Source: an uncultured Bacteroidales bacterium
GTDB lineage: Bacteria; Bacteroidota; Bacteroidia; Bacteroidales; JAIORY01
Direction of reading: 5' to 3'
Assembly (NCBI GenBank): GCA_964404485.1
Contig: CAYOKJ010000004.1
Location: 1-53,469, forward strand
DNA length: 53,469 bases
Positions 1-53,469 of this stretch are shown here, piece by piece; position 1 is the first letter of the stretch, and the number at the start of each line of letters is the position of its first letter. Position numbers and translations under genes: made by a program. The notes beneath the pieces are model-generated. The model saw only the letters and a list, made by a program, of their open reading frames with translations. It was not told where the DNA came from and searched no databases.

Positions 1-2
1 AG

Positions 3-55
3 AAAGGAAAAAAGAAACGAAATATATCGGTAATTTGGATGTTCAGTTGGTATTA
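3..55 (+). repeat. Copy 1 of a 53-bp dispersed repeat (inverted copy at 13878-13930)
   Basis: aaaggaaaaaagaaacgaaatatatcggtaatttggatgttcagttggtatta is the exact reverse complement of 13878-13930 (compared base by base); it may extend beyond the left edge of the window. Confidence 0.9.
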
Positions 56-139
56 TCCCAGATTATATTCTCAACGCACTTAACGCTTTTTATTTTATAT
101 AATAAATTAATAAGTTAATTTTGTCAAAAAAACTTTTTA

Positions 140-922
140 GTGAGAAGACCACAATCCATAAACCTAATTTTTGCTCTCCTTGGCGGAATAGTTCTATTGT
201 TTATTATTGCACCGCTTGCCGGGATGTTTTTTTCGACAAGCACCACTGATATTATTGAAACAACAAAGGATTCAGAAGTTATAGATAGTATCTGGCTGAC
301 AATATTCACAGCTATGGGTGCAACATTTGTTTTTGCAATTGCAGCTATTCCATTTTCTTATTTGCTTGCTCGAAAAAATTTTCCTTTCAAGCGTTTAGTT
401 TTGGGTATCATCGATTTGCCAATAGTTATTCCTCATTCTGCTGCCGGAATTGCAATTCTTGGTTTTATTTCGAGAGATTCGTTTATTGGAAAAGTTGGTT
501 CTGAATTTGGTTTAAATTTTGTCGGTAGCCCTGTAGGAATATCTGTTGCTATGGCTTTTGTGAGCATTCCTTTTCTTATCAATGCTGCAAGAGATGGGTT
601 TTCCGGAGTTCCTGTTAAATTAGAAAAGGCAGCACTAAATTTGGGGGCTTCTCCTTTAAAAGTGTTTTTTACAATTTCGCTGCCCCTGGCTTGGCGGAAT
701 ATTGTAAGCGGGTTAATTTTAATGTTTGCCAGAGGAATGAGTGAATTTGGAGCGGTTGTAATTGTTGCTTATCATCCTATGGTTACTCCGATATTAATTT
801 GGGAGCGTTTTAGTTCTTTTGGTTTGCAATATGCACGACCTGTTGCTGTGATATTTATTTTGATAAGTTTAGTGTTTTTTGTTCTACTTCGTCTCCTCTC
901 TAAAAATAATAACAATGCTTGA
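140..922 (+). CDS. wtpB: Tungstate/molybdate ABC transporter permease (WtpB/ModB type)
   Basis: GTG start; hydrophobic; DLPIVIPHSAAGIA, EAA-like loop (LEKAALNLGASPLKVFFTISLPLA), FARGMSEFGAVVIVAYHP, which resemble WtpB more than E. coli ModB. Confidence 0.8.
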   Translation: MRRPQSINLIFALLGGIVLLFIIAPLAGMFFSTSTTDIIETTKDSEVIDSIWLTIFTAMGATFVFAIAAIPFSYLLARKNFPFKRLVLGIIDLPIVIPHSAAGIAILGFISRDSFIGKVGSEFGLNFVGSPVGISVAMAFVSIPFLINAARDGFSGVPVKLEKAALNLGASPLKVFFTISLPLAWRNIVSGLILMFARGMSEFGAVVIVAYHPMVTPILIWERFSSFGLQYARPVAVIFILISLVFFVLLRLLSKNNNNA

Positions 923-1970
923 TTTGCAAAATGTTTCTAAAAAACTTGATGGCTTTTCGATCAAGAATATTTCCTTTAATGTTGAGGAAGGAGATTATTA
1001 CATAATTTTAGGGCATTCAGGTGCGGGAAAAACAGTTATACTTGAAATTATTGCTGGTTTAATTACTCCCGATTCAGGTAAAGTTTTTTATTATGAAGAA
1101 GATATTACTTTCAGAAAAATTCAAAAACGTAAATTTGGTTTAGTTTTTCAGGATCATGCTATTTTTCCACATCTCTCTGTTAAGGAAAACATTGCCTATC
1201 CTTTGAAAAATAAAAAATTGTCAAAATCAATTATCAATATAAAAGTAAACGAACTTGCTGATGATTTTGAAATAAGTCACCTGTTAAATCGCAGAACAAC
1301 AAATCTTTCAGGTGGTGAACTTCAACGCATTGCATTAGCTCGTACTCTTGCTCTGGAACCTGATATCCTTTTGCTTGACGAACCATTATCTTCTCTTGAT
1401 GTTCAATTAAAAAATGACTTGCGACGATTGCTCAGAAATCTTAATAAAAAGGGACAAACAATAATTCATGTTACCCATGATTATGAAGAAGCAATTTTAC
1501 TTTCAAATAAAATTGCAGTTTTTCATGCAGGGAAAATAATTCAAAAAGGAGCAACAAATGATGTTTTTCATCATCCGGGTTCTGAGTTTGTTGCTAACTT
1601 TACAGGAATAAAAAATTATTTTCGTGTTACTTTAAAAAGTATTGGACAAAATGGATTGAAAGTTGCAAAAATCAATGATGTTGAGATTAAGCTTCTTTCA
1701 GAGGAAAAAAGCAATAAAGGTTTTATTATTATTCGTTGCGAAGATATTATTGTAAGTGATGAATTGCAAAAGTCGAGTGCAGCCAATAACTTTATTGGAA
1801 TAGTAACCGAAATTAATCCTATGAAACCGGGAATTGAAATTATTATTGACATAGGAATAATGATGACTGCAATGATTACAAGTAATTCTCTTAAGAGACT
1901 GCAAATTACTGAAGGTAGTAAAATGTGGATATCTTTTAAAGCTTCAGCAGTTAGATTATTATCCGATTAA
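915..1970 (+). CDS. wtpC: Tungstate/molybdate ABC transporter ATP-binding protein with C-terminal TOBE domain (WtpC/ModC type)
   Basis: Walker A GHSGAGKT, LSGGE signature, LLLDEP, H-loop VTHD, TOBE-like tail (GSKMWISFKASAV); ATG at 915 overlaps the permease stop (the ORF track start at 879 is probably too early). Confidence 0.8.
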   Translation: MLDLQNVSKKLDGFSIKNISFNVEEGDYYIILGHSGAGKTVILEIIAGLITPDSGKVFYYEEDITFRKIQKRKFGLVFQDHAIFPHLSVKENIAYPLKNKKLSKSIINIKVNELADDFEISHLLNRRTTNLSGGELQRIALARTLALEPDILLLDEPLSSLDVQLKNDLRRLLRNLNKKGQTIIHVTHDYEEAILLSNKIAVFHAGKIIQKGATNDVFHHPGSEFVANFTGIKNYFRVTLKSIGQNGLKVAKINDVEIKLLSEEKSNKGFIIIRCEDIIVSDELQKSSAANNFIGIVTEINPMKPGIEIIIDIGIMMTAMITSNSLKRLQITEGSKMWISFKASAVRLLSD

Positions 1971-2014
1971 TTTTTAATACTAATTATCAATTTGCATAAT
2001 TAGACAAATATTAA

Positions 2015-2022
2015 TATTTTTG
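2015..2022 (+). promoter_or_regulatory. Candidate Bacteroidota sigma70 -7 element (TATTTTTG) for the TPR regulator
   Basis: Matches TAnnTTTG, about 80 nt upstream of the start; AT-rich background makes chance matches likely. Confidence 0.45.
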
Positions 2023-2104
2023 ACCATTCAAACTTTATTATTAGTTAAATTCATTATTATGAAAAGTTCTAGATTAATTAATAATATTTAAATAAATATT
2101 TACT

Positions 2105-3913
2105 TTGAATTTACAATTTTTTATATCCGGTAAACGAAAATGCAGACTATTAATAGTATTGTGTTTTTTTACGATATTTTCAATTTATTCTTCTGATCAA
2201 GATTCAATTAATATTCTTATAAATAAATTACAACAATCAAAGCACGATTCATCACAAGTTAATCTTTTAAATAAAATTTCATTAAATTATTCGGATAACG
2301 ATTTACATAACTCTTTGAAATATGCCAGACAAGCATTAAATCTTTCAAACAAAATAAACTATAAACCGGGTATTGCAAAGGCAAATTGCAACCTTGGGAA
2401 TATCTTTAATGTGCAAAGAAAATATCAACCTGCAATAAATTACTTTTTGATAAGTATTAAAATTTTTGAAGAGCTTGGTAATAAAAAAGATATATCCAAA
2501 GCATATAATAATCTTGGATATATTCATCTTGTTCAGGGTGATTATATTCAGGCTCTTGATGCTTTTTTTAAATCCCTTATTTTTTCTACTGAACTTGGTG
2601 ATGATTATCAAACAGCATTTTCATTTAATTATATCGGAAATATATATTTTGGTCAAAAGCGTTATGAACTGGCATTAGATTATTATATGCAATCGTTTGA
2701 ATTGCGTAAAAAAATTAATGATAAAATTGGTATAGCAGCTTCCTATAATAATATTGGCGAGATATATCGTTTGCGAAAAGATTATAAAACAGCTTATGAT
2801 TATTATCAAAAAGCAGTTGAGTTAAATAAAGAAATCGGAAATTATATTTGGTTATCAATAAATTATCAAAATTTGGGAAGTATTTTTCAAGACCAGGGAG
2901 ATTATCAGAAAGCTATTTCATTTTTTCAGAAAGGTCTTGTAATTAGTGATAGTATTAGTGATAAAAATGGAATTTCATCGATAAACAACAGTATTGGCAA
3001 ATATTACGTAAAGTTAAACCAAAACACAATAGCAATTGATTATTTTAGCAAAGCATTGAAAGCTGCAAAAGAAGTTGTTGCACCATATGAAATGTTAAAA
3101 AGTTATATAGGTTTAAGCAATGCTTATAAAAATAAAAAAGATTTTAAGACCTCATTGATTTTTTATAACCAATATTCCATATTAAATGATACACTTATAA
3201 ATATTGAAAAGGAAAGACAATTGTCTAAATTGCAAAATTATTATGAACTTGAAATATCAGAAAGTCAGATTATATTAAAAGACAAGGAGATTGAATTACT
3301 TGAAAATAATAAAAAAATTAATCAACTTCAACAAACAATTTTAATAATTGGATTGTTGATTTTAGTCATTCTTGGAATACTTACTTTTATACGTCAAAAA
3401 AATAAAACAAAAAAAAATAAAGAACTTTTAGAAAAAAATAAACAAATTCATGAAGCTCAAAAATCATTAATGAGTACCACAATAAATAATAAAAATAATG
3501 AGCTAATAAATTTCGCTTTACATATCGGTCATAAAAACGAATTTATTCAATCAATTAAATCCGATATAAAAAACATTAAAATCAAAAGTGAAAAAGAAGA
3601 CTCTAATTTGATAAAAGATCTTAATTTTAAAATAAATCAAAATCTTAGAGTAAACCGTGAATTAGAAGAGTTTCAAAATGATGTTAATAAAGTTAACAGA
3701 GACTTTTTTAATAAACTTTATGAAAAATATCCTAATCTCACAAAAAACGAAAAACATCTTACAGCTCTGCTTCGATTAAATTTATCCTCCAAAGAAATTG
3801 CTTCATTGAACAATATTTCAACAAAAGCTGTTGAAATGAGCAGATATCGATTGAGAAAAAAATTGAATATTGATTCGAATTCAAGTCTTTCTGATTTTCT
3901 TCATAAACTTTAA
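2105..3913 (+). CDS. Membrane-anchored TPR sensor with C-terminal LuxR-type HTH (one-component regulator)
   Basis: TTG start and signal-like N-terminus; about 7-8 TPR motifs (AYNNLG, SYNNIG, NYQNLG); one TM (ILIIGLLILVILGILTFI); coiled coil; HTH LTKNEKHLTALLRLNLSSKEIASLNNISTKAVEMSRYRLRKKL. Confidence 0.85.
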   Translation: MNLQFFISGKRKCRLLIVLCFFTIFSIYSSDQDSINILINKLQQSKHDSSQVNLLNKISLNYSDNDLHNSLKYARQALNLSNKINYKPGIAKANCNLGNIFNVQRKYQPAINYFLISIKIFEELGNKKDISKAYNNLGYIHLVQGDYIQALDAFFKSLIFSTELGDDYQTAFSFNYIGNIYFGQKRYELALDYYMQSFELRKKINDKIGIAASYNNIGEIYRLRKDYKTAYDYYQKAVELNKEIGNYIWLSINYQNLGSIFQDQGDYQKAISFFQKGLVISDSISDKNGISSINNSIGKYYVKLNQNTIAIDYFSKALKAAKEVVAPYEMLKSYIGLSNAYKNKKDFKTSLIFYNQYSILNDTLINIEKERQLSKLQNYYELEISESQIILKDKEIELLENNKKINQLQQTILIIGLLILVILGILTFIRQKNKTKKNKELLEKNKQIHEAQKSLMSTTINNKNNELINFALHIGHKNEFIQSIKSDIKNIKIKSEKEDSNLIKDLNFKINQNLRVNRELEEFQNDVNKVNRDFFNKLYEKYPNLTKNEKHLTALLRLNLSSKEIASLNNISTKAVEMSRYRLRKKLNIDSNSSLSDFLHKL

Positions 3914-4041
3914 TCCCAATTCCTCATCAACTTCACTTCTGTCAGTAAAAATTCATTTGAAGAAAAACAATTTTCATTAATAATGATTTGAAGTATTGTG
4001 TAAAACCCATAACACCTGATATTCAAGAGTAATAAATATTG

Positions 4042-4103
4042 TTTGTAGAGTTAAAATAACTTCATAATTTTAAAAACGATAGTTTTGTAGAGGTGAAGTA
4101 GAG
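4042..4103 (+). promoter_or_regulatory. Helically phased GTAGAG direct repeats (candidate operator)
   Basis: GTAGAG at 4045-4050, 4087-4092 and 4098-4103 (spacings 42 and 11 bp); the first two are TTTGTAGAG; lies between the LuxR-type regulator and the ECF sigma gene. Confidence 0.5.
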
Positions 4104-4267
4104 CAGATTATTCTTAATAATCAGTTAAATATAAATAATATTGCCAGAAATAAAATTAGTCGCCTTACTTGATTTTTTTTATTTGTAAATTTTTAATTAG
4201 TATTTTGGTTTGGTAATTTGGATAAATGATTTGTAAGGCGACATTTTATTAAAAAAATATAATATAT

Positions 4268-4840
4268 ATGTCTTATTCAAGTAAAAACTTATCTGAATGT
4301 ATTGAGAATAATCCAAAAGCTCAACGAATGTTATACAAAAAATATTCACCGGGCATGCATTCCATTTGTTTACGTTTTGCCAGAAACAAAATGGATGCAG
4401 ATGATATTCTACAAGAAGGGTTTATTAAAATTTTTACTAAGCTAAAGGATTTTAGAAATGAAGGCTCTTTCGAAGGCTGGATGAGAAGAATAATTATCAA
4501 CACCTCTATTAATTTTTACAAAAGAAAATACCCTTATTTTAAAGATGTTGATTTTGAATCAAACAGATTGACAGGTTTAATGTATAATAGTGCGATTGAT
4601 GAAATTTCTCAAAAAGAAATACTTCAGTTAATTAATGATCTTCCAAAAGGATACCGTACTGTTTTTAATCTTAATGCAATTCAGGGATATTCTCATAAAG
4701 AAATTGGAAAGAAATTGAATATATCTTCTAATACCTCTAAGTCACAATTAACAAGAGCAAAAAACTCTCTTCAAAATCAATTATGTATTTTAACACAAAT
4801 AGAAAAAACTCAAGTTGTTCAAGAGTTATGTGTTGCATAA
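4268..4840 (+). CDS. ECF-type RNA polymerase sigma-70 factor
   Basis: Region 2 (DADDILQEGFIKIF, GSFEGWMRRIIINTSINFY) and region 4 (LPKGYRTVFNLNAIQGYSHKEIGKKLNISSNTSKSQLTRAK). Confidence 0.93.
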   Translation: MSYSSKNLSECIENNPKAQRMLYKKYSPGMHSICLRFARNKMDADDILQEGFIKIFTKLKDFRNEGSFEGWMRRIIINTSINFYKRKYPYFKDVDFESNRLTGLMYNSAIDEISQKEILQLINDLPKGYRTVFNLNAIQGYSHKEIGKKLNISSNTSKSQLTRAKNSLQNQLCILTQIEKTQVVQELCVA

Positions 4841-4868
4841 AAAGAATTACATTGTTAATAAAAAATAT

Positions 4869-4902
4869 AAACCTGCCTTAATAAATTAGGCAGGTTTTTT
4901 TA
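4869..4902 (+). terminator. Intrinsic terminator after the ECF sigma gene
   Basis: 10-bp perfect stem aaacctgcct / aggcaggttt followed by a T-tract. Confidence 0.85.
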
Positions 4903-4926
4903 TTTTGCGGGATAAAATATTTACCT

Positions 4927-5955
4927 ATGAATTCAAATTGGAAAGCACCTGAAGATTGGTTAAAGATAAAAACAATTGAAGCACATACTGCCGGGGAACC
5001 GCTACGTATTTATATTGATGGTTTGCCTGAAATAAAAGGGCAAACAATTCTCGAAAAGAGAAAGTATTTTAAAGAAAACTTTGATTTCATAAGAACCGGG
5101 ACAATTTTCGAACCTCGGGGTCATGCAGATATGTATGGTGCAATAATTACAGAACCGCTAAGAAAAGATAGTGATTTTGGAACCTTCTTTTTACATAACG
5201 AAGGATATAGTACAATGTGCGGACATGCAATAATTGCTTTAACGAAAATTGCATTTCAAACTGGATTTATTAAAAAATATATAAAGAATCCGCTAATAAA
5301 AATTGACACACCTGCCGGCCAGGTTACTGCCTTCGCAAAAATCACAAACAATAAAGTAACTTCAGTGTCATTTCAAAATGTACCTTCATTTGTTTACAAA
5401 AAAGATTTACAAATTGAAGTTGAAGATATCGGGTCAGTAAAATTTGATATTGCATTTGGTGGAGCTTTTTATGCTTATGTTAATGCTGACGAAATCAATC
5501 TTGATCTTAGCGAAAATAATCATAACAAGATTATCGAGTACGGAAAAAAGATCAAAAATGCTGTAATGAAAAACATTGAAATTAAACATCCTTTTGAAAA
5601 GGATCTAAGTTTTTTATACGGAACAATCTTTATCAGTAAAGCTAAAAACCCTAAAAATCACAGCAGAAATGTTTGTATTTTTGCAGAAGGTGAACTTGAT
5701 AGAAGTCCAACCGGAACAGGAGTAAGTGCAAGAGCAGCTATACATTTTTCCAGAAATGAAATAAAAATAGATCAATCAATAACAATTGAAAGTATTCTTG
5801 GAACTTGCTTTGACGTAAAAGTTGTTAAAGAAACTAAATTTGGTGGCTTCAACGCAATAATTCCCGAAGTAAGTGGAAATGCTTATATTACTGGCAAAAA
5901 CACTTTTTATTTCGACCCTGAAGATCCATTAATAAAAGGATTTATTTTCAGATAA
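4927..5955 (+). CDS. Proline racemase superfamily protein, probably trans-3-hydroxy-L-proline dehydratase
   Basis: AHTAGEP, EPRGHADMYG, LHNEGYSTMCGH (catalytic Cys) and DRSPTGTG (Thr in place of the second Cys); the Cys/Thr pair is the dehydratase signature, whereas Cys/Cys marks racemases and epimerases. Confidence 0.85.
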   Translation: MNSNWKAPEDWLKIKTIEAHTAGEPLRIYIDGLPEIKGQTILEKRKYFKENFDFIRTGTIFEPRGHADMYGAIITEPLRKDSDFGTFFLHNEGYSTMCGHAIIALTKIAFQTGFIKKYIKNPLIKIDTPAGQVTAFAKITNNKVTSVSFQNVPSFVYKKDLQIEVEDIGSVKFDIAFGGAFYAYVNADEINLDLSENNHNKIIEYGKKIKNAVMKNIEIKHPFEKDLSFLYGTIFISKAKNPKNHSRNVCIFAEGELDRSPTGTGVSARAAIHFSRNEIKIDQSITIESILGTCFDVKVVKETKFGGFNAIIPEVSGNAYITGKNTFYFDPEDPLIKGFIFR

Positions 5956-6013
5956 TTAGCTAAAATGTTAATTTAATCTCAGAGATATTAATGTTAATAA
6001 ACAAAGAAAATAA

Positions 6014-7321
6014 ATGAAAAAAACGATAAATATCAGCCTGATACTTTGCTTTTTGTTAATCACAGTTTATTCTTTTAGTCAAAACACTGAAGAACTTTTT
6101 CTTTTGAAAAAACTTAAATCTATTTCTAAAGATAATATAATTGCATTAGAGCACACTTCGGTTTGCAAAGAAAAGTATCAGATAAAAATCACACAACCAT
6201 TAGATCATAATAATCTAGATGCAGGAAATTTTACTCAAAGAGTGTTTTTGTCGTTTAATGATTTATCAAAACCTGTTGTTTTTATCACAGAGGGATATTC
6301 AGCATCTTATGCGAAAAACCCGGCTTATCAAAATGAACTGACTAATATTATTGATGCAAATGAAATTTGTGTTGAACACAGATTTTTCGGAGAATCAGTA
6401 CCTGATTCGCTCGACTGGCAATATTTAACAGTAGAACAAGCAGCAAATGATCATCACAATGTTATTGAACTGCTAAAAAAAATCTACAAAGGAAAATGGG
6501 TAAGTACCGGAATAAGTAAAGGAGGACAAACTTGTATGTATCACAGATATTTCTTCCCGGATGATGTTGATGCAAGCGTTCCTTATGTTGCTCCATTAAA
6601 TTTTGCTTCAGAAGACCCCAGAGCTTATACTTTTTTGGAAAATGTTGGTGATTCAGCCTGTAGAGCAAAAATTTACAACTATCAGAAAACTATGCTTAAG
6701 GGCAAGAAAAAATATCTACCTAAATTTAAAAAACTGGCACATAAAAAAAATCTACACTATTCAATGGGCCTGGAGGCAGCATTTGAATTAACTGTTCTTG
6801 AATATCCTTTTGCGTTTTGGCAATGGGGAATTTTTAATTGCAATTCTATTCCTACTGATTTATCAGCAAAAAAAATGATAAATCATCTTGACAAAATTGC
6901 CGGAATTGATTGGATTTCTGAAGAAGGAGTTTCCAGACTTCTACCATTTTTTTACCAAGCTATGACTGAGATTGGTTTTTATGGATATGACACAACGAAT
7001 TTTCCGGGTTTAATAACCGCATTAAAAAAACCTGATTTCTATTTCACTTGCCCTGAGAATACAATATGCACCTTTAATCCTGAGCTAATGAAAAAAGTGG
7101 ATGCTTTTATCAGGCATGAGGCTCAAAACATGATTTTTATTTATGGCGAAACTGATCCATGGTCATCAACTTCAGTTGACCTTACGGGAAGAAAAAATAT
7201 GATAAAAATGGTGAAAAAAGGAGGTTCTCACCGAACACGAATCAAAAGTTTTTACGGTGAAGAAAAGGAGAAAATATATAAATCTCTTGAAAAATGGCTG
7301 AATTTAAAAATTATCAGATAA
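6014..7321 (+). CDS. Secreted serine peptidase, S28/S37 family (prolyl/tripeptidyl aminopeptidase-like)
   Basis: Signal peptide; FTQRV, EHRFFGES, nucleophile elbow GISKGG, YGETDPW. Confidence 0.85.
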   Translation: MKKTINISLILCFLLITVYSFSQNTEELFLLKKLKSISKDNIIALEHTSVCKEKYQIKITQPLDHNNLDAGNFTQRVFLSFNDLSKPVVFITEGYSASYAKNPAYQNELTNIIDANEICVEHRFFGESVPDSLDWQYLTVEQAANDHHNVIELLKKIYKGKWVSTGISKGGQTCMYHRYFFPDDVDASVPYVAPLNFASEDPRAYTFLENVGDSACRAKIYNYQKTMLKGKKKYLPKFKKLAHKKNLHYSMGLEAAFELTVLEYPFAFWQWGIFNCNSIPTDLSAKKMINHLDKIAGIDWISEEGVSRLLPFFYQAMTEIGFYGYDTTNFPGLITALKKPDFYFTCPENTICTFNPELMKKVDAFIRHEAQNMIFIYGETDPWSSTSVDLTGRKNMIKMVKKGGSHRTRIKSFYGEEKEKIYKSLEKWLNLKIIR

Positions 7322-7348
7322 TCTAAATATTGATAAAAACATTAAATC

Positions 7349-8992
7349 ATGAAAATATCTCTCATCCAAAAAGTTGTAATTTCAATTATATTAGGATTAA
7401 CAATTTTTAGTAATAATTATGCTTGCACTGATATTGTTGCTGGCAAAAAAGCAACCATAGATGGTTCGGTAATCACATCACATACAGGAGCTGCACCAGA
7501 GTGCAGAGTTCATGTTGTACATGGAAAAACTTTTAAGGCAGGTGAAATGGCTCCGGTTTATTTCGGACTTCAGGATGTTGAAAAACCACTTTATGAGTAT
7601 GGTGAAATTATTGGCTATATTCCTCAGGTTGAAAAAACTTACACCTATTTTCATTCAGGATATTCACACATGAATGAATTTCAACTTGCAATTGGTGAAA
7701 GTACAATGAGCCAGAAAAAAGAATTATGTGTTAGCCGGGAAAATGGTAAACAAATAATGACTATTGAGCAAGCTCAGGCATTTGCTTTACAAAGATGCAA
7801 AACTGCAAGAGAAGCAATAAAACTAATCACTTTTCTGGTTGACAAATATGGATTCCTGCCTTCATGTGGACCAAATTCAGAAGCATTATGTATTGCCGAC
7901 CCTAACGAAGCTTGGGTACTTGAAGTATTCAGCATTGGCCCTGACTGGAATCCCGAAAGTGGAAAAGCAGGAGCTATCTGGGCAGCTCAAAGAGTACCTG
8001 ATGATCATATTGCTATTGTTCCAAACTGGAGTATTATTAAACAGATCGACTTAAGCAAAGCTGATGAGTTTATGGCTTCAGAAAATTATAAACAAGTTGC
8101 AATTGATTATGGATGGTATAATCCAAATAGTGGAAACCCATTTATCTGGCAGGAAGTATACTCACCAATTGCAAGAGAATGGGCAATTAGCAGATTTTGG
8201 TTATTCCTCGAAACATTCGCTCCAAACTTTGAAAACCTCCCCGACAAAACATCCAAAAGTCCATTTGATGGGAATGTCCCTTACACTCAGTATCTGGAGT
8301 CAGTTTCATTCTTTCCTTTTTCAATAAAACCGGAAAAAAAAGTTTCTGTTCAGGATATAATAGCATTTCAAAGATCAGTTTTTAAGGGAACAATTTATGA
8401 TATGACTCTTGATAAAAACTGGCAAATCCCCGGAAAAGATGGAAAAATGGAAAAGAGCCCTCTGGCAACTCCTTTTCCAACAAAGGAAATGAGAAAATTA
8501 TTAGATATAACTTATCGCAGAATGGTTTCAAGAGGTGGTTATGGCATGGTATCTCAGCTAAGAAGCTGGTTGCCCGATCCCATCGGTGGTGTTTATTGGT
8601 TTTATGTAGACAATCAATATGTTAGCACTTATGTGCCAATTTATGCTGGAGTTCAAAATATTAATGAAATTTATAAAACTTATGACCCTGAAAATTTTAG
8701 TGAAAATTCAGCAAGATGGCTTATAGATTTTGTTGATAATTTAATGTATTTGAAATGGCAGGAGGCTGATAAAGATCTCAAAAAATATAGAGATCCTTTA
8801 GAAAAAAGTTTTTTTGATCAACAAGCTGAAGTTGAAAAAAAAGCTGTTGAACTTTTTAAAAAGAAACCAAAAAAAGCAAATCAGTTTCTAACTGAATACA
8901 CAGATAAATGCATGCTAGAAACAATTGAAATGTACAGAAATCTACGCAAAGTATTAATCACAAAATACACTAATAATAAACAAGGTTTATAA
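7349..8992 (+). CDS. C69 family dipeptidase (Ntn-hydrolase)
   Basis: Signal peptide directly followed by CT (N-terminal nucleophile Cys); MNEFQLAIGEST, IADPNEAWVLE, WAAQRVPDDH. Confidence 0.85.
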   Translation: MKISLIQKVVISIILGLTIFSNNYACTDIVAGKKATIDGSVITSHTGAAPECRVHVVHGKTFKAGEMAPVYFGLQDVEKPLYEYGEIIGYIPQVEKTYTYFHSGYSHMNEFQLAIGESTMSQKKELCVSRENGKQIMTIEQAQAFALQRCKTAREAIKLITFLVDKYGFLPSCGPNSEALCIADPNEAWVLEVFSIGPDWNPESGKAGAIWAAQRVPDDHIAIVPNWSIIKQIDLSKADEFMASENYKQVAIDYGWYNPNSGNPFIWQEVYSPIAREWAISRFWLFLETFAPNFENLPDKTSKSPFDGNVPYTQYLESVSFFPFSIKPEKKVSVQDIIAFQRSVFKGTIYDMTLDKNWQIPGKDGKMEKSPLATPFPTKEMRKLLDITYRRMVSRGGYGMVSQLRSWLPDPIGGVYWFYVDNQYVSTYVPIYAGVQNINEIYKTYDPENFSENSARWLIDFVDNLMYLKWQEADKDLKKYRDPLEKSFFDQQAEVEKKAVELFKKKPKKANQFLTEYTDKCMLETIEMYRNLRKVLITKYTNNKQGL

Positions 8993-9002
8993 ATCTTTGA
9001 TC

Positions 9003-9737
9003 ATGAAAAATCATTTTTTACTGATTATTTCTTTATTGATGATTATTTTAAACTCATGTAATAACATGGACAATGAAATAAAAAAAATAGTAGCTTTTGG
9101 AGACTCAACTACATCAGATGAATATATTGTTGAGAATGTTTATTCAAAAAACCTTTCTTTTCTTTTCGCTGATTCTGGTTTAAATATTGAAATTATTAAT
9201 TCAGGGATTTCCGGTAATACTACTGAAGATGCCCTGCTCCGTTTTAATGAAGATGTTCTTGGGCATGAACCAGATCTGGTAATTATTCAATTTGGAATTA
9301 ATGATAGTTATGTTGATAATTTTGGAGGAAATACAAAACCTTTTATTCCTATCTCCAGATATCGCGAAAACCTTGAATATTTTATTAATACTCTTAAAGA
9401 GAAAAATATCAAGATCATTTTAATGACTCCAAATCCTCTCAGATGGACTGATGAATTAAAATTAATTTGTGGGCATGAACCTTTTAATATTAATGATCCA
9501 AAAAGTTTAAATTTCTATGTTGGGAAATTTGCTCAAGTTGTCAGAGATGTCGCCAAAGAACAAGGAATTACTCTCGTAGATATTTATAATATTTTTGAAA
9601 ATTCAGAATCAAACTATAAAGTTAAGGTTTGTGATCTTCTTTTAGATGGTATTCATCCAAATGAAAAAGCACATAAAATAATTGCTGATAGCCTTTTTAA
9701 AACCATCATTGCTTTAAACAAATCAAACACAAAATAA
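9003..9737 (+). CDS. SGNH/GDSL hydrolase lipoprotein (putative carbohydrate esterase)
   Basis: Lipobox LNSC; blocks AFGDSTT, NSGISG, QFGIND, DGIHPN; ATG at 9003 preferred over TTG at 8997. Confidence 0.88.
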   Translation: MKNHFLLIISLLMIILNSCNNMDNEIKKIVAFGDSTTSDEYIVENVYSKNLSFLFADSGLNIEIINSGISGNTTEDALLRFNEDVLGHEPDLVIIQFGINDSYVDNFGGNTKPFIPISRYRENLEYFINTLKEKNIKIILMTPNPLRWTDELKLICGHEPFNINDPKSLNFYVGKFAQVVRDVAKEQGITLVDIYNIFENSESNYKVKVCDLLLDGIHPNEKAHKIIADSLFKTIIALNKSNTK

Positions 9738-10496
9738 ATGGTCGCTAATAATAAAATTGTAATTGAAGTTTGTGCAACATCTCTAGATTCTGCAATTGCA
9801 GCAGAACAAGGAGGTGCAAAAAGAATTGAACTTTGCGATAATATTATTGAAGGAGGAACAACCCCAAGTTCTGGGACAATTCTTTTGGCAAGAAAATATC
9901 TCAAAATAGATCTTTATATTCTTATTAGACCCAGAGGTGGTGATTTCTTTTATAATGATATTGAATTTGAATTGATGAAAGCAGATATCATAATGGCAAA
10001 AAAACTTAAAGCTGATGGTGTAGTGATTGGCATCCTCGACAAAAATGGTTTTGTGGATATGAAAAGAACCGAAGAACTTATTAATCTTGCAAGACCAATG
10101 GGAGTTACTTTTCACCGTGCATTTGATATGTGTGCTGATCCATTTAAAGTTCTTGATCAACTTATTGAATTAAAAATCGACAGACTACTTACTTCTGGTC
10201 AAAAGAATAAAGCAATTCAGGGAGCTCCATTAATTAACAAGCTGATTACCAAAGCAAATAACAAAATTGAAATAATGCCGGGATCAGGAATAAATGTTGA
10301 TAATTTTATTGAGTTAGCAAAAAAAACCGGCGCAAAAAATTTCCACCTTTCAGGCAGAAAAAAAGTACACAGTTTAATGAATTACCAAAACAAAAAGGTA
10401 TTTTTGGATTCTTCAAGTCAAAATGCAGATTTTGAATGGTCGATTACTGATAAAGAAATGATAAAAAAAATCGTTTCAATGATTAATAAAATATAG
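9738..10496 (+). CDS. cutC: CutC family TIM-barrel protein
   Basis: IEVCA, GAKRIELC, EGGTTPS, LIRPRGGDF, TFHRAFD, LLTSGQ, IMPGSGI. Confidence 0.92.
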   Translation: MVANNKIVIEVCATSLDSAIAAEQGGAKRIELCDNIIEGGTTPSSGTILLARKYLKIDLYILIRPRGGDFFYNDIEFELMKADIIMAKKLKADGVVIGILDKNGFVDMKRTEELINLARPMGVTFHRAFDMCADPFKVLDQLIELKIDRLLTSGQKNKAIQGAPLINKLITKANNKIEIMPGSGINVDNFIELAKKTGAKNFHLSGRKKVHSLMNYQNKKVFLDSSSQNADFEWSITDKEMIKKIVSMINKI

Positions 10497-10514
10497 AGAA
10501 TAAACAAGTTAATT

Positions 10515-11798
10515 ATGCCAGAAAAGAATAAAAAAACTAAAAAATTAAATCGTAAAGAATACGTTTTATCAATAACAATAATCGGAATATTATTTTTTAT
10601 CTTCGGATTTGTCACATGGCTAAACGGAATTTTAATTCCTTATTTACAAATTGCATGTGAACTCACAACTTTTCAGGCTTTGTTTGTGACATTTGCTTTT
10701 TATATCTCATATACCGTTATGGCTTTGCCTTCTTCATGGGTATTAAAGAAAACCGGTTTTAAAAATGGTATGATGGTAGGATTACTTGTAATGGCTGTTG
10801 GAACTCTTTTGTTTATTCCTGCCGCGATGTCTCGTACTTATTTTATGTTTTTAGTAGGTTTATTTATTATGGGAACCGGACTTGCAGTTCTTCAAACAGC
10901 ATCTAACCCATATATTACTATTATCGGGCCTATAGAATCTGCAGCAAAAAGAATAAGTATAATGGGGATTTGTAATAAAGTTGCCGGAGCAATTGCACCT
11001 TTAATTCTTGCATATTTTATTTTGAGTGATGGTGATGTCTTTGTTGAAAGTTTGAAAACAATGTCCGATACAGCAAAAACCGCAGCACTTGATAGTCTTG
11101 CTGCAAGAGTAATTATTCCTTACATTGTAATGACTATAATACTTGTTGTTCTTGGTTTGATGATACGTTTTTCTCCATTGCCGGAAATTGATGATGAAGA
11201 TGAAAAATCGATAGATGAAGCTATATCAGCAAAATCAAATATTTTTCAATTCCCACATTTAATTCTCGGTGTACTTGCTTTGTTTCTTTATGTTGGGGTT
11301 GAAGTAATTGCAGGAGACACGATAATACGTTATGGTATCTCACTTGGGATTCCAATAAGTACTGCCAAAATATTCACATCATTAACTCTTGGAGCTATGA
11401 TAATTGGTTATATACTTGGGATTTTCCTTATTCCAAAATTCATTAGCCAACGGACAGCTTTAATAGCATCTGCAGTATTAGGAATTATCTTTTCTCTTGC
11501 CGCAATATATACTCCACCAATGATTTCTGTATCTTTAATTGCATTACTTGGATTAGCTAATGCTTTGGTATGGCCAGCGATTTGGCCACTGGCATTACAT
11601 AATCTTGGAAGATTTATTAAAACCGGTTCAGCCTTATTGATCATGGCTATTGCCGGAGGAGCTATTCTTCCATTAGCCTGGGGTAAACTAGCGGATATTT
11701 ATAACTCACAATTTGCATATTGGGTTATGATTCCATGTTATTTATTTATTTTGTTTTTTGCTGTAAAAGGGTACAAATTAAAATCCTGGAAAAAGTAA
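10515..11798 (+). CDS. Sugar:H+ symporter, MFS FucP/GluP/NagP family
   Basis: About 12 TMs; FFIFGFVTWLN, LQTASNPY, LFLYVGVEV, MAIAGGA. Confidence 0.9.
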   Translation: MPEKNKKTKKLNRKEYVLSITIIGILFFIFGFVTWLNGILIPYLQIACELTTFQALFVTFAFYISYTVMALPSSWVLKKTGFKNGMMVGLLVMAVGTLLFIPAAMSRTYFMFLVGLFIMGTGLAVLQTASNPYITIIGPIESAAKRISIMGICNKVAGAIAPLILAYFILSDGDVFVESLKTMSDTAKTAALDSLAARVIIPYIVMTIILVVLGLMIRFSPLPEIDDEDEKSIDEAISAKSNIFQFPHLILGVLALFLYVGVEVIAGDTIIRYGISLGIPISTAKIFTSLTLGAMIIGYILGIFLIPKFISQRTALIASAVLGIIFSLAAIYTPPMISVSLIALLGLANALVWPAIWPLALHNLGRFIKTGSALLIMAIAGGAILPLAWGKLADIYNSQFAYWVMIPCYLFILFFAVKGYKLKSWKK

Positions 11799-11839
11799 TT
11801 TAGATTTGTGATTTTTTTAAATACAAGAAAATAAAAACA

Positions 11840-12745
11840 ATGAAACCAACATTACTAATTTTAGCTGCAGGACTTGGAAGCAGATATGGCGGAATAAAAC
11901 AAATGGACGGAATTGGCCCCAATGGTGAAACAATTATTGATTACTCTATTTATGATGCAATAAAAGCCGGTTATGGGAAAGTGGTTTTTATTATTAATGA
12001 AAAAATAAAAAAGAATTTTATAGAAATATTTGAAAAGAAATTATCCGGTAAAATTAAAACTGAATATGTTGTTCAGAAAATTTCTAATATTCCTGGTGAG
12101 TATAAAATTAGCTCAAATAGACAAAAACCATGGGGAACTGCACATGCAGTTCTTATGGCTGATTTAAAAATTAACGAACCCTTTTCTGTTATTAATGCTG
12201 ATGACTTTTATGGTTATGAATCTTTTAAAAATGTAGCTGATTATTTATCAAACATAGATTCTGTATATTCTAATGAATATTGCATGGCCGGCTATAAATT
12301 AAATAAAGTCCTTTCGGAGAATGGAAGTGTATCAAGGGGAGTTTGTAAAGTTGATAAAGATGATTATCTTATTGATATAAAAGAAATAACAAATATTGAA
12401 ATAGAGAATTCTGAAATTGGTTATATTAGTAAGTTGAATAATTGGAATTCCTTAACGGGAAATGAAATTATTTCAATGAATTTCTGGGGCTTTACACCTG
12501 CATTTTTTAATTTCTTGAAACAGGATTTTATAACATTTTTAGAAAAAAATTCAGATAAATCAAACGTGGAATTTTTAATTCCTGAGGTTGTCAATAATCT
12601 TACAAAAAATAATCTGGCTTCAACAAAAATGATAAACACAAATGCTGATTGGTTCGGAATTACTTATAAGGAAGACAGACAGTTAGCAGTTAAAAAATTG
12701 AAAAAGTTGATTGAGCTTGGAAAATATCCCGAAAGGCTTTATTAA
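11840..12745 (+). CDS. Sugar-1-phosphate nucleotidyltransferase (NTP_transferase, MurU-like)
   Basis: LAAGLGSRYGGIKQ, KPWGTAHAV, VINADDFYG, SMNFWGF, WFGITYKED. Confidence 0.85.
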   Translation: MKPTLLILAAGLGSRYGGIKQMDGIGPNGETIIDYSIYDAIKAGYGKVVFIINEKIKKNFIEIFEKKLSGKIKTEYVVQKISNIPGEYKISSNRQKPWGTAHAVLMADLKINEPFSVINADDFYGYESFKNVADYLSNIDSVYSNEYCMAGYKLNKVLSENGSVSRGVCKVDKDDYLIDIKEITNIEIENSEIGYISKLNNWNSLTGNEIISMNFWGFTPAFFNFLKQDFITFLEKNSDKSNVEFLIPEVVNNLTKNNLASTKMINTNADWFGITYKEDRQLAVKKLKKLIELGKYPERLY

Positions 12746-12759
12746 AAATAATTGTAATA

Positions 12760-13845
12760 ATGCAACAACATAAACTGGTAGAAATAATTAATAATTTTTT
12801 AATTAATGGAGAATTTGTTAGTTCAAAATCTCATGGCAATGGTCATATAAACGACACATTTTTGATTTCAACAACTTCTGAAAAATATATTTTACAAAAA
12901 ATAAATCACAAAATATTTAAAAATGTTGATAATCTGAATAAAAATATTATCAAGGCTTTAGAGCATTTCAATAAAAAGCAAAAAGAAAATCCGACAATAA
13001 AAAAATTTATAGAACCTGGAATTATTTTTTGTAAAAACGGTGATAATCATTTTAAAGATAAAGAAGGTAATTTTTGGCGATTGATGAATTTTATTCCAGG
13101 TAGTACCTCTATCGAGGTAGCTGAAAACCCAGAAACAGCTTTTGAAGCAGCCAAAGCTTTCGGGTATTTTCAAAATAAAATTATCGACCTTAAGCCTGAT
13201 GATTTTTTTTCGACAATTAAAGATTTTCATAATCTGGAAATGAGGATGAAATCATTTTACAGAGTGCTGGAAAAAAACACAAAAAACCGTAATCAATTTG
13301 CGTCAGAGGAAATCAAATTTGTAAAATCTCATGAATACCTCAACAATAAATTAAAAGAATTGCTCGAATCAAATCAGATACCAATCCGTGTAACTCATAA
13401 CGATACAAAAATCAATAATGTGCTCCTCGATAAAAATACGATGAAAGGAATCAGCGTTATTGATTTGGATACAATTATGCCGGGTACAATTCTTTTTGAT
13501 TTTGGTGATATGGTCAGAACTTTTACTAGTCCTGCTGAAGAGGACGAAAAAAACTTGTCAAAAGTAATTTTAAGATTAGAAATTTTTAAAGCAATGGCAA
13601 AAGGATATTTGTCGCAGCTAAAAGATTCTCTGACTAAAACCGAAATTGATTATTTGGTTTTTGGCGGAAAGCTTATGACTTTTATGATAGGTTTGAGATT
13701 TTTAACTGATTTTTTGGATGGAGATGTATATTTTAAAACTAAGAGGGAAAATCATAATCTTGACAGATGCAAAACTCAATTTAAACTTTTGACAGAGATG
13801 GAAAATATAGACGATGTTTTGCAAAGAATTATTAAAGAGATATAG
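12760..13845 (+). CDS. APH-fold sugar kinase (N-acetylhexosamine 1-kinase/AmgK/MdsC-like)
   Basis: GNGHINDTF, YILQKINH, Brenner motif HNDTKINN, VIDLDT, DFGD. Confidence 0.85.
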   Translation: MQQHKLVEIINNFLINGEFVSSKSHGNGHINDTFLISTTSEKYILQKINHKIFKNVDNLNKNIIKALEHFNKKQKENPTIKKFIEPGIIFCKNGDNHFKDKEGNFWRLMNFIPGSTSIEVAENPETAFEAAKAFGYFQNKIIDLKPDDFFSTIKDFHNLEMRMKSFYRVLEKNTKNRNQFASEEIKFVKSHEYLNNKLKELLESNQIPIRVTHNDTKINNVLLDKNTMKGISVIDLDTIMPGTILFDFGDMVRTFTSPAEEDEKNLSKVILRLEIFKAMAKGYLSQLKDSLTKTEIDYLVFGGKLMTFMIGLRFLTDFLDGDVYFKTKRENHNLDRCKTQFKLLTEMENIDDVLQRIIKEI

Positions 13846-13877
13846 AATTAAATCTAAGAAATATTGAAATGATGAAG

Positions 13878-13930
13878 TAATACCAACTGAACATCCAAAT
13901 TACCGATATATTTCGTTTCTTTTTTCCTTT
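13878..13930 (-). repeat. Copy 2 of the 53-bp dispersed repeat
   Basis: Exact reverse complement of positions 3-55; intergenic between convergent genes. Confidence 0.9.
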
Positions 13931-14066
13931 TTCTACGTTAAATATTATTTCCGTCCGTACGGATGCAAAGAATATTTGCCTTGACAAAGAAAAAAATATT
14001 TCAAAATATTTATCAGCAATTTAGAAATTCAATTGGTATAACCGGATGGATTACTTTCGGTCATTA

Positions 14067-14111
14067 TTCCAAGATTTTATTTTTTATGATTTAAAAAATA
14101 AAATCTTGGAA
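14067..14111. terminator. 20-bp perfect AT-rich inverted repeat between convergent genes (probable bidirectional terminator)
   Basis: ttccaagattttatttttta - tgatt loop - taaaaaataaaatcttggaa, 22 bp beyond the M13 stop. Confidence 0.6.
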
Positions 14112-14133
14112 AATAAATTATAATCTGAGAATT

Positions 14134-16164
14134 TTACCAAATCTTAGCTCGTTTTTCTTCCTCAAGAAAAAGCAAGTTACTTGAGTCAATATCAAATGCT
14201 TCATAGAAATATGGCATATTTACAATTGCTCCATTTACACGTGCAATTCCGGGTGAATGAACATCTTCTTTTAGGCGACGCATTAATTCCTGATCTCTTG
14301 TATTTACTCTCCACAACTGTGCATATGAAATAAAGAATCTTTGAATTTGAGAAAATCCGTCAATATCTTCAACTTCTTTTCCTGCAAGTGTGTTAATTAA
14401 GGCATCATACGAAATATTCAATCCACCCAAATCAGCAATATTTTCACCAAGGGTTAAATTACCATTTACATGAAGAGAATCTAGAACTTTGAAATTGTCG
14501 AAATGTTTGGCTAAAATTGCAGTTCTTTCTTTAAAATTTGCAGCATCTTCATCAGTCCACCAATTAGAAAGATTACCTTCTTTATCATATTTTTGACCTT
14601 GATCATCAAATCCATGTGTCATCTCATGCCCGATAACAACACCGATAGCGCCATAATTTACTGCATTATCTCCATCAAGAAAAAAGAATGGCGGTTGAAG
14701 TATTCCGGCAGGAAAAACAATTTCGTTATACGTCGGAATATAACCTGCATTAACTGTTTGAGGTGGCATAATCCACTCTTCTCTGTCAACCGGCTTACCT
14801 ATTTTAGCAATATTTCTTTTAAACTCAAAATAATTCGAATTTCTGATGTTTGTAATAAACGAGCCGGGCACAATATTAAGAGAAGAATAATCCCTCCATT
14901 GATCGGGATAACCGATTTTTACAGTCATCGCTGCTAGTTTTTCCAGAGCTTTAGCTTTTGTAGCTTTGCTCATCCATTCGGTTTCTCTGATTCGATTTGC
15001 TAAAGAAGATCTCAAATTAGCAACTAAATCTTCCATCCTTTCTTTTGCTTCCGGTGGAAAATGTTTTTGGACAAACAATTTTCCAATTGGTTCTCCAAGT
15101 GATTCGCTTGTTGCGCTAAGAACTCTTTTCCAACGAGGTTTAATTGTTTTTTGTCCGGATAAAAATGTTCCGTAGAAATTAAAATCAGTATTAACAAATT
15201 CAGAGCTTAAATAACTTGCACTTTTGTTAATAAGATTCCATTTTAGATAAGCTTTCCAATCATTAATTGGTACATCAGTCATCATTTTACTTATCTCAAT
15301 AAAAAATTCTGGTTGACGAACAATAATATCACCGGAATCAGAAACATCAATATTTTTGAAATATTTATCCCAATTATAGTCTTTTGAAATATCTTGAAGC
15401 TCAATAAAAGTTTTTTTATTGTATGTTTTTTGAGGATCACGTCTTTCAACTCTTGTCATTGAATGTTTTGCAAGCCTTGTTTCAAGAGTCATTATTGATG
15501 ATGCATTTCTTAAAGCTTCATCTTTAGCCTCATCTGCAAGCACAAGCATTCTTGAAATATGAGCAACATATTCTGTGCAAATCTCAATTGATCTTTTATC
15601 TTTATCGGAATAATACTCCACATCATTTAAACCTAAACCACCCTGGTAAAGATTTGCAATCTCCATTTTACTGTTTTTATCATCAGTTGATGAAAACATA
15701 TGAAACAATGCCGAAATACCGTATTTGTGAAATTCGGAAATAATATTTTGAACATCTTCAATATTTTGAATTTGATCAATCATTTTTAATTCTTTTTCAA
15801 TAGCTTTAATGCCAAGCTTCTCGATTGTGCTTGTGTCCATTCCGGAGCTATAAAAATCCCCAATCTTTTGAGAAATAGTACCTACTGCTGAATTTTCTTT
15901 TGAAACTTCAAGTACTATATTTTTCAGTATTTCGCGGTTAAGTTCAATTAACTCATTAAAAGAACCATATTGGCTATATTCGTCAGGAATAGTATTTTTT
16001 TCTAACCATCCTCCATTAACATATCTGAAAAAATCATCCCCAGGATCTATGTCCTGATTCATATTTTCTAGATTAATTGCTGGTGGTAAAGATTGTTTTT
16101 GATTCATACAACTTGTTATTAAAAATGATATTATTATTAAAAAATATAAAACTTTTATTTTCAT
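14134..16164 (-). CDS. pepO: M13 family (neprilysin/PepO) zinc metalloendopeptidase, lipoprotein
   Basis: Lipobox ITSC; DPGDDFFRYVNGGW, VNAGY, HEMTH zinc motif, GENIAD. Confidence 0.93.
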   Translation of the reverse strand: MKIKVLYFLIIISFLITSCMNQKQSLPPAINLENMNQDIDPGDDFFRYVNGGWLEKNTIPDEYSQYGSFNELIELNREILKNIVLEVSKENSAVGTISQKIGDFYSSGMDTSTIEKLGIKAIEKELKMIDQIQNIEDVQNIISEFHKYGISALFHMFSSTDDKNSKMEIANLYQGGLGLNDVEYYSDKDKRSIEICTEYVAHISRMLVLADEAKDEALRNASSIMTLETRLAKHSMTRVERRDPQKTYNKKTFIELQDISKDYNWDKYFKNIDVSDSGDIIVRQPEFFIEISKMMTDVPINDWKAYLKWNLINKSASYLSSEFVNTDFNFYGTFLSGQKTIKPRWKRVLSATSESLGEPIGKLFVQKHFPPEAKERMEDLVANLRSSLANRIRETEWMSKATKAKALEKLAAMTVKIGYPDQWRDYSSLNIVPGSFITNIRNSNYFEFKRNIAKIGKPVDREEWIMPPQTVNAGYIPTYNEIVFPAGILQPPFFFLDGDNAVNYGAIGVVIGHEMTHGFDDQGQKYDKEGNLSNWWTDEDAANFKERTAILAKHFDNFKVLDSLHVNGNLTLGENIADLGGLNISYDALINTLAGKEVEDIDGFSQIQRFFISYAQLWRVNTRDQELMRRLKEDVHSPGIARVNGAIVNMPYFYEAFDIDSSNLLFLEEEKRAKIW

Positions 16165-16341
16165 GAGATTTAAAATTTGATTAATGAATAATCATATAGT
16201 TTTACAAAAATCATGCTGGTTTTCTTAATTTACAAAAGGTCAGAAGTCTATGAAAAATGATAAATAGTAAGTAAAAAATGTTCAATAAAAAATGTACATT
16301 TAAGAACATTATAAGTACGGTATCGAACACCGTAAGTAAAA

Positions 16342-18081
16342 CTAAAATTCAATTTCAAGATCAAGCTGATCTTTTAAATTTTGAAGTTCAGGGTTTTTCT
16401 TCGCCATTTTTTTAAATTTCTCACTATCTGTATATGCGGAATTATCATCTTCTTTTTGTACAAGAATATGTGATAAATTAATACTGTAATTATTAAGTTC
16501 TTTTTTTAAAAACCCTTGCAGATTAGTAATATTTAGACTATTGCTAATAATAAGTATATTGTCAACTTTAAATTCAATATTAAAGTTTTCTTTTAAAACG
16601 GGATCATACTTTGCTATTGCACTTGAAAAACTTGGATTACTTTCTGCTATTGAGTTTGTAAAATTTTTCCAGGTCTTTATTAATTTTTCCTGAGTAAATA
16701 TGTCAGTTGGTTTTCCCGCCTCATCTATAGAAATTTTAGCTTCCTGCTTCTCTTGTATTTTTCCGTTTTTTTCCGCTGATTGTTTTATTGATATTGAACC
16801 AGGTATCGAATTAATAATCCTTGGTTTTTGAGATTCAGGTGTTTTTTCTTCTTCAGGAATTTCTGCTTCTTTTATTTCTTCTTTTGGGATTTTCGTTTTT
16901 ATTTCAGCAGGTTTTTTTTCTTCTATAATTGTTTTTGCTTTTGGTGGATGAAAATGACTTTTCTTTTGTTCATCTTTTTTTTCATCAATTAAAAATAATG
17001 AACACATTTGCATTAATGCAAGTTCCAGATGAAGCCTTTTATTATTGCTGGTTTTGTAGTTAATATCACAATTATTAACTATTTCAAGAGCTTTTAAAAG
17101 AAATTGCATTGAACAATTATCGGACTGTATCTGATAATCATTTTTTAATTCTTCTCCAACTTCCAAAAGTTTAACTGTGCCCGGATCCTTACAAACAAGC
17201 AGATTTCTTAAATGAGTTCCCAGTCCCAGAAGAAAATGTTGTCCGTCAAAACCATTGTCAATAATATCGTTTAGTATCAATAAAGAATTACTTATATCAT
17301 TATTCAAAATTGCTTTCACTGTTTTGAAATAAAATTCAAAATCAAGAATATTAAGATTTTCAATTACTCCCTGATAAGTGATTTGTTTGCCTGAAAAACT
17401 AACAATTTGATCAAAAATAGAAAGAGCATCACGTAAAGCACCATCAGCTTTCTGAGCAATAATATGAAGGGCTTTTGGTTCAGCTTCAACACCTTCGCTT
17501 TTTGCAATGAATTCTAAATGATTTACAATATCATTGAGAGTAATTCTCTTAAAATCATAAATCTGACATCTTGATAAAATCGTAGGAATTATCTTATGAC
17601 GCTCTGTTGTAGCAAGAATAAATTTTGCATATTCAGGAGGCTCTTCCAAAGTTTTCAGAAATGCATTAAATGCAGAAGCTGAAAGCATGTGAACCTCATC
17701 AATAATGTATATTTTATATTTTCCAACCTGTGGTGGGATGCGTACCTGATCAACAAGATTTCTGATGTCATCAACAGAATTATTCGATGCTGCATCAAGT
17801 TCATGAATATTAAAAGATGCTGAATTATTGAAGGAAACGCATGATTCGCATTTGTTGCAAGCTTCAATATTTTCTGAGAGATTTTCGCAGTTTATTGTTT
17901 TGGCAAGAATTCTGGCACAAGTAGTTTTTCCGATTCCACGAGGTCCGGTAAACAAAAATGCTTGAGCAAGTTGATTGTTTTGAATTGCATTTTTTAATGT
18001 CGAGGTAATTGATTTTTGTCCAACAACTGCATCGAATGTTGCCGGTCGGTATTTTCTTGCTGAAACAATAAAATTCTCCAT
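16342..18081 (-). CDS. dnaX: DNA polymerase III subunit gamma/tau
   Basis: ARKYRP, GPRGIGKT, zinc Cys cluster, IIDEVHML, KTLEEPP, SRC motif; low-complexity linker and C-terminal domain. Confidence 0.97.
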   Translation of the reverse strand: MENFIVSARKYRPATFDAVVGQKSITSTLKNAIQNNQLAQAFLFTGPRGIGKTTCARILAKTINCENLSENIEACNKCESCVSFNNSASFNIHELDAASNNSVDDIRNLVDQVRIPPQVGKYKIYIIDEVHMLSASAFNAFLKTLEEPPEYAKFILATTERHKIIPTILSRCQIYDFKRITLNDIVNHLEFIAKSEGVEAEPKALHIIAQKADGALRDALSIFDQIVSFSGKQITYQGVIENLNILDFEFYFKTVKAILNNDISNSLLILNDIIDNGFDGQHFLLGLGTHLRNLLVCKDPGTVKLLEVGEELKNDYQIQSDNCSMQFLLKALEIVNNCDINYKTSNNKRLHLELALMQMCSLFLIDEKKDEQKKSHFHPPKAKTIIEEKKPAEIKTKIPKEEIKEAEIPEEEKTPESQKPRIINSIPGSISIKQSAEKNGKIQEKQEAKISIDEAGKPTDIFTQEKLIKTWKNFTNSIAESNPSFSSAIAKYDPVLKENFNIEFKVDNILIISNSLNITNLQGFLKKELNNYSINLSHILVQKEDDNSAYTDSEKFKKMAKKNPELQNLKDQLDLEIEF

Positions 18082-18110
18082 ACTTAGATTTGTGTGGTTT
18101 TAAATGAAGT

Positions 18111-18118
18111 CAAAATTA
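18111..18118 (-). promoter_or_regulatory. Candidate -7 element (TAATTTTG) for dnaX
   Basis: Matches TAnnTTTG 30 nt upstream of the ATG. Confidence 0.6.
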
Positions 18119-18384
18119 CTAAACTTTTTGATGTAATTGAAAATAAAAATTATGATTTTGAAACGCCTGGATAAGGTTGTCTCTAAAGGGACTTGAATTG
18201 ATTATATGATTTTTATCAGCAGCAATATCCTGCAATGTTACAACAAGGTAATTCATACGGAATTAATTACTTGCTTTTTTTACTTCTTTGCGTCTTATAA
18301 TATTTGTGGTATTTTATTTTTTATTTTTTCGGAGAAGAGTCTATTTTTCCACATTTCCACATTTCAATATTCCAATATTCCTCT

Positions 18385-18392
18385 TATCTTTG
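18385..18392 (+). promoter_or_regulatory. Candidate -7 element (TATCTTTG) for the Dlt-like operon
   Basis: TATCTTTGC 28 nt upstream of ATG 18420; supports 18420 rather than 18288 as the start. Confidence 0.65.
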
Positions 18393-18419
18393 CCTACTAA
18401 TTATTTTAATAATTTTAAG

Positions 18420-19622
18420 ATGGGATTAACAAAAAGTTTATATTTATATTCAAAATATTTTACTTTTTCATTGTTTCGAAAGGAACGAACTTTTGTTTTT
18501 AGAGATGCTTCACGATTTTTCTTTTCTTCTTTTCCAAAGAATTTGAATATCAAGCTTGAAAAGGAAAAACCATTTGCCTTGGAAAATGCTGTTAACTGGT
18601 TGCTTCAATCACAGGAAATGATGAAAGATCAGGGTTTTGGTTCATATCATATTATTAATAAATGGTCGAGTTCTTATCCTGAAACTTCAGGTTATATTAT
18701 CCCGACTTTAATAGAGTTTGGCGAAAAAACAAATAATAAAGCTATAATTAAAAAGGCGATTTCTTCAGCTGACTGGCTTGTTGAAATTCAGAAAGAAAGT
18801 GGTGGTTGGCAAGGTGGAAGAGTTGAAGATGATAATCCAGAAATTGTTTTTAATACAGGACAAATTATTAGAGGATTATTAGCTGTTTATAAAATCACAA
18901 AAGAAAATAAATATTTAGACTCAGTTGTAAGAGCTGCTGATTGGCTGTGTTCGGTGCAATCAAAGGAAGGTTTTTGGAAACAAAATGCTTTAATGAATCG
19001 TGAGCGTGTTTATGATTCTTATATGGATGTGCCCCTGATTTTGATTTATTTTTTAACATCTAAGAAAAAATATCTTGAAGTTGCTCAGAAAAATATTGAT
19101 TGGATTATCAACAAAAAACAAAAATCGAATGGCTGGTTTGAAGATTGTGATAACACAATTAAAAATAATGACAGACCTATACTTCATACAATTTCTTATA
19201 CTGTTGATGGTTTGCTCGATTCCGGAATAATTCTTTGTGATGATAAAATGATTGAAGCTGCTGTAAAGCCGGCAAAAATTTTATTAGAAAAATTTCAAAA
19301 AGATGGAATTTTAAATGGAAGGTTCAACAGTAATTGGGAAGGCTCGGAATATATGTTGTTAACCGGATGTGCTCAGATTTCAATAATTTGGATGAAATTA
19401 TATAAAATTGGAAAAGGAAAAGAATATCTTGAAGCTGCAAAAAAAATGAATACTATTTTGGTCGCAATTCAAAAAAGAGGTAAAAAAGAATCTCTGGATA
19501 CAAAAGGTGCACTTTCGGGTTCATTTCCAATTTGGGGTAGGTACGAGCCATTTGCTTTTCCAAATTGGGCTACAAAATATTTTGTCGATTCTTTGATGAT
19601 GGAAAATAATAGTGAAAAATAA
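18420..19622 (+). CDS. Uncharacterised (alpha/alpha)-barrel protein with prenyltransferase/squalene-cyclase-like QW repeats
   Basis: SSYPETSGYII motif; repeats QKESGGW, QSKEGFW, QKSNGWF; no DxDD cyclase motif seen; start reassigned to ATG 18420. Confidence 0.7.
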   Translation: MGLTKSLYLYSKYFTFSLFRKERTFVFRDASRFFFSSFPKNLNIKLEKEKPFALENAVNWLLQSQEMMKDQGFGSYHIINKWSSSYPETSGYIIPTLIEFGEKTNNKAIIKKAISSADWLVEIQKESGGWQGGRVEDDNPEIVFNTGQIIRGLLAVYKITKENKYLDSVVRAADWLCSVQSKEGFWKQNALMNRERVYDSYMDVPLILIYFLTSKKKYLEVAQKNIDWIINKKQKSNGWFEDCDNTIKNNDRPILHTISYTVDGLLDSGIILCDDKMIEAAVKPAKILLEKFQKDGILNGRFNSNWEGSEYMLLTGCAQISIIWMKLYKIGKGKEYLEAAKKMNTILVAIQKRGKKESLDTKGALSGSFPIWGRYEPFAFPNWATKYFVDSLMMENNSEK

Positions 19623-19628
19623 TTAGCT

Positions 19629-21218
19629 TTGACTAATAATAACAAGCACAATATTTTGATTAATAGATTTGGAATTTCTGCTAAGATATTTTCAAATAAG
19701 CCTGCATTGGAAGTAAACGGTAAAAGTTTTTATTATTCTGATCTTGATGAAATATCAAATAAAATAGCAAATTGTATTATTGAAAATTCTGAAAAAGAAA
19801 TTAAAATGGCGGCTGTTTTGGGTCAGAAGAGTTTTGTAACATATTCTGCTGTTCTTGGGATTTTGAAAGCTTCAAAAGCATATGTTCCTTTAAATCCCAG
19901 ATTTCCTGTTGCCCGAACTTTAAAAATGATACAACTCTCAGGTGTTGATACAATTATTGTTAGCCACGAAAGCCTAGATTATTTGAAAGAAGTTTTGCTT
20001 GCGCTTCAAAAGCCTTTAAAAATTATTATTCCAGATATTGAAAATGCTGATGAATTAATTTTAAGTTTTCCGGAGTGTAAGTTTTTATATAAATCGAATA
20101 TTGAAAAAAGCAATAATCCAATAATTATTTCAACTCCTGAAGATATTGCATATTTGCTTTTTACCTCAGGAAGTACAGGCGAACCCAAAGCTGTTGCAGT
20201 TTCTAATTCTAATGTTATTGCATATCTGGATTTTATTTCGGAAAATTATAATCTTACCGAAGATGACAGATTTTCTCAAATCTTTGATCTTACTTTCGAT
20301 CTAAGTGTTCATGATATGTTTGTTTGCTGGCAAAGTGGTGGATGTCTTATTATTCCTGAAAAAGATTCCTCCTTTTTTATGCCGAAATACATCAAGAACA
20401 ATGATATTTCAGTTTGGTTTTCGGTGCCTTCACTCGCTGTTATGATGTCAAAGATGAGATTATTGAAGGCTGATTCTTTTACAAAATTAAAATATAGTTT
20501 CTTTTGTGGTGAACCTTTTTTACTGGAAACAGCATTGAATTGGCAAAAAGCAGCAAGCAAATCTAAAGTGATAAATCTTTATGGCCCTTCAGAAACCACA
20601 ATAGCAATAAGTAGTTGCGAGTTGAATAAAGAAAATAATCCTGAAAAAAGCGGAGTGTTTTCTATTGGAAAAGTATTTTCAAATCAGGAGCATTGCATAA
20701 TAAATAATAATGCTGACGTTTTATTAAATAATAAAATTGGTGAATTATGTTTTAGTGGTTCTCAAGTGATAAATGGCTATTTTAATGACACCGAAAATAC
20801 AAGCAAATGCTTTATCGAAATTCCCGAAAAGGGGAAGAAACTTTGGTATAAAACCGGTGATTTAATAATTGAAGAAAATGGAAATTTGTTTTATATGGGA
20901 CGGTCTGACAGCGAAGTAAAAATAAACGGTTTTAGAGTTAATCTTCAGGAAATTGAACATGTTGTGATGAAATTTTCGAATTCTGAATTTGTTGCTTGCG
21001 TGAGTTATAGTAAATCAAATGATGGAGTAAATAAACTATTTTCTTTTGTATGCCCGACTAAAGATAAAATTATCAGGGAAACTGAAATAATTAGTTTTTG
21101 CAAGGAAAAATTGCCCTGGTATATGATTCCTGAGATGGTATTTATTATTGATGAAATGCCATTAAATGAAAACGGGAAAATTGATAAAAGAGAACTAATT
21201 GAAAAGTATTTAAAATGA
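19629..21218 (+). CDS. Stand-alone amino-acid adenylation enzyme, DltA-like
   Basis: A-domain motifs LLFTSGSTGEPK, FDLSV, FFCGE, YGPSE, YKTGD, GRSDSEVKINGFRV, NGKIDK; no fused C or T domain. Confidence 0.9.
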   Translation: MTNNNKHNILINRFGISAKIFSNKPALEVNGKSFYYSDLDEISNKIANCIIENSEKEIKMAAVLGQKSFVTYSAVLGILKASKAYVPLNPRFPVARTLKMIQLSGVDTIIVSHESLDYLKEVLLALQKPLKIIIPDIENADELILSFPECKFLYKSNIEKSNNPIIISTPEDIAYLLFTSGSTGEPKAVAVSNSNVIAYLDFISENYNLTEDDRFSQIFDLTFDLSVHDMFVCWQSGGCLIIPEKDSSFFMPKYIKNNDISVWFSVPSLAVMMSKMRLLKADSFTKLKYSFFCGEPFLLETALNWQKAASKSKVINLYGPSETTIAISSCELNKENNPEKSGVFSIGKVFSNQEHCIINNNADVLLNNKIGELCFSGSQVINGYFNDTENTSKCFIEIPEKGKKLWYKTGDLIIEENGNLFYMGRSDSEVKINGFRVNLQEIEHVVMKFSNSEFVACVSYSKSNDGVNKLFSFVCPTKDKIIRETEIISFCKEKLPWYMIPEMVFIIDEMPLNENGKIDKRELIEKYLK

Positions 21219-21469
21219 ACGCTGCAGAAATAAAAAACTTTATAATTGAGAATTTGAAAAACAAACTTCAGCAGTTTGATATTAGCCATGGTGAGATTAA
21301 AAAAGATTTTGATTTTGTTCAAAGTGGATTACTCGATTCAATGGCTTTTGTTGAAATGATCTCGGAAATGGAACAGCATTTTAATGTTGAAATTGATTTT
21401 GAGAAAATTGATAAAGAAGATGCTTTTACTACTTTACGCGGAGTTAATGAATTGTTTTTAAATGCATAA
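21215..21469 (+). CDS. Acyl/aminoacyl carrier protein, DltC-like
   Basis: 84 aa and acidic; GLLDSM phosphopantetheine Ser42; ATGA overlap with the adenylation gene. Confidence 0.9.
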   Translation: MNAAEIKNFIIENLKNKLQQFDISHGEIKKDFDFVQSGLLDSMAFVEMISEMEQHFNVEIDFEKIDKEDAFTTLRGVNELFLNA

Positions 21470-21959
21470 GGAAATGGGAAATTTAAAAATAATACAAATA
21501 AAAGATTCGGCAAATGAATTTTTGCCTCAGGTTGAACAACAGTTTGCTGAATTATACAGTTTTATGAAAGACAAAGGATTAAAACTTAATTTGGTTGAAG
21601 ATGGTGAAAAAAAATGGATGAATTCAATAAAAAAAACCATCGGGAAATTTGTTGCTTTATTTGTTGTCCTTGATGGCAAAAAAGTTGCAGGCTTTGTTTC
21701 AGGAATAGTTAAGTTTACACCGGATTATCTCGGAAATCAAAAAGTTGGATTTCTGAGTTATCATTTTGTTGATAAAGAGTATCGGGGAAAAGGAATCGGA
21801 AAAAGTCTATTAAAGTCACTTGAAACCTGGTTTAAAGAGAAAAATATTTCTTCAATTGAAGTTCAGGCGAGTTTTATAAATGAGTATTCGAGGAAATATT
21901 TTGAAAAAAATGGCTATGAAAATGAGCTGGTTCAGTTAAGAAAGTTTGTTAAAAAATAA
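21462..21959 (+). CDS. GNAT family N-acyltransferase
   Basis: Motif A FVDKEYRGKGIGKSLL; overlaps the carrier gene stop. Confidence 0.85.
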   Translation: MHKEMGNLKIIQIKDSANEFLPQVEQQFAELYSFMKDKGLKLNLVEDGEKKWMNSIKKTIGKFVALFVVLDGKKVAGFVSGIVKFTPDYLGNQKVGFLSYHFVDKEYRGKGIGKSLLKSLETWFKEKNISSIEVQASFINEYSRKYFEKNGYENELVQLRKFVKK

Positions 21960-21961
21960 TC

Positions 21962-22825
21962 GTGCAAAAAGAATATATTCCATATCAAAAAATTGTTGAC
22001 CAACTTGATGTTAAAAAAGGCGATACACTTATTCTAGCCTCTAACATCACAAAACTGGCATTTCTTTCACGAAGAAAAGAAAATTCTTTTGATGTAAATC
22101 TTTTTATAGATAGTTTTAAGAAAAGATTAGGAAAAGATGGAACTTTAATAATTCCGGCATATAATCATAATTTAAAATCAGGAGGGAAATTTAATGTTAA
22201 AAATACAATGCCAATTACTGGCACATTAGCTCTTGTAGCTTTAAAACGCAAGGATTTTAAGCGAACCAAAAATCCACTCCATTCATTTCTGGTTTCGGGA
22301 AAATATGCTGATGATTTATGTAAAATGAATAACAAAAGTTCGTTTGGACCTGATTCTCCTTTTGCTTTCTTTTTAGAGAAAAATGCGAAAATGTTATTTG
22401 TATCTACAACTGTTACAGACGCATTTACTTTTACGCATTTTGTTGAGGAATCGGAGAAAGTTCATTATCGAAAATATCAAAAACTAAATATCAAAATTAC
22501 TGATGATAATAATCAGGTTTCTGACGAAGAGTATTTATTTTATAAGAAAAAAACCGGTTGGGATCTTGATTTTAAACCCTTGGAAGAATTATTCAGGGGA
22601 TCAATTTTAAATGAAAAATCTATCAACGGATTGAAATTTCAATCACTAAATATTAGCAATACTTATGAGATTATTAGAAAAGATATTGCTGAAAATAGGG
22701 CAAGAAGTATTGCTTATTTTAGTTTGAAGCTTTTTGTGAAGGATACTGTAAAACAAATATTAGGAAAGTTAAAAATATTTAAAACCACATTTGATAAAAT
22801 TCAAGATGTTAATAATTTATTGTGA
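21962..22825 (+). CDS. AAC(3)/YokD-fold N-acyltransferase
   Basis: LDVKKGDTLILAS, GTLIIPAYN, RTKNPLHSF, SFGPDSPF, TFTHFVEE; GTG start 2 bp after the GNAT gene. Confidence 0.8.
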   Translation: MQKEYIPYQKIVDQLDVKKGDTLILASNITKLAFLSRRKENSFDVNLFIDSFKKRLGKDGTLIIPAYNHNLKSGGKFNVKNTMPITGTLALVALKRKDFKRTKNPLHSFLVSGKYADDLCKMNNKSSFGPDSPFAFFLEKNAKMLFVSTTVTDAFTFTHFVEESEKVHYRKYQKLNIKITDDNNQVSDEEYLFYKKKTGWDLDFKPLEELFRGSILNEKSINGLKFQSLNISNTYEIIRKDIAENRARSIAYFSLKLFVKDTVKQILGKLKIFKTTFDKIQDVNNLL

Positions 22826-24110
22826 TAAAAAAAGTGCAAGACTTGAATACATTTGCAAACTGATTTTTAAAGATGTTTTGGGTGTTGAAATTAGTTTTAC
22901 AACAGATAAAAATGATTTTTCAAAATCAACTTTTGTAAAAATTAATTATTCTAAAGAAAAAATTTCGCAGGATGAATTATTCTTTTTTAGTGATGAATTT
23001 TTGTTTGAAAACAAAATTCGAAAATTTACTCCTGAAGTAATTAAGTTTGAGGATTTGCCTGTTATTTTTCCTAATCAAAATCAAGATTCTGTTTTTCCAT
23101 TCGATCCATTTGCAATGAGCTTTTATTTTGTCAGCCGGTATGAAGAATATTTTATGGATGACAAAAAGGATAAACATGGTAGAGTTAAGGCTGAAGCTTG
23201 CCTGGCTTTTAAAGCCGGCATTCATCATCGTCCTGTTGTTAATATTCTTGCAGATAAAATTAAGCTGTTGATTGAGAATAAAAATCCAACTTTTGTTTTA
23301 CCAGAAAAGGAATATAAATTTATTCCGACTTATGATATAGATATTGCTTTTGCTCATATTGGAAAAGGATTATTGAGGTCGATTGGTGGTTTTGGAAAGC
23401 TTGTAATAAGATTGAAAATCAAGGAATTCTTCGAAAGAATAATGACCCTTGCCGGAATTATTACTGATCCGTACAATAATTTTGATCAGTTGATTGAGCA
23501 ACAAAAAAAATATAATTTAAAATCATTATTTTTTGTAAACCTTGGTGATTATGGAACTTATGACAAAAATATTTCATACAGAAATAAACGACTTCAGAAA
23601 CTGTTAAAAAAGCTTTATAATGAGGTAGAGATTGGAATCCATCCATCATATAATTCAAATAAAAATCCTGAAAAAGTTAAAATTGAAAAAGAAAGACTTG
23701 AAGTAATATTAAATACAGAAGTTGTAAAAAGCAGGCAACATTTTTTAATATTATCTTTTCCTGAAACATATGAAAATTTAATAAAAATTAGTGTTACAGA
23801 TGATTATTCAATGGGTTTTGGATCGCAGATGGGATTTAGAGCAGGCATTTGTAATTCGTACAATTTTTATAATTTAATTGAAGATAAAGAAACATCTTTA
23901 AGAATTCATCCTTTTGCTTTTATGGATACAATGTTTGAAGAATACTTAAGATTAAATCCAACTCAAATATTTGAATACGTAAAACCTCTTATCGAGGAAA
24001 CAAAAAAATACAAGGGCGAATTATTTGTCATTTGGCATAATTATTCATTGAGCGATAATAAAGAAAAGTTGCATCTGTATAAAGAAATTATTAAATTAGC
24101 CAATGAATAA
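22806..24110 (+). CDS. Polysaccharide deacetylase-like protein (CE4/NodB-fold; DUF7033-type)
   Basis: FYFVSRYEEY, PTYDIDIA, EIGIHPSY, SRQHFL, DYSMGF, GFRAG, VIWHN; start at ATG 22806. Confidence 0.75.
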   Translation: MLIIYCDKKSARLEYICKLIFKDVLGVEISFTTDKNDFSKSTFVKINYSKEKISQDELFFFSDEFLFENKIRKFTPEVIKFEDLPVIFPNQNQDSVFPFDPFAMSFYFVSRYEEYFMDDKKDKHGRVKAEACLAFKAGIHHRPVVNILADKIKLLIENKNPTFVLPEKEYKFIPTYDIDIAFAHIGKGLLRSIGGFGKLVIRLKIKEFFERIMTLAGIITDPYNNFDQLIEQQKKYNLKSLFFVNLGDYGTYDKNISYRNKRLQKLLKKLYNEVEIGIHPSYNSNKNPEKVKIEKERLEVILNTEVVKSRQHFLILSFPETYENLIKISVTDDYSMGFGSQMGFRAGICNSYNFYNLIEDKETSLRIHPFAFMDTMFEEYLRLNPTQIFEYVKPLIEETKKYKGELFVIWHNYSLSDNKEKLHLYKEIIKLANE

Positions 24111-24112
24111 AA

Positions 24113-25048
24113 ATGATTAATTATTTAACATACAACGAAATTGATAGTAATAAATGGGATGAATGTATCAGGGCTTCCTTTAACGGGAATGTGTATGCAT
24201 ACACCTGGTATCTTGACATTGTCTGTGAAAACTGGGAGGCACTTGTTGAAGATGATTATGAAAGAGTTTTTCCATTAACCACTAGGAAAAAATTTGGAAT
24301 AAATTATTTGTACCAGCCATTTTTTACACAACAGCTTGGGATATTTTCAAAAAATATTTTAAAAAAAGAAACTGTTGAGAAATTTATAAATTCTATACCT
24401 GAGAAATATAAGTTTGCTGAAATTCTTTTAAATACTTTCAATAAAATTGATAAAAGAAAATTTATAGCTACACCTCAGTTAAATCATGAATTAGATCTTA
24501 TTAGTTCATACAAAATCCTAGAACGGCATTACTCAAAAAACACAAAGCGAAATATTAAAAAAGCTGAAAAGGCAGGTTTAAAAATTATTAAAAATGTTAA
24601 ACCAGACGAAATTATTGAACTTTTTAGAAATAATCGTGGAAAAACTGTGATGACACTTAAAGAGAGAAATTATACAATTTTAAGTAGGTTAATTTATGCA
24701 GCTATCTACAGAGGAATTGCTCAAATTTATGGTGCTTATACTCAAAACAATCAATTGTGTTCGGCTGTAGTGTTTATTGAAGGAAACAAAAAAGCTGTTT
24801 TTATTTTTTCAGGAAGCAACTCAGAAGCGAGAGAAAACGGTGCAATGCCTTTTTTAATTGATGCTTTTATTAAAGACAATTCTGATAAACATTTAACTCT
24901 TGATTTTGATGGATCAAACGATGAGAATCTTGCACGTTTTTATAAAGGATTTGGTTCGAAAGAGGTGTTTTATTTAAAGTTGGAGTTTAATAAATTATCC
25001 GGATTTGCCGGACAAGTTTTAAAAGTATATAAAAAGATGAAAGCTTAA
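24113..25048 (+). CDS. FemAB-like/GNAT-fold acyltransferase
   Basis: KWDECI, YAYTWYLD, YQPFFTQQLG, YSKNTKRNIKKA, LDFDGS, LARFYKGFG. Confidence 0.75.
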   Translation: MINYLTYNEIDSNKWDECIRASFNGNVYAYTWYLDIVCENWEALVEDDYERVFPLTTRKKFGINYLYQPFFTQQLGIFSKNILKKETVEKFINSIPEKYKFAEILLNTFNKIDKRKFIATPQLNHELDLISSYKILERHYSKNTKRNIKKAEKAGLKIIKNVKPDEIIELFRNNRGKTVMTLKERNYTILSRLIYAAIYRGIAQIYGAYTQNNQLCSAVVFIEGNKKAVFIFSGSNSEARENGAMPFLIDAFIKDNSDKHLTLDFDGSNDENLARFYKGFGSKEVFYLKLEFNKLSGFAGQVLKVYKKMKA

Positions 25049-25101
25049 ATAACTAAAAGCATTTTTAATTTCTGGTATTTTAAGTGCTTTAAAAAATTGT
25101 G

Positions 25102-25109
25102 TATTTTTG
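25102..25109 (+). promoter_or_regulatory. Candidate -7 element (TATTTTTG) for the ABC permease gene
   Basis: TAnnTTTG match about 77 nt upstream of the ATG. Confidence 0.4.
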
Positions 25110-25185
25110 ATTTCTTGATAAAATAAGAAGAGTTTGACTTTATTGACAGACTATAAGTTGGGATAATCTTTAAAATAATATTAAA

Positions 25186-26430
25186 ATGATCAAAAACCTT
25201 ATAATAGAAAATATTCACATTTCTCTCGAATCAATAAGAAGTCATAAGGTCAGAGCAATTCTTACTGTGATGATTATTGCTTTTGGGATAATGGCCCTTG
25301 TAGGGATTTTAACTGCAATTGATTCCATAAAAAATTCATTAAATGAGAATTTTGCAATGATGGGTTCAAACACCTTTACTATGCGTAACAAAGAACTCCA
25401 CGTTCAAATGGGAGGGAGGAGTGGTCGTCCGAAAAATTTTAGGAATATTAATTATGATGAAGCAATGACCTTTAAGGATCGATTTATTTTTCCTGCAGTT
25501 GTTTCTGCTTATACCTGGGGTACAGGAATAGCAACATTAAAATATAAATCTGAAAAGACAAATCCGAATATTCAGGTTCTTGGAATTGATAACGAATACC
25601 TTGCTACTGCCGGATTAAAAATGGGAAATGGTAGAAATTTTAATAATAATGAAATTTATTATGGAGCGCATGTTGCCATAATTGGAAACGAAATAAAAAC
25701 AAATTTATTCAAAGAAAATGAAGAACCGCTTGGTAAAATAATTTCGATTGGATCAGGAAAGTACCTTGTTGTTGGTGTTTTAGAAGAAAAAGGTTCGAGT
25801 GTTGGTTTTAGTGGTGACAGACGTTGTCTGGTTCCGGTAAATAATGTCAGGCAGTATTTCGGTCGTCCAAACATGAATTTTTCAATTAATGTTATGACAG
25901 ATAATCCGGAAGATATTGAGTTGGCAATTGATGAAGCAACCGGGGTTTTTAGAATTATCCGTGAAGATCCTTTGGGCGAAGTAAGTAGTTTTGGAATTAC
26001 AAAGAGTGATACAATTGCCAGTATGTTGATAGATTTGATAAAATATGTTACCCTTGCTGCTACAATTATTGGATTGATTACATTAGTGGGTGCTGCCATC
26101 GGACTGATGAATATTATGCTAGTCTCTGTTACCGAACGGACAAGAGAAATTGGAATACGAAAATCTGCGGGAGCTACAAGTCGTACTATTAGAAATCAAT
26201 TTCTTGTTGAAGCAATTGTTATTGCCCAGATGGGTGGTATTGTTGGAATTATTCTTGGAATTATTGCAGGTAATATTGTTTCTATGATTTCTGGAACTGC
26301 ATTTATTGTACCCTGGATGTGGGTTTTGCTCGGTGTTGTTTTGTGCTTAATTGTTGCACTTGCATCTGGTATTCTTCCTGCAACAAAAGCTGCTAAACTC
26401 GACCCCATCGAATCGTTGAGGTATGAATAA
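25186..26430 (+). CDS. MacB/FtsX-family ABC transporter permease
   Basis: RAILTVMIIAFGIMALV, periplasmic domain, GLMNIMLVSVTERTREIGIRK, PATKAAKLDPIESLRYE. Confidence 0.93.
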   Translation: MIKNLIIENIHISLESIRSHKVRAILTVMIIAFGIMALVGILTAIDSIKNSLNENFAMMGSNTFTMRNKELHVQMGGRSGRPKNFRNINYDEAMTFKDRFIFPAVVSAYTWGTGIATLKYKSEKTNPNIQVLGIDNEYLATAGLKMGNGRNFNNNEIYYGAHVAIIGNEIKTNLFKENEEPLGKIISIGSGKYLVVGVLEEKGSSVGFSGDRRCLVPVNNVRQYFGRPNMNFSINVMTDNPEDIELAIDEATGVFRIIREDPLGEVSSFGITKSDTIASMLIDLIKYVTLAATIIGLITLVGAAIGLMNIMLVSVTERTREIGIRKSAGATSRTIRNQFLVEAIVIAQMGGIVGIILGIIAGNIVSMISGTAFIVPWMWVLLGVVLCLIVALASGILPATKAAKLDPIESLRYE

Positions 26431-26482
26431 AGAAATTCAGATAATGAATGTTTAAATATCCTTAGATTTATCAAAACTAAAA

Positions 26483-26520
26483 TTACTGAGGAATTTAAAT
26501 GATTTTAAACTCCTCAGTAA
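26483..26520. terminator. Inverted repeat between convergent genes (probable bidirectional terminator)
   Basis: ttactgagga-a-tttaaa / tgat loop / tttaaa-c-tcctcagtaa (one mismatch), followed by a T-rich tract. Confidence 0.65.
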
Positions 26521-26556
26521 ATATTTTTTTTGTATTAAATGTTGTTCTTCTTTATT

Positions 26557-28599
26557 TTAAGGTACATCATAAATATTGCTTTCGTTTCTGTATCCTGAAT
26601 TGCTTTCATACCAGTCTGGAAATAAAGCACCATCACTTTGAGCCCAATCAGCAAATTTTAAATAGGTTGCTGTTATTTCTGTTTTTTCGTTAGGATATTC
26701 GAACTGAGCCCAAATATTTATAGCCCATGGCAGATTATTAACTGTTTTATAATACCTTCCATTACCAAATTGACTATTATCATCCCATGTTCCAAATATG
26801 CTTGTCTCAGCTAAATCAGTTGGACTCTGATTTGGAAGGTGTACTTCGTAGTCTCTGTTTTTATCAATGATTATAAATGGATTAAATGGTGGTATTCCTA
26901 ATTGAGCTTGTGTCATCGGTGAATTTAGATTTACACTAATGTTAAAAGTATCTGGGCTTACATAAGGTGCTCCAGGGCTTGTATTTACACCTATACCGGA
27001 TCCAGGATGAGGTAATAGGTTATAAGCATTATCATAAGCTATAATTACAGCTTTGGATTGACCTGCTTCTGTATTATTAGCATTCAGAGTAATAAATCCT
27101 TCTTGCAAATTTTGTCCACCTACAGTATTTACTGATGAGGGAGTAGATAATAGTTCAAAACCAAATCCATTTTGGAAATTAGCACCATGAGCTCTTGCAA
27201 CAAATTCTGCATCTATTTTTACAATTTTATTTTCACCATTTGTAATTTGATTAAAATTGTAGTTAATTACAAGGTCGTTAAAATCATAATCACCTTTTGC
27301 TGGCCAGAGGTCTTCATATGCCAGGGTTCCGAAGTCAACTTCGCAAGGGTAGTAATTGTTGAAAGCATAATCTGCATCAGCTGGGTAATCATCAAATAAA
27401 TCTGGAATATCGTCTCCATCCGTATCAGTTGATGTATAATCTATTAATGGAAGTTCAAGAATCACACATGGTAATGGATCTACAGTTACATAAAAAATGC
27501 AATCATTAAAATCGTGATCGCAATTAGATGGATCGCCTCCATTATTGTCTCTTCTAATATCCTCAAAACAAAGTAAAGCTCTGTTTCTTGAAGGATCATT
27601 AATAAATACACTATGTTGTTTTAAATTCGGATTTGGTTCGGGATTAAAATCGCGCTCTGAATAATAAAGACCATAGCCTTCAGAAACAGTTCCACTTGAT
27701 TGTTCCCACCCATTTGCTGCAAGAACCCATCCAATTCCGGTATTTTCAGGAAATGAGCCAATATTTACTTTGTTTCCTGCTTGAAGTCCACCACCACTAT
27801 TTGAGTAAGAACTATTTGGGAAAATAACAAAAATGGTGTCAATGTCATTAACTGTTGCCGGAGGTGAACCTAAATTATATGTATAAAAACCAAGAACGTT
27901 TTTATAACCAGCACCTTCGTGTACAAAAGTAACATATACGTCCCCTTCGCATATAAGTTCAAGATCATGCTGATATGAACTTAAAAGATATTCAGGGTGA
28001 TGTGCGTTTACGTGCTGCCTTTCTGGTAAGGAATTTGTAATATCTGTCATAAATCCCGAAGTAATTACATCATTTACAGACTCCAGATAATCAGGGACAC
28101 CCTGACTATTATATGTTCCAAGAAATTCAAATATACTGTTTGTGCTTTTTGTTTGAAGTAGTCCTTTGGATTTATTTGGCGTGAATTGTCCGCCAAAGCT
28201 ATATTCAGCAACACCATTTATTATGGGCACTTCAATAAAATCAATCAAACCAATATGCTCTGTTGCAAGAATAATATTTTCGCTTGTCGCTGAAACAGGT
28301 CTTTTGACTTCAAAGTATCCATTTTCATCAGTTACTCCTTTTACCATTTGACGCCCTCCAAGTTCAGGGAAATCAGTATAAGCTTTAACTATTACTCTTG
28401 ATATTGCTTTATCCTGATTATCCAGTGCGTAGATTTTTATTGTAATATCCTGTGAAGTTTTCCAGTCAAAATCTGGGTTGACTACTATGTTTTCCATGTT
28501 TATATTAACATCATCTGTGTTAATATTGTTATTAAATTTATTACAAGAAGCAATAATTATAATTATGGAAATTAATAAAATGTTTTTCAGTGATTTCAT
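26557..28599 (-). CDS. LruC-domain outer-membrane lipoprotein (DUF4114 + DUF4842-like)
   Basis: Lipobox IASC; FDWKT; FVHEGAGYKNVLGFY; CFEDIRR..DHDFND; Ca-binding-like DTDGDDIPD; AYEDLWPAKGDYDFNDLV; LPWAI; FADW. Confidence 0.75.
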   Translation of the reverse strand: MKSLKNILLISIIIIIASCNKFNNNINTDDVNINMENIVVNPDFDWKTSQDITIKIYALDNQDKAISRVIVKAYTDFPELGGRQMVKGVTDENGYFEVKRPVSATSENIILATEHIGLIDFIEVPIINGVAEYSFGGQFTPNKSKGLLQTKSTNSIFEFLGTYNSQGVPDYLESVNDVITSGFMTDITNSLPERQHVNAHHPEYLLSSYQHDLELICEGDVYVTFVHEGAGYKNVLGFYTYNLGSPPATVNDIDTIFVIFPNSSYSNSGGGLQAGNKVNIGSFPENTGIGWVLAANGWEQSSGTVSEGYGLYYSERDFNPEPNPNLKQHSVFINDPSRNRALLCFEDIRRDNNGGDPSNCDHDFNDCIFYVTVDPLPCVILELPLIDYTSTDTDGDDIPDLFDDYPADADYAFNNYYPCEVDFGTLAYEDLWPAKGDYDFNDLVINYNFNQITNGENKIVKIDAEFVARAHGANFQNGFGFELLSTPSSVNTVGGQNLQEGFITLNANNTEAGQSKAVIIAYDNAYNLLPHPGSGIGVNTSPGAPYVSPDTFNISVNLNSPMTQAQLGIPPFNPFIIIDKNRDYEVHLPNQSPTDLAETSIFGTWDDNSQFGNGRYYKTVNNLPWAINIWAQFEYPNEKTEITATYLKFADWAQSDGALFPDWYESNSGYRNESNIYDVP

Positions 28600-28759
28600 G
28601 ATTACTTGGTTTTATTATCCAAGTATAAGATTTACAAAATGTGTACCTTAAATGTAAAACGCAAAGAATCAGTATAATAAGATTTGTTAGAATTATCATG
28701 TAGTCCCAATATGGGATAAAAATTCTTAATTTGGAACTATCAAGATTTGAGAGTTGTTT

Positions 28760-30133
28760 TTAATTTTGAGAATTATAATGGCTGTAATTTATCAATTGGT
28801 CGTATTGAGTTCCAGGCTCACGATAATAAACTAAAATGTTATAATCGTTTTCAGTTTCAAAATGATTTCCTTCAATGAAACTGATATCAGCTTGCGATTT
28901 CCCGTTTTTCTGAAATGCGTATAAATAATTATAATAACCTTGTTTTAAGAAAAGTGAAGCTTCGTAAGCTTTTGTTTCATAATTGTATTTTAAACGGTTA
29001 TTATCAGAAAGCTGCCAATTAGTTAATGATCCTAAAATATAAAGTTCTCCATCAATTAATGGTACAGGGTAAGGTAAAGTGAAATGTACAAAAGAGTAAT
29101 CAGCTTCTGTTGGAGTGTTTCCTCTTTCTGAGGTCTTAATAAGTTTTTTACCATTAATATCCTGTAGAGAAATATAAACTTTATATGGTCTTATATTATC
29201 AGTATGTAAAAAAACCTGATTGGTATTATTAAAATAATCTATTTTTTTTATCCTTTCGGATTGATATCGTAAATCCTTTATGTCAAAATGCCTGAATTCA
29301 TTTCCACCATTAAAAACATTTTCCTTATCGTGATTGAATATTATATCGTTTCCTTTTATCATTTGGGCTTTAAGATCATAAATTATATTATCCCATCTTC
29401 CGTTTTGTTGAAGAATAACAGTTAATTCACGATATGGATTTGCAATTTCAAAACCATTTTTATGAACAGTAAAATCTATCTCCTGTTTATAATTCATATC
29501 AGCAATACTTGTAGCTTTATGAATACTTGCTTCTATCGAAACTTTTTGTTCAACTATCATAAATCGAAATGTAAAAATGACATTTTCATCTTTGTCATCA
29601 TCATCAAAAACCTTTAGTATATAGTTTCCCGAAATAATGGGTTTTGTATAATCTGACGGGAAAATAGTTTCGTAATGTGTAAATTCTGTATGAGTGTTAA
29701 AAGAATATTGATAATCACTGATTTCATCAATGGTAAAACCATCAATATATTTTGATTTTGGAATATCGGAAGTTTTCCAGTTTGCATTACAATGAATAAT
29801 GGTGTATTTATAATCTTTTACATCTCCTTCCAAATCGTCAAATGAAAGTTTTAGTTTGTCATCTGTGTTTAATCTGAGAACAGCTGCGGACATTTCCCAT
29901 CCTTCTTTATGAAGTAGAACTGTTTTAATATATTTTTTATAGATATAATTTTCGTTTCTGATAAAATCCTTTTTGTAATAATCATCCTGATCATAATCTG
30001 CAATTAAAATTGAGTTTTCAGAATTTGAAAAAAAAATATTTTGATTGGTTTTTCCGAATGAATAATCGTAAATAATCAAAAAAACCAGTAGAATTATTAT
30101 AAATATGTAGGATTTCTTATTCTGTTTTTTCAT
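28760..30133 (-). CDS. DUF5103 / T9SS plug-like protein
   Basis: LKLSFDDL, YTIIHCNANW, SGNYILKV, LQQNGRWDN, GGNEFR, LKQGYYNY, ETENDY. Confidence 0.75.
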   Translation of the reverse strand: MKKQNKKSYIFIIILLVFLIIYDYSFGKTNQNIFFSNSENSILIADYDQDDYYKKDFIRNENYIYKKYIKTVLLHKEGWEMSAAVLRLNTDDKLKLSFDDLEGDVKDYKYTIIHCNANWKTSDIPKSKYIDGFTIDEISDYQYSFNTHTEFTHYETIFPSDYTKPIISGNYILKVFDDDDKDENVIFTFRFMIVEQKVSIEASIHKATSIADMNYKQEIDFTVHKNGFEIANPYRELTVILQQNGRWDNIIYDLKAQMIKGNDIIFNHDKENVFNGGNEFRHFDIKDLRYQSERIKKIDYFNNTNQVFLHTDNIRPYKVYISLQDINGKKLIKTSERGNTPTEADYSFVHFTLPYPVPLIDGELYILGSLTNWQLSDNNRLKYNYETKAYEASLFLKQGYYNYLYAFQKNGKSQADISFIEGNHFETENDYNILVYYREPGTQYDQLINYSHYNSQN

Positions 30134-30147
30134 TTGTTATTTTTTTG

Positions 30148-30155
30148 CAAATTTA
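30148..30155 (-). promoter_or_regulatory. Candidate -7 element (TAAATTTG) for the DUF5103 gene
   Basis: TAnnTTTG match 15 nt upstream of the ATG. Confidence 0.45.
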
Positions 30156-30343
30156 ATTATAAACTGTTGTTAATGTGTGATTATTGTTGAAAAAGAAAAA
30201 AGCATATATTTTATGTTATTTCAATATGCTCTAAATTGGAGCTTTTTTTATATTAATAATTGATAAATGTCAATTATTTAAATGATTTTTTGTAAAATTG
30301 TACCTTCAAAAAAAATAAAGTTTTTTATTGACAAATTGAACTT

Positions 30344-31693
30344 ATGTCGAAAGAAATAAAAATTAAAAAAGGTTTAAACATAAATTTATTTGGTGAAGCA
30401 GAAAAGACAATTTCTGAGTTAAAAGCTAAACAATATGCAATTAAACCTACAGATTTTGTTGGAGTTTTCCCGAAATTATTAGTAAAAGAGGGTGATTTGG
30501 TAAAAGCCGGATCACCTGTTTTTTATGATAAACACAGGGAAAATATTAAATTTACTGCACCAGTCAGTGGAAAGATTGCAGGAATCCTTCGCGGAGCAAA
30601 AAGAGTTTTGCAAGAAATAATTATTGATGCTGATGAGGAAATATTTTATGAATCCTTTGGAAAAGAAAATCCCGATGATCTGAAGAAAGAAAAAATAATA
30701 GAAAAATTATTGAAAAGTGGTATATGGCCTTTCATTCGTCAAAGACCATATTCAATAATTGCAGACCCTGATACCGAACCAAAAGCCATTTTTATTTCAG
30801 GTTTTGATACATCTCCTCTCGCTCCTGATTACGATTTTCTAATTCATGGAAAAGGTGAAGAATTTCAAACAGGATTAAATGCAATTGCAAAATTAACATC
30901 AGGAAAAGTTCACTTAAATATTAATAACGACCTTCCGGGGTCAAGAGTATTTACAAACTCAAAAAATGTACAGGTAAATAATTTTACCGGACCTCACCCA
31001 TCTGGTAACGTTGGTACACAGATAAACAAGATTGATCCTATAAACAAAGGTGATATTGTGTGGTATCTTCGTCCGCAGGAAGTTATAACAATAGGTAAAT
31101 TATTTCTTGAAGGAAAATTTGACGTTTCTAGAGTAATTGCTTTGACTGGCTCTGAAATAAAAAAAACTAGTTATTTTAAAACTTATATTGGAGCTTCAAT
31201 CGAAGGAATGATTGAAAAAAATCTTGAACAGGAAAATGTAAGGTGTATAAGTGGAAATGTTCTTACCGGAACGAAAATTGAAAAATCAGGTTTTTTGAGT
31301 TTCTACGATTATCAGCTTACAGTTATTCCCGAAGGTGACCATTATGACTTTCTTGGATGGATGTTGCCGGGATTAAAAAAACATAGTTTTTACAGGACTT
31401 TCATGGCTTGGTTAACTCCAAAGAAAAAATTCAAAGTTCATACAAATCTTAATGGGGGCGAAAGGTCTTTTGTTATGACCGGTCAATTTGAGAGAGTGTT
31501 TCCGTTAGATATTTATCCAATGCAATTGTTAAAAGCAATTATTATTGAGGATATTGATGCAATGGAGAATCTTGGAATTTATGAAGTTGATGAAGAAGAT
31601 TTTGCTCTATGTGAGTACATCAGTACATCAAAAATTAATATACAATCTGTTGTAAGAAATGGTTTGGATATAATTAGAAAGGAAATGAGTTAA
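30344..31693 (+). CDS. nqrA: Na+-translocating NADH:quinone reductase subunit A
   Basis: IKIKKGLNINL, FTAPVSG, GPHPSGNVG, EEDFALC; first gene of the nqr operon. Confidence 0.96.
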   Translation: MSKEIKIKKGLNINLFGEAEKTISELKAKQYAIKPTDFVGVFPKLLVKEGDLVKAGSPVFYDKHRENIKFTAPVSGKIAGILRGAKRVLQEIIIDADEEIFYESFGKENPDDLKKEKIIEKLLKSGIWPFIRQRPYSIIADPDTEPKAIFISGFDTSPLAPDYDFLIHGKGEEFQTGLNAIAKLTSGKVHLNINNDLPGSRVFTNSKNVQVNNFTGPHPSGNVGTQINKIDPINKGDIVWYLRPQEVITIGKLFLEGKFDVSRVIALTGSEIKKTSYFKTYIGASIEGMIEKNLEQENVRCISGNVLTGTKIEKSGFLSFYDYQLTVIPEGDHYDFLGWMLPGLKKHSFYRTFMAWLTPKKKFKVHTNLNGGERSFVMTGQFERVFPLDIYPMQLLKAIIIEDIDAMENLGIYEVDEEDFALCEYISTSKINIQSVVRNGLDIIRKEMS

Positions 31694-31790
31694 AGATTTA
31701 TGTACTTAAAGTGAAATAAATTTAAGTCATTATTGCTCATTTATTTTTTGTTGTTAAAAGCCAAAGCACTAAATTGAAAAAAATAAATAC

Positions 31791-32948
31791 ATGAAATTAA
31801 TTAGAAACATATTAGATAATATAAAACCTCATGTTGAAAAAGGTGGAAAATTTCATTTTTTCAGATCCACTTTTGACGCTATTGAAACTTTGTTTTTTGT
31901 ACAAAATCATGTTACTCAAAAAGGAAGTCATATTCGCGATAGTGTGGATATGAAAAGGACAATGATTGTTGTTGTACTTGCTGTAATTCCAGCCTTGCTT
32001 TTTGGAATGTGGAATACAGGTAGATTACATTTTTTATCAATAGGTGAAGCAGCTGCTTTTTGGCCAACATTTTGGTATGGATTTTTTAAAATATTACCTA
32101 TTATTATTGTAACTTATGTTGTAGGACTGACTATTGAAATAATTTTTGCACAAAAAAGAGGGCACGAAGTAAACGAAGGATTTTTTGTTTCTGGTATTTT
32201 AATTCCATTAATACTTCCGGCAGATGTTCCATTATGGATGGTAGCTGTTGCAACTGCCTTTGCAGTGATAATTGGAAAAGAAGTTTTTGGTGGATCAGGG
32301 ATGAATATTATGAATCCTGCTTTGATTGCAAGGGCTTTTCTGTTTTTTGCATACCCGTCAAAAATGTCGGGTGATGTAATATGGGTTAGCGGAATGACGA
32401 ATAATACAAATATTGTGGATGGATTTTCCGGAGCAACTCCTCTAGGAAATGCCTTGGTTGGAAATCTTGATAAATTACCAAGTCCAATGGATATGTTTCT
32501 TGGAATAATACCCGGATCAATTGGTGAGACTTCTGTAGTTGCTATTCTTATTGGTGCGGCAATATTGCTTTATACAGGAGTTGGCAGTTGGAGAATAATG
32601 TTCTCGGTTGTTGCCGGTGCGTTAATTATGGGATTTATTTTTAATCTTACAGCAGTAAATGATTATATGGCACTTCCTGCTTGGGAGCACTTGATAATGG
32701 GTGGTTTTGCTTTTGGTGCAATTTTTATGGCTACCGATCCGGTTACGGCAACACAAACTAATAAAGGAAAATATATTTACGGATTCTTAATTGGTTTGCT
32801 TGCTATACTTATAAGAGTGGTAAATCCGGCATACCCTGAAGGTATGATGCTGGCTATATTATTGATGAATGTTTTTGCTCCTCTTATAGATCATTATGTG
32901 GTTGCAGCAAACATTAAGAAAAGATTAAAAAGAATAAAAACAGTATAG
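31791..32948 (+). CDS. nqrB: Na+-NQR subunit B
   Basis: HIRDSVDMKRTM, GKEVFGG, FMN site SGATPL, FMATDPV, AYPEG. Confidence 0.96.
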   Translation: MKLIRNILDNIKPHVEKGGKFHFFRSTFDAIETLFFVQNHVTQKGSHIRDSVDMKRTMIVVVLAVIPALLFGMWNTGRLHFLSIGEAAAFWPTFWYGFFKILPIIIVTYVVGLTIEIIFAQKRGHEVNEGFFVSGILIPLILPADVPLWMVAVATAFAVIIGKEVFGGSGMNIMNPALIARAFLFFAYPSKMSGDVIWVSGMTNNTNIVDGFSGATPLGNALVGNLDKLPSPMDMFLGIIPGSIGETSVVAILIGAAILLYTGVGSWRIMFSVVAGALIMGFIFNLTAVNDYMALPAWEHLIMGGFAFGAIFMATDPVTATQTNKGKYIYGFLIGLLAILIRVVNPAYPEGMMLAILLMNVFAPLIDHYVVAANIKKRLKRIKTV

Positions 32949-32985
32949 AAAAATATAATAATCAAAAATTATAAAACTTATAATT

Positions 32986-33723
32986 ATGTATAGTAATTTC
33001 TACATATTCCGGTATGCCAGTATTCTGGTAATATTGGTTGCTGCAATTTTATCTGCTGCAGCGATGTTGCTTAAACCTTATCAGGAACGAAATGTTGCTA
33101 TTGATAAAATGCAGGGGATATTGAAATCAGCAAATATTGAAGCAGATGCAAGCAATGCAATTCAACTTTATGATAAATATATTACTGATGAAAAAGTAAT
33201 TAATTCCAAAGGAGAATTAGTAAGTGAGTATATAAACGGTGATTTTGTAAAAGGTGATATACGTGCTTTAGACATTAAAGTTAAAGAAGAACTTTTTAAA
33301 AAATCAAAAGGAGAAGAATTTTCCCTTTCGATATTAATTTGTGATATTGATGGCAGAAAAGTAAATATTATTCCAATGTTTGGCAAAGGGTTATGGGGTC
33401 CAATTTGGGGAAATATCGCTCTTGACGAAAATTTCAATAAAGTAGTTGGAGTTTATTTCGATCATAAAGGAGAAACTCCTGGCTTAGGTGCTGAAATAAA
33501 TAAAACCAAATTTATGGATCAATTTGTAGGAAAAAAATTATTCAACGAAAAAGGTGAATTTGTATCAATTGATGTTGTGAAAGGTGGAGTTGATTTGAAA
33601 CCTAAAAATATGAGAATACATGGTGTTGATGCTATTTCGGGTGGAACAATTACAAGTAATTCTGTTAAAGATATGCTAAAAGACTGTTTAGAAAATTATG
33701 TACCTTATTTCAAAAAACAATAA
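32986..33723 (+). CDS. nqrC: Na+-NQR subunit C
   Basis: GKGLWGPIWG, GETPGLGAEI, FMN site DAISGGTITS. Confidence 0.96.
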   Translation: MYSNFYIFRYASILVILVAAILSAAAMLLKPYQERNVAIDKMQGILKSANIEADASNAIQLYDKYITDEKVINSKGELVSEYINGDFVKGDIRALDIKVKEELFKKSKGEEFSLSILICDIDGRKVNIIPMFGKGLWGPIWGNIALDENFNKVVGVYFDHKGETPGLGAEINKTKFMDQFVGKKLFNEKGEFVSIDVVKGGVDLKPKNMRIHGVDAISGGTITSNSVKDMLKDCLENYVPYFKKQ

Positions 33724-33728
33724 AGTAA

Positions 33729-34385
33729 ATGAGCACAGAAATTAAAGAAAAGGAAGCAATGTTTTCAGTAAAAAACAGAAAATTATTACTGAATCCTCTA
33801 AATAAAGAAAATCCAATAACAGTACAAGTATTGGGAATTTGCTCTGCACTTGCTGTTACAGCAAAGTTAGAACCGGCTTTTGTGATGTCATTATCAGTTA
33901 TGGCAGTTCTTGCAATTGCAAATGTTTTAATCTCATTTATGAGAAACGGCATCCCGCCACGTATCAGAATAATTGTTCAGTTAGTAGTGGTTGCTTCATT
34001 GGTAATTCTTGTTGACCAATTACTAAAAGCATTTTTATTTGATGTAAGTAAACAGTTATCAGTTTTTGTAGGTTTGATAATTACAAACTGTATAATTATG
34101 GGAAGACTCGAAGCATTTGCTATGGCGAATAAACCCTGGCCTGCTTTCCTCGACGGATTAGGAAACGCCTTTGGATATGCGTGGATACTTCTCGTTGTTG
34201 CTTTTTTTAGAGAGCTTTTAGGATCCGGAACTATCTGGGGATACCAAGTAATACCGGAAGATTTTTATTTATTTGGTTATGAAAATAACGGCTTGATGAT
34301 TTTGCCTCCAATGGCACTGATAGTTGTTGGAATAATTATTTGGGTACAAAGATCGAAAACCAAAGAATTGATAGAAGATAAATAG
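33729..34385 (+). CDS. nqrD: Na+-NQR subunit D
   Basis: VQVLGICSALAVT, GLIITNCIIMGR, FFRELLGSG. Confidence 0.96.
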   Translation: MSTEIKEKEAMFSVKNRKLLLNPLNKENPITVQVLGICSALAVTAKLEPAFVMSLSVMAVLAIANVLISFMRNGIPPRIRIIVQLVVVASLVILVDQLLKAFLFDVSKQLSVFVGLIITNCIIMGRLEAFAMANKPWPAFLDGLGNAFGYAWILLVVAFFRELLGSGTIWGYQVIPEDFYLFGYENNGLMILPPMALIVVGIIIWVQRSKTKELIEDK

Positions 34386-34445
34386 AATGTTGGATACTTG
34401 ATACTGAAATTAAAAATTAAGAAACAAAATTAAACAAACATAATC

Positions 34446-35063
34446 ATGCAAGAGATTTTTAACATTTTTGTCAAATCGATATTTATAGATAACATGATAT
34501 TTGCCTATTTCCTGGGCATGTGCTCCTATCTTGCAGTATCAAAGACAGTAAAAACATCGATGGGTTTGGGTATTGCTGTAATATTTGTGTTAGCAATTAC
34601 AGTCCCGGTAGATTATTTGTTAAATGAATATGTATTATCAGCGGGAGCTTTAGTTTGGCTTGGACCTGAATTTGCAAATGTAGATTTAAGCTTTTTAAGT
34701 TTTATCATGTTTATTGCTATCATTGCTTCTATGGTACAATTAGTTGAAATGATAGTAGAAAAGTTTACTCCTGCTCTTTATAATTCTTTGGGAATTTTTC
34801 TTCCATTAATTGCTGTGAATTGTGCAATTCTTGGTGGATCACTTTTTATGCAGGAAAGAGAATATCAATCAATTGGTCAGGCTACTGCTTTCGGACTTGG
34901 TTCAGGCGTGGGTTGGCTTCTTGCTATTGTTGGTATAGCAGCCATCAGAGAGAAAATTCGTTATTCAAATATTCCAGCTCCTTTGCGTGGTTTAGGAATA
35001 ACTTTTATTATTACAGGTTTAATGGGAATTGCATTTATGAGCTTCCTTGGTATTAAATTATAA
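34446..35063 (+). CDS. nqrE: Na+-NQR subunit E
   Basis: [33 protein letters not shown]. Confidence 0.96.
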
Positions 35064-35095
35064 TTTTTAATTAAGAAAGTTTAAATATTTTTAAA

Positions 35096-36352
35096 ATGAT
35101 ATTAAGCATCGGAATGGGTACAGTAATTTTAACAAGTATAATTGTTTTTTTATTAGTAATTATGCTTTTAGTGGCACTTTTACTTTATGCCAGAAAAAAA
35201 TTAACTCCTCAGGGAGAAGTCGAACTTACAATTAATAAGGATAAAAAATTTATTGTTAATCCGGGTTCAACTATTTTAACAACTTTAGCAAACGAAAAAA
35301 TCTTTCTTCCATCAGCATGTGGAGGTGGAGGTACTTGTGGAATGTGTAAATGCCAGGTTTTATCCGGCGGTGGCTCAATCCTTCCTACCGAGACAGGTTT
35401 TTTTACAAGAAAAGAACAAATGAATAACTGGCGTTTAGGCTGTCAGGTTAAGGTAAAAGAAGATATGGAAATTGCAATTCCAAAGGAAATATTTGGAATT
35501 AAGAAGTGGGAATGTGAAGTTGTGTCGAATAAAAATGTCGCTACTTTTATTAAGGAATTTGTTGTTAAATTACCTGAGGGCGAAACAATGGATTTTAGAT
35601 CCGGTGGTTATGTTCAAATTGATGTTCCAAAATGCGTGGTTGATTATCATGATATTGAAATTGATGAAGATTATAAGGGTGACTGGGATAAGTTTAAAAT
35701 GTGGGATTTAAAGATGAAGAATCCTGAGCCTATTTTCCGCGCTTATTCTATGGCTAATCATCCTGCCGAAGGAAATATTGTAATGCTGAATATTCGTATT
35801 GCAACACCTCCTTTCAATCCAAAGACAAAAGGATTTAAAAAAGTGAATCCAGGAGTATGTTCTTCATATATTTTCTCTCGTAAATCTGGTGATAAGGTTA
35901 CTGTTTCGGGCCCTTACGGTGAATTCTTTATAAAAGATACTAAAAGAGAAATAATGTTTATCGGTGGTGGTGCAGGAATGGCACCAATGAGATCTCATAT
36001 TTTTCATCTTTTTAAAACTGAAAAAACAGATAGAAAATCTACTTTTTGGTATGGTGGCCGATCATTACGAGAACTGTTTTATATTGATGAATTTAGAGAA
36101 ATTGAAAAGAATTTCGATAATTTTACATTTAATATCGGATTATCAGAACCGATTCCCGAAGATAACTGGAATGGTTACAAAGGATTTATTCACCAGGTAA
36201 TAATTGATAATTATCTAAAGAATCACCCCGAACCTGAAGAGATTGAATATTATCTTTGCGGACCTCCTATGATGAACGATGCCGTTCTCAAAATGCTTGA
36301 CGATTACGGTGTCCCTGATGAAATGATTATGTTCGATGATTTCGGTGGTTAA
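35096..36352 (+). CDS. nqrF: Na+-NQR subunit F
   Basis: 2Fe-2S SACGGGGTCGMC..LGCQ, RAYSMAN, GGGAGMAP, YLCGPP, FDDFGG. Confidence 0.97.
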   Translation: MILSIGMGTVILTSIIVFLLVIMLLVALLLYARKKLTPQGEVELTINKDKKFIVNPGSTILTTLANEKIFLPSACGGGGTCGMCKCQVLSGGGSILPTETGFFTRKEQMNNWRLGCQVKVKEDMEIAIPKEIFGIKKWECEVVSNKNVATFIKEFVVKLPEGETMDFRSGGYVQIDVPKCVVDYHDIEIDEDYKGDWDKFKMWDLKMKNPEPIFRAYSMANHPAEGNIVMLNIRIATPPFNPKTKGFKKVNPGVCSSYIFSRKSGDKVTVSGPYGEFFIKDTKREIMFIGGGAGMAPMRSHIFHLFKTEKTDRKSTFWYGGRSLRELFYIDEFREIEKNFDNFTFNIGLSEPIPEDNWNGYKGFIHQVIIDNYLKNHPEPEEIEYYLCGPPMMNDAVLKMLDDYGVPDEMIMFDDFGG

Positions 36353-36365
36353 ATTGTAAATGTAG

Positions 36366-36392
36366 AAGTCTCCCTTGTGGAGACTTTTTTTC
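36366..36392 (+). terminator. Intrinsic terminator after nqrF
   Basis: Stem aagtctcc / ggagactt, 5-nt loop, T-tract. Confidence 0.85.
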
Positions 36393-36495
36393 TATATATT
36401 ATGAGTTTTGTATATGTACTATTTAGAATTTTATTGGTAATCAAATCTGTGGCTTTTTATTTATTTGAGATTAATAATAATGAGCCATTTTTTTA

Positions 36496-36503
36496 TAAAT
36501 TTG
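36496..36503 (+). promoter_or_regulatory. Candidate -7 element (TAAATTTG) for apbE
   Basis: TAnnTTTG match 33 nt upstream of the ATG and downstream of the nqrF terminator. Confidence 0.55.
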
Positions 36504-36535
36504 TTTCCATTTATAATTACTAAAATTATCATCAT

Positions 36536-37546
36536 ATGTACAAAAAATTTCTTCAGTTTTTCTTTATAATAATTGCAACTAATTATTCTTGCAATCACCC
36601 TGAGAAATTGCAAAAAGTTATGTTTGGCGGTGAAACTCAAGGAACATATTATGCCATAACTTATTTTGAAAAAGATGGGGTAAGTTATCAGAACGAAATC
36701 GATTCCTTGTTAAATGATTTTGATAACACAGCTTCAATGTGGGTTGAGAATTCAATTTTATCTCGGGTAAACCGAAACGATACTAATGTAAAATTAAATG
36801 AGCATTTTATTGATATTTATGAATTAGCAAAACAAGTTTCGGAAAATACAAAGGGTGCTTTCGACATTACGGTTGGTCCCTTAATCAACGCCTGGGGTTT
36901 TGGTTTCTCCGAAAGAATAAAAGTTGATAAACATATTGTTGATAGCTTGCTTCCTCTTATTAATTTCAGGGCAGTTTCTTTATCAGATGGAAAAATAATA
37001 AAAGATAAACCCGGAATTAATTTTGATTTTAATGCAATTGCACAAGGCTATTCAGTTGATCTTGTTGCCGGATTTTTGCAAACCAAAGGAATTAATAATT
37101 TCATTGTTGATATTGGGGGTGAAGTTGTTGCTCATGGGAAAAAACCTGATGGCAGTTTGTGGAGAGTTGGAATAGAAAAACCTACAGAAACAAAAGATAA
37201 CGAACGAACTTTAAATGCTGTTGTTACAATGGAAAACACATCATTAGCAACCTCAGGAAGTTATAGAAAATATTATGAAGAAGGCGGTATAAGGTATTCT
37301 CATACCATAAATCCAAAAACCGGTTATCCTGTCACCCATTCACTTTTAAGCGTTTCTGTTTTAGCAGAAAATGCTAGTATTGCTGATGCCTATGCAACTG
37401 CATTTATGGTTATGGGTCTTGAAAAAGCAAAAGTATTTCTTGAAAAAAACAAGGAATTAGAAGCTTATTTTATTTATTTCGAGAAGGATAGACTGAAAAC
37501 ATATTGCACAAAAGGTTTGCAGAAAATTTTGAAAGAAGAAATTTAA
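36536..37546 (+). CDS. apbE: FAD:protein FMN transferase
   Basis: GETQGTYY, GAFDITVGPL, DFNAIAQGY, VDIGGE, LATSGSYR, HTINPKTG, ADAYATAFMV; adjacent to nqr. Confidence 0.95.
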   Translation: MYKKFLQFFFIIIATNYSCNHPEKLQKVMFGGETQGTYYAITYFEKDGVSYQNEIDSLLNDFDNTASMWVENSILSRVNRNDTNVKLNEHFIDIYELAKQVSENTKGAFDITVGPLINAWGFGFSERIKVDKHIVDSLLPLINFRAVSLSDGKIIKDKPGINFDFNAIAQGYSVDLVAGFLQTKGINNFIVDIGGEVVAHGKKPDGSLWRVGIEKPTETKDNERTLNAVVTMENTSLATSGSYRKYYEEGGIRYSHTINPKTGYPVTHSLLSVSVLAENASIADAYATAFMVMGLEKAKVFLEKNKELEAYFIYFEKDRLKTYCTKGLQKILKEEI

Positions 37547-37640
37547 AAATATCTATAGGATGAATTTTCTATTAATTGATACACAAATTAAGTAGTTGAT
37601 GATATTTAAAAATTAGTCAACTGATGGGTTTTTAATAAGC

Positions 37641-37835
37641 TTAGGATTTATTTTCACAGGAAGAACCACCGTCACCTGCACCACAAGAACATCCAATTTG
37701 TTTTCCGGTTTTAGGATTAACTGTACTACATTTTTTTTCAAATTTACCATTTTTTTTGAAAAACATTTTTATTCCAATTGCTGCAAAAGCAATCGCAATT
37801 AATACCAAGGTGATAAGCATTATTTTAAGAAACAT
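37641..37835 (-). CDS. Small single-TM protein with four C-terminal cysteines
   Basis: 64 aa; N-terminal TM; Cys36/49/51/60; TAnnTTTG box at 37867-37874 (minus strand) just upstream. Confidence 0.75.
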   Translation of the reverse strand: MFLKIMLITLVLIAIAFAAIGIKMFFKKNGKFEKKCSTVNPKTGKQIGCSCGAGDGGSSCENKS

Positions 37836-38143
37836 AATTCAATAATTTTTCAATAAAAACTAAATGCAAAAATATAAAATTTTCGCAATTAATCATATAC
37901 ACATTTTATTATATTTTGCTGTACTAGAAACAAAGCAATGCAAAAATACAAGTTGAGATAATAATTGTTATTTAAGATTTTTATGATATTCCTGTTTGAG
38001 TTTTTTGTGATGATATTTATCGTCTTTATCCAATAGTATTTTTTAATAAAAGATCGCAATGATGATTGTTTGTTTTCAACATTATAGACTAGTTATGCTT
38101 GCAGTTATGTAAAAAGTTCTAGTTTCTATTTTTTTTATTTGTG

Positions 38144-38361
38144 AATCTCCTACAGAGATTTTGATTTTCTATGATTTAATTTTCTACAATAATAAATCCC
38201 CTACGGGGAAATCTTGTGTTTGTAGATATTAAGAATTATTTGTAATAAGTGTTTAAAATCAATGATTTAATGAGAATATTGTATTTCAAAAATTGTTTTG
38301 TCTGTAGGACAAAATATTATTGTAGAAAAAGAATGCAACACTAGAAATACCGCGTAGCGGT
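38144..38361. repeat. REP/REPIN-like element: two inverted units, each with two GTAG-loop hairpins
   Basis: Hairpins 38144-38160, 38197-38209, 38296-38314 and 38349-38361, each with GTAG at the loop (minus strand for the first two); 15-bp inverted repeat 38180-38194 / 38315-38329. Confidence 0.75.
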
Positions 38362-38518
38362 TTCATCATTAGATTTGAATTTGTTAAACTGATAAAAAAA
38401 TTTCTTTGTCTATTGTTAAAACTATATTATTTCTTGAGGATAATTATTTTCAGTAAATCTTTGGCATTCAATAAATTCAATTTTTGTAAGCTTATTTGTA
38501 CTTTCAATCATCAGCTTA

Positions 38519-39283
38519 TTATCTAATTCTTCGAAATTCAGAGCAAACCAAAGCTGTAGCTATTGATGCATTTAAAGATTCTGCAGTTTGCTTTTGATTT
38601 GAAGAAAATGGAGGAATAAATATTCTATTAGTTATCAATTGTGCAATTTTATCAGAGATGCCATTAGATTCGTTACCGATAACAATTATTGCTTTACTAG
38701 GGAATTTGCTTTTGTAAAAGTTTTCACCTTCCAAGAAAGTGCCGTAAACAGGAAAATCTTCAGGGATTTCTTTTAAGAATTTTTCAAGATCAGTATAATG
38801 TACTTTTACTCTTGCAACCGAGCCCATTGTTGACTGAATAACTTTTGGATTATAAAGGTCGACAGTGTCGTTCGAACAAATAATATTTTTTATCCCAAAC
38901 CAATCAGCGGTACGTATTATGGTCCCCATATTTCCCGGGTCACGGATTTTATCAAGAACCAAAATCAAATCCTCATAAATTTCGTTTGTGTTAATGGTGC
39001 TTTTTTGCATTTTAACGATGGCAAGAACTTCATTTGGTGTTGTTAGTCCACTGATGCTTTTTAATTCTTTTTCGTTGATTTCAGTAATTTCAATGTTTAC
39101 TGGCAGATTACTTTCATTTTCTTCAATCCAGTTTGCGGTTGCATAAAGTGAAGATATCTCAAAGTTGCTATTTAAAATTTCATCAACAAGTTTTATTCCT
39201 TCCACAATAAATTCATTATGTGTTTTTCTGAATTTATTTGATTTTAATGAATTTATATGTTTAATCTGATTTTTTGTTATCAT
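38519..39283 (-). CDS. TrmH/SpoU family RNA 2'-O-methyltransferase
   Basis: FIVEGIKL, LDKIRDPGNMGTIIRTADWFG, IGNESNGI, AESLNASIA; TAnnTTTG box at 39310-39317. Confidence 0.93.
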   Translation of the reverse strand: MITKNQIKHINSLKSNKFRKTHNEFIVEGIKLVDEILNSNFEISSLYATANWIEENESNLPVNIEITEINEKELKSISGLTTPNEVLAIVKMQKSTINTNEIYEDLILVLDKIRDPGNMGTIIRTADWFGIKNIICSNDTVDLYNPKVIQSTMGSVARVKVHYTDLEKFLKEIPEDFPVYGTFLEGENFYKSKFPSKAIIVIGNESNGISDKIAQLITNRIFIPPFSSNQKQTAESLNASIATALVCSEFRRIR

Positions 39284-39436
39284 GAGAAATAATCTTGTTT
39301 TGTGTTTAGCAAAAATAAGTAATATTTGATTCTTTTTATTATAAATTTAAAATTGCTTGCTTGATTTTTAATCTAGGCTTTTTGACACTGTTTGCTTAGT
39401 CAAATCTAAAATTATCATTTGCAAAATCTATTTCAC

Positions 39437-39471
39437 AAAAAAAAGGCTCTGGAAACCAAAGCCTTTTTTTT
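39437..39471 (-). terminator. Intrinsic terminator after rplI
   Basis: aaggct-c-tgg / cca-a-agcctt stem flanked by A8 and T8 tracts, 21 bp past the rplI stop. Confidence 0.8.
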
Positions 39472-39492
39472 AAATCTAAATAGAATAATTTA

Positions 39493-39939
39493 TTATTCTC
39501 CAAAAACTTCAAATTTTACTTCAGCATGAATGTTTTTGTAAAGTTTAATTTTTGCTGTATAATCACCAAGTTCTTTTATAGAATCACCATCAACGTCAAT
39601 CATTTTTCTGTTGATTTCGAATTTTTCTTCTTTAAGAGCTTCAGCAATTTGAAGAGCATTTACAGAACCAAAGATTTTTCCAGAAGTACCTGATTTTGCA
39701 GCAATTCTAAGTTTAACAACTTCGAGAGCTTTCTTTAGATCTTCAGCTTCTTTTACAAATTTCTCTTCTTTGTGAGTTTTCTGTTTTATTTCTTCAGCAC
39801 GAATTTTTTTATTTGTTTCAGAAGCAATAATAGCCATTCCTTGGGGTACAAGAAAATTTCTACCGTATCCACCTTTTACGTTTACAAGGTCGTTTTTATA
39901 TCCTAAATTCGGAATATCTTGTTTTAATATAATTTCCAT
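39493..39939 (-). CDS. rplI: 50S ribosomal protein L9
   Basis: MEIILKQDIPNLG, VKGGYGRNFL, GKIFGSV. Confidence 0.98.
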   Translation of the reverse strand: MEIILKQDIPNLGYKNDLVNVKGGYGRNFLVPQGMAIIASETNKKIRAEEIKQKTHKEEKFVKEAEDLKKALEVVKLRIAAKSGTSGKIFGSVNALQIAEALKEEKFEINRKMIDVDGDSIKELGDYTAKIKLYKNIHAEVKFEVFGE

Positions 39940-39951
39940 CTTATTTCCTCC

Positions 39952-40221
39952 TTATTTTAAAAGATCTGCCACATAAGGCATTAGTGCTAAATGACGTGCT
40001 CTCTTAACTGCTTGAGCAACTTTTTTCTGATATTTTGTTGAAGTTCCCATAATACGACGAGGTAAAATTTTACCTTGTTCGTTTACAAATTTCAATAAAA
40101 AATTAGCGTCTTTGTAATCAATATATTTTATTCCGCTTTTTTTGAAGCGGCAATATTTTTTCTTTTTTGTATCAACCGCAATGGGCGTTAGATATTTAAT
40201 ATCTGAATTATTTTGTGCCAT
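39952..40221 (-). CDS. rpsR: 30S ribosomal protein S18
   Basis: [24 protein letters not shown]. Confidence 0.98.
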
Positions 40222-40245
40222 TTTAAAAATTTTAAATTTAAAAAT

Positions 40246-40605
40246 TTAGTTTTCTTCTGTTTTTTGCTCTTTAGCTTCTTTAGCTAATCTGCGTTTCTTT
40301 TCATTGTAAGTAACTGCGTGTTTATCGAGCTTGACAGTGAGAAAGCGAAGTAATCTCTCATCTCTTTTAAACTCGGTTTCGAGTTTTGAGATAAACTGAC
40401 CATCCACCTTAAATTCAATCAGATAATAAAAGCCAGTTGACTTTTTTTGGATTGGATACGCTAATTTGCGTATGCCCCAATTTTCTTCATGAACTATCTC
40501 GGCATTGTTGTCTTTCAGATAATTCTGATACTTTTGTACCGCTTCCTTCATCTGACTTGCAGATAAAACGGGAGTTACAATGAAAACGGTTTCGTACTGA
40601 TTCAT
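40246..40605 (-). CDS. rpsF: 30S ribosomal protein S6
   Basis: [30 protein letters not shown]. Confidence 0.98.
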
Positions 40606-40669
40606 GTTTTTAATTGTTTGTTAATTAATTATTTAATTATTAGTAAAGTCCATCTTTTAAAATGGAGTG

Positions 40670-40677
40670 CAAAAGTA
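40670..40677 (-). promoter_or_regulatory. -7 element (TACTTTTG) of the rpsF-rpsR-rplI operon
   Basis: TACTTTTGCA 65 nt upstream of rpsF, immediately followed by a leader hairpin (40649-40666). Confidence 0.7.
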
Positions 40678-40707
40678 GGAAAAAATATTTAAAACAAAAA
40701 TATATTT

Positions 40708-41826
40708 TTAATTATTTTTAATTACAATTCCTGTTTCTTTATTAAAAAAATGCATATTACTTTTTTTCAGAAAAAGTTTTATCTGTTTACCAATTGAAAT
40801 TTCGATATCAGGTTTTAGTCGTGATACAATTTCATTATTGTTTAATTTTGTAAATACAAATTTTTCATGTCCAAGTTCTTCCACAAATTGAATTTTACAA
40901 TTAATGGCTGCATATTCATTTTCAGAAACATTTTCTTCTGTTTTCCAATAAATATTTTCTGAGCGAATACCCATTATAATGGTCTGATTTAAATAATCTT
41001 TCAGATGATGTTCCTGTGACAAATTAAATTGAAATGAATTTGAAGTATCCTTAAATATCAAATCGTCATTGTTTCTTACAACATTACCTTCAATAAAATT
41101 CATTGTCGGGGTACCGATAAAACCGGCAACAAATATGTTTTGAGGATTGTTATAAAGCTCATTTGGAGTATCTACTTGTTGAATTTTACCTTTATCCATC
41201 AAAACAATTCGCTCACCGAGAGTCATAGCTTCAACTTGATCGTGTGTAACATAAACAACGGTTGTTTGCAAGGTTTTGTGCAATTTGGCAATCTCAACTC
41301 TCATTTGCCCTCTAAGTTTTGCATCAAGATTACTCAGAGGCTCATCAAATAAAAATACTTGTGGATTTCGAGCAATTGCTCTGCCAATAGCAACTCTTTG
41401 ATTTTGGCCTCCGGATAATGATTTGGGCTTTCGGTCTAATAGGTTTTCAATTTTAAGAATTTTAGCGACAGCCATTACACGAGAATCAATAATTTTTTTA
41501 TTTATTTTTTTTATTTTTAAACCAAATGCAAGATTTTGATAAGCTGTCATGTGGGGGTACAAAGCATAGTTTTGAAAAACAATTGAAATATTTCTGTCTT
41601 TCGGTGGCAGGTCATTAACTAGTTTGTCGTCAATAAAAAGTTTGCCTTCGGTTATTTCCTCTAAACCGGCAATCATCCTCAAAGTGGTAGATTTTCCACA
41701 TCCCGAAGGACCAACAAGAACCAGAAATTCTTTATCTTTCACCTCAAGGTTAATACGGTCAACGACTCTTACTTTTTCCTTGCTTTTATATATTTTTGAA
41801 ACATTTTCAAATTTAATTCCTGCCAT
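40708..41826 (-). CDS. Carbohydrate ABC transporter ATP-binding protein (MalK/UgpC type)
   Basis: GPSGCGKSTT, VFQNYALYPHM, LSGGQ, LFDEPLSNLDAKLR, VTHDQVEAMTL, FVAGFIG. Confidence 0.95.
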   Translation of the reverse strand: MAGIKFENVSKIYKSKEKVRVVDRINLEVKDKEFLVLVGPSGCGKSTTLRMIAGLEEITEGKLFIDDKLVNDLPPKDRNISIVFQNYALYPHMTAYQNLAFGLKIKKINKKIIDSRVMAVAKILKIENLLDRKPKSLSGGQNQRVAIGRAIARNPQVFLFDEPLSNLDAKLRGQMRVEIAKLHKTLQTTVVYVTHDQVEAMTLGERIVLMDKGKIQQVDTPNELYNNPQNIFVAGFIGTPTMNFIEGNVVRNNDDLIFKDTSNSFQFNLSQEHHLKDYLNQTIIMGIRSENIYWKTEENVSENEYAAINCKIQFVEELGHEKFVFTKLNNNEIVSRLKPDIEISIGKQIKLFLKKSNMHFFNKETGIVIKNN

Positions 41827-41838
41827 AATTATTTTGAT

Positions 41839-42972
41839 TTAAATATTGAATTTTGATTTTGATATATGCGTTATTCTTGTACAAAGGTCTAATTCGCCCG
41901 AAGCCAAAATTAAATTATTGCCATTATCAACTACCCCTGTAGTAAAAACCACATTTTTAATGTAAATGTCATCTGATAAGTGTTCTGTTAATATTGGTTT
42001 TGAGGTCAGAACCGGGTTTTTTGTATCAAGAAATAGTATTTTCCATGGTTTATTTTTATCCAACAAAGCCCAATAAGTGCGATAAATTCCTATTTCTCCA
42101 TTTTTTTCAACACCATGAAATAGAACAAACCATCCTTTTGGAGTTAAAATTGGTTGTGCACCACCACCAAGTTTCAAGGAGAAAGATTTACCTTTCCCCG
42201 ACCGGATTAAAGGTTCGTCTAAAGGCTTCCAATGTAGTGCATCCGGCGATTCAGCAAGATTTATTGAAGGTCCCGGATTAAAATTGCTTTCCGGAGGAGT
42301 AGATAAATATGAAATGCCCAATGGTCGTGTTAAAGCATAAAACTTATTATTTATCAGTCCCTCAAATAAAATCATATCCTTGTTTTGATGGTCGAGAATA
42401 ATACCTTCTAAAAAGTAATCCAGTCCATTTTCGGACGAATACAGAGTAGTACTTTGCCTTTCAGAACTTACTGAACATGTTGTCATTAAATATTTCCCAT
42501 TAATTAATGATATTCTTGCATCTTCAATTCCATATTCTTGATAGCTTTTGCTTGGTGATATTATTTTATCGTAATGAATTTTAATTATTTCCTTTCCGTC
42601 AAAAGTAAGTTCAATAGGGAGTAACCACGAAATTGAAGTCAAGGCATCAACCATCATTGGAAAATATTTTTTAATAGAAAAACTTCTTGGGTCAGACATT
42701 TCAACATCATCAATATTGTATCCATCCAGAACATAAGCGTTTGAAGAATCCCACCTGATGCTGTGAACTTTATTATCATAAATAGGAGTTTTTAATGCTT
42801 CGGCAATTCTGACCATAATTAAAATGTTGTTATTTGGTAGCCTTGTCATACCCGGATTAAAAGCTCCTAAAACATAAGTAACTGAATTTAAATTTCTTCT
42901 TAGTGGCGAATATTTTAAATCAATATCACTGGGTTTTACAATTATTTTGTCAAATGGAAAATTATTTTGCAT
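41839..42972 (-). CDS. GH130-like glycoside phosphorylase/hydrolase
   Basis: GAFNPG, GIEDARI, NKDMILF, KLGGGAQP, LFHGV, VVFTTG; no signal peptide. Confidence 0.8.
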   Translation of the reverse strand: MQNNFPFDKIIVKPSDIDLKYSPLRRNLNSVTYVLGAFNPGMTRLPNNNILIMVRIAEALKTPIYDNKVHSIRWDSSNAYVLDGYNIDDVEMSDPRSFSIKKYFPMMVDALTSISWLLPIELTFDGKEIIKIHYDKIISPSKSYQEYGIEDARISLINGKYLMTTCSVSSERQSTTLYSSENGLDYFLEGIILDHQNKDMILFEGLINNKFYALTRPLGISYLSTPPESNFNPGPSINLAESPDALHWKPLDEPLIRSGKGKSFSLKLGGGAQPILTPKGWFVLFHGVEKNGEIGIYRTYWALLDKNKPWKILFLDTKNPVLTSKPILTEHLSDDIYIKNVVFTTGVVDNGNNLILASGELDLCTRITHISKSKFNI

Positions 42973-42982
42973 TTCAATTAGT

Positions 42983-44089
42983 TTAAATTTTATATAAAGC
43001 TACGCCTGTTAAAGGGTTTTGTGGGTATTTATTACACAACTCAGCTAAAATATCTTCGTGCGAAACCGCAAGATTCATAACTGTATCATTTCCTCCATAA
43101 TAGATAAAAATTGTTCCGTCATTTTTTCGAAAAGCACCACAAGAAAATACGACATTTGGTACATGTACATAATCATTATCATTGACAATACAATCAGCTT
43201 TTGACGGAAATAAAATTGGAATATTGGCAACCTTAACAATTTTAGGATTATTAACATTATGAAGAGCTACGCCCAGCACATAAGGGTTTCCATCCATTGT
43301 TTTTCTCACACCGTGAAATATATTTATCCATCCGTGTTTTGTTTTTATTGGTGGAGCACCTGGTCCTATTTTATCAGAAAATGAGCTCGGAATTCCGGAT
43401 TGTTTCATAATTGGATTTGTATCAATTTTCCAATTATGATTTTCAATTTTATTACAGAATCCAATTTTTATTTCCGAAAAGATGCCTCCTGTACTATCTT
43501 TAGAAACATCGTTTGGTCTAAAAAGAGCAACATAACTATCGTTAATTTTTTCAGGAAATATAACAACATTTCGCATATCAAAATCTGCAATAATGCCGTA
43601 TCTTATAATTTTTTCAAAATCTTTTGTAACAGCGAGTGAAATCCTAACTTTGTCTTTAATTTTAGCATTATATGCACTATATGTAATGAAATAAGAATCA
43701 TTGATTTTCGTAATTCTTGGGTCTTCAACACCTCCTGCTTCATTTTCCATTAAGTGCTCAATTTGGGATTTTTTTGAATGAGAATCATTTTCGGAACAAG
43801 GTTTAATATAAGGTTCAGATGAAATCTTCCAATTATCGATTCCATTACTACTTATTGCTTTGCCTATTACTGAAATTCCATTGCGTAAATGCGAACGAAA
43901 AAGCATTAATATATTTCCTGAAAATTCTGTAATTGCACTATTATGAACTGTTATTGTTTTGAGATTAGGTTCTTTCCAAACTTTGTTGACATCACGACAA
44001 GTAAGAATAGGATTGTTCTTATATCGAACAACAGGATTGTTCAAGTTTAGAGCATATTCATCATTATTAATATGTACAGTTCGAATCAT
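42983..44089 (-). CDS. GH130-like glycoside phosphorylase/hydrolase
   Basis: RYKNNPIL, VHNSA, GVEDPRI, RNVVIFPEKI, KIGPGAPP, IFHGV, NVVFSCG, YYGGND; no signal peptide. Confidence 0.88.
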   Translation of the reverse strand: MIRTVHINNDEYALNLNNPVVRYKNNPILTCRDVNKVWKEPNLKTITVHNSAITEFSGNILMLFRSHLRNGISVIGKAISSNGIDNWKISSEPYIKPCSENDSHSKKSQIEHLMENEAGGVEDPRITKINDSYFITYSAYNAKIKDKVRISLAVTKDFEKIIRYGIIADFDMRNVVIFPEKINDSYVALFRPNDVSKDSTGGIFSEIKIGFCNKIENHNWKIDTNPIMKQSGIPSSFSDKIGPGAPPIKTKHGWINIFHGVRKTMDGNPYVLGVALHNVNNPKIVKVANIPILFPSKADCIVNDNDYVHVPNVVFSCGAFRKNDGTIFIYYGGNDTVMNLAVSHEDILAELCNKYPQNPLTGVALYKI

Positions 44090-44092
44090 TTT

Positions 44093-45364
44093 CTACATAT
44101 AAGATTTTAGAGTTTTTACTGCAATTACTGAAGTTTCAATAGCCTGTAGGCTAAGCAAGGCTTCGATTGTTGATTCTGCACCTGAGTTGAAATTTACTTC
44201 ATTTGTAGAATTTATTCCATCAAAAACATGACCAGAATTAACATTATACATTATCGTATTCGCAACATTATTACCAAAAAACCAACTTCCAAGTTGACCT
44301 GCCAAAACTGCATACTTTTCTGATTTAGAAATATTGTAAGCTTCGATAGAAGCCAAAATCATAGGAGAAAAATTATACGCAATTTGAGGGAATTTTTTTT
44401 GATTATATGATTTGATTGAATCATTCTCCATTTTAACATAAAATTCATGAAAGAAACCTTGTTCACTACAATAGGAATAAAAATTATCTATTTCTTTAAA
44501 GCCATGATTTACAAATCTTTCGATTTTTAATTCGTTGCCTGCTTTTAATAGAGAGTAGGCTTGTGAATTTCCCCATGCATGCCAAACATTTCGCCAGCTT
44601 AAAAAAGCATTGTATGGAAACCTATCACCATCACCGATTTGTGCGGAAATCAATACATCTCCCAATTTGTGAATCATATTTTCGATTTTACTATCAGGAA
44701 AAATTTTATAATAATTTGTAAGCCCCAACAATATTACACTTATTTGGTCAGCACCATAATCTTTTACCCAATTTGGAATTTCTAATCCTTCAATTTCTAT
44801 TAATTCATAAGAATTTTTAAACAAAATTTCGATTTTTTGCTCAAGTGAATTAAGTTGAATTTTTGCTTTTTCCTGAATTATATTAAGTTCAACATCATCA
44901 ATCAAACATAATTCTGATAAAGCCCAAAATGCCCTCCACGACCAAAAATTTGGTACAGCTTCACTATTTTGATGCTTGGTATTTATTGTATTATCAGTAA
45001 GCAGAAAATTATAATAGTATCCATTTGGAGCTTGCATATATAAAACAAATTCAGATAGAGTCTTGATTTTTTTTAGAGTTTTTTTTAAAGGATTTGATTT
45101 GTATTGTACACAATAAAAAATCAATGCGCGTGCTACATCATCCACACAGGTATAACCTTCATCCTCATCAGAAACCAATTTATAATCCGGTGCATCACAA
45201 TAAATCCAAATTATTCCTAAAGTATTATTGTCAATTTCAATTTCTTGATAAAGATGTTCAAGATGCTTGGTGCAGATAATAGACTGGCAAGTATTATCAG
45301 GACTTTTTGAATTATTACAAGAAAATAATATCAAAATCAAAAATAACGAATAGAATTTATACAT
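44093..45364 (-). CDS. Uncharacterised (alpha/alpha)-barrel lipoprotein
   Basis: Lipobox LFSC; CVDDVARA, WSWRAFWAL, HAWGNSQ, WFFGNN, NFNSGAESTIEAL. Confidence 0.75.
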   Translation of the reverse strand: MYKFYSLFLILILFSCNNSKSPDNTCQSIICTKHLEHLYQEIEIDNNTLGIIWIYCDAPDYKLVSDEDEGYTCVDDVARALIFYCVQYKSNPLKKTLKKIKTLSEFVLYMQAPNGYYYNFLLTDNTINTKHQNSEAVPNFWSWRAFWALSELCLIDDVELNIIQEKAKIQLNSLEQKIEILFKNSYELIEIEGLEIPNWVKDYGADQISVILLGLTNYYKIFPDSKIENMIHKLGDVLISAQIGDGDRFPYNAFLSWRNVWHAWGNSQAYSLLKAGNELKIERFVNHGFKEIDNFYSYCSEQGFFHEFYVKMENDSIKSYNQKKFPQIAYNFSPMILASIEAYNISKSEKYAVLAGQLGSWFFGNNVANTIMYNVNSGHVFDGINSTNEVNFNSGAESTIEALLSLQAIETSVIAVKTLKSYM

Positions 45365-45367
45365 AAC

Positions 45368-46807
45368 TTACTTAATGTTTTTTTGTAATTCTTTTAATAA
45401 TAAATTCAAATCAACTGTTACAAAAGATGTCGCACTATCTGACATAGCATAAGGAATAAAAAGTTTATCACCATAATAAATTAATCCGCAAGTATAAACC
45501 ACATTAGGGACATAACCTTCACGTTCGCTACTATTGGGACTAATTAAGGGTTTGCTTAATGATGCTAAAACTTTTTCAGGATTATTAATATCAAGTAGAG
45601 TGGCACTAAGTACATATTTTCGTAAAGGACCTACTGCATGAGTAAGTAACAACCAACCAAGAAGAGTTTTAATTGGGCTTCCAGCATTACCCAATTGTAA
45701 CATTTCCCATTCACGTTCAGGCTTTTGAATGACTTTATAATCTTCCCAAAAATAAATATCATCCGAATACATTATTGAAATACAACTGCCTCCTTGCCTA
45801 CTTAACATTGCAAATTTTCCGTTAATTTTTTCAGGAAAAAGAGCCATACCTTTATCCATAGTTGCTTTTCCATACAAAGAGCGAATACTAAATGTATTGA
45901 AATCATTTGTATTAATTAAATGAACATGGATATCTTTGCCATTGTAAGCAGTATAAGTTCCAAAATATGATACTTCATTATCTTCAGAAAATTTTACGAA
46001 TCTCACATCCTCCATACCTTGTGATTCGGCTTTAGAGACAGGGAAAATTACCTTAGAATTTAAAGGAATATTTTTGTTAAAAGTGACTTCATAATTATTG
46101 TCAAAAATATCGCTTATTGCCTTTTCTGTTTCATATAATTTTAGAATTTTCTTTTGTTCAATTTCTGCAATTATACGCTGAACTTCTTTCATAGAAAACG
46201 CATCTGGCAAAAACTCAAAAACTTTTGTGTTAATTCGATTGTCATATTTTGCTCTTTTGCTGAGGAATGACTTATTGTAAATATTATCTTCAACTTTTTT
46301 TGCTGCCACAACTTTATCGAGTGTCTTATCCAAAAATATTTCTCCATTCTTAGAAATCAACCCTGTTCTAAATGTAATTGAAGAAATGTGACCTTCGCCC
46401 GTAGCTCTGAGACTCATAATAAATCGTATCATCTCATCATTAATATTATCTTGATTGGGATGAATAACTATTGATGGATTAAATAATGCGGCTGATTCTA
46501 TTGAATATTCTTTTGTAAAATATGAACCAATTAAAAGTTTTTGTGATAATGTAAGCTCTCTTGACAACTTTAGATTTTTTGATATTTTTTGATAATGGTC
46601 TAAAATAATATTCTTAAAATCATGATGCCTTTTTTCAAAATCCTTAAAGATATTGTTTAATATTTCTTCAATAGCGTTATTATTCAAAGAAGAAATCTTT
46701 GAAATAATATCATAAATTCTATCATTATAATTCAAATCCAAAAATAAAGGAAGAACTCTTTTTGGATTTGATTTTATCTTTATTTTTTTTCTTGTTATTT
46801 TAACCAT
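45368..46807 (-). CDS. Long-form GH130-related glycosidase
   Basis: EYSIESAALFNPS, SLRATGEGHISSI, GMEDVRFV, KGMALFPEKING, GNAGSP, EREGYVPNVVY. Confidence 0.85.
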   Translation of the reverse strand: MVKITRKKIKIKSNPKRVLPLFLDLNYNDRIYDIISKISSLNNNAIEEILNNIFKDFEKRHHDFKNIILDHYQKISKNLKLSRELTLSQKLLIGSYFTKEYSIESAALFNPSIVIHPNQDNINDEMIRFIMSLRATGEGHISSITFRTGLISKNGEIFLDKTLDKVVAAKKVEDNIYNKSFLSKRAKYDNRINTKVFEFLPDAFSMKEVQRIIAEIEQKKILKLYETEKAISDIFDNNYEVTFNKNIPLNSKVIFPVSKAESQGMEDVRFVKFSEDNEVSYFGTYTAYNGKDIHVHLINTNDFNTFSIRSLYGKATMDKGMALFPEKINGKFAMLSRQGGSCISIMYSDDIYFWEDYKVIQKPEREWEMLQLGNAGSPIKTLLGWLLLTHAVGPLRKYVLSATLLDINNPEKVLASLSKPLISPNSSEREGYVPNVVYTCGLIYYGDKLFIPYAMSDSATSFVTVDLNLLLKELQKNIK

Positions 46808-46826
46808 ATTTTCATAAGTATTTCAT

Positions 46827-47642
46827 TTATCCTTTAATACCTGATGAAGCCATACTTCTGATAAAATGTTTTTGAAAAATTGCATAAGTAATAATTATTG
46901 GTAAAGCCAATAAAACTGCTGAAGCCAGTTTAACACCTAATTGGGCTTCTGCTCTTCCACCAACCGCAAATAATGTAACCAATTGTGGCATTGTCATAAG
47001 GTTTTCATCGCGAATAACTATCAACGGCCATAAAACATCATTCCATGAATTCATAAACGATATTATTCCAACTGTAATAATTGTAGGAATAATATTTGGC
47101 CACAATACCTGAAAAATAATCCTAAGCTCGCTACAGCCATCAACGCGTGCTGCATCAATCAAATCGCGTGGAATACTTTTAAAAGCTTGGCGAAACATAA
47201 TAATAGCAAAAGCACTATTAAGTGCAGGAATTATTAAGGCTGCAAATGTGTTTACCCATCTGAATTTAACCATTAAAATATAATTGGGGATTAGAGTTAT
47301 TTGAAAGGGTAAAGTCATAGTAAATATTATAATGAAAAAAAGTAAATCACGACCCTTAAATTCCAATTTAGCAAGAGAATAACCAATCATGGAACCAAAT
47401 ACTAAAACTCCGGATGTTGAACAAAGTGCAACAAATAAACTATTAAATAATGATTTCCAGATTGGGATTTTCTGAAACATCATTAGATAATTTTTAAAGT
47501 TAATTTCGCGAGGTACAAAAGAGAATTCGCCAATCAGAGATTCGGGGGTTAAAGACGCAACAATCATCCAATAAAATGGGTAAATAAATGATATCGTTGC
47601 GCAAATAAGCAAAATATATAATATGACTTTACTAAGTTTCAT
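46827..47642 (-). CDS. Carbohydrate ABC transporter permease (MalG type)
   Basis: YPFYWM, EAA loop DLIDAARVDGCSELRI, WNDVLWPL. Confidence 0.95.
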   Translation of the reverse strand: MKLSKVILYILLICATISFIYPFYWMIVASLTPESLIGEFSFVPREINFKNYLMMFQKIPIWKSLFNSLFVALCSTSGVLVFGSMIGYSLAKLEFKGRDLLFFIIIFTMTLPFQITLIPNYILMVKFRWVNTFAALIIPALNSAFAIIMFRQAFKSIPRDLIDAARVDGCSELRIIFQVLWPNIIPTIITVGIISFMNSWNDVLWPLIVIRDENLMTMPQLVTLFAVGGRAEAQLGVKLASAVLLALPIIITYAIFQKHFIRSMASSGIKG

Positions 47643-47646
47643 TTAA

Positions 47647-48516
47647 TTATTTTTCATTTTCAATTGTATATTTTTGAATTACTACAACAAGCATTATTAT
47701 CATAGCAAAAAATACTCCCAATGTTGCAGAATATCCCATGTGATAATATTCAAATGCTTGTTTATAAATATATAGCATAGCTGATAATGTGCTGTTTAAA
47801 GGACCGCCACCGGTCATTACGTATGGTTCAATAAATAAACTAAATCCACCAATAGTTGATAAGATAGTTACCATAAAAATAGTTGGATTTATAGAAGGCA
47901 GGGTTATATACCGAAATTTTTGCCAAGAGCTTGCACCTTCAACATCAGCCGCTTCATAGTACATTTGAGGAACAGTTTGCAATCCTATTAAAAATAAAAT
48001 TACATAAAGTCCCACATTTTTCCATGTAGCCATTAACGCTATTGAGGTCATTGCCATGTTTTTGTTTGTCAACCAACCTACTTTTCCAGCACCCATGTCC
48101 ATAAGGATTTTATTTAAAAGACCTGAATCATAAGCAAATAATTGTTGCCATAATATTGTAACAACAACCCCAGATATTACTACCGGCAGAAAAAATGCAG
48201 CTCTGAAAAATCCCCGCATCATTATTTTTTTGTTAAGCAAATATGCCAAAACTAGTGCTACAACTATTTGTAAAGGAATATGAACTAATAAAAATATTAT
48301 TGTGTTGATAATAGCTTTTAGAAATAACCGATCCTGAAAAAGTCTTATAAAATTATCAAAGCCAACATATTCCATTGATGAAATAATATTCCATTTATGA
48401 AATGTAAGGACTAATGAAAAAATCACAGGAAATACAATAAACAGAAATAAATGTATTAAGTATGGCGAAACCATTAAATAAGGAAATATTCTTTTTTTGA
48501 AACCTTTTTTTTTCAT
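47647..48516 (-). CDS. Carbohydrate ABC transporter permease (MalF type)
   Basis: YVGFDNF, FFLPVV, EAA loop YYEAADVEGASSWQKF, MTGGGP. Confidence 0.95.
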   Translation of the reverse strand: MKKKGFKKRIFPYLMVSPYLIHLFLFIVFPVIFSLVLTFHKWNIISSMEYVGFDNFIRLFQDRLFLKAIINTIIFLLVHIPLQIVVALVLAYLLNKKIMMRGFFRAAFFLPVVISGVVVTILWQQLFAYDSGLLNKILMDMGAGKVGWLTNKNMAMTSIALMATWKNVGLYVILFLIGLQTVPQMYYEAADVEGASSWQKFRYITLPSINPTIFMVTILSTIGGFSLFIEPYVMTGGGPLNSTLSAMLYIYKQAFEYYHMGYSATLGVFFAMIIMLVVVIQKYTIENEK

Positions 48517-48589
48517 ACTACATTTTTTATCCCCAATTTTTAGAAAATTACATTATTTAGAGTTTATCATAAAATTAATATTTTAAAAA

Positions 48590-49885
48590 TCATGGTTTTA
48601 CTCTAAGTAAAATGTTTACTGCCTTTTCAGCATCATCAATAGCTTTTTCAGGACTTTTTAAATTGTACAAAACGCAGGCTTCGTACTCTTGCGAAATAAT
48701 ATCTAAAACCTCTGTGATTACCTCACAATTGTCAATTCCTTTTACGTACTTTGCTTGTTCTGCAAAAACTTTGAGTTTAGGATTATTTTTAAAAAATTTC
48801 TGATACATAACAATTGTGTCAATTCCTTTCCGTCTTGGCAGTTGCTTTGATAGTGCAAGAAATAGTGAATCACCATGATTATCGACCATAGTTTTAATAA
48901 ATTCAAAAGCCAATTGAGGATTTTTGCAGGTATTAAAAATTACAATGGATTTTGGATCGCAATAAGTGTAAATCGGACCTTTATGATTTTCAGGAACAGG
49001 AATATTTGTAAAATTATAATTCAAATTATCCGGTTTAAATTTATCCAGATATTTTATTTCCCATGGACCTGTGAACTTTGAAAATACTTTTTGGCTAATA
49101 AACTTGTCCTGTCCAGCTGCCTGCTGATCCTTAGTAAAATAGTCATTTTTATATATTGTTTGCAGAAACCTAAATGCCTGAATGGCATATTCGTTATTAA
49201 AGGCAGCTTTATTGTCTGCTAAAAGTGGCATACCATCTGAGGCTGCCACATACAAGGGATAAAAGTTAAATAAACGTTGATACCATACAGTTTTTGTAGA
49301 AGTAATTCCCATCCATTGATCAATATAACCATCACCGTTATTATCTTTTTTTATTTGTTTTGCTACTTCAAAAAACTTATTATATGAAAGAGGTTCTTCG
49401 TCAATTCCCAACCCTTCCTTAATCGAATTATTATACAAAGTCATTATAGGATTTATTTTCCACGGTATCTGATAAATATGGCCATCGTTTGATGTAACTT
49501 CCAGAATAGTTTCTTCATTGCATCGCAAACGTAAAAATTCAATAAAACCATCAAGTGTATCTAAGGGTATAAGAATATTTGCCTTAGCATAAAATTCGAC
49601 CGAACCTTGCCACATATTAGAATAAATATCAGAAGTGGTTTTTCCGACCACAGCTGCGAGAACAATTTCTTCGCTTGATTGACCTTCAGGAACTGGCTGA
49701 TAACTAATTTTTTCATTAGGATGTGAAAGATTCCAATTTTTGACTAATATTTTTGAAAATTCAATTTCACTATTATTACTTGATGACCAATAGCTTAAAC
49801 TATTTCCACTATTTGAATTATTTTGAGTACAACTACCCAAAATAATCAACATAAAAATTATTAAGAAATTAAACTTTGAATTCAT
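48590..49885 (-). CDS. Carbohydrate ABC transporter solute-binding lipoprotein
   Basis: Lipobox LGSC; family-1 SBP features (LIPLD, YQIPW, FTGPW, AFEFIK); directly upstream of two permeases. Confidence 0.9.
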   Translation of the reverse strand: MNSKFNFLIIFMLIILGSCTQNNSNSGNSLSYWSSSNNSEIEFSKILVKNWNLSHPNEKISYQPVPEGQSSEEIVLAAVVGKTTSDIYSNMWQGSVEFYAKANILIPLDTLDGFIEFLRLRCNEETILEVTSNDGHIYQIPWKINPIMTLYNNSIKEGLGIDEEPLSYNKFFEVAKQIKKDNNGDGYIDQWMGITSTKTVWYQRLFNFYPLYVAASDGMPLLADNKAAFNNEYAIQAFRFLQTIYKNDYFTKDQQAAGQDKFISQKVFSKFTGPWEIKYLDKFKPDNLNYNFTNIPVPENHKGPIYTYCDPKSIVIFNTCKNPQLAFEFIKTMVDNHGDSLFLALSKQLPRRKGIDTIVMYQKFFKNNPKLKVFAEQAKYVKGIDNCEVITEVLDIISQEYEACVLYNLKSPEKAIDDAEKAVNILLRVKP

Positions 49886-49891
49886 CTGTTT

Positions 49892-52800
49892 TTATTTAAT
49901 AACAACTAATTTTTTATTTACAAAATTCTTCTCGCTATTTATCCGAATGAAATATATTCCAGATTTAATTCCACTCAAATTTAAAATAAAATTTTCCCCG
50001 GCATAATTTTTCCAGTTCCCTATCAGGACATTTCTACCTGAGCTGTTAAATAACTGGTAGGAACAATTTTTTCCAAAATTGTTATCAGCTTCAATAATTA
50101 CAGCATTAAAAGCAGGGTTGGGGAAAAGATTAATTAAATATTCTGCTTCATTTTCATTAATGCGGTCAACCCCTAACTCGTACATTTCAAGCACATCAGA
50201 AGGAGCAATAGCATGGTCAAAAAGATAAACATCATCAAGCCGTCCTTTAAAATAATAATTCTGATCGGGGCGAGATTTTCCTAAAACTAAATCGTATGTT
50301 GTAGAATTGATAGACCCTGAAGCAGGAATAAAAGAATCCAATTGTCCGTTGATATATAATTCCATATCAGTACCGGTGTAAATCATTGTAAAAAAGAACC
50401 ATTTGTCTTGTGAAAGAAGGGTTTTGGAATCCAAATCATAAATACCTTCATTCGTATTTATTGTAAATCTCAATATATCGCTACTAATAGAAACTTTCCA
50501 TCGTCCCGTCCAATTTCCATGTGATATCGGATAAGCTTCTCTTCCTGCATCGTTTTGAGAATAAATCCAAGCTGATAAAGTTAAAGAATTATTAAAATTG
50601 AGCCAATCGGCATTTTCAATATATACTGATGAGCTTTGACCATTAAAATTTGCTGCAAATAGAGGATTGCCTTTAGAATCGGTTTCGTAGCTCAAACTAT
50701 TGGAAGTAACAATATTATTAAATTGACTATAATCGGTAATATTATTATTAAAAGGTAAATATAAAACCGGTTCTTCCTTAATTAATACGCTTAAATCGCG
50801 AACCATTATTTTAATGCTATCTGTGCATTCACCATCAATATCAGAAACGGTACAAACAATTGTATAATTACCATAATTTGATGGTGATGTCCAATTTATT
50901 GAATCTCCACTACCTTCAATTGTACCAAAATCTGATGACCATGAATATGAAATTTCATCGCCATTTAGTTCATTAACAAAGCAAAATATTTCAGAAGTTT
51001 GATTGATATCAATTTTCCCGGGATGTGCTTGCAAAGATTTTATTTCCGGGATGTATGGAATTCTTTCAACAACAGATAAAATAATACTTGTTGAATCTTC
51101 CAAACCACTACCAGAAATAATTTTACATTTTATCGGATAATCTCCGATTTCATAAGGGGCTTTCGCCGAAAGTTTTTCATTTGATATAATCCAGTTATTC
51201 TCAAATTCCCAATGATATTCTATAACATCATTATCAATATCTTCGGCACTGCAAAATACAAATATTGAATCTCCGGTTACAACCGGATTTTGAATTGCCT
51301 GTAATGCTTTTATCCGTGGAGGTGTGTCAACAACTAATTCACCATTATTAAAATCAATTACAATATTATTGGCCAAAGTTTTTTTACCAACAATTTGAAT
51401 TACAGCATTATTAGGAACAAGAGTAATAACAACCGAATTGGAAGCGGGAATAGAAATTTGGACTAATCCGCTTACATCATTTTGAATAAAAATATTATTG
51501 ATAGAATTGTAAATATCACAAATTTGCGAACCAATATTAATAGAAACTACTGTATCTAAATCGTAAGGATTCCACATCAAGTAAGATGGAAATTTTTCCG
51601 CATAAAAATCGGTTTTTGTAAGATTAAGTTTCAGAATTGCACTTACATTAGTTGTATCAACAATTCCGCCAAGGTAACCTACATGCGATGAACCATAGAG
51701 TGCCAGATTGGTTGGTGACCAACCATTTGCCAGAGCATCACCGGTAGAAAATGGACTCTTCCCATTAAATACTTCTTTCAGAGCTTCGTGACCTATGCAA
51801 CTAAATGGATCATTTTCGTAAGACCATTCCTCACTATCTTGATGGTCATCAGGTAAAAATCCGGGGTAAAAAAGCCGAGAAGAATTTGCCAGATTCAATA
51901 TCCATTTTCCCATTGAATTTGCATAATATTCATTGTAATTAACTAAGGGAAGTAATGCAGCTGCTTGTTGAAAGCCATTCATTAAAAAAGCATAATCATT
52001 TCCCAAATCGTTGGCTTCGCCAACCAAACCGGAACAATCATAATTTCCCCATTGACCAACAATAGTTCCCCAACCGCGCAGGTCACCGCGATTAAAAACC
52101 CAGTTAATCATTTTTTCAACGTCGTAGTTAGTACCAATTTCAGCATTCATACATGCAGCTGTAAATACACCATAAGGTAATTGTATCTCATAAGAAGGGT
52201 TTAGTTCAAGACTATTAAGAAATTCCATTGCCCATTCCGCACCTATTAAATATTTACTTTCATTTGTTTTGCGATATGCATTATAAAGTATCCAAGCTAT
52301 TGCACCAGCAGCTTCCGGCTCATTAACGCCTGATGCAAGAGGTTTCATTTGTTTCATATTCCAAGCCCGATAATTCATATTTGGTATTTGCCAAGGAGTA
52401 AGACTCCCCCCCATTACGTCAACAGCTTGAAGCCATCGGTCAGCAACTTTTGTAAATTGGTAATCAAAATCGCCTGTATTAGGATACAAAGCATTTAATT
52501 GATAAAAAAAGACATTTGGCATAGTTTCGTACCACCAATCATTTCCGCTACTTGTTACCGGGAAGTTTAAATAAACATTTTCATCTTCTCTTCTATTAAA
52601 GAAGTCTTCGGCCATTAGAACCCAGTTTTTTCCGTATTGATTGCTTTTGTTGATACCTGAAATTGTAGCGCCAACAATTGCCGGTATATAGTTTATTCCT
52701 TCTGCTGAGGCTCCCAAGTTTTGACCAACATAGGAAACCATTGCAACACCAGGGTGTTCCGGATAATTAATTGCTTGCTGATTTATCCCAACTAGTGGTA

Positions 52801-52993
52801 AATATTCCCCTGATAAATTTATATTAAAAACCAAAGAATCATATTCATGGGCAAGCTGATTCCAATTACGCATCAAATAGGGCTGGGGAATGTCCGGCAT
52901 TTGTTCAATTCTCTCAATAATAATTTGTTGTGCAAATAAAATATTTATGCAACACATCAATATAAATATTGAAATTAAGCTTTTAATGTTCAT
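49892..52993 (-). CDS. T9SS-secreted multidomain protein: unknown N-terminal domain, two Ig/PKD-like repeats, LamG, CTD
   Basis: Signal peptide from ATG 52993; about 550-aa Trp/Asn-rich N-domain; repeats PPRIKALQA / IPEIKSLQA; LamG (LTLSAWI, FKGRLDDVYLF); CTD LFPNP...SGIYFI...KKLVVIK. Confidence 0.85.
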   Translation of the reverse strand: MNIKSLISIFILMCCINILFAQQIIIERIEQMPDIPQPYLMRNWNQLAHEYDSLVFNINLSGEYLPLVGINQQAINYPEHPGVAMVSYVGQNLGASAEGINYIPAIVGATISGINKSNQYGKNWVLMAEDFFNRREDENVYLNFPVTSSGNDWWYETMPNVFFYQLNALYPNTGDFDYQFTKVADRWLQAVDVMGGSLTPWQIPNMNYRAWNMKQMKPLASGVNEPEAAGAIAWILYNAYRKTNESKYLIGAEWAMEFLNSLELNPSYEIQLPYGVFTAACMNAEIGTNYDVEKMINWVFNRGDLRGWGTIVGQWGNYDCSGLVGEANDLGNDYAFLMNGFQQAAALLPLVNYNEYYANSMGKWILNLANSSRLFYPGFLPDDHQDSEEWSYENDPFSCIGHEALKEVFNGKSPFSTGDALANGWSPTNLALYGSSHVGYLGGIVDTTNVSAILKLNLTKTDFYAEKFPSYLMWNPYDLDTVVSINIGSQICDIYNSINNIFIQNDVSGLVQISIPASNSVVITLVPNNAVIQIVGKKTLANNIVIDFNNGELVVDTPPRIKALQAIQNPVVTGDSIFVFCSAEDIDNDVIEYHWEFENNWIISNEKLSAKAPYEIGDYPIKCKIISGSGLEDSTSIILSVVERIPYIPEIKSLQAHPGKIDINQTSEIFCFVNELNGDEISYSWSSDFGTIEGSGDSINWTSPSNYGNYTIVCTVSDIDGECTDSIKIMVRDLSVLIKEEPVLYLPFNNNITDYSQFNNIVTSNSLSYETDSKGNPLFAANFNGQSSSVYIENADWLNFNNSLTLSAWIYSQNDAGREAYPISHGNWTGRWKVSISSDILRFTINTNEGIYDLDSKTLLSQDKWFFFTMIYTGTDMELYINGQLDSFIPASGSINSTTYDLVLGKSRPDQNYYFKGRLDDVYLFDHAIAPSDVLEMYELGVDRINENEAEYLINLFPNPAFNAVIIEADNNFGKNCSYQLFNSSGRNVLIGNWKNYAGENFILNLSGIKSGIYFIRINSEKNFVNKKLVVIK

Positions 52994-53258
52994 TTTAATT
53001 TGTTTATATAACAAACGCCAGATTGTGTCGCAAATAATTATACGTTACTACTATTTCAATTGACTCAATATTAAAAAGGATATCTGAAACAATAATCAAT
53101 TTGAGAAAATTTTTTTTACCAAAATGTTTCAAACACCCTTTTTACTATTGATAGCGGAATAATTAAATCATTAATTACATGTTATAATTCACAAAATAAT
53201 AAGTTTATTACAAAAAGTAATTAGCATTTAAATAATTCCCTGTTCTATGCCTTAAGTA

Positions 53259-53469
53259 TTATAAAGGTTTTTCAAGATTGTAAATAGATGTAACTTCTTG
53301 ACCAGTTAATACTCTGTTATATAATCTAACATCATCAAGTTTTCCTTTGAAATAACCTCCCCAGTTAACATAATAAGGACTTGTGTCATCAGTTGAATAA
53401 ATATCTGTTGGCAAATCTTGTCCCATGGTTAAATTAATTGGCTCATTGCTAATATTCAATATAGCTGCA
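53259..53469 (-). CDS. C-terminal fragment of a LamG-domain protein (gene starts beyond the window)
   Basis: YFKGKLDDVRLYNRVLT is a typical LamG C-terminus; the frame runs to the window edge. Confidence 0.75.
   Translation of the reverse strand, partial: AAILNISNEPINLTMGQDLPTDIYSTDDTSPYYVNWGGYFKGKLDDVRLYNRVLTGQEVTSIYNLEKPL

Follow-up and report, generated by a model that had tools for sequence, protein, structure and literature searches.

Seven genes arranged head-to-tail on the + strand of a contig from an uncultured Bacteroidales bacterium (positions 18420-25048 of the 53,469 nucleotides analysed, hereafter the window) bring together an amino acid-activating enzyme, a carrier protein, three acyltransferase folds and a deacetylase, and raise the question of what is acylated by their products, and from which donor. 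A first-pass annotation had seen in them a candidate new, Dlt-like system in which one carrier-bound amino acid, possibly D-Ala, serves all three acyltransferases. Profile searches combined with AF2 models and Foldseek agree with the families it had proposed (g1 to g7: alpha/alpha-barrel protein, A-domain, carrier, GNAT, AAC(3)-fold protein, deacetylase and Fem-like protein), and all seven open reading frames were confirmed, with the tight coupling noted earlier (gaps of at most 6 nt, or overlaps). The junctions measure +6 nt (g1/g2), -4 (g2/g3), -8 (g3/g4), +2 (g4/g5), -35 (g5/g6; -20 with the g6 start taken at the ATG at 22806) and +2 (g6/g7), and a gap of 137 nt separates g7 from the next gene. 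This spacing suggests that g1-g7 are co-transcribed. The promoter proposed ahead of them is present as a TAnnTTTG motif (Bacteroidota -7 consensus; TATCTTTG, 18385..18392, + strand) 28 nt 5' of the g1 ATG; by itself the motif is not significant, because the + strand of the window holds 46 copies (0.86 per kb), and it is position that backs a promoter role.

As previously reported, MBOAT, DltD, AlmG-type lipid A acyltransferase and glycosyltransferase genes are absent from the operon, and none was found among the other large open reading frames of the window. The window also yielded no Wbp gene, flippase or ligase, which leaves substrate and product without a local anchor. A long hydrophobic run is found in none of the seven operon proteins, as fits soluble proteins. 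Other genes of the window code for the plug protein of a T9SS and for a cargo protein that carries a Por_Secre_tail domain.

A comparison of about 200 loci bore out the expected co-conservation of the cluster. The same genes occur in the same order in dozens of species-level Bacteroidales genomes and in several from Flavobacteriales, with proteins 25-60% identical, which goes far beyond chance; the seven-gene operon is real and widely conserved. In Flavobacteriales the full set is also found behind a WecB-type UDP-GlcNAc 2-epimerase (TIGR00236, 300 bits). Many Bacteroidota possess only g6-g7, often beside a UDP-GlcNAc 2-epimerase and with no A-domain or carrier; this pair is found alone at the same dnaX/FtsX-like-permease site, and in the alternative form RadC-WecB-g6-g7-upp. 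Some genomes have a formyltransferase after g1 in place of g2-g5, and there are WecB-g1-g5-g6-g7 clusters without g2-g4, the g2-g3-g4 set being present or absent as one between g1 and g5. Gene orders are shuffled in some loci with gene content unchanged, and in one Flavobacteriales variant a GT4 enzyme replaces the deacetylase. The operon is a composite of a core, g6-g7, and an accessory block, g1-g5, which is itself modular.

Within the core, g6 (22791..24110, + strand) encodes a putative VimE-family N-deacetylase of clade M, with a DUF7033 N-terminal domain (94 bits) and a CE4-like domain. It matches the VimE model NF053580 over profile positions 82-428 of 431 (E 3e-52, 177.6 bits, cut-off 440), and its residues Asp182, His284 and His317 are conserved across 95 family members. 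An NJ tree divides the family into two paralogous clades, both present in many genomes. The product of g7 (24113..25048, + strand; n=3119 homologues) is a predicted FemX-like double GNAT with a sub-threshold FemAB match and an AF2 model of pLDDT 93.4. Its top Foldseek matches are Weissella viridescens FemX (TM 0.66-0.71, E 3e-14), Sbb17/Sba18 (aminoacyl-tRNA-dependent amino-sugar aminoacylases), FemA and the MprF synthase domains, every one of these neighbours being aminoacyl-tRNA-dependent. The streptothricin-type proteins Orf11/Sbb17/Sba18 rank with FemX as best structural matches, and enzymes glycylating an amino sugar are among these neighbours (PMC12945691), Orf11 acting on the amine with Gly-tRNA. 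Compared with these enzymes, g7 shares only 12-15% sequence identity and comes from a large Bacteroidota-specific family; its donor and acceptor are predictions. In most loci with enough flank, with or without g1-g5, g7 has a VimE-like gene beside it or at most a few kb away. Because its fold is that of aminoacyl-tRNA-dependent transferases, g7 probably depends on aminoacyl-tRNA and does not use the carrier as donor.

The g6-g7 pair is a self-sufficient core and resembles VimE/VimA of the Wbp/Vim linking-sugar pathway of P. gingivalis and T. forsythia, where UDP-GlcNAc3NAcA is proposed to be deacetylated at N2 before Ser or Gly is added (Veith et al. 2020, PMC7468200). Wbp/Vim is a closely related known pathway that the first-pass annotation had not considered. 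The operon and the Vim branch both have an adjacent VimE-family deacetylase (about 430-440 aa) and FemAB-like GNAT (about 310 aa) in T9SS-bearing Bacteroidota, both would replace an N-acetyl group on a UDP-amino sugar with an amino acid, and relatives adjoin an Epimerase_2 (WecB/WbpI-type) gene. The earlier idea of a deacetylated nucleotide-sugar acceptor gains from this homology and from relatives that lie beside UDP-GlcNAc 2-epimerase or Wbp genes. In contrast to the Vim branch, the order here is E-A instead of A-E, the vimF glycosyltransferase is absent, there are two paralogous deacetylase clades, and five additional genes (barrel, A-domain, carrier, GNAT and AAC(3)-fold) are unmatched in the pathway as published. 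Orthology to VimE/VimA is unproven, since g6 stays below the VimE equivalog threshold and g7 gave zero matches to NCBIfam models, TIGR03019 included.

The second possible donor system begins with g2 (19629..21218, + strand), a stand-alone amino-acid adenylation enzyme (AMP-binding 200 bits; TIGR01733 308 bits), in which the FDLSV and FCGE motifs reported earlier were located at residue 223 and, as FFCGE, at residue 291. Its pocket code is DLHSFCLIAK, with the equivalents of Asp235 and Lys517 both in place, and the exact code recurs in 35 of 55 recovered g2-related sequences, including Flavobacteriales copies at 32-35% identity. The code belongs to the DltA/AlmE type, which makes a small amino acid the likely substrate, D-Ala not being established. 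Dlt-like is not the best label for the system: g2 falls short of the DltA equivalog thresholds, and its sequence places it nearer AlmE, both among solved single-domain structures (AlmE 4oxi as best hit, 250 bits; DltA only 172-178 bits) and against context-defined enzymes (AlmE 33% identity, 251 bits; DltA 28%, 184 bits). His239, Cys301 and FDLSVHDMF are common to g2 and the AlmE-like enzyme. Cys301, the FCGE Cys that the first-pass annotation tied to D-Ala selection in DltA, also occurs in the Gly-activating LgrA module 2 and is therefore no indicator of D-Ala. The closest out-of-phylum relative of g2 found, from Acidobacteria (41% identity, code DLHSLCLIAK, own carrier), adjoins WbpI-, WbpB/WbpD- and WbpE-like genes, that is, a Wbp-type diamino-uronic-acid cluster (single locus).

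The carrier g3 (21215..21469, + strand) is a DltC-like phosphopantetheine protein of 84 residues (PP-binding 29.6 bits) whose Ser42, in LLDSM, is conserved in at least 90% of 21 aligned g3 sequences. It scores 32.8 bits against the DltC model, under the cut-off of 68, and the homologues of solved structure that come nearest to it are D-alanyl carrier proteins (25 bits). This last likeness, the tight coupling of the seven genes and a pocket code only 3/10 positions away from the context-verified DltA code DLMSLCLVAK speak for a D-alanyl-S-carrier, made by a DltA-like enzyme, as the single donor from which the GNAT, AAC(3) and Fem-like proteins would place D-Ala on an unmasked amine. We nevertheless consider such a single donor quite unlikely: many genomes have the core pair without A-domain or carrier, the fold of g7 points to tRNA, g2 is closer to AlmE than to DltA and shares His239 and FDLSVHDMF with the AlmE-like enzyme, Cys301 is found with Gly activation in LgrA module 2 as well, and AlmE activates Gly, D-Ala being merely mis-activated (PMC12930378). 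As in DltABCD, which D-alanylates teichoic acid, an A-domain would load a DltC-like carrier; unlike there, neither equivalog threshold is reached, MBOAT DltB and DltD are lacking, all proteins are cytoplasmic and the context is another. What stands of the original pathway is a soluble cytoplasmic route, a sugar amine unmasked by the deacetylase and the A-domain with its carrier as one donor, and not one donor for all.

Downstream of the carrier, g4 (21462..21959, + strand) encodes a single-domain GNAT with motif RGKGIG (Acetyltransf_1 53.9 bits). In a Verrucomicrobiota locus a fusion protein joins a GNAT 36% identical to g4 (E 2e-32) and a carrier domain 31% identical to g3 (E 2e-9), next to an AAC(3)-fold protein and an A-domain, so that the quartet is found again in this phylum (single locus); this fusion and the joint presence or absence of g2-g3-g4 suggest that g4 is functionally tied to g3. 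The product of g5 (21962..22825, + strand) is a putative AAC(3)-fold N-acyltransferase (Antibiotic_NAT, PF02522, 74.5 bits) with conserved motifs HPLHSF, DSPF and H..E, and Firmicutes relatives adjoin DegT (sugar) aminotransferases and DUF4910 proteins. A resistance AAC(3) was rejected for g5, which scores 33 bits against the AAC_3 equivalog model (cut-off 270).

At the head of the accessory block, g1 (18420..19622, + strand; n=1554 homologues) encodes a soluble protein modelled as an (alpha/alpha)6-barrel (AF2 pLDDT 93.6). Its Pfam matches are all weak (SQHop_cyclase_C, GH127, GH88, Pec_lyase, C5-epim_C), and Foldseek ranks GH88 unsaturated glucuronyl hydrolases and AGE-type 2-epimerases highest (TM 0.65-0.71, 13-15% identity). 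Elsewhere either g2 or a formyltransferase lies directly 3' of g1 (overlap or 1-nt gap). The model thus has a sugar-enzyme-like fold, from which a role on sugars may be suggested.

Two further readings have to be weighed. In the first, a membrane lipid or lipid A would be aminoacylated in a Dlt-, Alm- or MprF-like manner, with g7 in the role of aminoacyl-lipid synthase and Gly or Ala passing from the carrier to the lipid, possibly with the MacB/FtsX-type permease whose gene lies 3' of the operon in most loci. AlmE, of the Vibrio cholerae AlmEFG system for lipid A glycine, is the nearest characterised relative of g2, both systems pair a stand-alone A-domain with a small carrier, and the synthase domains of MprF, which makes aminoacyl-phosphatidylglycerol, are structural neighbours of g7. 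MprF fits g7 less well than FemX and Sbb17 (TM 0.54-0.58 against 0.66-0.71), however, and the permease gene, beyond the 137-nt gap, is a neighbour by highly conserved synteny. Homologues of Lip_A_acyltrans, MBOAT and DltD are missing here although the same method detects them in control loci, no operon protein carries a long hydrophobic run, and the VimE-type deacetylase with its WecB linkage points to nucleotide sugars. Instead of an AlmG-type acyltransferase there are soluble GNAT and AAC(3)-fold partners, and the amino acid probably goes to an amine of a sugar (amide) where AlmEFG uses an acyl-chain hydroxyl of lipid A (ester). We regard a lipid acceptor as highly improbable.

In the second, the product would be a cytoplasmic small molecule, an N-aminoacyl (N-acetylated) amino-sugar metabolite built by mycothiol/bacillithiol logic (glycosyl transfer, deacetylation, amino-acid ligation, GNAT acetylation), with a secondary metabolite as a related possibility. 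Deacetylase, amino-acid addition and GNAT steps parallel MshB/MshC/MshD, glycosyltransferase, flippase and polymerase genes are all missing from the operon, every context looked at is a housekeeping one (dnaX, upp, radC, gapA) with no O-antigen or capsule loci among them, and a GT4 enzyme stands where the deacetylase would be in the Flavobacteriales variant. The matches of this GT4 to BshA/MshA are generic and far under the cut-offs, though, the pocket code is of Gly/Ala and not Cys type, relatives adjoin WecB/WbpI and Wbp genes, and the deacetylase is specifically VimE-like, VimE being proposed to use a UDP-sugar for LPS. A small molecule is in our view unlikely.

On balance we favour cytoplasmic tailoring of a nucleotide-activated N-acetyl amino sugar, in an elaborated Vim branch of the Wbp/Vim pathway, most likely by two aminoacylation routes that follow acetyl removal, one tRNA-dependent and one carrier-protein-dependent. 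From a UDP-sugar, most likely a UDP-2,3-diacetamido-2,3-dideoxy-hexuronic acid or a similar UDP-HexNAc supplied by genes outside the window, g6 would remove an N-acetyl group, and g7 would place an amino acid from aminoacyl-tRNA onto the freed amine; these core activities are predicted from the homology and folds described above. Meanwhile g2 would activate one small amino acid (Gly, D- or L-Ala) and load g3, g4 would N-acetylate or transfer the carrier-bound aminoacyl group, and the sugar amine that g5 would N-acylate is probably a second one, with g1, always first in the accessory block, as an (alpha/alpha)6 enzyme that binds sugar. How the work is split between g4 and g5, the part given to g1 and the choice and chirality of the amino acid are all tentative. 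Against this tailoring model counts that the window holds one deacetylase, yet up to two amines would be acylated.

The sugar would end up with a substituent of N-aminoacyl or N-(acetyl-aminoacyl) type, replaced by formyl in sister clusters. The Vibrio cholerae O1 RfbK-O tetronate module performs carrier-dependent N-acylation in O-antigen synthesis, and O-antigen variants carry N-formyl or N-(acetyl-glycyl) on the same amino sugar. By analogy alone, the former likewise sets an acyl-ligase and a carrier inside a sugar-tailoring route, with different enzyme families, and the formyl/aminoacyl interchange of the latter mirrors the swap of formyltransferase and g2-g5. The finished nucleotide sugar would pass to glycosyltransferases encoded elsewhere and on to a surface glycan. 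Since a T9SS is present in the organism, the foremost candidate for this glycan is the LPS-type anchor of T9SS cargo; that secretion system and the likeness to Wbp/Vim are the two grounds of the proposed link. The operon appears to be an uncharacterised addition to the pathway for the sugar by which type IX-secreted proteins are anchored to the cell surface.

The seven open reading frames reported by the first-pass annotation at 18420-25048 were all found on the + strand and are named here in order: an (alpha/alpha)6 barrel protein (g1), an adenylation (A-) domain enzyme (g2), a carrier protein (g3), a GNAT protein (g4), an AAC(3)-fold protein (g5), a VimE-family deacetylase (g6) and a FemX-like double-GNAT protein (g7). 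The junctions from g1/g2 to g6/g7 measure +6, -4, -8, +2, -35 and +2 nt (g5/g6 becomes -20 if the ATG of g6 is at 22806), and a gap of 137 nt separates g7 from the next gene. The absence of a long hydrophobic run from each of g1-g7 suggests that the proteins are soluble. The TAnnTTTG promoter described earlier has a match, TATCTTTG, 28 nt 5' of the g1 ATG; the motif occurs at a density of 0.86/kb on that strand, so that only its position is meaningful, and it was rejected as evidence by itself for being too frequent. Scanning for sigma-70 promoters and terminators is uninformative in Bacteroidota. The window is a housekeeping region of 30% G+C from an uncultured Bacteroidales bacterium, and the best relative is JAIORY010000355.1 (protein identity 74-89%). 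[quoted passage not shown]

The operon was compared with DltABCD and AlmEFG, among other systems. Pfam searches revealed no MBOAT, DltD, lipid A acyltransferase or glycosyltransferase in the operon, as first reported, nor elsewhere among the large ORFs of the window. The operon and window thus differ from DltABCD by the lack of DltB (MBOAT) and DltD, both of which the same search finds and confirms in a Lysinibacillus dltABCD control locus, and from AlmEFG by the lack of AlmG (Lip_A_acyltrans), found likewise in a Vibrio penaeicida control whose operon context (A-domain, carrier, Lip_A_acyltrans) is of the AlmEFG type. A system for the aminoacylation of a lipid or of lipid A is very improbable, no membrane-bound transferase having been found among these ORFs.

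The g2 protein matches PF00501 (AMP-binding) with 200.7 bits and the amino-acid adenylation family TIGR01733 with 308.4 bits, just below its cut-off of 317.4. The core motifs of A-domains are present; the Asp of FDLSV (equivalent to Asp235) and the Lys of NGKIDK (equivalent to Lys517) are conserved, and the FDLSV and FCGE motifs noted in the first-pass annotation were both located, the latter as FFCGE. Derivation from the motifs of GrsA-PheA gave the ten-residue pocket code DLHSFCLIAK. Of the 55 g2-related sequences recovered, 35 have exactly this code, among them copies from Flavobacteriales with just 32-35% overall identity. The control codes are DLHSICIVTK for the AlmE-like enzyme and DLMSLCLVAK for DltA. 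Among single-domain matches in the PDB, Vibrio cholerae AlmE (4oxi) scores best with 250 bits, against 172-178 bits for DltA structures; similarly, g2 shares 33% identity (251 bits) with the AlmE-like enzyme of V. penaeicida and 28% (184 bits) with the context-verified DltA of Lysinibacillus. The DltA equivalogs TIGR01734 (261.7 bits, cut-off 559.85) and NF003417 (274.6 bits, cut-off 476) are not reached. The carrier g3 is a PP-binding protein according to Pfam, with a conserved carrier Ser42; it stays below the threshold of the DltC equivalog (NF003464, 32.8 bits versus a cut-off of 68), and its nearest solved homologues are DltC proteins, at only 25 bits.

Dlt-like is not the best description of the operon: the pocket of the A-domain is of the DltA/AlmE type, but A-domain and carrier both miss the Dlt thresholds and g2 is nearer to AlmE than to DltA. 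The Cys of FCGE had been read as a marker of D-Ala; it occurs in D-Ala and Gly enzymes alike, including the Gly module of LgrA, and a D-Ala-specific A-domain was rejected as a conclusion because Gly-activating enzymes carry the same residue. AlmE itself activates Gly and mis-activates D-Ala (PMC12930378). The g2 pocket points to a small amino acid as the predicted substrate, with Gly and either enantiomer of Ala as candidates.

g6 contains DUF7033 and matches the VimE profile NF053580 (E 3e-52, profile positions 82-428 of 431, 177.6 bits versus a cut-off of 440), with conserved candidate Asp/His/His residues; by profile comparison it is a clear VimE homologue, below equivalog level. g7 scores 22 bits with Pfam FemAB, below the cut-off of 24, and has no match in NCBIfam, TIGR03019 included. 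Its AlphaFold2 model (pLDDT 93.4) has a double-GNAT architecture. The best PDB matches with Foldseek comprise Weissella viridescens FemX (TM 0.66-0.71, E 3e-14), the "aminoacyl-tRNA-dependent peptide synthases" Sbb17/Sba18, solved with streptothrisamine, FemA and the synthase domains of MprF; E-values for FemX, Sbb17/Sba18 and FemA range from about 1e-10 to 3e-14. All these enzymes take their aminoacyl group from tRNA. A related enzyme of the BD-12 pathway, Orf11, uses Gly-tRNA to attach glycine to streptothrisamine, an amino-sugar intermediate (PMC12945691). Because the enzymes with this fold are tRNA-dependent and g6-g7 occurs in loci without A-domain or carrier, the most economical reading of the g7 model is that its donor would be aminoacyl-tRNA and not the carrier g3. 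The same two observations contradict the earlier claim that one carrier feeds three acyltransferases, and the Dlt-like system with a single D-Ala donor built upon it is improbable.

The Wbp/Vim pathway, known from Porphyromonas gingivalis and Tannerella forsythia, ends with the enzymes VimE and VimA, a lead absent from the first-pass annotation. The reaction proposed for VimE is N-deacetylation of UDP-2,3-diacetamido-2,3-dideoxy-glucuronic acid at position 2 (PMC7468200). VimA, a protein of the FemAB-like acetyltransferase family, "presumably" adds Ser or Gly, its amino-acid donor not being established in these papers, and the resulting "linking sugar" is joined to T9SS cargo through an amide bond at its free amine (PMC7468200; PMC13086638). 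g7, a candidate counterpart of VimA, has a FemX-like fold and agrees with VimA in size and in adjacency to a VimE-family gene. The window contains no Wbp genes (WbpA/B/D/E/I) and no VimF-type glycosyltransferase; in relatives, an Epimerase_2 gene lies directly 5' of the cluster, and one Flavobacteriales variant has a GT4 gene.

Several forms of the cluster emerged when the window proteins were scored against about 200 loci of species-representative genomes, for which g7, g1, a g5 profile and the pocket region of g2 had served as seeds. The simplest consists of the VimE-like gene and g7 between dnaX and a MacB/FtsX permease gene, the same site as in the window, without g1-g5. A second form reads RadC, a WecB-type UDP-GlcNAc 2-epimerase (TIGR00236, 300 bits), VimE-like, g7, upp and HAD. 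Conservation of the cluster was borne out by the full colinear g1-g7, which recurs in dozens of Bacteroidales genomes (35-60% identity) and, directly behind WecB, in several Flavobacteriales genomes (25-45%); the operon is conserved across two classes of Bacteroidota. Other genomes have the full cluster plus a second, paralogous VimE-like gene 5' of g1; a formyltransferase of about 257 residues following g1, by overlap or a 1-nt gap, instead of g2-g5; WecB-g1-g5-g6-g7 without g2-g4; or the same gene content in shuffled order, such as g6-g1-g2-g3-g4-g5...g7. Given these forms, g6-g7 is a self-sufficient core and g1-g5 its accessory block, in which g2-g3-g4 form an insert of their own, flanked by g1 and g5. 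The alternation of the formyltransferase with g2-g5 suggests that the accessory block adds a variable N-acyl group to an amine.

A neighbour-joining tree separates the VimE-like proteins into two paralogous clades, P and M, of which the window has only type M. In many genomes a clade P copy lies directly upstream of g1, in addition to the clade M copy between g5 and g7, as in locus L006 (L006:2798-4108) and at equivalent positions in L011, L016, L021-L024, L088, L089 and others. The barrel gene g1 always heads the accessory block, whether followed by g2-g5, the formyltransferase, g5 alone or GT4. Its weak Pfam matches to several (alpha/alpha)6 families are generic repeat matches; the model (pLDDT 93.6) is an (alpha/alpha)6 barrel whose nearest Foldseek matches are GH88 unsaturated glucuronyl hydrolases and AGE-type 2-epimerases (13-15% identity), hydrolase and epimerase not being separable. 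From this model we can say only that g1 has a predicted sugar-enzyme fold with many invariant polar residues.

g4 is a GNAT protein by Pfam and NCBIfam. g5 belongs to the Antibiotic_NAT fold family (PF02522, 74.5 bits versus a cut-off of 25) and lies below the resistance AAC(3) equivalog (NF033082, 33.1 bits versus 270); phmmer against PDB sequences gave nothing usable for g5, g6 and g7, and for g5 no match at all, so that information came from the fold search alone. Firmicute relatives of g5 adjoin DUF4910 proteins and DegT sugar aminotransferases. Together with the WecB-g1-g5-g6-g7 variant lacking g2-g4, these neighbours fit a role for g5 as an amino-sugar N-acyltransferase that may act without a carrier.

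In one Verrucomicrobiota locus, an AAC(3)-fold protein (E 2e-19 to g5) is clustered with an A-domain (36% identity to g2, code DLHSLCLIAK) and an ORF in which carrier and GNAT are fused; its carrier domain, which has an FDSF serine motif, is 31% identical to g3 (E 2e-9), and its GNAT domain 36% to g4 (E 2e-32). On the strength of this locus, the quartet g2-g5 is a functional unit recurring outside Bacteroidota in at least one genome, and the fusion ties the GNAT protein to a putative carrier-bound intermediate. "A-domain plus g5-like" pairs from Omnitrophota and Brevibacillus were rejected as equivalents, since Asp235 is missing from their ligases. Among the matches listed, the closest g2 relative outside the phylum (41% identity, code DLHSLCLIAK) comes from a single locus of an Acidobacteria genome, where its own carrier follows, in a cluster with a WbpI-like Epimerase_2, a WbpB-WbpD-like fusion of GFO_IDH_MocA and hexapeptide acetyltransferase, and a WbpE-like DegT protein. 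Enzymes of the WbpI, WbpB-WbpD and WbpE types build 2,3-diamino-2,3-dideoxy-uronic acids. Stand-alone A-domains with the code DLFSLCLIAK are very widespread, occurring among the matches listed in Acidobacteria, Proteobacteria, Actinobacteria and others; a luciferase-like monooxygenase lies regularly 5' (loci L249, L253-L269 and others among the matches listed), and a carrier-like gene was detected 3' in several loci. They represent another small-amino-acid carrier system, uncharacterised to our knowledge.

From the domain families and folds, Ser42, the candidate Asp/His/His residues, the modular co-occurrence and the fusion, we infer the following activities. g6 would deacetylate a UDP-N-acetyl amino sugar, for which a 2,3-diacetamido uronic acid of the Wbp type and a derivative of UDP-ManNAc are the most plausible candidates, and g7 would add an amino acid from aminoacyl-tRNA onto the amine so freed. 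g2 and g3 would provide a Gly- or Ala-thioester, from which g4 and g5 would make an N-aminoacyl or N-(acetyl-aminoacyl) group borne by a sugar amine; of these two enzymes, one would handle the carrier-bound aminoacyl group and the other the sugar. Up to two amines would be acylated, whereas the window has one deacetylase only. We tentatively propose that the quartet is a mobile module, found so far in Bacteroidota and one Verrucomicrobiota genome, adding N-aminoacyl or N-(acetyl-aminoacyl) groups to nucleotide amino sugars via an NRPS-like carrier.

The finished nucleotide sugar would go to a surface glycan, the T9SS anchor glycan being the leading candidate. The organism has a T9SS, as shown by a plug protein (T9SS_plug_1st) at 28760-30133 (-) and a 1040-residue Laminin_G_3 cargo with a Por_Secre_tail sorting domain at 49892-53014 (-) in the window; the case for an amine-bearing sugar linked to T9SS cargo, made by analogy, is circumstantial. 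A cytoplasmic small molecule assembled by mycothiol-like logic would account for the lack of glycan-assembly genes in all contexts examined, and g5-g7 pairs and g2-g6 clusters without g1/g7 have housekeeping neighbours only, with no O-antigen or capsule genes; the links to VimE, WecB and Wbp make such a product improbable.

The window has several other features. At 11840-13845 (+), an NTP_transferase (301 aa) is encoded next to a sugar/choline-type kinase of the APH family (361 aa), a pair that resembles the AmgK/MurU route of MurNAc salvage to UDP-MurNAc. Three GH130 mannoside-phosphorylase-like genes occur with an unassigned 423-residue ORF and a complete ABC sugar importer (solute-binding protein, two permeases and MalK-type ATPase) at 40708-49885 (-); glycan uptake by an ABC importer instead of a SusC/D system is unusual in Bacteroidota. 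The nqrA-F operon for a Na+-translocating NADH:quinone reductase is complete and, with the ApbE flavin transferase gene behind it, spans 30344-37546 (+). A 680-residue lipoprotein with DUF4114 and DUF4842 is encoded at 26557-28599 (-), with the permease gene on one side and the T9SS plug gene on the other. At 4927-8992 (+), a proline-racemase-family gene precedes genes for S37/S28 and C69 peptidases, a GDSL lipase and CutC, which may form a peptide or hydroxyproline utilisation cluster; this cluster is unlinked to the operon and therefore gives no evidence on D-amino-acid supply.

The component families are all known and the related two-enzyme Vim pathway is already published; we found no description in the literature of the quartet, of the quartet with a Vim-like pair, or of a carrier-protein route of this kind in glycan biosynthesis. 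The attachment of amino acids to sugar amines is poorly understood, both for the Ser, Gly or Ala linking sugars of T9SS proteins and for aminoacylated O-antigen sugars. According to work on Prevotella intermedia, Bacteroidota probably have several linking-sugar pathways, and the route to N-alanyl sugars such as the N-alanyl-deoxyhexose of this species is not known (PMC11969387). The operon sets a tRNA-type aminoacyltransferase beside an NRPS-type carrier system, apparently on one sugar scaffold. If the proposal is true, the quartet together with the tRNA-dependent Vim-like pair would yield a sugar with two different amino-acid-derived N-acyl groups, and the quartet could account for aminoacylated O-antigen sugars and for non-Vim T9SS linking sugars such as that of P. 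intermedia. With its natural "knock-outs" (the bare core, a formyl in place of an aminoacyl group, loss of the carrier) and seven apparently soluble proteins, the operon makes the question directly testable in vitro. Should the product be the sugar that anchors T9SS cargo, the module would be one means by which environmental Bacteroidota diversify their surface glycans.
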